Shown here in pieces: positions 1-32,519 of a DNA stretch of 32,519 bases (positions within the stretch are counted from its first letter, which is position 1; every line of letters starts with the position of its first letter). The notes beneath the pieces were generated by a model. The model did no database searches. It saw nothing but the letters and a program-made list of their open reading frames with translations, and was not told the origin of the DNA. The stretch spans positions 17,885 to 50,403 of the forward strand of contig CAYTXH010000003.1 of assembly GCA_964441115.1 (NCBI GenBank), read 5' to 3'. The position numbers and the translations under genes are program-made. This DNA comes from an uncultured Gammaproteobacteria bacterium. GTDB taxonomy: Bacteria > Patescibacteriota > Microgenomatia > Daviesbacterales > UBA10151.

Positions 1-1
1 C

Positions 2-514
2 TGTTATGTTATGATGCTGTATGAATATGTTTTTTATTGTTTATTGTTGTCACAAAATGTTTTCAATGTCGCCTCATCACGAACCATTGCTCTCTATAGA
101 GCTGCTTCAACCGTGTCGTTTGTCTGTACCATTTTTACGGCGGTTTTATTATTTAATGTTGGTTTTTCTTTAAATTGGAGTTTTTATTGGAATGGTTTAA
201 TTGCCCTAGGAATTACTTTGCCATTAGCGTTTCAATTACTCTGGACAGTTGAAATGGAAGGAATCACTGCTAAATTGATTGTTACTACCTTGTTAGTATC
301 AGTAATGTCGGGACAGTTAGCGATAGCATTATCATTTTGGCCAATTGCTCATCCAATATGGGCAATCAGTCAGGCAACAGCTTTGTATATTATGTTAGGA
401 CTAACAGTCGAATTTTGGAGAGAAAGATTATCAAATAGATTTGTTATCGAATATCTATCCGTTGGAGTAATCATTTTCTTATTAGCCTATTGGTTTACAG
501 CTTGGACAGGCTAG
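2..514 (+). CDS. Polytopic integral membrane protein of unknown function, probably 5'-truncated by the window edge
   Basis: The frame is open from base 2, with no stop before the first ATG at 11. The 167+ aa product is very hydrophobic, with about five TM-length segments. TAG stop at 512-514. No catalytic motif recognised. Confidence 0.5.
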   Translation, partial: CYVMMLYEYVFYCLLLSQNVFNVASSRTIALYRAASTVSFVCTIFTAVLLFNVGFSLNWSFYWNGLIALGITLPLAFQLLWTVEMEGITAKLIVTTLLVSVMSGQLAIALSFWPIAHPIWAISQATALYIMLGLTVEFWRERLSNRFVIEYLSVGVIIFLLAYWFTAWTG

Positions 515-1702
515 GGGAATAAACGGTCGGCAGTCAGGAGCTAGCAGCTTGCAGCGAGAAGTCATTATAATTACTGCTTACCAATAACGCAGTCTGCAGA
601 AAATATATATAAAATTTTACGCACGAATTAGCCTCAATTTTTTTCAAAAAAAAGTATATTAAATCAGAATAGAGGAGGAGTGACCCATAGTTAAATGATA
701 TAGTTTGATATAGTTGTGGATAACTCCAAATAAAAAACTATAAGATATATTATTGCATAATATTGAGGCTAGAATGTGTAAAGCAATAAACATAATAATA
801 TGCTTACAGAGAGTAGTGGTTATTCTTGATGCCTCTCTTTTGTGTCATATAGCTATATTTTTGTAAATAGGTTTTCACGCGTGAAAAAAGAAAATATAGC
901 TATATGAGGTAGGAGGATAATAGGCATGATCAGGCACAATAAAAGAGTAGCTAATTAAGTTCACTGAGCACAAATCCTATTTATAGATAGTCAGCGCACA
1001 CTCTTAGTGTAGTGCTAAGCTTAATATTTGATGTCGCACAATGATGGTTATGCGACGTCAGGAGTATGTACCAAGAGTGGGGCCCGTTAATCTATAGTGC
1101 CTGTACTGTGTACCAATTTATTGATTGATTTGCAGTAGCTGACGGTACCGTTATTTTGGCCTGCTACCTACTGAAATTTTTGTCTATTTTTTTATGGTTT
1201 TTATTAGTAAATCATCAGTTATGGCTATTTTAGATTGGACTGCTATAAAGCCCTAAACTAAGGATGACGTACTAGTCATCCCATGCTCTTAGAAGCCGTT
1301 TTAGGGGCATTTTTGGGCTTCGTGCCTGAGGCTAGAATTTTGGTCAATTAGAAGCCTATTTTAGCCTCAAAATTAATAAGTGTTTGGATATCTATGTATA
1401 AAAATATGATTAAAGATAATAATCAAGCCTAAACCGATGTATGAACTCCTCAAATTGAATATTTTATAGCTACAAAGCCTATTAATTAATAAGATCCATA
1501 AATGGTTGTTATTAAATTTATAGATAAATTAAATATTTGATTTTGGTCTACCAAATTTTGTTTTCTTAAAATATTAATTATTTTTGATTAGTTTACAAAT
1601 AATAATTGCCGTAAATATCAAAATTTCTAAACATATATTCGATGTCGCACAATATTAAACACTCTTGTCGAGGCTATTTAGCATAATTGAGGCAGATATA
1701 GG
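515..1702. other. ORF-poor AT-rich 1.2 kb spacer carrying iterated 9-mers, one perfect DnaA-box 9-mer and several palindromes; function unknown
   Basis: The supplied track has no ORF of 60 aa or more on either strand here, although the rest of the window is densely coding. By eye only peptides of 30 codons or fewer are open. Repeats are detailed in the findings. Confidence 0.5.
846..906. repeat. Nested perfect palindrome (16-bp outer arms enclosing a 16-nt inner palindrome)
   Basis: CATATAGCTATATTTT (846-861) is the exact reverse complement of AAAATATAGCTATATG (891-906). Inside lies TTTTCACGCGTGAAAA (872-887), which is itself a perfect palindrome. Confidence 0.85.
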
Positions 1703-1732
1703 TTGACAGTTGTGGCCATATGTTTTTATAGT
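1703..1732 (+). promoter_or_regulatory. Sigma-70-type promoter candidate TTGACA-N18-TATAGT, ending 7 nt before ATG 1740
   Basis: TTGACA at 1703-1708 and TATAGT at 1727-1732. No Shine-Dalgarno sequence lies between the -10 and the ATG, so a leaderless transcript is implied. This promoter is incompatible with the TTG 1710 start used in the ORF track. Confidence 0.45.
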
Positions 1733-1739
1733 AGAGTCA

Positions 1740-2207
1740 ATGCCACCCAAAGAATATCCTACTACTCCTCGCTCAGCCAATACCAAATTATTATTAGTGG
1801 CGTTAGGCTGCTCTATTCTTGGTTTAGCCATTGGTTTTGGCTTAGGACAAGCTTCAGTCTCAAAATCGACTACTAGCCCTACTAATATGAACCAGACTGA
1901 GCAAAAGTCTTATTTTGATAATCAATCAGGCACAATTCAAGGCCAAATCAGTCAAATTAATGGCAATAAAGTCTTAGTTACAAACCAACAAAATCAAGTC
2001 CAAGAGTTTGAATTAAGTAATCCGATTACCATTTATAAATATGCAGATTCTAAATCCCCAGCTGATGTTTATACTGATGCCTCCGAGATCGAGTTAAACA
2101 AACCCGCTTTAATCGATGTCCAAATGGATAATGGTCAATATAAAATTGTGGTAGTCACTATTTTAGCTCCCGCCACTCCAGTTGTGACTCCACAACCAAC
2201 ACCATGA
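1740..2207 (+). CDS. Small N-terminally membrane-anchored exported protein, unknown function (first gene of the surface locus)
   Basis: The ATG at 1740 is in frame with track ORF 1710-2207. One TM helix (KLLLVALGCSILGLAIGFGLG), then a Q/N/S-rich region and a Pro/Thr tail. Its TGA stop overlaps the next ATG (ATGA at 2204-2207). Confidence 0.6.
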   Translation: MPPKEYPTTPRSANTKLLLVALGCSILGLAIGFGLGQASVSKSTTSPTNMNQTEQKSYFDNQSGTIQGQISQINGNKVLVTNQQNQVQEFELSNPITIYKYADSKSPADVYTDASEIELNKPALIDVQMDNGQYKIVVVTILAPATPVVTPQPTP

Positions 2208-4165
2208 GAAGTTTGCTGCTTTTTCTAGCCTTAGTGGTTAGCAGTTTAATGATATTTATTACCCCTAGCGTTGCTATCGCTGCTGGTCCATATCCTGAAG
2301 GTTCGATCAATTTTGACGGTAAAACAGAACGAGCTCTCAGTATTAAAAAAGGTGAGAAAATGGCTTATACAGTCAAAATTACCAAGGGAACTAAAGTCTG
2401 TGAAGTCTTAACGCCAGTTTTAAATTCTTCCGGCGGCTTTGTTCAAGGTTTAAAAACAGAATTTACAGTTAATCGAGGTCAAGAATCATTTGAGGTTAAA
2501 AGTACGCTAGATACCAGCACATTAGCTCCAGGAAAATATTATTTAGGCATGTATGCCAGAACTGGAAATTGTCCGGGTGATGTCTATGGTAATCAAGATG
2601 ATGGTTTTGATTGTGACGGAACCCCTACTTGCCACAAATATTGTGGTCAAAATGGCCGAGAAGCCACTGTCCAAGCACCTGTAGCTTGTTTAGATCGATT
2701 ATTTTATTGCTCTACCAGAAAAGATATTCCATATCCTGCTGAATATGGCGGTAATAGTTGCGGACAACCAGCTGATGGTAATTTTAAAGCCGGATCACCA
2801 AATTACCGACAAGGTGAATGTGAGTTAGTTGCCTGTGATCGTTCAGGAAAAAACTTAGACAATTTAACTTTTACAGTTACTGAAGGAACCACTACACCTG
2901 CAACTTCATCTAAGCCATCGGCATCTGCTTCAGCTTCAGTAGCACCAGGAGCTTCTGGTTCCACAACCCCAAGTAGTGCACCTACAAGTACAGTAACTAT
3001 TTTAGATTCTTCAGCTGCCGGAACGGTCACTGTTCCAGCTGAGAAATCATCTCTTTCGACTGATGTTGATTTGACCAAAGGTATTATTACTCCAACCAAT
3101 AATCAACTCACCATCGGTGATCAAACACGCAATTTATCAAGTTATAATGGTGGTGATTTAGCTGCTAAACCAGCTGATTTATCAACTGGAGTAGCCGTTA
3201 TCGGGGGAACCAAATTTAATATTGGCAAGGCAGTTAATCTTCAATCTGCCTCAAATCGAGCTACAGAATTAACTAATACGAATGTTTCTGCAGTAATTCC
3301 TAATAACACTACAGTTTTAAGTTCTAGTAGCTGGGATGGCAAAATCGTTGCTCCAAAATTAGAAGCTGCTAGTGGTGGTACTGCCCCTTCTGGTTTTCAA
3401 GTTGGATCTAATGTTGTCGTTGTCGGTTCTCGGACTCAAACATTAATTTTTGATAAGCCAGTTACTCTAACTATTAAAAATTATGGTGGTGCGGTTGGTT
3501 ATAAGCCAGCTGGTGGTAGCAAATATGAAGCCATTACTGAAGTTTGTGGTGGTAGTTATGCTCAACCAAATCCACCAAAAACTTTCCCTGGAGAATGTTT
3601 TGTTACCAATGAAGCTAAAACTGAAACAAAGATTTTAACTTATCATTTAACTGAATTCGTAGCTTTAGTTGTGATTCCCCCAGTTTCTTATATCACCGTA
3701 AATCCATCAGTTTGTATGGATCCAAAAGATGAAAATAAAGTTGCGGCTCAAATCAAATGGGCGGCTAATCCAGGGTATCAGCATTTCGTTATCGCAAGGA
3801 CAAAATGTAGTAGTTATGATCGTTGTGATGGTCAACCTGAGTTAGTTGTAAATGGTAAAGTTGCCGCTTTTACACCATCTGCTAGAGATTTTCAGGTCAA
3901 ACCCGGCGAGTTTTGGAAATACCAGATTTGGGGCTTACATCAAGGCCAACCTGATCCCGACACCAATCCTCTCTCCAATTTAAATCCAAATTATTGGTCT
4001 AGACCAGTAGTTGTTAAAATTCAAAAATGCGGAAACAGCAATAGTTTACAAATTAAAGAATTGAAAGTTGATATTACTTCTCCACAACCGAGTAACACTC
4101 CTCCCCCCTCTTGTGCTCCAGGTACTGGAAACGCTTTTCATCCTTGCCAGCCAGCTACCAACTAA
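2204..4165 (+). CDS. Large secreted surface protein: cleavable signal peptide, Cys-rich module, S/T/A-rich linker, beta-rich C-terminal region
   Basis: N-terminus MRSLLLFLALVVSSLMIFITPSVAIAAGP has signal-peptide features (AIA-AG). There is a dense Cys cluster around residues 122-213 and a linker TTTPATSSKPSASASASVAPGASGSTTPSSAPTST. No enzyme motif and no dockerin seen. Confidence 0.7.
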   Translation: MRSLLLFLALVVSSLMIFITPSVAIAAGPYPEGSINFDGKTERALSIKKGEKMAYTVKITKGTKVCEVLTPVLNSSGGFVQGLKTEFTVNRGQESFEVKSTLDTSTLAPGKYYLGMYARTGNCPGDVYGNQDDGFDCDGTPTCHKYCGQNGREATVQAPVACLDRLFYCSTRKDIPYPAEYGGNSCGQPADGNFKAGSPNYRQGECELVACDRSGKNLDNLTFTVTEGTTTPATSSKPSASASASVAPGASGSTTPSSAPTSTVTILDSSAAGTVTVPAEKSSLSTDVDLTKGIITPTNNQLTIGDQTRNLSSYNGGDLAAKPADLSTGVAVIGGTKFNIGKAVNLQSASNRATELTNTNVSAVIPNNTTVLSSSSWDGKIVAPKLEAASGGTAPSGFQVGSNVVVVGSRTQTLIFDKPVTLTIKNYGGAVGYKPAGGSKYEAITEVCGGSYAQPNPPKTFPGECFVTNEAKTETKILTYHLTEFVALVVIPPVSYITVNPSVCMDPKDENKVAAQIKWAANPGYQHFVIARTKCSSYDRCDGQPELVVNGKVAAFTPSARDFQVKPGEFWKYQIWGLHQGQPDPDTNPLSNLNPNYWSRPVVVKIQKCGNSNSLQIKELKVDITSPQPSNTPPPSCAPGTGNAFHPCQPATN

Positions 4166-4191
4166 TACCTAGCTTTGGTATCATTGGTTTA

Positions 4192-4863
4192 ATGTTAGGA
4201 CGTAATATTTTCATAGTTATCTCAGTTGTATTGTTGTTAGCTTCGATCCCGTTGGGAGTCTATTTAGTTCGTCAACAAATGGCTTTGAGAACAAAAGCTG
4301 CAACTGCCAATGTTACTCGAATTGAAATTTTAGGAAACGAAATTAATGATCTCCGAACCACCTCCGCCAATATTAAATTACAATTAGTTTATGCCGCTAG
4401 ACCAGGTGAATCATTCCCAAATAGCTATCGAATTAGTAATTATTTAGGAAATATAAATCAGGCTCCGGAACAACCATTTACTCAAAATCCTATTTTAATT
4501 GATTGGCAATTAGAACCTGGGATTGGGCCTAAAACAATTTATGCTCAATTTAAAGTTAATGATGTTTGGGTTTCTCAAGTTCAACAATCAATTATTTTAG
4601 ATGATGGCTCTACTCCGCTCCCCAACGCCACTCCAGATATTGTTACAGTAGATTTGCCTACACCAACACCAAAATCGCTGATTTATAAGCCGGGTCAAAA
4701 GTTTGATCTAAATGATGACAAAGTAGTCGATAATACCGATATAGATATCTTTTTAGAGCGTTGGAGAACTGAAAAAGTAGAACCAAATGATCCCGCGGAT
4801 TTTAATAACGATGGCCGAATTAATAATAATGATTATGCAGAGATTTTGAAGCAGGTGAAGTAA
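4192..4863 (+). CDS. Membrane-anchored surface protein ending in a dockerin-like double EF-hand module
   Basis: I prefer ATG 4192 (MLGRNIFIV...), which lies after the upstream stop at 4165, to the overlapping TTG 4111. TM helix plus LRTKAA motif. The C-terminus has two 12-residue Ca-loop repeats, DLNDDKVVDNTD and DFNNDGRINNND, with D/N at loop positions 1, 3, 5, 9 and 12. Each repeat is followed by a short helix. Confidence 0.7.
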   Translation: MLGRNIFIVISVVLLLASIPLGVYLVRQQMALRTKAATANVTRIEILGNEINDLRTTSANIKLQLVYAARPGESFPNSYRISNYLGNINQAPEQPFTQNPILIDWQLEPGIGPKTIYAQFKVNDVWVSQVQQSIILDDGSTPLPNATPDIVTVDLPTPTPKSLIYKPGQKFDLNDDKVVDNTDIDIFLERWRTEKVEPNDPADFNNDGRINNNDYAEILKQVK

Positions 4864-4866
4864 AAT

Positions 4867-4906
4867 ATAAGTGATAAGTGATAAGTGATAAGTGATAAGT
4901 GATAAG
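4867..4906. repeat. Perfect tandem heptamer array (GTGATAA) x5 plus partial units
   Basis: GTGATAA occurs at 4871, 4878, 4885, 4892 and 4899. The array fills the entire 43-bp convergent gap between the stop at 4861-4863 and the minus-strand stop at 4907-4909. Confidence 0.95.
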
Positions 4907-5266
4907 CTAGGATAATGATTTATATAAACCCCAAAGTACTGTTCCTGTTTCATCTCTAATATTACTAATTATCTGGTAATCCTCTTTGGTTAAGTATTTT
5001 TGAGAGAACGCAAAATCACATAAGTACTGAGTTTCTGCAAGTGAGCCTAATGCTATACTTATAAACCTTCTAAACTCTGGTTTACTATTTCGAGCGTATC
5101 CTTCAACAATGTTTGTTGGAATTGAAAGAGAAGCCCGGCGGATTTGTGAAGTAATACCATATATTTCTGACTTGGGAAAATGATTTGTCTTTGAATAAAC
5201 AATTTGAGCTAGGCAATCTGCTTTTTGCCAAGCAACTAAATTTTTATATCCGATTGTCGTAACCAC
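4907..5266 (-). CDS. Four-helix-bundle protein (23S rRNA intervening-sequence protein family, Avd-like)
   Basis: 119 aa with the family pattern: YKNLVAWQKA near the N-terminus, RRASLSIPTNIVEGYAR, and ALGSLAETQYL. GTG start at 5264-5266. It is antisense to the surrounding plus-strand operon. Confidence 0.85.
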   Translation of the reverse strand: MVTTIGYKNLVAWQKADCLAQIVYSKTNHFPKSEIYGITSQIRRASLSIPTNIVEGYARNSKPEFRRFISIALGSLAETQYLCDFAFSQKYLTKEDYQIISNIRDETGTVLWGLYKSLS

Positions 5267-5291
5267 TTAGCTTCGAATTATAATCCTTAAA

Positions 5292-5340
5292 TTACCAGTT
5301 GTCTCCTATTACTTATCTCTTTTCTCCCCTCACTTGTCAC
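5292..5340. repeat. Degenerate heptamer array, inverted relative to the 4871-4905 array
   Basis: Plus-strand units are TTACCAG TTGTCTC CTATTAC TTATCTC TTTTCTC CCCTCAC TTGTCAC. Reverse-complemented they read GTGACAA GTGAGGG GAGAAAA GAGATAA GTAATAG GAGACAA CTGGTAA, each matching GTGATAA at 4-6 of 7 positions. Confidence 0.7.
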
Positions 5341-5362
5341 TTTCTAGAAAACTTGCCATAAT
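5334..5362 (+). promoter_or_regulatory. Promoter candidate TTGTCA-N17-CATAAT, ending 6 nt before ATG 5369
   Basis: TTGTCA at 5334-5339 is the last heptamer unit of the array. CATAAT is at 5357-5362. No Shine-Dalgarno sequence precedes the ATG. Confidence 0.4.
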
Positions 5363-5368
5363 CTAAAC

Positions 5369-5647
5369 ATGAATGACTTAAAAAATCAGCTCACAGATCG
5401 CAAAACATTAGTTAGTCTTTTAGTTTTACTTCTCCTCGCAATTGCTCTGCCCCTCGGCATTAAATTAGCTAAAGATCAACAAATTCTCCGTTCTCGGGCT
5501 GCAGCTGATCCAATACGTTTTACTGGTGAAACTGTTCAATCTCGAGGTTCGGCTTCCCCGGTCCCAGTTATCGTCCCTAACACTAATAATGAATATCAAG
5601 TTGATCTCGAATTTAATGCTCCAAGTGCGCCTCCTTCTCAACCATGA
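5369..5647 (+). CDS. Small membrane-anchored protein carrying the shared N-terminal anchor motif
   Basis: 92 aa: TM helix LVSLLVLLLLAIALPLGIKL, then QQILRSRAAADP, then a short Pro-rich tail. It resembles the N-terminal part of the 4192 protein. A weak hairpin (TAGCCT 5650-5655 / AGGCTA 5662-5667) follows. Confidence 0.55.
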   Translation: MNDLKNQLTDRKTLVSLLVLLLLAIALPLGIKLAKDQQILRSRAAADPIRFTGETVQSRGSASPVPVIVPNTNNEYQVDLEFNAPSAPPSQP

Positions 5648-5712
5648 TTTAGCCTCCATTTAGGCTAGTATTTGTTGATCTGTTGTGATACGTTAAATTT
5701 AGCCATATTTTC

Positions 5713-8700
5713 ATGACTAAAATTGCTAGTGTTTTTATTCTTTTAATATTATTTGTCTCAATTGGTTTTGGGATATATTTATCACAACAAAATCAGTCTT
5801 TAAAAAGTCGAGCGAATGCTACACCTTCAATTCAAGCTTATTGCCAAGGAGTTCATGATAATCTCAGAATTCGAATCAATTGGTCAGGTCTCCCAGCCTT
5901 ACAAGCAGATCAGTATTATGATATTCGAACGTATGATAACTCTGGTGATGCAGATGCTGGACAAGATTCTCGAAACGGCCGAAATACGACACTAAATTCT
6001 GAAGGCAGTACATTTGTTACAGTTTCTAATCAGCCCAATAATAGCCAATTGGTGGCGGCTCATCGTCGTCCCTATCAAGTTTTAATTACTAGATTAGGTA
6101 GTGGAGGGAGCAATGTACCAATCGCTGATTCTGGAGTTTTTAGCTGTAAAGCTGACCCCTCAGACGTTAGAATTGATGAGCTTAGTGGTGGGGGTGATAG
6201 TTGCGGAGTGATTAGCGGACAAGCACGGATTAAATTAAATGCCTTTACCGATTTTTCTCTTTTCGCCAATAATCAAATTCACTTATGGTTAATGAAAGGT
6301 GGATGTGGCCTAGGCAATAATTCTAGCTGTAACCCACAGGGATATAATTCTAATTTATCCGAAGACACGATGGTTAAAATCATTAGTACTGATAATTTTG
6401 GTAGGTTTAGTTATGATCTGAAAAATGATCCGACAGTCGCTCATTTATTTGCTAATAATGCCAATCGAACGATTGCTCTTTACGGGGTTGGTGTGGCAGA
6501 TGCTGAGTTCTGGAATAATTTTTACTACACCCAGATAAATGTTAGTGGTTGTAGTGCTACAACTACTCCAATAGCAGATGAACCACCGACAATTAGCACT
6601 TGTGCCGGTGCTACAATTAGTTGTGCCCAAGGTTATCGATCAGCGCCCCATCCAGATCCTTCTCCTCCAAATCGCTGTTTAACTTGTGTACCAATTGAAA
6701 CACCAAATATTGATGTGACACAAAATAATGGTCAAGTTACAGTGACTTGGACTGGTCAAGCCAATGGTGTTTGGATTACAGATCAAGCAGTCGCCAATAT
6801 TGGTAATAATCCATTATGGTGTGGTTCATGTCGGAATATCTTAACTACCAGACAAACTGACGCCGCAGACGCTCCAAATCTTGCTGGTAATTCTTTTAGT
6901 TTTGGTTCTGATTTAGCTGGGTTTAGAGTAGAAGGAACTAGTCGGACAGACATCGGTAAATACAATTTAGTTAATGGTAAAAAATATTGGATTATGGTCA
7001 GCAATGGTAGTTTACTAAGTTCTAATGTGGAGTTTACTTATCAAGCACCAGTCACGACTCCTCCGGTAGGTGAACCAAACCCAAATCCATCCCCGGATCC
7101 TAACCCTCCAACAAATCCTCCTCCACCAGCACCAGTAAATACTAAAGCTACCGGAAGTGCTCAGGTACAGGGATGTCTACTTAGCGGTAATATAACAGAC
7201 AGCAATTATGTAAATAATGAAACCGGCAAATTGATTGCTGATTTATGGGTGTCGGGTAGTTATTACGTTAAAGATAGTTCTAACAAATGTGTTGCATCCA
7301 ATAGCTTGTATTTAGGCTATGCCGAAGCTAAATCAATCGCTAATAGTTCTGGCAATTACAGCTTTGATTTTTCTAATACAGCAACTTATGCAGCGGTTAC
7401 ATCTAGTAGTGGACAAAATGGTGTAACTTACAAAAACTCTACCTGTACTGAAGTTGCCTATCCTAATCAAGAAATAATTAAAAAAAGTCCTAAAGATGTG
7501 AGTGTCTATTTTATCGATCTCGGCGCTGATGGTAAAAGAGTCCCTGACTCTGCTTCTCCAGCACATAATTCTCAAGTTGTTCAAATCAGCTGTGATCCAG
7601 ATAAAGATGTTAAACCACTATTTGTTCGATTCAGCGAAAATGAGGATGACTTAAAACAATTTAGTCAAAATAAATGTAATTTAGATATCAATCAGGTAGT
7701 AACTAATAAAGTTGCTCCAGAAGCATACATTGCTAACGGTTGTCCTCCACTTAATGACATCAGTACCGGAATTGCGAAAATTAGTGAATATAAATTTAAA
7801 AACCAATCAGCAGGTCTTAAAACAATTTATGCCGAGTTTATTTATAGCAATGGCAAGACTGTTCAAAAGAAATCTAGTATTGAGGCAGTAGCTCCAGATC
7901 CGAAAATTACTAATTTAACTTGCGGTAAAGATTTGACTGGCCGTGGCCTAAGTCTAACAATCAAAGGTAATAATTTCTTAGCTAAGAATACTCAAAGCCA
8001 AATTAAAATCAATAATGCTACCGCCAATATCACTAACTGGAGTAATCCAAATGGCGGAGTTCAAACAGTTACCGCCACATATGAAGATTCAAAATTGACT
8101 CCAGAACAAGGTCAGCAATATAACATTACTTTAATTCGTGCCGATGGCAGGACTGATACTGCTAGCTGTTTAGTAGGAGTCAGTCAATTATCTTTAGGTG
8201 CCAAAGTTTGGTGCCGACAGCCAAGCAAGTACGATCAAGACAATGTTGAAGTTGTCATTGCTGAAGCCATTACTGGCGGGAAAAGAATCGAAACCAAAGT
8301 TAAGATTGATAAAGATGGCAATTTGCAGGGTATCAATAATCAGCTCAAAGCTGGTGCCTGTTATCGAATGAGTATTAAAGCTCCAAAAAGTGTCCGTCGG
8401 GTAGTTGAATTCCAAGCCCAAGAAGGTTCAACTATTATTCCAGATTTTCGATTACCAATTGGTGATATTTATCCAGATGGTGGTGGTGACGGGAAGATAA
8501 ATGCTAGTGATCGATCAGAAATCATTCGCCAATGGAGTGCGATTCGCTCTAGTAGTAATTCTGGATCTCTAGTTAAAACCGGAGATTTAAATATCGATTC
8601 CGTCATTAATTCCTTTGATTTCTCTTGTATGATGTATGATTATAACGAGGGTGATGCTCCAAAAGTTGAAGCTGGTCCAATCGATGGTTCTAAAAATCCA

Positions 8701-8784
8701 GCTCTTAAACAAAGTTGTGATGAATCATTTAATCAGAATAATTACAGTACTAATAATGCCACTGGGAGTGCCACGGTAAATTAA
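5713..8784 (+). CDS. Giant (1023 aa) membrane-anchored surface protein, beta-rich and multi-domain, with a Pro-rich linker and a C-terminal dockerin-like module
   Basis: N-terminal TM plus QQNQSLKSRANA motif. Linker PPVGEPNPNPSPDPNPPTNPPPPAP. Dockerin-like loops DGGGDGKINASD and DLNIDSVINSFD lie near the C-terminus. No catalytic motif recognised. Confidence 0.75.
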   Translation: MTKIASVFILLILFVSIGFGIYLSQQNQSLKSRANATPSIQAYCQGVHDNLRIRINWSGLPALQADQYYDIRTYDNSGDADAGQDSRNGRNTTLNSEGSTFVTVSNQPNNSQLVAAHRRPYQVLITRLGSGGSNVPIADSGVFSCKADPSDVRIDELSGGGDSCGVISGQARIKLNAFTDFSLFANNQIHLWLMKGGCGLGNNSSCNPQGYNSNLSEDTMVKIISTDNFGRFSYDLKNDPTVAHLFANNANRTIALYGVGVADAEFWNNFYYTQINVSGCSATTTPIADEPPTISTCAGATISCAQGYRSAPHPDPSPPNRCLTCVPIETPNIDVTQNNGQVTVTWTGQANGVWITDQAVANIGNNPLWCGSCRNILTTRQTDAADAPNLAGNSFSFGSDLAGFRVEGTSRTDIGKYNLVNGKKYWIMVSNGSLLSSNVEFTYQAPVTTPPVGEPNPNPSPDPNPPTNPPPPAPVNTKATGSAQVQGCLLSGNITDSNYVNNETGKLIADLWVSGSYYVKDSSNKCVASNSLYLGYAEAKSIANSSGNYSFDFSNTATYAAVTSSSGQNGVTYKNSTCTEVAYPNQEIIKKSPKDVSVYFIDLGADGKRVPDSASPAHNSQVVQISCDPDKDVKPLFVRFSENEDDLKQFSQNKCNLDINQVVTNKVAPEAYIANGCPPLNDISTGIAKISEYKFKNQSAGLKTIYAEFIYSNGKTVQKKSSIEAVAPDPKITNLTCGKDLTGRGLSLTIKGNNFLAKNTQSQIKINNATANITNWSNPNGGVQTVTATYEDSKLTPEQGQQYNITLIRADGRTDTASCLVGVSQLSLGAKVWCRQPSKYDQDNVEVVIAEAITGGKRIETKVKIDKDGNLQGINNQLKAGACYRMSIKAPKSVRRVVEFQAQEGSTIIPDFRLPIGDIYPDGGGDGKINASDRSEIIRQWSAIRSSSNSGSLVKTGDLNIDSVINSFDFSCMMYDYNEGDAPKVEAGPIDGSKNPALKQSCDESFNQNNYSTNNATGSATVN

Positions 8785-8785
8785 T

Positions 8786-9439
8786 ATGGATAACATCTCT
8801 GCCCCAATCATCGTTCAATCAAATCCCAATCAGACTTCGTCTCATTCTAGTGGTCAATTAGTCCAATGGTTAATCAAGATTGTGTTATTAGGTTTAGTCT
8901 TATTTGTTGGCTTTCAAGCTTGGCAAGCTTATCAATTATGGAGAACTCCTGAATCAGTTCCCGCAGCCGCAGCACCAGTTTTGACTGAAACAAATGGCGG
9001 TCGGATTCGCTTAATTAGTACTAAAGAAAATTATAAAGTTGGTGAAGAAGTTGTTATCTCAGCAGTGATTGATACTAATGGCCGCCGAGTTAATGGCATT
9101 GATTTAATGGGGTCATATGATCCGGGTGTTTTAACTGCTACTAATAGTGGTCGTCTTCGGACATTTCGCCCCGGAAATGTTTTTACCGAATACCCAATCA
9201 CTTTAATCGATGCCACTAATGGGGATATTCAGATCTCAGCTATTGCCACATTATCTCAAGCTGCTTATAGTGGAAATGGTCAATTAGCGACACTTACTTT
9301 TCTTGCTAGTCAACCTGGAATTACTACCGTCAGGCTCAATTTTAAAGCTGGAGAGACCACCGACAGTAATATGATTGATGCTGATGAGCTCGCTGATATC
9401 CTGACAAGTGTCCAAGATGTTACTATTAAAATAGAATGA
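8786..9439 (+). CDS. N-terminally membrane-anchored cohesin-like domain protein
   Basis: One TM helix (WLIKIVLLGLVLFVGF), then a single beta-sandwich-type module with cohesin-like hallmarks: YKVGEEVVISAVIDTNGRRVNGIDLMGSYDPGVLTA and YSGNGQLATLTFLASQPGITTVRLNF. It starts 1 nt after the upstream stop, and its stop overlaps the next ATG. Confidence 0.6.
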   Translation: MDNISAPIIVQSNPNQTSSHSSGQLVQWLIKIVLLGLVLFVGFQAWQAYQLWRTPESVPAAAAPVLTETNGGRIRLISTKENYKVGEEVVISAVIDTNGRRVNGIDLMGSYDPGVLTATNSGRLRTFRPGNVFTEYPITLIDATNGDIQISAIATLSQAAYSGNGQLATLTFLASQPGITTVRLNFKAGETTDSNMIDADELADILTSVQDVTIKIE

Positions 9440-10263
9440 TCAAAAATTGGTTAACTGCTGCCATTGTTATATTTGCTGGTTTAATGTTGCCTAGCTCCGC
9501 TATGGCTGCAACTCTGTCGCTATCCCCAACTGGTGGTAGTTATAATCGAGGCTGTACCTTTCAAGTTGCTGTTGTTTTAGATGCCACCAATGAACAGACT
9601 GATGGCACCGATGCTATCTTAATTTATGACACTACCAAATTAACCTTATCTGCCCAAGCTGTTCAAACTAATACTAGTATTTATCCTGATTATTCAAATT
9701 CATCAGACCCTTCAACCGGCAAAATTTCGATCTCTGGTATCGCTTCAGTTAGCCAAGCTTACTCAGGAAAAGGCAATATGGCCACTGTTAGTTTTCAAGT
9801 AAAATCTGATGCTGCTCCAGGTCCAATGGCTATTAGGTTTGATTTTGATAGCTCTAATAAAGATAAAACTACTGATTCAAATGTTGTCGAACGCGGCACA
9901 GTTAAAGAATTATTAACACAAGTTACAGATGGTAATTACACTATTGGTAGTGGCACAGGTTGTACTAGCAGTGGTTCAGGAACTTCTACAAGCACAGGAG
10001 GTACTGGTGGCACTGGAACTTCAACCTCAACCGCTAGTGGTAGTGGAACCACGGCAAAAGGTAACGCCCCAATTCCATTTCCAGTAGGAGCTGCTAGTAG
10101 CTCTGCTCAATTCCCAACATCAACAGTTATTCCGAATCAAACTGGAGTTTCTAAAGGCGGTCAAATTCTTAGCCCAGCTGGCACTTCAACACCATTAATC
10201 ATTATGGGAGCTGTCGCTGGAATATTAGTTGTTTTGGGCATCCTAGGGATTGCTTTACTCTAA
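9436..10263 (+). CDS. Secreted cohesin-like domain protein with a G/S/T-rich stalk and a C-terminal TM anchor
   Basis: Signal peptide ending SSAMAATLS. Cohesin-like hallmarks CTFQVAVVLDATNEQTDGTDAILIYDTTKLTL and YSGKGNMATVSFQVKSDAAPGPMAIRFDF. Stalk GSGTGCTSSGSGTSTSTGGTGGTGTSTSTASGSGT. Terminal hydrophobic helix PLIIMGAVAGILVVLGILGIALL. Confidence 0.6.
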   Translation: MIKNWLTAAIVIFAGLMLPSSAMAATLSLSPTGGSYNRGCTFQVAVVLDATNEQTDGTDAILIYDTTKLTLSAQAVQTNTSIYPDYSNSSDPSTGKISISGIASVSQAYSGKGNMATVSFQVKSDAAPGPMAIRFDFDSSNKDKTTDSNVVERGTVKELLTQVTDGNYTIGSGTGCTSSGSGTSTSTGGTGGTGTSTSTASGSGTTAKGNAPIPFPVGAASSSAQFPTSTVIPNQTGVSKGGQILSPAGTSTPLIIMGAVAGILVVLGILGIALL

Positions 10264-10266
10264 TCT

Positions 10267-11214
10267 ATGTCAAATGATAATCAGCTAGTCATCCTGGCGA
10301 AACTAACTACAGATTTTTTGGAATATTTAGAAATTGAGAGAAATGCCTCTCCATTAACAATTCGCAATTATCACCACTATTTGCAGCGTTTTGTTGATTT
10401 TGCCGGCACTGCTACTCCTCAACAAATAGATCTTAAATTAATTCGTCAGTACCGACTTCATCTAGCTCATTATCAAGATCCAATCACCCGTAAGCCTTTA
10501 AAAAGAGTCACCCAGAATTTCTTTATGATCGCTTTAAGAGCATTTCTGAAATATCTTGCCCGCCAAGATATTGAAACTCTTTCGCCTGAAAAAATCGAAT
10601 TAGGAGAAACTGATCCCTCTCCACTAAAAGTTTTAGATGATCAAAGTTTATCTAGATTATTATCTGCTCCAAACCCGGTGGGCAAAGACGGTTTGCGTGA
10701 TAAAGCTATTTTAGAGTTATTGTTTTCGACAGGTTTAAGAGTCTCGGAACTAGCTTCGCTAAACCGAGATCATATTAATTTTGAGCGTCGAGAATTTGGT
10801 GTAGTTGGTAAAGGCGGTAAAGAACGAGTTGTCTTTTTATCGGATAGTGCTATTGAGTGGCTGGAACAATATTTAGATTCAAGAAAAGACGATTTTCGGC
10901 CGCTTTTTATTCGTTATCAAGGACAAATTGATCCGACTGATCACGGCGATAATATGCGATTAACTACTCGATCAATTGAACGAATAGTCGAAAAATATGT
11001 CAAACAAGCAGGTTTAGCAGTTAAAGCTACACCACATACTCTTCGACATAACTTCGCAACTGATTTATTAGTAAATGGAGCCGATATCCGCTCAGTACAG
11101 GAAATGTTGGGCCATTCCAATATCGCTACAACTCAAGTTTATACCCATGTGACCAATAAACACTTAAAGGATGTTCATAAAGCGTTTCATTCTAAAAATC
11201 ATAGTGAGGAATAA
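10267..11214 (+). CDS. Tyrosine site-specific recombinase, XerC/XerD family
   Basis: N-terminal SAM-like core-binding region. Catalytic signature is present: STGLRVSEL (Arg), GKGGKERVV (Lys), HTLRHNFAT (His-x-x-Arg), LGHSNIATTQVYTHV (His and the Tyr nucleophile). Confidence 0.9.
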   Translation: MSNDNQLVILAKLTTDFLEYLEIERNASPLTIRNYHHYLQRFVDFAGTATPQQIDLKLIRQYRLHLAHYQDPITRKPLKRVTQNFFMIALRAFLKYLARQDIETLSPEKIELGETDPSPLKVLDDQSLSRLLSAPNPVGKDGLRDKAILELLFSTGLRVSELASLNRDHINFERREFGVVGKGGKERVVFLSDSAIEWLEQYLDSRKDDFRPLFIRYQGQIDPTDHGDNMRLTTRSIERIVEKYVKQAGLAVKATPHTLRHNFATDLLVNGADIRSVQEMLGHSNIATTQVYTHVTNKHLKDVHKAFHSKNHSEE

Positions 11215-11242
11215 TTATTTAGACCCCCAATAGACTTTTGTA

Positions 11243-11359
11243 GCGTCATTGCGAGCGGAGCGCGGCAATCTATATATTAATAGCTCGTAGGGTATGGGAT
11301 ATGGTAGGTGGAAAGGCAAATACTAGAAAGCAAAGATTGCTTCGTGCCTCGCAATGACG
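11243..11359. repeat. GC-rich palindromic (MITE/REP-like) element, copy 1
   Basis: Left arm GCGTCATTGCGAG...GCAATCT (11243-11271) pairs with right arm AGATTGC...CTCGCAATGACG (11334-11359). The 29 nt at 11331-11359 are identical to 23715-23743. The element lies in the convergent gap between xer and nfo. It is followed by the CCTACACGCTA direct repeat (11376 and 11420) and two mini-hairpins (11392-11402, 11408-11418). Confidence 0.85.
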
Positions 11360-11434
11360 AAATATGCTGCTAGCTCCTACACGCTAAACCTCGCCATAGG
11401 CGAAGCTCGCCTTTGGCGGCCTACACGCTAATTA

Positions 11435-12274
11435 CTAGAGATACGATTTTAACCGATCGACGTTTAGCTTATCCGGCCCGGATTTATTATCGCCTGGAAC
11501 TTCTAATAACCACGGGACTTTATTAAAGGGCTCTGTCTTCATTAATAATTTAAAAGCCTCTTCAGTTAAAAATCCTTCACCAATATTTTCGTGACGGTCT
11601 CGATGAGAATGAAATTCGGTTTTTGAATCATTTGCATGGATCGCTGCTAAATTATCAAAGCCAATTTGTTCCTCTAACTCTGCTACTAAATCTCTGATAC
11701 CTAAAGGTGTTCTGGTGTCATAACCAGCAGCAAAAGCGTGTTGTGTATCAAAACATATTTTAGCGCGAGGATCTGCTACCCCTGCTAAAATTTGACCTAA
11801 TTCTGAAAATGTTCCACCAATTGCCCCTCCTCCACCCGCTGAATTTTCTAATAATAATAAACTGTCAGATGGAGAACTGGCTAAAACTTCTTTAATTGAT
11901 TTAATAACTTGATCAACAATGGTTTGAAAGCCACTACCCTTATGTGAACCTAAGTGAAAAATAGTCCCGACTACCCCTAGTTGACTAGCCATATTCTGAG
12001 CATAGATCAGCCAGTCAATCGATTTTTGTAAATGGGCTGGATCCGCGCTGCCTAAATTAATTAAATAAGTTCCGTGAATAAAATTAGGTCCGATTCCTGT
12101 TTCTACTGCTCGTTCTTTAAATCGGGCAATGACCTCAGGGCTATGTTTGGATTGATCCCATCGTTGGGGTGGTGAAACAAAAAATTGAAAACAATCAGCG
12201 CCGATTTTCTCTGCCCGTTCAAAACATAAATCTAATGAAATAGCTGCTGAAACATGGCCGCCAATTTTGGGCAT
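11435..12274 (-). CDS. nfo: Deoxyribonuclease IV (endonuclease IV, AP endonuclease family 2)
   Basis: 279 aa with xylose-isomerase-like TIM barrel motifs: IGGHVS, HGTYLINL, LLENSAG, CFDTQHAFAAGYD, IHANDSK, DRHENIGEG. Confidence 0.9.
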   Translation of the reverse strand: MPKIGGHVSAAISLDLCFERAEKIGADCFQFFVSPPQRWDQSKHSPEVIARFKERAVETGIGPNFIHGTYLINLGSADPAHLQKSIDWLIYAQNMASQLGVVGTIFHLGSHKGSGFQTIVDQVIKSIKEVLASSPSDSLLLLENSAGGGGAIGGTFSELGQILAGVADPRAKICFDTQHAFAAGYDTRTPLGIRDLVAELEEQIGFDNLAAIHANDSKTEFHSHRDRHENIGEGFLTEEAFKLLMKTEPFNKVPWLLEVPGDNKSGPDKLNVDRLKSYL

Positions 12275-12276
12275 TC

Positions 12277-12534
12277 TTAAATAGGTTTGCCCCCAAAACC
12301 GAATTGCAAAATATCTCGAATAAAACCAATTGCTTGATAGGGCCAGCTAAAAGCGACTAAGAAAAAATTAGGACTAAAATAACCGAAAGCTTCCCAATGG
12401 TAGTAATAAGCAAAATAAACTGCGAAGACCAAACCGAAAACGAAATAACACACGCCAATATTGGAAACAATTTTCTCAACTCTTCTACGACGACGATCTT
12501 TTTCTTCGAGATTCTCTTCAACTGGTTGATTCAT
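12277..12534 (-). CDS. Small two-TM membrane protein, unknown function
   Basis: 85 aa with a charged N-terminus (KDRRRRRVEK) and two hydrophobic helices. It sits 6 nt after gyrA and 2 nt before nfo, so it is probably co-transcribed with them. Confidence 0.5.
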   Translation of the reverse strand: MNQPVEENLEEKDRRRRRVEKIVSNIGVCYFVFGLVFAVYFAYYYHWEAFGYFSPNFFLVAFSWPYQAIGFIRDILQFGFGGKPI

Positions 12535-12540
12535 AAGTGA

Positions 12541-15180
12541 CTATTCCTCAATTTCAGCAGCAGCTTTAGCTGGAGTTGATTCTTGATTCTTACTAGAGAC
12601 TACAGTTGCTGCAGCAACTTCTTCAGCTGCTTTGACTCTCATCAAGATCACTCCTTGTGTCTGCCGTTGCAGAGATGGAACGTCTTTTAATAATAACTTA
12701 ATTAACTGTCCCTTGGTAGAAGTTAATACCAAAGTATCATCATCTGGACCAATCATTTGAGCTGTAACGATCTTGCCAGTCTTGCTGGTGACTTGAGCGG
12801 CTTTGATACCAGATCCTCCTCGGCTTTGTCGTTTCCAAGCAATAATCTTAGTTTTCTTACCTAAACCATTTTGCATGATTACAAACAGTTCTTGCTCAGG
12901 ATCATTAACCAAATTCATCGAAACGATCTCATCTTGTTTGGTCAATAAGATACCCCGAACACCTGAAGTATCACGGTGAGTTGGTCGAACTTGAGATTCA
13001 CTAAAGCGAATTGATTGACCTTCCCGGGTTACCAGAATAATGTCATCTTGCCCTGTTGTTGGAACTACCCATGACAAAATATCACCTTGGTCAAGCTTAA
13101 TGGAGATTAATCCATTTTTTCGGATGTTAGCGTATTCCTCAATTGGAGTCTTTTTGACACTGCCCTGTTTTGTTCCCATGAATAAGAACTTAGTAGTGTC
13201 TTTAGCTCTAGTAGTTAAGATTGCGGTGACTTTTTCACCCTGATCAATGTTGATCAAGTTGACGATCGCTTGGCCTCGAGCAATTCGTGAAGCTTCTGGA
13301 ATCTCCCAAACTTTAATCTGGAATACACGACCTCGATCAGTAAAGAACAAGATATTGTCATGAGTTTGACTGTAGAAGATGTGAGCCACTGCATCTTCTT
13401 CTTTAGTTGTCATTCCTGAGACACCTTTACCACCTCGATTTTGAGTTTTAAAAGTACTTGGTTGTTGTCGTTTGATGTAACCGTTCTCTGTAACTGCCAC
13501 GATCGTTGTCTCATCAGCCACTAAATCTTCTTCGGAGAATTCACCGACTTTAGATTTGTAAACTCTGGTTCTTCGTGGATCTGCATATCGTTCCTTAATT
13601 CGAGTAATTTCATCTTTAATAACTGCTAAGATCTTGGCTGGGTGTGCTAATAAGTCTTCAAGATAAGCGATTAATTCGCGAATCATCTTCAATTCGTCTT
13701 CAATCTTTTGTCGCTCCAAAGCGGCTAATCGTCGTAACTGCATATCCAAAATCGCAGTGGCCTGTAACTCACTCAATTTAAATTTAGACATCAAATTAGC
13801 TTTTGCTTCATCGGAATCCTTACTTGAGCGGATGATTCGGATCACTTCATCAATATTATCGACTGCAATTTTCAAACCTTCCAAAATATGTTCTCTGGCT
13901 CGAGCTTCAGCTAATTCGAATTCTGTTCGGCGACGAATAACAACAATTCGGTGATTAACGAACTCTTCCAAAATTCTCTTCAAAGTCATCAAATGAGGTA
14001 CACCATCTGACAAAGCCACCATATTTACATTAAATACTGATTGCAAAGCAGTATGTTTGTATAAGTTATTTAAGACAGATTGGCCTTTAGCATCACGCTT
14101 TAACTCGATAACAATTCGCATACCTTTTCGGTCAGATTCATCTCTTAAATCAGCAATTCCTTCGATCTTCTTATCCTTAACTAAATCAGCAATTCGGCTA
14201 ATCAAAGTCGCTTTATTTACCTGATAAGGCAATTCTGTAACGATAATGTCATATCTTCCGCCTCGAGCTTCTTCGATTTCAGCTTTAGCTCGCATCACGA
14301 TTCGACCCTTACCGGTAGCATAAGCAGCTAAAATTTCTGATTGATCATAAATTGAAGCTCCAGTTGGAAAATCTGGACCTTTGATAAATTTAACTAAGTC
14401 ATCAACTGTCGCTGATGATTTAAATTCTGCATCGCTATTTGATTGTTCAACTGGAGTCGCTAATTGCTCTAAAATTTCTCGACCATCTGTAGCGGTAACT
14501 TCGGGAACTGCTTCTTCAGTTGTTTCTTTAGCTGCTTTTTTATCAGTGTCGGATTCCTTAGTTTGATGCTCAATTAAATGAATCAAAGCATCCGTAACTT
14601 CACCTAAATTGTGAGGTGGAATCTGAGTAGCCATACCTACAGCAATACCAGATGCACCGTTTAACAACAGATTTGGAATAACTGCTGGTAATAAAGTAGG
14701 TTCAGTAGTGGTTTGTGAGTAATTATCAACGAAATTAACAGTATCTTTATTAATATCTCTTAATAACTCATCAGCCATCGCTGACATTCTCGCCTCGGTG
14801 TAACGCATCGCCGCTGGACTATCACCGTCCACTGATCCGAAATTACCCTGACCATCAACCAATGGATAACGCATTGAGAAGTCTTGAGCCATACGAACCA
14901 TTGCTTCATATACTGGTGAATCACCGTGAGGATGATAGCTTTTAAGCACTTCTCCAACTACAGCTGCACTTTTTTGATATCGAGAAGTGTGATGCAAATT
15001 CTGTTCTTGCATCGCGAAGATAATTCTTCGTTGTACAGGTTTTAATCCATCACGGACGGCTGGCAAAGCTCGAGATACGATAACTGACATCGCATAATCG
15101 AGGTATGATCGTTGCATCTCTTCAACGATTGAAGTGGTTTCAATTTTACCGATATTGTTAACAGGTTTAGTATTATCCAT
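12541..15180 (-). CDS. gyrA: DNA gyrase subunit A
   Basis: 879 aa. Motifs: [33 protein letters not shown], active-site [24 protein letters not shown], and C-terminal beta-pinwheel repeats. Carries a hydrophilic insertion of about 50 aa (see findings). Confidence 0.97.
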
Positions 15181-15447
15181 CTATAAGGCTTAAGAAGTAC
15201 TCTAAAACGCCTTGATCATTATGCCATCCTCGTTGTGGTTTAGCAAGCCTAAAGTATTAAATTAAATGACACAAATGTTTAAGTATTTCAGGATCAGGCA
15301 GTTTTACGAGTGATTTTCCTTCAATAAGATTTATATGTTGCTGACTATTATCACCTAGGAGTTAAATCATATTTGCTGATTATTATTAATAATAGCGTAA
15401 TACTTTGATCTTAAAATAAAGTTATTTTTGATGATTATTAGCTGCCA

Positions 15448-17664
15448 TTATTTAATCCTGCGGAATTTTTTCTTTAATGCCGGTTGTAGCTCTTCTACTC
15501 CAGGTAAAGATTGAAGTAATCGAATATTTCTAGGAGATTTTAATTTATTTAAAGCTTGGACTTCTATTTGTCGTACCCTTTCTCTAGATATATTTAATTT
15601 TTCGGATACTTCTAGCAAAGTTTTACTATTCCCATCATCTAATCCGAAACGATAAATAATCACATCTTTCTCCCTATCGCTAAACTCTGAACTATTTAAA
15701 ATCGACATGATTACTGATCTCTGTTGATATTGTGAAGCTTCCTCAACTGCCTCGTCACTTACATTATCAGTCGTTGAACCGACTAAATCACCGATTGTAG
15801 AATCTCCATCTTCTCCAATTGGCTGATCTAAAGACATTGGTTTAAAACGATTAGCATTAACTTTCATTAATAACTCGAAATCTTCGCGAGTATATTCGCC
15901 TGTTTTAATAAGTTCTTGTGCCATTTGCTCTTGGGATAATTCATGCATATTATTACCAATAGTTTTAAAAAGGTATCGACGCATCGAAAAGATCTTTTGA
16001 TGTATATGTACGGGGAATCTAATTGTATCTGCTGTATCCGCTATTGCCCGCTTAATAGCTTGTCTAATCCACCAAGTTGCATATGTCGAAAATTTATTTC
16101 CTCTCTCAGGATCAAATTTTAATATAGCTCGAGCAAGCCCCATATTTCCCTCTTGAATTAAATCAGCAAATTCAACTCCTCTCCAGCGAAATCTTTTGGC
16201 TTCAGCAATAACTAATCTCAAATTAGCTTTAACCAAATCTTCGATGGCTGAAGTTCCATCTTCAAAAAGATGTTTAGTTAATTTTAATTCTTCCGCGGAG
16301 AGAAAATGATAAAAAGACTCGTCGAGTTTCAATTTATATGGGTCATCCATTTGTTTCATAAATTCCAATCCCATTTCAAAGGGCATTTTTTCTGAATGTT
16401 TTCTTAATTTCTTTCGGTGTTCCACTGCTAATTGAACTCGTCCACCAAGTACTTTTTCCTGTTCAGCGTCAATCAGAGGAAAATTCCTTATATCTGCAAA
16501 ATATGATTCGACGACATCTACGCTGTAAGTTAATTCCGCTTCATTATTTTTTTCCTTTTGCTTGGGTTTAGCTTTCGACCTTCTTATATCCATTAACTCT
16601 AAAGTTTGTTTTAAATGCTCTGATGTAAAAATCTGTTCATCATCAGGATTCCAGTTTGAAGTTTGATCAATTATGACGTGATCTTCCTCTTCTTCTATCT
16701 CCACTAACTCTTTTTGCCGTCGACTCTTCTTAGTTTTCTCTACAAATATTTTAGGTACATCATCGTCTATAATCTCCTCATCACCATCTGAATTTATATT
16801 TTCTTCTAGTTCAATACTTTCGATTTCTGTTTCATCATGAATAACCGGAATTTCCTCTATAGGTTGATCTTGTTTATCCTCAACATCTTTTCGATTTCTA
16901 GGTGTGTATTTTCTTTTAACCCGCGATGATTGTAATGTTTCTTCTTGAGTGCTTTGACCGTTAACCGCTGGTTCAACAATCATTGGGAGAAGATCTGCTT
17001 TTTTAGCAATATCACTAAAATCGACATCGATTTTTTCAGTCGGATTGATAATAGTATCTGCTGCTACTCCACTAATGTAATCGTTAACATTTGGCAAATC
17101 TAACTGATAACCATTAATCACCATCTCCCTGAAATCACGCTCAATCTGCTGCATATTTAGGATTGATTGATTAGAATTTTGATCAAACGTAATCCCTAAT
17201 TGGGTCATTAATGTGTCAATCATTGGCTGTAAATATTTGGTTCGGTAAATTCGCTCAAGAGCTGCAGTTCTTTGTCGATCTCTCCAGTCACCAAAGCCTT
17301 GAGACAATATCAATTGATTGATTCCTCGAAAACTCTCAGCGGAAGGCATTATTCTCGGATCTTTAAAACTATTCTCTGCTAACCATTTACTTGCACTTTG
17401 ATACTTATCCGCCATCTCATCGATATCCGATTTATCTCTAAATCCAGAGAAGGTTTTAGCAATTAATTTCTGATGGCGAGCTAGGCGGCGGTAAATAGTT
17501 CCCTCAGGTCGTACTCCCCAAGCCTGAAGTCTAGCGGTATGTTCAATAACAGTTTGAGCTACTGGATAAAGTAAACCATCTACAGATAATTGTCGAAGCG
17601 GCGTGTCAGATTGAGGGGCGAATTGTTCATGATGCTGATCTTTCTCAATATGATACAAAGTCAT
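15448..17664 (-). CDS. rpoD: Primary-type sigma-70 factor with an N-terminal extension of about 440 aa
   Basis: The C-terminal third has canonical regions 2-4: DLIQEGNMGLARAILKFDPERGNKFSTYATWWIRQAIKRAIAD, TIRFPVHI, and TLLEVSEKLNISRERVRQIEVQALNKLK. The N-terminal portion matches nothing I recognise. Confidence 0.8.
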   Translation of the reverse strand: MTLYHIEKDQHHEQFAPQSDTPLRQLSVDGLLYPVAQTVIEHTARLQAWGVRPEGTIYRRLARHQKLIAKTFSGFRDKSDIDEMADKYQSASKWLAENSFKDPRIMPSAESFRGINQLILSQGFGDWRDRQRTAALERIYRTKYLQPMIDTLMTQLGITFDQNSNQSILNMQQIERDFREMVINGYQLDLPNVNDYISGVAADTIINPTEKIDVDFSDIAKKADLLPMIVEPAVNGQSTQEETLQSSRVKRKYTPRNRKDVEDKQDQPIEEIPVIHDETEIESIELEENINSDGDEEIIDDDVPKIFVEKTKKSRRQKELVEIEEEEDHVIIDQTSNWNPDDEQIFTSEHLKQTLELMDIRRSKAKPKQKEKNNEAELTYSVDVVESYFADIRNFPLIDAEQEKVLGGRVQLAVEHRKKLRKHSEKMPFEMGLEFMKQMDDPYKLKLDESFYHFLSAEELKLTKHLFEDGTSAIEDLVKANLRLVIAEAKRFRWRGVEFADLIQEGNMGLARAILKFDPERGNKFSTYATWWIRQAIKRAIADTADTIRFPVHIHQKIFSMRRYLFKTIGNNMHELSQEQMAQELIKTGEYTREDFELLMKVNANRFKPMSLDQPIGEDGDSTIGDLVGSTTDNVSDEAVEEASQYQQRSVIMSILNSSEFSDREKDVIIYRFGLDDGNSKTLLEVSEKLNISRERVRQIEVQALNKLKSPRNIRLLQSLPGVEELQPALKKKFRRIK

Positions 17665-17693
17665 TTAAGCGTTATTTAGTTTTTATCACTATA

Positions 17694-19061
17694 TCATGTA
17701 AATAGCTTTGCTAGCTGCTCACTATTAATATCATAAAACATCATCAATATTTCTTGATATTGATCATTATTATCTAAAGTTTTTAATGCTTCTTCTGGTT
17801 GAGATTGAAAATGTTCAAGATACGCAGATACTTCGGCTTTGACTTTTTTTAAACTTTCTGGAGTTACTGGAACCATCCATAAATGGTCTTTCTGAATCAT
17901 CTTAAATACTTTTTTCGTATCTTCATCTAACTGAACTCCGAATATCCCTTGAGTATTTGGTTGTGATAAGACTGATGATGCTAAAACTGCCCAATGCGCT
18001 GGAGTCAAAATTCCCAAATTCCCTTTAACCTTTTCCTGATTGGGTACTGGTTCAGTAAAATTTTGTGCAGGGATTACAGTTTCAACAGCAGGTACCTCAA
18101 CTTGTAACTCTGGTTGTTTCACTTCAACTTTAGCTAATTTATCTTGATCCTCAGTAATACCTAAAACAAATCTTCTAAAAGTATTTTCTCCCTCAGATCT
18201 CTGTAAAATATTAATTAAATTTTCCCGAGATAAATCCTTATAAGCAGGTTGTTTTCCGATCCAATTGAACCATTCTTGGAAATATTGAATATGTTCTTTT
18301 ATTGGCTGATTCGGGCTAATATCCACAGGTAATCTATCGATAATAATTTTTATTACTGCATTTTCTAAATTCCAACGGTTTGTTGATAGTCTAGCTGGAG
18401 AGCTATCGGCTTCCAATAAATCTGCATATACAAATTTTGCTGCATCAAGTGTTGTCGGATAAAGAAAATTGTCACCACTTTCATTAATTTGAAGTAATGC
18501 ATAAGCTCCTGTTTCTTGACGTCCGTTTTTTAAATCTCTCTTAGAACGTTTCTCGACCTGAGGTTTTACCTGTTCAGTTTTTAAGTCTGATTCATCCAAT
18601 AATTCTTCTTTATTTTTAACAATTGAGGGTAAAATATTTTCTTTGGGCTCGCGTTTAGCCTTTGGAGTCTCTCTCACTAAAGATACTGTCGGTTGAATTT
18701 TTACTTCCTCAATTGTTTTTTCAGTTAAGATCTTAATTCTCTTAGGAGTTTCTCTGACTAAACTAACTTTTGCTGTTGGAGTTGCTGCATCGACTATAGC
18801 TAATCGATTTTGAATAGCTGGAGAAAGTTCTCGTAAAAATCTGAGTCGACCAATTCCCTGAGTTGCTTGAGCTTGTAACTGCTCTGCGCTCTCTAATTTA
18901 TCTCCCCGAACCGCAGCCGCTGCTTGCTCTAACATAACGGCAATATTTTCACGCTCTTCTTTATCAAGTTGAGTGAAGACTAAATTTAATTTTTTATCGG
19001 TTTCGTGAGCCATGAATTTTGGCAGTGAAGGATTTATACTCGAAGCATAATTGCTTGTCAA
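17694..19061 (-). CDS. Hypothetical soluble protein (455 aa) encoded between two sigma-factor genes
   Basis: Long ORF with tight spacing (7 nt after the upstream sigma gene, 29 nt before rpoD). No TM helix and no recognised motif. VSLVRETPK appears twice (residues about 99-107 and 125-133). Confidence 0.6.
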   Translation of the reverse strand: MTSNYASSINPSLPKFMAHETDKKLNLVFTQLDKEERENIAVMLEQAAAAVRGDKLESAEQLQAQATQGIGRLRFLRELSPAIQNRLAIVDAATPTAKVSLVRETPKRIKILTEKTIEEVKIQPTVSLVRETPKAKREPKENILPSIVKNKEELLDESDLKTEQVKPQVEKRSKRDLKNGRQETGAYALLQINESGDNFLYPTTLDAAKFVYADLLEADSSPARLSTNRWNLENAVIKIIIDRLPVDISPNQPIKEHIQYFQEWFNWIGKQPAYKDLSRENLINILQRSEGENTFRRFVLGITEDQDKLAKVEVKQPELQVEVPAVETVIPAQNFTEPVPNQEKVKGNLGILTPAHWAVLASSVLSQPNTQGIFGVQLDEDTKKVFKMIQKDHLWMVPVTPESLKKVKAEVSAYLEHFQSQPEEALKTLDNNDQYQEILMMFYDINSEQLAKLFT

Positions 19062-19068
19062 TAATTTT

Positions 19069-20040
19069 TTAATCGCTAGCTAAGAACCTGCGCATTTTTC
19101 TTATTGCCTCATCTTTAATTTGATGAGTTCTTTGGCGAGTGTATCCCATTTCTGATGCAATATCACTAAAGGGTACAGGTTTAACTCCATTTAACCCAAA
19201 ATGTTTAGTAATAACCTTTATTTCGTTTTCATCTAATAGTGTAATTAGATCAGCAATTAATACATTTTCAATGGCTGTCTCTTCAGTATGATTATCTCCC
19301 AAATTCGGATCTTTTATAGTATGACCGAAGGGAATATTAAAATTATTCCTTAGGATGACTTTATCTAAGGATCTTAACGGTCTTCTAAAAAATGCTTCAA
19401 TTTCAAAATCTTTATAACCCTCTTTCTCAAAAATGACTCTTAATTCATCATCCTTCTTACTTCCATCTATAGTAATAACTTGGTCAACCCTATGTCGCAT
19501 TTGGCGGACACTTCGATCAACTTCAGCTGTCAATTGTATTCCTTGAGATTGCCTAACTACAGCATGTTGCATCAAAGCATCTATCCATCTCCATGCATAA
19601 GTCGAAAACTGGTAGTTTCTTGAGGGGTCAAATTTCTCGACAGCTCGCATTAATCCAATAGTGCCTTCTTGTTCTAGGTCATCTCGATCTATACCACGGT
19701 TTAATAATAATTTAGCTCGTGATTTGACTAATGGAAAGTTGCTAACTGTCATTAATTCTGATCCACGCTCCGCAACTTCTTGTATTAAATCTAACTGATC
19801 AGCATTAACAGAAGGTTTAGGTTTTTCAGCTACCTTTTTCGCTTGTCTGCCAGCCATTATTAGCTGCCATATATAAGCAGCTTCATTACGTGGCAATCTT
19901 CTAATAGAATCGGGTTCAATTATGGAGTATTGATTAATTGCTGTCTCTAATCTATATCTTTCAGTTTTTAGTTGATCGGTTGACAGATTCATCCAATCTA
20001 TTCCAACTGGTAGACCTTCATTTCTAGTCTCTAAAATCAT
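19069..20040 (-). CDS. Divergent sigma-70 family factor (323 aa)
   Basis: Region 2: DLEQEGTIGLMRAVEKFDPSRNYQFSTYAWRWIDALMQHAV. Region 4 HTH: FSDIASEMGYTRQRTHQIKDEAIRKMRR. Its DNA-recognition residues deviate from the primary sigma consensus. Confidence 0.8.
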   Translation of the reverse strand: MILETRNEGLPVGIDWMNLSTDQLKTERYRLETAINQYSIIEPDSIRRLPRNEAAYIWQLIMAGRQAKKVAEKPKPSVNADQLDLIQEVAERGSELMTVSNFPLVKSRAKLLLNRGIDRDDLEQEGTIGLMRAVEKFDPSRNYQFSTYAWRWIDALMQHAVVRQSQGIQLTAEVDRSVRQMRHRVDQVITIDGSKKDDELRVIFEKEGYKDFEIEAFFRRPLRSLDKVILRNNFNIPFGHTIKDPNLGDNHTEETAIENVLIADLITLLDENEIKVITKHFGLNGVKPVPFSDIASEMGYTRQRTHQIKDEAIRKMRRFLASD

Positions 20041-20112
20041 TCGGCGATTTTACTAAATTTAAAGCTATTTTTCCAGTCAACCTTAATCAAGCTTTTTTAG
20101 TATAATTAACAC

Positions 20113-21291
20113 ATGTCAAAAATAACTCTTGGATTATTTTTTGGTGGACGGTCGACTGAACACGAAGTTTCAGTCATTACTGCACTTCAAGCTTACGAGC
20201 ATTTAGACAAATCTAAATATAATGTTGTTGCAGTTTACGTTGCTAAAAACGGCCAATTTTATACTGGGGAACAATTCTTAGATCTTAAAAATTATCGGAA
20301 TTTAGATAATCTGCTACTCAGCAACCCGCAAGTTACTCTCGAAAAACGCCAAAACAAAGCTGGCTTAGTTCAAACTAAAGTCTTCCCTAAATTCACTACT
20401 TTAGATATCGCCATGCCTCTATTTCATGGTTCGTTTGGTGAAGATGGTGCGATTCAAGGCGCCTTTGAAACTTTTGGTCTCCCCTACACTGGACTCAACG
20501 TAATGGGTGCAGCAGTTGCGATGGATAAAGTCATTTCTAAATCTCTTTTCACAAGTCTAGATTTGCCTGTTGCTAAGTCAAGTGTTATTCGTCGATTAGA
20601 TTGGTGGGAAGATCCAAAAAAGTGTTTAGCACTCGTGAAAAAAGAGTTAAAGTACCCAGTTTTCATAAAACCTGCTGATATCGGTTCAACTATTGGTATT
20701 AATAAAGCTAATAACGATGACGAACTCCAATTTAACATCGAAGTAGCCGCAGTTTATTCAGATAAAATATTAATCGAGGAAGCTTTCCAAAATTGCATTG
20801 AAGTAAATTGTGCTGCTTTGGGTTATCATCTAGTTACGCCGTCTGTCTGCGAAATGCCAATCAGTACTGGCGAATCTTTAAGCTTTGATGATAAATATCT
20901 TCGTGGTGGAAAAGGTTCTAAAGGTGCTGGTATGGCCTCATTAACTCGTCAAATTCCAGCGCCAATTAGCGACAAATTATCAAAACAAATTCAGGAAGCG
21001 ACAGTCAAAGTTTTTCAAGCTTTAGAAGGTTGCGGTGTAGCCCGAATTGATTATTTTGTCGATCCTAAAACTGAAAAATTCTGGATTAACGAGGTCAATT
21101 CTCCCCCAGGCTCTTTAGCCTTTTATTTATACCAACCATTAGGAATTTCTTATAGCCAATTACTTGATCGATTAGTCTCAGATGGTTTACAAAGAGCTGA
21201 AGATCAGAAGAAAACTCAATTCTCTTTTGACACTCCTCTGCTTCAACAAATGGCTGTAAAAGGTCTTCACGGCGGGTCTAAGAATAAGTAG
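20113..21291 (+). CDS. ddl: D-alanine--D-alanine ligase
   Basis: N-terminus ITLGLFFGGRSTEHEVSVITA; ATP-grasp core (PVFIKPADIGSTIGINKA, ARIDYFVD, WINEVNSPPG). TATAAT at 20101-20106 lies 6 nt before the ATG. Confidence 0.9.
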   Translation: MSKITLGLFFGGRSTEHEVSVITALQAYEHLDKSKYNVVAVYVAKNGQFYTGEQFLDLKNYRNLDNLLLSNPQVTLEKRQNKAGLVQTKVFPKFTTLDIAMPLFHGSFGEDGAIQGAFETFGLPYTGLNVMGAAVAMDKVISKSLFTSLDLPVAKSSVIRRLDWWEDPKKCLALVKKELKYPVFIKPADIGSTIGINKANNDDELQFNIEVAAVYSDKILIEEAFQNCIEVNCAALGYHLVTPSVCEMPISTGESLSFDDKYLRGGKGSKGAGMASLTRQIPAPISDKLSKQIQEATVKVFQALEGCGVARIDYFVDPKTEKFWINEVNSPPGSLAFYLYQPLGISYSQLLDRLVSDGLQRAEDQKKTQFSFDTPLLQQMAVKGLHGGSKNK

Positions 21292-21294
21292 TTT

Positions 21295-21323
21295 TTGATA
21301 TTATAGGATATTCATTATATAAT
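21295..21323 (+). promoter_or_regulatory. Promoter candidate TTGATA-N17-TATAAT, ending 6 nt before ATG 21330
   Basis: TTGATA at 21295-21300 and TATAAT at 21318-21323. No Shine-Dalgarno sequence. Confidence 0.45.
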
Positions 21324-21329
21324 TCGCCC

Positions 21330-22178
21330 ATGGCTAATACTATGGAGGCGATTAATCGCTTTGTTGATAAAATTGAGAAGCGAGATTTACCAATCGATTC
21401 TCAAGATGGACATGAATTTGCTTATGCTTTAGTTGAAAGCGGATTTTCAGCCAAAAAATTAAGAGTTTTAGCCGAAGAGCTCAATTTTATCCCACGAGAT
21501 ATTATTGACGATCAACTATATCTTCACTCTAAATCATTAAGAAGCGTTTTGAACGACCAGCCTTACGGCATTATTCGCTATCCTGCAGAAGGCAGTGCAG
21601 TTTGGATATATGAACAATTAATTAGCTATGGTCTACCGCATGCTGCGTCCGTCGTGTCTTTAGATCGAATAAATTCCGAAATTACGGGGATGTTGAGTCT
21701 GTATCAAGAACGAGTTGAAGACTTAGCGAATATATATGGAATAAGATCGTTTTGTGTGATGGATGACTTTGGGTATTCAGGTAAACATATTCGTAAAATG
21801 GTAGCTATGACTCCAAGCCAAATAAAATTAAATGCGGTCTTTGTTGGTCTCTCTAAAGCGGCAAAAGCAATCCTTAAACCTCACACTAAAAATATATTCT
21901 CAAATTTAACAATACCTTCGACATCTCATTTAAAAGTTGTGGCAACTAATAATTTAGAATGCCAAGTTTTCGGTGTTGATCGCAGAAACAGTGTATATAA
22001 TTCGGGGTTTAATTATTTAACCTGGTCCGAAATAAAAGTTCCAGATAATATGCCAAGAATTTTAACCGGTAAAACCACAGATTATCTAGATAATGATCGA
22101 AAACCGATAACTTTTCCACCTTTAATACGCGAAGAAAGATTTAAACCACCTTACAGACTGGAGTTGCCATTAAGATAA
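21330..22178 (+). CDS. Hypothetical protein (282 aa) with a phosphoribosyltransferase-like acidic loop motif
   Basis: Clean ORF between ddl and murF. The only motif I can point to is SFCVMDDFGYSGKHI, which resembles the PRPP-binding loop of type I PRTases (hydrophobic run, DD, then S/T-G). This is weak evidence. Confidence 0.5.
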   Translation: MANTMEAINRFVDKIEKRDLPIDSQDGHEFAYALVESGFSAKKLRVLAEELNFIPRDIIDDQLYLHSKSLRSVLNDQPYGIIRYPAEGSAVWIYEQLISYGLPHAASVVSLDRINSEITGMLSLYQERVEDLANIYGIRSFCVMDDFGYSGKHIRKMVAMTPSQIKLNAVFVGLSKAAKAILKPHTKNIFSNLTIPSTSHLKVVATNNLECQVFGVDRRNSVYNSGFNYLTWSEIKVPDNMPRILTGKTTDYLDNDRKPITFPPLIREERFKPPYRLELPLR

Positions 22179-22182
22179 TAGT

Positions 22183-23616
22183 TTAAAAATACTGATCCGG
22201 CAGATCATTTTCGATCAAAACTACCGCATCTTTGACCGCAATTTTAGGCAATAATTGAAGCGCCTGCTGAGTTGTTTCCACCCAAATCTGTTGCTCTTTG
22301 GGATAATTGGCATTCTCGAGACCTTTAATTAAAGCCTTTTTAGCGTTGTGTCCAACGATAATAATGTAATCTGCTACAGTTGCGGCATGTTCAATAAAGC
22401 TAATATTCGCCTGATCTGCTGTTTCCCCGAGCTCTACTAATCCGGGTGTAATCAAAATCTTTTGTTTTCCGGGTAACTGCTTTAATAATTTAAAAGAAGC
22501 TTGAGCCGAAATCGGATTAGTATTATAGCTATTATCAATCATGGTCCAACTGCCTTGATGGTTTACCTCTAATCGATGCGGGGTTGGCAACATCCAGCGG
22601 GCTCTATCCGCAATCTCCTTTAAAGTCATGCCAAGTTCCAATGCAATAGCGGCTGCCATGGCAAAGTTTTGAGCATGATGACCTCCAAACAGTGGTAAAT
22701 TAATTTGTTGACTCTGATTTTTCCAGTGAATTTTAAAACTAGTTCCACTATTAGTTTGATTAATGGCACTGAGTTTAAGATCTGACATTTGATTCTCCCC
22801 TACCCAAATTGGATCAGTTAAATATTTTTCCGCCTGTTCTGTCATCCATGGATCATCGCTATTTACCAGCATCCGACCATGATTATTTTGGACAGATTCA
22901 ACTATCTCAAACTGCGCTTTAACTAAATTATCCATCGATCCGAAACGCTCAAGATGTTGTGGTGCTATGGCAGTTATTACACCAGTAGTCGGTTGAGCAA
23001 TCCTTGCCAACTGGGCGATATCGCCGATCTGATAGGCATCCATCTCTGCTAAGAAAATTTCAGTATTATCTTTTAAATCCGCATTAATAGTTCGAGCTAA
23101 ACTTAATTCCGTGTTATAACTTTTTGGTGTTTTAACTACTCGATATTTATTCCAAAGTAAGGTGTATAACATATCTTTAGTCGAAGTTTTGGCATAGCTA
23201 CCAACAATAGCTACTACTTTCAAATCTTTTAGTTCTTGTCGTCGACGAATAGCTCGACTAATTAATCTTTTTCGCGTCCTACTTTCAATCGGTATGAGTA
23301 GCCAACTGCTAATAATCAAAAATATTGGTGATAATTGGCTTAAAGTTAAGTACCACAGCACTAACCAAGTCCAATTTTGGTTTAAGCTGACAGTTAAAAT
23401 AATAGTCAAACAGATAATTAAAAATTGGCTCGCAATCATTAATAACCGAGCTTTACTAGTCCAGTCCAGGTGCTGTTTTTTTTGTAATTGGCGACTATAT
23501 GGATGTTGATTAAACCATCTCCAAAAGCGCGGGACTTCGTACTCCACTGATTGGAAAATATATAAATGATCCGCAGTCGGCCAGATATTTGTTAATATTT
23601 TATTTATTTTTTTCAT
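22183..23616 (-). CDS. murF: MurF-type Mur ligase (UDP-MurNAc-tripeptide--D-Ala-D-Ala ligase) with an N-terminal two-TM membrane domain
   Basis: MurF-like motifs: VVAIVGSYAKTSTKDM (P-loop), KSYNTELSLARTI, TAIAPQHLERFGS, HRLE, DNSYNTNP, PGLVELGE. Residues about 55-112 form two hydrophobic helices where the usual soluble N-terminal domain would be. Confidence 0.8.
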   Translation of the reverse strand: MKKINKILTNIWPTADHLYIFQSVEYEVPRFWRWFNQHPYSRQLQKKQHLDWTSKARLLMIASQFLIICLTIILTVSLNQNWTWLVLWYLTLSQLSPIFLIISSWLLIPIESRTRKRLISRAIRRRQELKDLKVVAIVGSYAKTSTKDMLYTLLWNKYRVVKTPKSYNTELSLARTINADLKDNTEIFLAEMDAYQIGDIAQLARIAQPTTGVITAIAPQHLERFGSMDNLVKAQFEIVESVQNNHGRMLVNSDDPWMTEQAEKYLTDPIWVGENQMSDLKLSAINQTNSGTSFKIHWKNQSQQINLPLFGGHHAQNFAMAAAIALELGMTLKEIADRARWMLPTPHRLEVNHQGSWTMIDNSYNTNPISAQASFKLLKQLPGKQKILITPGLVELGETADQANISFIEHAATVADYIIIVGHNAKKALIKGLENANYPKEQQIWVETTQQALQLLPKIAVKDAVVLIENDLPDQYF

Positions 23617-23634
23617 ATATTTTATTTATATAGA

Positions 23635-23744
23635 TTCCGGATCGTGTCCGGAATGACAAGAACAAAATTGCGTCATTGCGAGGAGTCTTCGACGCGGCAA
23701 TCTTATATTTAAGACAAAGATTGCTTCGTGCCTCGCAATGACGC
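23635..23744. repeat. GC-rich palindromic element, copy 2, preceded by a small TTCCGGA hairpin
   Basis: GCGTCATTGCGAGG (23670-23683) pairs with CCTCGCAATGACGC (23731-23744), and GCAATCT pairs with AGATTGC internally. Upstream, TTCCGGA-TCGTG-TCCGGAA forms a hairpin at 23635-23653. The element lies between the hydrolase stop and the murF start. Confidence 0.85.
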
Positions 23745-23774
23745 AATGTTATTTAACTATTGCTCCTCCTGTTC

Positions 23775-24530
23775 CTACTCCCCCTTGCTCAAAAAATTTC
23801 TCAGCCAATATTCAAATCTTTCTGGTTGATCTAAATGTGGAAAATGGCCTGCTCTCTCAATAATTTCTAGTCGAGAATTCGGAATTAATCGATACATTTT
23901 CCGGCCAAAACTAACAGGTACAGTAAAATCGTTTTCTCCCCAAATCAAAAAAGTTTCAGCTTTGATTTGACTCAAATATTGAGTAAGATCTTCACTAATA
24001 ATATTCTTAAATGTCTCCTTTAGCTCGCCAGTTGATAAATAATCTGATTGAAGTTGACGATAAACTTTCGCTCTAAGCTTATCTTTTAAATTGAACCAAT
24101 TCGGCAATATTTGATTTACAATTTTGGCTGTCGCCGCTAATAATTTTGACTTAGTAGTTGGAATAGGACGAATACCTGCCGCATCTTCTAATATTAATTT
24201 ACTAATTAAATTTGGATATTTAGCTGCTAATTTTATACCGACTCTGCCTCCTAAAGAGTGCCCTAATAAAATCGGCTTTTCCAACTTTAATTGTTTAAAA
24301 ATCTCGACCACAGTTTCAACATAATCACTTACTTCTAATTCTGATTTTGTTAAAGGACTCCGCCCAAATCCCGGTAAATCAATTAACCAGACAGTCCAAT
24401 CAGATTTCAATTTATCAGCTAATTGCCAAAAACTAGACACATCTTGCTGCCAACCGTGTAATAAAACCAAGTCTGGTCCCTGACCAATTTTTTGATAATA
24501 AATTTGTCCTTTTGAGCTCTGTAAATACAT
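23775..24530 (-). CDS. Alpha/beta-fold hydrolase
   Basis: 251 aa with LVLLHGW, the nucleophile elbow GHSLGG, and the C-terminal GHFPHLD histidine motif. Confidence 0.85.
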   Translation of the reverse strand: MYLQSSKGQIYYQKIGQGPDLVLLHGWQQDVSSFWQLADKLKSDWTVWLIDLPGFGRSPLTKSELEVSDYVETVVEIFKQLKLEKPILLGHSLGGRVGIKLAAKYPNLISKLILEDAAGIRPIPTTKSKLLAATAKIVNQILPNWFNLKDKLRAKVYRQLQSDYLSTGELKETFKNIISEDLTQYLSQIKAETFLIWGENDFTVPVSFGRKMYRLIPNSRLEIIERAGHFPHLDQPERFEYWLRNFLSKGE

Positions 24531-24532
24531 AA

Positions 24533-25813
24533 CTAATTATACTCAGCTAACTTTCTAACTGCCTGACTAAACTGTTCTCCGCGATCTTTATAATTCTTAA
24601 ACCAATCAAATGAGGCATCTCCAGGTGAAAGTAAGACTATATCGCCTGACTCAGCTCTCTTAAAAGCTTGTTCAACTACCTGGCTAATATTTTCACAACT
24701 GCTAATTATTTCTCCGTGAAAACCACTATCTAATAATGCCTGTGATATCTTTGGCCCTGTAGTTCCAATCGTAAAAATAGCCTTGATTGAAGTGCTTTGC
24801 GCTATTTTTTGCGCGATTTCTGCGTAATTAGCACTTTTCGGTGACCCACCTAAAATACAAATCTTTGGTTGTGAAAAAGCCTCAATTGCTGCCATCGCAG
24901 GCGCTGGACTAGTGGAAATGGAATCGTCGATAAACTTAATACCATTAATCTCGGCTACTAACTCTAATCTATGAGGTAAACCTGTAAATTCCGATAATGA
25001 TTTTTCAATAATCACTGGATCAATCTCTAAAATCTCACCCACTGCCATTGCTGCTGCCGCATTTTCATGGTTATGAACTCCGGGGATCGATAACTGCCAG
25101 CCTGTATCTGTAAAATCTTCACCACCAAACCATTTAATTTGAGCTCGAGTTAAACTTGCGAGATCCGCGGTAACTGAATAATCTTGATTAATCACTGCCC
25201 AATCCTGCTCAGTCTGGAATCTAATTAAGTTGGCTTTAGCAGCGACATAATCTTCAAATTCACCGTGCTGGTCTAAATGATCGGGAGTAATATTTAGCAT
25301 TACTCCAATTTTGGGACTTGTTGAAATATCCCGTAATTGATAGCTCGACAACTCCAAAATTACCCAATCTTCATCAGTTAATTTTGATAATAATGGCAGC
25401 ATTGGTTCACCAATATTCCCAGCAAGATAAACATTTAAACCGGCATTTTGCATCATTTGATAAAGCATGGTGCAGGTCGTGCCTTTGCCATTAGTACCAG
25501 TCACACCAATAATATTTTTTGTTGGCGACTGCTCAAAAAAGATTTGAGTTTGAGTGATTAATGGCTTATTAGAAGCTAAAAGTTGCTGATAAGTTGCCAG
25601 TTTGACTCCGGGTGAAAAAGCGATCAGATCAAAATTTTCTAAATCATTTAAGTAATCAGCACCAGTTTTCCAATCAACTCCAATCGTTGGATCTTCCACC
25701 TCCGGATTTTGATCGGCTACCGTAATTTGAGCACCAGCGTTTTTTAAATATTGAACTAATGTTTTACCTTCCACACCGTAACCAACGACTAAAATTGTTT
25801 TATCTTGATACAT
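24533..25813 (-). CDS. murD: UDP-N-acetylmuramoylalanine--D-glutamate ligase
   Basis: Rossmann-like N-terminus ILVVGYGVEGKT; P-loop GVTGTNGKGTTCTM; NITPDHLD; HRLE. Confidence 0.9.
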   Translation of the reverse strand: MYQDKTILVVGYGVEGKTLVQYLKNAGAQITVADQNPEVEDPTIGVDWKTGADYLNDLENFDLIAFSPGVKLATYQQLLASNKPLITQTQIFFEQSPTKNIIGVTGTNGKGTTCTMLYQMMQNAGLNVYLAGNIGEPMLPLLSKLTDEDWVILELSSYQLRDISTSPKIGVMLNITPDHLDQHGEFEDYVAAKANLIRFQTEQDWAVINQDYSVTADLASLTRAQIKWFGGEDFTDTGWQLSIPGVHNHENAAAAMAVGEILEIDPVIIEKSLSEFTGLPHRLELVAEINGIKFIDDSISTSPAPAMAAIEAFSQPKICILGGSPKSANYAEIAQKIAQSTSIKAIFTIGTTGPKISQALLDSGFHGEIISSCENISQVVEQAFKRAESGDIVLLSPGDASFDWFKNYKDRGEQFSQAVRKLAEYN

Positions 25814-25817
25814 TCAT

Positions 25818-27107
25818 TTATCCTTGCTTTACAAACTCCCGAGCCCACTGATCAACTGATCCAGCCCCCATAAAAATTACTAAATCATCTGAGTTAATAT
25901 TCGACTTTAATTGTTCTTTTAATTTATTAATATCCGACTCATATTTTATCTTCTGATCTCCAACAGCTTGAACTAATTCTTGGCTACTTACTAATCCAGT
26001 ATCGACCTCACGAGATGGATAAATATCTAAAACATAACCTGCTTCAATTGGCAGATCTCTTAGACAGCTCACAAAGTCAGCGAATAAAGCTTTAGTTCTG
26101 GAAAACATGTGGGGTTGCCATACCATAATAAGTTTTTTATTAGCATAAGATTGATGAAAACCTAAAATAGTCTGACTGATTTCAGTCGGATGATGACCAA
26201 AATCAGTATAAATTTGTGCTCCATTTACCTCTCCCAATAATTCTTGTCTTCTACCTAGTCCAGAGTAATCTTCTAAAGATTGCTTGATTCTCTCTGGTGT
26301 AATTCCTAATGCTAAACCCAGTTGGAATACCGCTGAGGCATTGCTGACATTATATTCCCCCGGAATTTTTAAGGTTAAATTAAAATCAGATTTGGAGTAA
26401 TCCATCACCGTCACCTCTGACTGCTTCATCACTTTTTTAATTACCTCACCGACACCTGGATCGCTCATATTGGCGATAATTAATTTTTTTGTTTGACTCA
26501 AGAATTTAATAAAACTGGCTTGGTATTCTTCGAAATCGGCAAAAAACTCGGGATGATCCATCTGAATATTGGTCACAATTGTGTAATCTGGATGAGACAC
26601 CAAAAAATTATTATTAAATTCATCAGCCTCAGTAATAAACCATTCGCTGTGCCCGATCCGATAATTAGCATTCCAATCAGCGACAATTGCTCCTAACTCG
26701 ACAGTTGGATCAAAATTGGCTTCTTCTAATAATTTAGCGGTCATCGCCGTAGTTGTAGATTTACCATGAGTGCCACAAATAGCAATTACCTGCTTGTTTG
26801 CCTCCAAATATTTACCCATAAATTGCTGCCAAGTTAAAACTTCTAATCCTTTAGCTTGTGCCTGTCGTAATTCTGCATTATTCGGATCGAGTGACAATAC
26901 CGCCGGGGTAATCGCTAAAGTATCGACCCCTTTTAAGTGCTCTGGACTATGGCCTGTTAGTAATTGATCATCCGTGAAAACCTGTGTAAATTCATTTTTC
27001 ACGAAATTGTCACAGCCGCTAACTTCAAAACCTTGTGCCTGAGCAATCGCCGCCGCTGCTGAAGCGCCCGATCCAGCAATTCCTAAAAAATGTATGTGTC
27101 GTTTCAT
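25818..27107 (-). CDS. murC: UDP-N-acetylmuramate--L-alanine ligase
   Basis: HFLGIAGSGASAAA N-terminus; P-loop ICGTHGKSTTTAM; TNIQMDHPEF; DFGHHPTEI. Confidence 0.9.
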   Translation of the reverse strand: MKRHIHFLGIAGSGASAAAAIAQAQGFEVSGCDNFVKNEFTQVFTDDQLLTGHSPEHLKGVDTLAITPAVLSLDPNNAELRQAQAKGLEVLTWQQFMGKYLEANKQVIAICGTHGKSTTTAMTAKLLEEANFDPTVELGAIVADWNANYRIGHSEWFITEADEFNNNFLVSHPDYTIVTNIQMDHPEFFADFEEYQASFIKFLSQTKKLIIANMSDPGVGEVIKKVMKQSEVTVMDYSKSDFNLTLKIPGEYNVSNASAVFQLGLALGITPERIKQSLEDYSGLGRRQELLGEVNGAQIYTDFGHHPTEISQTILGFHQSYANKKLIMVWQPHMFSRTKALFADFVSCLRDLPIEAGYVLDIYPSREVDTGLVSSQELVQAVGDQKIKYESDINKLKEQLKSNINSDDLVIFMGAGSVDQWAREFVKQG

Positions 27108-27161
27108 TATTAATATTGTAACTAAAATCTTAATAGATCGATATGATCGAATCTAACTTGA

Positions 27162-27896
27162 TTAGTTTTGGAACTTATCGTGAGCAGCTGCTAATTCTTC
27201 TGGAGTATTTATCCCATGCCATTGAGTAGGATCGGCTAATTGAAAAATATTTAATGTATCCTGATGTTTTTTAGCAATATTCATTAGTTCGGTGATGTAA
27301 TATTCACCTTTAGGACTAACTGGAACTTGATCTATATTTTTTCTTAACCACTCAACATCAAAGACATAAGCGCCGCAGTTAATTTCACGGCTCTGGAAGC
27401 CACTATTAGCATATTCACTAGCTTCTAAAATTTGATCAAATTGACCTTTTTCATCTCTAATGACCCGACCTAATTTATTTTCATCTCCAACCATAGTGGT
27501 CAGAATACTTACTTTAGCTTGGTAATTTAAGTGTGAACTTAAAAAATGTTGGATAGTTTCAATTGAATAAAAAGCTGAATCATCACCATTCACTACTAAA
27601 ATAGTCTTAATATTTGAATTTAAACTTGATAAAGCAGTTTGAACTGCATTAGCAGTACCTAAAGGCTCAGCCTGAAGTGCAAAGCTACAATCAAACTCAT
27701 TTTGAATCGCCGCTTGGACCTCTTCAGCTTTATGTCCAACTACAATCACTATTTGAGACATGGCTAACTTAGTAAAATTGTCTAAAGTTCGAAGAATCAT
27801 CGGTCGACCAGCGATCGGATGCAATACTTTTGGTAAATCTGATTGCATTCGGGTGCCTTTTCCGCCAGCTAAAATAACTGCAGCTACATTTTCCAT
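27162..27896 (-). CDS. Sugar-1-phosphate nucleotidyltransferase resembling the N-terminal (uridyltransferase) domain of GlmU
   Basis: AAVILAGGKGTRMQSDLPKVLHPIAGRPM closely matches the GlmU N-terminal signature. At 244 aa it has no left-handed beta-helix acetyltransferase domain. Confidence 0.75.
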   Translation of the reverse strand: MENVAAVILAGGKGTRMQSDLPKVLHPIAGRPMILRTLDNFTKLAMSQIVIVVGHKAEEVQAAIQNEFDCSFALQAEPLGTANAVQTALSSLNSNIKTILVVNGDDSAFYSIETIQHFLSSHLNYQAKVSILTTMVGDENKLGRVIRDEKGQFDQILEASEYANSGFQSREINCGAYVFDVEWLRKNIDQVPVSPKGEYYITELMNIAKKHQDTLNIFQLADPTQWHGINTPEELAAAHDKFQN

Positions 27897-27968
27897 AGGC
27901 TAATTATACCTAAAAGCAATCAAAATGCCAATTACTACAGGGTTAAAACTGAACAGATCTATAAAAAT

Positions 27969-30044
<2,076 letters not shown>

Positions 30045-30120
30045 TTATCAGCCCACTCTGGGATTTGCAAGTATAATCAGCTTAGAAATTGCCATTTTTA
30101 TAGCATGCAGTTTATAATCA

Positions 30121-30882
30121 TTGGCCGTGAACAACCCTTTACACAAAATAACATTATTTACACTTAATATCGAAGGTGATCGCCACTTAGATAAATTACA
30201 AAATTTCATTACCGAATTTTCACCAACGATCGTAGCTTTACAAGAAATTTTCCAGCGGGATGCTGAAATGATTGCTAAAAAAAATGACTATAGTTGTCAC
30301 TATCTTCCCTTATCTCTGGCAAAAACTAAGACCGAGCCAATTCAAGAGCATCCCTGGGGTTTAGCAATTTTAACTAAATTAACAGTTAAAAACGCTCAGA
30401 ATTATTATTATGTTGGTGACAATTTACCGGTTCAATCATATGCTTATGATAAACACCCGCTTGATGATTGTTTAAAACGAGGCTTTATAAATTTGGAATT
30501 AATCACTCCTGTCGGTAATACTCTTAGGATTCTAACCACCAAATTTACATGGACTCCCGATGGTGAAGCTTCAGATGAACAGCGACAAGATCTAATCGCT
30601 TTTCATAATTATCTTCAAAACTATGATAGTTTAATTTTTGCAGGTGATTTTAATGCTCCAAGAGGTCGAGAGATCTACACTAAAATTAAAGCTAATTATA
30701 TTGATTGGTTACCCGATGATGTAATGACAACTATTGATCAAGATTTACATAAAATTAAAAACCTTCAACTGGCTGTTGATAGTATATTTAGCACCGACGA
30801 TTATCAGTTAGAATCAGTTGAAGTTAAATCAGGTTTAAGTGATCACTGTGGTCTCTTTGCGACGATTAAATTACCGGAATAG
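30121..30882 (+). CDS. Endonuclease/exonuclease/phosphatase (EEP) family protein
   Basis: Motifs VALQEI, GDFNAPR and SDHCG. The start is uncertain (TTG 30121 or GTG 30127; TATAAT at 30113-30118). Its 3' end overlaps the convergent holB-like gene by 17 nt. Confidence 0.75.
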   Translation: MAVNNPLHKITLFTLNIEGDRHLDKLQNFITEFSPTIVALQEIFQRDAEMIAKKNDYSCHYLPLSLAKTKTEPIQEHPWGLAILTKLTVKNAQNYYYVGDNLPVQSYAYDKHPLDDCLKRGFINLELITPVGNTLRILTTKFTWTPDGEASDEQRQDLIAFHNYLQNYDSLIFAGDFNAPRGREIYTKIKANYIDWLPDDVMTTIDQDLHKIKNLQLAVDSIFSTDDYQLESVEVKSGLSDHCGLFATIKLPE

Positions 30883-31486
30883 TTAAAGCTAGCCACTCCA
30901 AAATAGACCTGGCATTTACATTTTGTTCAGACCATTTTTTGGCAAGTAAACAATTTTTAGCTGCAGACAATATCTTGGGATTTTTAGTTATCTCTTTCTC
31001 TGACCATTTGGCTAATTGATTAATTAAATCTTGGCGGTCATCTAGTTTTTCAATTATTGTAAAACGTCGCTCAATATCGGCTTTTAGGAAATCTTGAGCG
31101 ATTGATATGTCGTGTGATACCTCAGATAGAATTAATTCCTGCTCAATTCTCGATAGAAAAGTTGGTAATAGTTGATTAGATTGATCAGCTCCTAAGATAA
31201 AAATTGCGTGGTGTGGCAATTCTTCGATTGTTTTTAGCAAGGCATTTTGAGCTGCGTCAGTTAGATTTTGGGCTTGGGTGATAACTACTACTCGCCCAGT
31301 TTCCTGAAACGGTTTTAGACTAAAATGGCTGTTAATTTGCTTGGCTTGATCAACTCCTAATTTAGAATCTGGTTCAAACCATAAAACATCAGGACTATTT
31401 CGCTTTATTTTATGAGAAGTAAGATGTCCTTCGATCTTAGTCTCTAGTAAAGGAAGATCATTACAAATAAATATTTTGGCTAACAT
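30866..31486 (-). CDS. holB: Short DNA polymerase III delta-prime-like clamp-loader subunit lacking the N-terminal P-loop segment
   Basis: VVVITQAQNLTDAAQNALLKTIEELPHHAIFILGA...LLPTFLSRIEQ matches the sensor/SRC region of the delta-prime/gamma AAA+ family. No GxxGxGK Walker A is present in the 206-aa ORF. Confidence 0.6.
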   Translation of the reverse strand: MLAKIFICNDLPLLETKIEGHLTSHKIKRNSPDVLWFEPDSKLGVDQAKQINSHFSLKPFQETGRVVVITQAQNLTDAAQNALLKTIEELPHHAIFILGADQSNQLLPTFLSRIEQELILSEVSHDISIAQDFLKADIERRFTIIEKLDDRQDLINQLAKWSEKEITKNPKILSAAKNCLLAKKWSEQNVNARSILEWLALTIPVI

Positions 31487-31509
31487 CGACCATATTTTAG
31501 CATGGGCCG

Positions 31510-31593
31510 TTAGTCAGCAGTCAGTCTACCGCTAACCTGTTCTCCTCTCACTTATCACCTCTCACCTATCGCTTATAACTTCTCACTGTGTTC
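31510..31593. repeat. Degenerate heptamer array (about 12 units) of the GTGATAA family, with no adjacent four-helix gene
   Basis: Period-7 units: TTAGTCA GCAGTCA GTCTACC GCTAACC TGTTCTC CTCTCAC TTATCAC CTCTCAC CTATCGC TTATAAC TTCTCAC. TTATCAC (31552-31558) is the exact reverse complement of GTGATAA. Confidence 0.65.
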
Positions 31594-31607
31594 TATTAAT
31601 TACTAAG

Positions 31608-31637
31608 TTGACTACTACTCTATTCTCCGTTGATAAT
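31608..31637 (+). promoter_or_regulatory. Promoter candidate TTGACT-N18-GATAAT upstream of the pilB-like gene
   Basis: TTGACT at 31608-31613 and GATAAT at 31632-31637. The leader of about 35 nt contains the 10-nt palindrome ATCCCGGGAT (31644-31653) and a GGGGA Shine-Dalgarno-like box. Confidence 0.4.
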
Positions 31638-31672
31638 GAGATCATCCCGGGATCGTTGCGGGGAAACTGCCT

Positions 31673-32519
31673 ATGAGTCAAATACAAATTAATATTGAAG
31701 ATATTCTTCTTCAGCAAGGGATTTTAAATAGCAATCAAGTTTCCGCTATTAAGTTAGAAGCTATTAACACTGGTAAGCAAGCTGAAACTATTATTGAAGA
31801 GCGACAATTAGCTCCTAAGGCTCGAGTAATCCAAGCTAAAGCTCAAATCTTAGGTATTCCCTTCATTGATATTGAATCTCAAGCTATTTCGACAGAAGTT
31901 TTAAATCTTATTCCAGAAGGTGTAGCCCGCCGCTATATTTTGATTCCCTTTCAAAAAGATATTGATTCTATTTCTGTGGCTATGGCCGATCCCTTAGATT
32001 TGCAAGTCGTTCAATTTATTGAGAAAAAAGCTGGCATTCAGATTAAGCGATTTATTAGCTCAGCCGACGATATTTTAAAAGCTATAAATACTCAGTACTC
32101 ACAAAATTTAACTACTGAGGTTGTTTCAGCCTTACGAGAAGTATCGGCTTCAAGTGAGCAAACTCCTCAACAAACCGAACAAGCTGAAGTAATTAAAGAA
32201 GCGCCTGTTGCTAATATTGTCAGCCAATTATTGGATTATGCGGTCAAAGCCCATGCTTCAGATATCCATATCGAACCGCTAGAAACCCAAACTCGAGTTC
32301 GTTATCGTATAGATGGAATTTTGCATGAAAAAATTATATTGCCAAAAAAAGTTCATGATGCGGTCATTTCGAGAATTAAAATTTTATCTAATTTGAAAAT
32401 TGATGAGCGTCGATTACCTCAAGACGGTCGTTTTAGCTTTACTGGTGGCAATGAACAAATCGATCTTCGGGTCTCAACCTTACCAACTGTTCATGGTGAA
32501 AAAGCTGTTATGCGGCTTT
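31673..32519 (+). CDS. pilB: Type IV pilus / type II secretion assembly ATPase (PilB/GspE family), 3'-truncated by the window edge
   Basis: Not in the supplied track. My manual translation from ATG 31673 is open to the window end: MSQIQINIEDILLQQGILNSNQVS...IPEGVARRYILIPF...VAMADPLD (GSPII_E N-terminal domain), then ANIVSQLLDYAVKAHASDIHIEP...RVRYRIDGILHE...RIKILSNLKIDERRLPQDGRF...LRVSTLPTVHGEKAVMRL. Confidence 0.85.
   Translation, partial: MSQIQINIEDILLQQGILNSNQVSAIKLEAINTGKQAETIIEERQLAPKARVIQAKAQILGIPFIDIESQAISTEVLNLIPEGVARRYILIPFQKDIDSISVAMADPLDLQVVQFIEKKAGIQIKRFISSADDILKAINTQYSQNLTTEVVSALREVSASSEQTPQQTEQAEVIKEAPVANIVSQLLDYAVKAHASDIHIEPLETQTRVRYRIDGILHEKIILPKKVHDAVISRIKILSNLKIDERRLPQDGRFSFTGGNEQIDLRVSTLPTVHGEKAVMRL

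Follow-up and report, generated by a model that had tools for sequence, protein, structure and literature searches.

What do the cohesin- and dockerin-like modules encoded side by side in an ultra-small Daviesbacteria-like bacterium (Microgenomates, CPR) hold together at the cell surface? The locus was analysed within a stretch of 32,519 nucleotides (hereafter the window, to which all positions refer). A preliminary description of its letters had proposed an operon in which two dockerin-bearing proteins are displayed by two membrane-anchored cohesin proteins and which encodes no carbohydrate-active enzymes. According to the analysis below, genes D, E, and F form a cassette that is probably, if by no means certainly, a non-cellulosomal cohesin–dockerin system for anchoring proteins to the cell surface.

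Organization and conservation of the locus

Genes A, B, C, D, E, and F are all located on the plus strand, with ATGA overlaps at 2204 (A/B) and 9436 (E/F) and a 1-nt gap at 8785 (D/E). The operon-like packing described previously was recovered at these junctions but is interrupted between C and D by a minus-strand 23S_rRNA_IVP gene (4907–5266; 116 bits, Pfam) and the small gene D'. Since these two separate C from D, two transcription units are likelier than one, and the region looks like two. Conservation of gene order was found for D-E-F and not for A to F as a unit: the order D-E-F was present in 49 of the 51 related Daviesbacteria/Microgenomates loci with enough upstream sequence, and (D')-D-E-F is the unit kept across relatives, most of which also retain the E/F ATGA overlap. 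The usual related locus encodes a single X-dockerin protein along with two cohesin proteins, and hence the 2:2 ratio of dockerin to cohesin proteins in the window is not general. Four matches to two partner families in adjacent genes, together with this recurrence, show that the arrangement is not due to chance.

On one side of the unit (D')-D-E-F lies conserved non-coding DNA with a dif-like site, on the other a xerC/D-like gene. The former (515..1709, upstream of gene A) is free of open reading frames and contains a DnaA box (715–723; present in 21 of 39 such gaps), a dif-like 9-6-9 palindrome (1033–1056; the sole full palindrome of its kind in the window), a conserved element of ~93 nt (1235–1327), and a repeat of the left arm of the palindrome (1643–1653). 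A gap occurs at the same position in ~40 loci with collinear conserved blocks, and the GC skew shifts there across loci; the region matched no Rfam family and had no covariation support for an RNA. On the other side, a tyrosine recombinase gene of the xerC/D type (10267..11214, plus strand; Phage_integrase, 156 bits, and SAM-like N domain, Pfam) starts 3 nt after the end of F. This gene is a conserved neighbour of the cassette and immediately follows F in those related loci that were inspected.

Gene D and its dockerin

Gene D (5713..8784, plus strand; 1023 aa) encodes an N-terminal leader, a variable region (residues ~35–688), and a conserved C-terminal block (residues 689–989) that is common to 449 protein clusters at E ≤ 1e-30 and that follows the order Ig–TIG–X-module–dockerin in D proteins. 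The block starts with an Ig-like ‘KTIYAEF’ domain and an IPT/TIG domain (7777..8184, plus strand), for which the AF2 model placed strands at fragment positions 21–59 and 65–140; the Pfam match to TIG was weak, and the profile matched the IPT/TIG domain of CGTase at 9e-7. The motif KTIYA(Q/E)F is common to D and C. An X-module-like beta-sandwich (residues ~825–908) followed by a dockerin (residues 914–981; together 8185..8655, plus strand) was delineated by AF2, Foldseek, and profile search. This block is similar to the type II X-dockerin found in clostridial scaffoldins. The AF2 model of residues 681–997 (pLDDT 81.3) consists of beta domains and a two-helix dockerin (helices 931–944 and 967–974), and Foldseek matched it to the type II X-dockerin chains 2b59_B, 5m0y_B, and 5k39_B (TMt 0.57–0.61, 19–21% identity) as well as to 4fl4_L. 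The D family profile retrieved solved dockerins at 1.5e-6 and the CipA XDoc 2b59_B at 5e-4.

Both D and C end in dockerins, as had been proposed, with Dockerin_1 scores of 26.5 bits (E-value 7.3e-6) and 28.0 bits (E-value 2.6e-6), respectively, against a Pfam gathering threshold of 22.9 bits. The four calcium loops are present exactly as originally quoted; the statement that all of them have D/N at positions 1, 3, 5, 9, and 12 fails for loop 1 of D (DGGGDGKINASD), which has Gly at position 3 and is non-canonical, while loop 2 of D (DLNIDSVINSFD) and both loops of C are canonical. The first-loop consensus of the D family is likewise non-canonical (GDI.P..(G)DG.IN..D), so that Ca2+ binding and the binding mode of these dockerins are uncertain. 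Segment 1 is variable; the second segment (VNS.DWaCMR) is highly conserved.

Such a degenerate first loop would fit modules that are homologous to cohesins and dockerins without binding each other, the dockerin being a Ca2+-stabilised end module or a binder of another ligand and the cohesins serving as generic beta-sandwich spacers or glycan binders. Many non-cellulosomal modules reportedly lack a known partner (Peer et al. 2009, FEMS Microbiol Lett), which would also speak for this reading. We consider it quite unlikely, because the dockerin gene strictly adjoins two co-oriented cohesin genes in the 49 of 51 loci, the copy numbers are coupled, the dockerin and E co-vary (see below), and the dyad of X-module and dockerin is conserved.

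The N-terminal regions of D proteins are species-specific and bear no relation to each other between species. In the window, the N-terminal part of D had its sole match in one of 66 loci (L008), and the variable part had no PDB or Pfam match. Among 59 D-family proteins, 46 contained a dockerin and seven a cohesin; the remaining modules (Laminin_G_3, VWA, fn3, filamin, InlB B-repeat) were of binding or structural type only, and no hydrolase domain was detected.

The cohesin proteins E and F

Gene F (9436..10263, plus strand; 275 aa) encodes a signal peptide (residues 1–24), a cohesin (25–170), a disordered G/S/T stalk (residues 171–244; disorder at 179–247 in AF2), and a conserved C-terminal LSPAG motif with a transmembrane (TM) segment (residues 245–275, nt 10168–10260, plus strand), the latter located at 248–275 by hydropathy and modelled as helix 252–274 by AF2. 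Its cohesin scored 28.0 bits (E-value 2.9e-6) against the Pfam Cohesin threshold of 24.1 bits, the AF2 core had a pLDDT of 80–94, and the best 50 Foldseek matches were all cohesins (top match 6kgc_A, TMt 0.80, rmsd 2.5). The model is closest to type I cohesins, and F is accordingly described here as type-I-like. More than 518 homologues of F were retrieved, and those with a named source came from Daviesbacteria, Microgenomates, or Patescibacteria. C40 and C176 are invariant, and the C-terminal LPxxG and TM signal is very conserved. A basic tail behind the TM segment was found in 0 of 118 sequences, which leaves the anchoring mode of F unclear.

Gene E (8786..9439, plus strand; 217 aa) encodes an N-terminal signal-anchor TM segment (residues 22–48 by hydropathy) and one type-II-like cohesin (residues ~73–213). 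A Pfam Cohesin match above threshold was obtained for F and not for E itself (21.4 bits, E-value 3e-4); nevertheless, the one cohesin-like module assigned to each protein was borne out for E by the alignment of E-family and F-family profiles (hhalign, probability 99.8%, E = 2e-29) and by Pfam Cohesin matches in 39 of 44 E-family members. Judged by these profiles, E is a cohesin and a paralogue of F. The E-family profile matched type II cohesins of solved structure, with 3l8q as the best match (3e-10), and its top 13 PDB matches were named by their depositors as scaffoldin-adaptor, anchoring-protein, or SdbA cohesins, all of which we take to be type II. Hydropathy, complemented by AF2 for F, supports the membrane tethering of both cohesin proteins that had been noted before, via an N-terminal TM segment in E and a signal peptide plus C-terminal TM segment in F.

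Assignment of cohesins to dockerins

E was always located directly downstream of a D gene. In loci with multiple cassettes (D-E-F-D-E in L002; D-E-D-E-F in L051 and L068), the copy number of E follows that of D and F remains single; F occurs once per locus and is kept alone in two loci without D-E. The correlation of pairwise distances with those of the dockerin was r = 0.47 for E (reached in 0 of 2000 permutations) and r = 0.28 for F (8 of 2000), with a bootstrap difference of 0.05–0.34 between the two. The non-dockerin part of D correlated with E as strongly as the dockerin did (r = 0.55), and the co-variation may hence reflect co-inheritance of neighbouring genes instead of an interface. 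Based on sequence and models, the two pairs probably differ in type, D and E being similar to a type II X-dockerin/cohesin pair and F and C being type-I-like. E is proposed as the membrane socket for the X-dockerin of D.

The dockerin of D could instead bind F, or both cohesins in turn, with E acting as a membrane-proximal receiver or assembly factor that passes D on to F. The dockerin is asymmetric, its first segment being variable and non-canonical, its second canonical and highly conserved like F, which would also fit F as the partner. With a mean p-distance of 0.38 (0.61 for E), F has diverged least among the cassette members; moreover, its stalk is long enough to clear a wall, and its correlation with the dockerin is still significant. 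This arrangement is nonetheless rather unlikely in our view given that the counts of D and E are coupled while F is single and also occurs without D-E, that E and D match type II cohesins (by profile) and type II X-dockerins, respectively, and that the model of F is nearest to type I cohesins.

Accessory genes and the question of enzymes

Gene D' (5369..5647, plus strand; 92 aa), located between C and D, encodes the family leader (TM segment and QQILRSRA) and a PIRFTG module. Its leader matched 71 ORFs in related loci; a separate leader-bearing ORF was found directly upstream of 22 of 50 D genes, and leader and PIxF were fused to D in 11 of 50. D' is conserved in the sister metagenome-assembled genome (MAG) and is a recurrent fourth component of the cassette, fused to D in some species.

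Gene C (4192..4863, plus strand; 223 aa) consists of the family leader, one Ig-like KTIYAQF domain, a linker, and the X-less Dockerin_1 module (residues 171–221, nt 4702–4854, plus strand). B and C recur only in the sister MAG (~85% identical; its C protein, the only close homologue, is 92% identical), apart from a C-like ORF without dockerin in L008. X-less dockerin proteins near the cassette were detected in five of ~60 loci, the C slots of L019, L029, L033, and L058 encoding such proteins as well. C counts as an accessory protein and may be a ligand of F. Gene A (1710/1740–2207, plus strand; ~155 aa), whose ATG at 1740 lies 7 nt behind the end of a promoter-like site (1703–1732), encodes an N-terminal TM segment, and gene B (2204–4165, plus strand; 653 aa) a signal peptide and a Cys- and Ser/Thr-rich protein without dockerin. 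Neither had a Pfam, NCBIfam, or PDB match, and homologues of A and B were absent from 63 related loci; the sister contig (L070) conserves the C-terminal end of B but begins inside this gene and cannot show A. Both genes are regarded as lineage-specific island cargo that is not demonstrably part of the cohesin–dockerin system.

The absence of carbohydrate-active enzymes stated in the preliminary description applies to the proteins of the window and does not extend to the C slots of two relatives. Directly upstream of D, L058 encodes a protein with Glyco_hydro_cc (29.2 bits) and CBM_4_9 (28.6 bits), both above threshold, continued by Dockerin_1 (43 bits), and the dockerin protein of L019 has sub-threshold GH5 matches. 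These proteins would suit a minimal true cellulosome-like complex for glycan degradation, in which E and F are anchoring scaffoldins and D is a substrate-binding or adaptor scaffoldin. Such a complex would mainly serve glycoside hydrolases that bear dockerins, with genes at this locus in relatives and at other sites of the present genome. The cohesins in 7 of 59 D proteins, as in adaptor scaffoldins, point the same way, and cohesin/dockerin proteins of Microgenomates were read as cellulosome in a published metaproteome (10.1101/2021.08.21.457207). We regard such a complex as unlikely, as none of the island proteins in the window has a GH, CBM, or other enzyme domain, no hydrolase was found in the 59 D-family proteins, X-less dockerin proteins accompany so few cassettes, and each cohesin protein has a single cohesin, which argues against a multi-enzyme scaffold.

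Comparison with known systems

Taking D and E as an anchoring pair, their closest counterpart is the clostridial type II X-dockerin/cohesin pair (CipA XDoc with SdbA/OlpB-type cohesins; 2b59, 5k39, 5m0y, 4fl4), in which a beta-sandwich likewise precedes the C-terminal dockerin, a large extracellular protein is fixed to the cell by its C-terminus, and the cohesin partner, which provides the best solved matches of the E profile, is surface-fixed. Here, in contrast, anchoring is by one N-terminal TM helix instead of SLH repeats, the first calcium loop is non-canonical and binding is predicted, and the host is a CPR bacterium without evident cellulolytic role. The docked protein in the window has no cohesin array, and enzyme clients are hence not expected.

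In Ruminococcus flavefaciens, CttA is said to be a non-enzymatic adhesin with an X-dockerin bound to ScaE (Rincon et al. 2005, 2007; Salama-Alber et al. 2013), presumably a single-cohesin, sortase-anchored protein (PDB 4iu2/4iu3, 2zf9). This is likewise a non-catalytic binding protein held via an X-dockerin on a monovalent cohesin protein, and the ScaE layout (signal peptide, cohesin, linker, C-terminal LPXTG-type signal) is that of F, with ScaE cohesin structures among the fold matches of F (E ~2e-7). F differs by its LPxxG motif (LSPAG here) without basic tail and by its best fold matches, which are type I and not type III cohesins; in addition, a second, TM-anchored cohesin protein (E) is present and the cargo is unrelated to CttA.

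Cohesin/dockerin homologues are reportedly also found in organisms that lack cellulosomes (survey of Peer et al. 2009), and the Archaeoglobus fulgidus cohesin (2xdh) and the cohesin-like module of a Clostridium perfringens toxin complex (2jh2) were both among the fold matches of F. Those non-cellulosomal modules are isolated or form enzyme–enzyme pairs, whereas here a syntenic anchor-plus-cargo cassette with exchangeable cargo is found in many species. Within the CPR, type I/II cohesin and dockerin proteins of Shapirobacterales (Microgenomates) were detected in a groundwater metaproteome (10.1101/2021.08.21.457207), and the dockerin-domain envelope protein SEML1_0315 is essential in the cultivated Saccharibacterium Southlakia epibionticum (PMC10633639). 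As independent support for the reading adopted here, both cases show such domains to be present, expressed, and, in one case, essential; the domains were annotated only in passing, with cellulosome or glycan targeting as the interpretation, and these accounts comprise no cassette, X-dockerin/type II assignment, anchors, or cargo analysis. In line with the preliminary description, no comparable cassette was found in the searchable literature.

Proposed assembly and function

D, D', and C would be exported by Sec via the family-specific leader (hydrophobic segment and QQQxLxSxA), probably with signal peptidase cleavage after S-x-A; an uncleaved leader would leave D tethered at both ends. E would be inserted N-in/C-out, which would place its type-II-like cohesin near the membrane, and F would shed its signal peptide and show its type-I-like cohesin at the tip of a stalk of ~75 residues. 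This stalk would be fixed in the membrane, or possibly handed to the wall by a sortase-like enzyme. The X-module and dockerin of D would then plug into the cohesin of E with Ca2+, leaving the large variable N-terminal part pointing outward, by the same logic as the CipA X-dockerin that attaches the cellulosome of C. thermocellum to SdbA-type cohesins. F may take X-less, type-I-like dockerins, i.e., C in this window and, in some relatives, GH-like enzymes or proteins docking onto D's own cohesin modules.

The proteins on display are not enzymes, contain much beta structure and cysteine, and are swapped between species. They probably serve to attach the cell to a host or substrate, or else build a surface coat; the adhesion reading is drawn only from their variability and from enzymes being absent. 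The cassette is a testable candidate for how CPR bacteria make their outer face or attach to hosts.

Results

Gene calls on the + strand of the island gave A (1710/1740–2207), B (2204–4165), C (4192–4863), D' (5369–5647), D (5713–8784), E (8786–9439) and F (9436–10263), followed by a xerC/D-type recombinase gene (Xer, 10267–11214). The gene overlaps and the 1-nt gap quoted in the preliminary description were correct in these calls, and A probably starts at ATG 1740 rather than at the upstream TTG 1710. The best two sigma-70-like matches (1703–1732 and 5334–5362) end 6–7 nt 5' of the start codons of A (ATG 1740) and D' (ATG 5369), so that the mRNAs may be leaderless. A division into two transcription units, A-B-C and D'-D-E-F(-Xer), based on these promoter-like sites is only a hint, because the total of sigma-70-like sites was not above that in shuffled sequence. 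The G+C content of the window was 34–40%, its housekeeping genes included DUF5656, Mur ligases, gyrA/gyrB, and others, and protein homologues with a source name were labelled Candidatus Daviesbacteria, Microgenomates or Patescibacteria, these labels being database names; on this basis the window is assigned to a CPR bacterium of this group. On the minus strand, two neighbouring sigma-70 family genes were noted (15448–17664 and 19069–20040), one of which encodes a 738-aa protein whose N-terminal extension (~380 residues) lacks a family match; a 455-aa ORF without Pfam match (17694–19061) lies between them.

Related loci were collected by scanning one genome per GTDB species with an F-family profile. 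This yielded 63 loci, nearly all from Daviesbacteria/Microgenomates MAGs and including one complete chromosome, in which ORFs were classified with HMMs made from the window and a few relatives. The synteny check in related genomes proposed in the preliminary description bore out part of the arrangement: the order D-E-F, i.e., a dockerin protein followed by two cohesin proteins, was kept on the same strand in 49 of the 51 loci with at least 3.5 kb of sequence upstream of F, and the ATGA overlap of E and F was kept in most loci. Multi-gene variants were D-E-F-D-E (L002), D-E-D-E-F (L051, L068), and D-D-E-F (L047); in L009, D continued beyond its dockerin into a fused F-like cohesin, and two loci had F alone, without D-E. 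The number of E genes follows that of D genes, and F is single per locus. Directly upstream of D, a D'-like ORF bearing the leader described below was present in 22 of 50 cases, and in 11 further cases the leader and its PIxF module were fused to D. The Xer gene adjoins F downstream in related loci, and 44 loci had DUF5656 upstream of the island.

No homologue of A was found in any fetched locus; the contig of the ~85%-identical sister MAG (L070) begins within B and is uninformative on A. B had a homologue only in this sister MAG, and C had one close homologue there plus a dockerin-less relative in L008. A and B, considered as components of the cohesin-dockerin system, were rejected, as neither has a dockerin, a cohesin, or a family match, and, apart from the sister copy of B, there were no homologues in 63 related loci. 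Between C and D', a 23S_rRNA_IVP-family gene (4907–5266, minus strand; 116 bits) encodes a four-helix bundle resembling bAvd, whose model scored below threshold. A diversity-generating retroelement combines a reverse transcriptase with a template/variable repeat pair beside the target gene. Such a reading of the bAvd-like gene was rejected: there was no reverse transcriptase among the window ORFs, no long direct repeat in window positions 1–12000, and no template/variable pair, and the sister MAG lacks the gene. Judging from this absence from L070, the gene is a recent indel.

Cohesins share a fold of a nine-stranded flattened beta-sandwich (jelly-roll), and type II cohesins are marked by beta-flaps and by an additional helix that separates strands 6 and 7. 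The preliminary description had assigned one cohesin-like beta-sandwich to E and to F each, and the Pfam Cohesin model (PF00963, curated threshold 24.1 bits) recovered this directly for F (28.0 bits), with E remaining below threshold (21.4 bits, E = 3e-4). For F, an AlphaFold2 model built with 25 homologues had a confident beta core (pLDDT 80–94) with the cohesin fold, a disordered stretch (179–247) and a terminal helix. The top 50 PDB matches of this model in Foldseek were all cohesins (best TMt 0.80–0.83, rmsd 2.1–2.5 Å), the best being type I cohesins, e.g., C. acetobutylicum CohA2. Despite its sub-threshold Pfam score, E can be assigned as a cohesin from its family, because the E-like and F-like profiles aligned with a probability of 99.8% (E = 2e-29), 39 of 44 E-family members matched Pfam Cohesin at E≤0.01 (best 3e-14), and the E-family profile matched solved cohesin structures (best 3l8q, 3e-10). 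The best 13 solved matches were all recognised as type II cohesins. The cohesin fold of E is inferred from its paralogy with F.

Dockerins consist of two segments in tandem, both made up of an EF-hand-like Ca2+ loop of 12 residues (D/N at positions 1, 3, 5, 9, and 12) and a following helix. Against Pfam Dockerin_1 (PF00404, curated threshold 22.9 bits), both C (28.0 bits) and D (26.5 bits) scored above threshold, in agreement with the two dockerin proteins expected. Both loops of C and loop 2 of D were canonical; the claim that all four loops carry D/N at the EF-hand positions was wrong for loop 1 of D (DGGGDGKINASD), where position 3 is Gly. In the D family (51 species), the consensus of loop 1 was GDI.P..(G)DG.IN..D, without conservation at positions 1 and 3, and that of loop 2 was canonical (gDfN.D.rVNS.D).

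The AlphaFold2 model of D residues 681–997 (pLDDT 81.3) contained three beta domains followed by helices at 931–944 and 967–974, and a beta-sandwich (~825–908) abutted the dockerin as expected of an X-module. The relevant PDB matches were the type II X-dockerin chains 2b59_B, 5m0y_B, and 5k39_B (TMt 0.57–0.61; Foldseek alignments of 163–172 columns over X-module and dockerin), plus 4fl4_L. With moderate confidence, X-module and dockerin of D can be regarded as one unit, a single-chain arrangement being no proof of packing. By sequence, the D-family profile matched solved dockerins at 1.5e-6 and the CipA X-dockerin at 5e-4.

Word-indexed protein searches returned two matches for the C-terminus of D and one for C, which reflects a prefilter limit and not rarity: when 1.8 billion representative proteins were searched exhaustively with a profile, 449 clusters proved to share the conserved C-terminal block of D (Ig-TIG-X-module-dockerin) at E≤1e-30. 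D-family proteins measured 296–1728 aa, with the block mostly terminal. Their N-terminal regions did not align between species (mean column identity 13%), and that of the window D matched L008 only. Among 59 D-family proteins scanned with Pfam, 46 had Dockerin_1, seven had one additional cohesin each, and none had a hydrolase domain; other modules were sporadic and of binding or structural kinds (Laminin_G_3, VWA, fn3, filamin, InlB B-repeat, CarboxypepD_reg). The cohesin-bearing variants (e.g., P0121, P0212, P0262, and L009:1916-5434) resemble adaptor scaffoldins. Four cysteines are invariant in the block; two of them, one where the X-module begins and one in the final helix of the dockerin, may form a staple. 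In the sister MAG, a ~345-nt segment of D is tandemly duplicated (L070:2700-3390) that is single-copy in the window (6699–7044), a difference that demonstrates repeat-number variation within the variable part of D.

E carries a signal-anchor TM at residues 22–48. In F, the most conserved part of the family is a C-terminal signal (10168–10260, + strand; residues 245–275), the last 31 residues having the consensus K-T-L-P-P-A-G-[ST]-E-Q-L-T-F-T-L-A-I-V-G-S-V-L-T-V-L-G-I-L-G-L-A-L-L. L[PS]xxG was found at a constant distance in 76 of the 118 F homologues (LSPAG in the window), and the TM has a near-invariant Thr and near-invariant Gly at -15, -8, and -5 before ending in LGLALL. Classical sortase signals have three parts, namely LPXTG, a hydrophobic segment, and a tail with positive charge. 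A role of F as a substrate of this classical kind was rejected: the hydrophobic segment is present, but the last six residues lacked K/R in 118 of 118 homologues, and no NCBIfam sorting-signal model matched the F C-terminus. The F C-terminus looks like a sorting signal that is not of the classical tripartite type.

The N-termini encoded by C, D', and D (4192–4310, 5369–5500, and 5713–5820, + strand) share a family leader in which a hydrophobic segment precedes (L)VRQQQ(I/L)x(S/T)xA, often with PIxFxGxNV after it. In related loci, 57 ORFs carried this leader (56 on the cassette strand), and it matched no Pfam or NCBIfam model. S-x-A is a putative signal-peptidase site, and the leader may be a dedicated export or processing signal.

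Cohesins as a family are characterised by high-affinity binding of a dockerin. Four lines lead us to infer that D pairs with E: the copy numbers of D and E are coupled, F persists without D-E, E and the X-dockerin of D are both type II-like with F being nearest to type I, and dockerin distances track E more than F. In 51 triads, dockerin distances correlated with those of E at r=0.47 (0/2000 permutations as high) and with those of F at r=0.28, the bootstrap interval of the E-minus-F difference being 0.05–0.34; for the neighbouring Xer, r was -0.04. The non-dockerin part of D correlated with E just as well (r=0.55), and co-inheritance could therefore explain the dockerin-E signal. Segment 2 of the dockerin, being conserved, would be equally compatible with the conserved F as a partner. 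Natural clients of F would be X-less canonical dockerins, C among them, and X-less dockerin proteins were located within 10 kb of the cassette in five loci only.

A cellulosome gathers dockerin-bearing carbohydrate-active enzymes on a multi-cohesin scaffoldin, usually with a cellulose-binding CBM. By this definition, the window itself does not encode a cellulosome: E and F have one cohesin each, and A, B, C, D', and D were devoid of GH or CBM domains. In the C slot of L058 (4445-6527), Glyco_hydro_cc (29.2 bits) and CBM_4_9 (28.6 bits) were both above threshold, with a canonical Dockerin_1 (43 bits) in the next ORF after a masked run. The C slot of L019 (6034-7509) contained a canonical Dockerin_1 (39 bits) with sub-threshold GH5 matches and no CBM. 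Enzymes can thus be part of the system in some species, though not in this window, and these GH-like dockerin proteins, with the cohesins in seven of 59 D-family proteins, amount to a rudimentary cellulosome-like tier in some species.

Upstream of A, following the DUF5656 gene, lies an ORF-free region (515–1709) that is conserved in position (550–1250 bp). It contains collinear conserved DNA blocks in ~40 Daviesbacteria loci (~696–755, 1027–1062, and 1235–1327). A perfect DnaA box (TGTGGATAA, 715–723, + strand) lies in this region; the 9-mer was present in 21 of 39 homologous gaps, always in the same orientation and once per gap. A 9-6-9 palindrome at 1033–1056, GTCGCACAA-TGATGG-TTATGCGAC, was found in 26 loci and resembles bacterial dif sites. 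The ~93-nt element at 1235–1327 (39 of 42 gaps, with nhmmer E-values as low as 1e-23) has an invariant AAGCCGTTTT and an inverted repeat, TTTAGGG..CCCTAAAC, and is probably regulatory DNA.

In loci aligned on the palindrome, GC skew fell from +0.136 in the left 4 kb (positive in 20 of 21) through ~0 to -0.04 on the right, as expected of a replication terminus. This suggests that the palindrome marks the terminus, with the cassette apparently situated between dif and the xer gene. The region as oriC was rejected, given its single DnaA box and a GC-skew change of terminus polarity. Xer-mediated excision of the cassette between two dif-like sites was likewise rejected: no second site flanking the island was found, only an exact 11-nt copy of the left arm of the palindrome at 1643–1653. 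A structured RNA in 515–1709 was rejected as well, as the region had no Rfam match at gathering or E-value thresholds, no tRNA or tmRNA, and no RNAalifold consensus structure on either strand, and hairpin covariation was not above shuffles (78/500 as high).

Discussion

In the proposed mechanism, the X-dockerin of exported D would plug into the membrane-proximal cohesin of E with Ca2+, so that the variable, Cys-rich, and beta-rich N-terminal part of D would face outward. A second socket, type I-like and borne by F on a stalk of ~75 residues, would receive accessory dockerin proteins, and the outcome would be a membrane-anchored display complex. Adhesion or a surface coat is the function to which the lack of enzymes and the replacement of the cargo between species point. 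The closest working analogies are the CipA XDoc-SdbA anchoring of C. thermocellum and the CttA adhesin-ScaE pair of R. flavefaciens.

A more far-reaching reading regards the cassette as a modular “adhesosome,” i.e., a plug-in surface display platform specific to Daviesbacteria and related Microgenomates. Here, the X-dockerin would be asymmetric: its variable segment 1 would fit the fast-evolving membrane cohesin of E, and its conserved segment 2 the conserved stalk cohesin of F. Exchangeable, species-specific adhesins could in this way be taken up at the membrane and passed on to the outside. Further tiers would come from D variants that carry a cohesin and from clients with X-less dockerins, GH-like enzymes included, and the position between dif and xer at the replication terminus would promote cassette turnover and hence host-range shifts. 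This reading is improbable.

Full-text literature searches found no description of the D-E-F cassette. Type I/II cohesin and dockerin proteins of a Shapirobacterales bacterium have been detected by metaproteomics and, in passing, read as a cellulosome (10.1101/2021.08.21.457207), and an essential dockerin-domain envelope protein of Southlakia epibionticum has been mentioned in passing (PMC10633639). Some F homologues are named “cohesin domain-containing protein” at NCBI. New elements are the conserved cassette, the assignment to the X-dockerin/type II class, the two anchor types, and a cargo that is non-enzymatic and exchangeable.

To our knowledge, surface building and host recognition in CPR/Patescibacteria are largely unknown, and we know of no cultured member of the Microgenomates. 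The cassette provides a hypothesis that is testable in vitro, namely a conserved pair of cohesin anchors that would hold an exchangeable X-dockerin protein whose outward part differs per species. It also cautions against taking cohesin or dockerin matches in CPR genomes as evidence of cellulose degradation. If true, it would supply new orthogonal cohesin-dockerin pairs for protein engineering. Type II X-dockerin anchoring has high mechanical stability in cellulosomes, type II/III X-dockerin complexes typically resisting forces of hundreds of pN; if the hypothesis is confirmed, the use of such anchoring would extend to non-enzymatic display in a very different bacterial lineage, and the cassette would yield candidate host-specificity determinants for Daviesbacteria.
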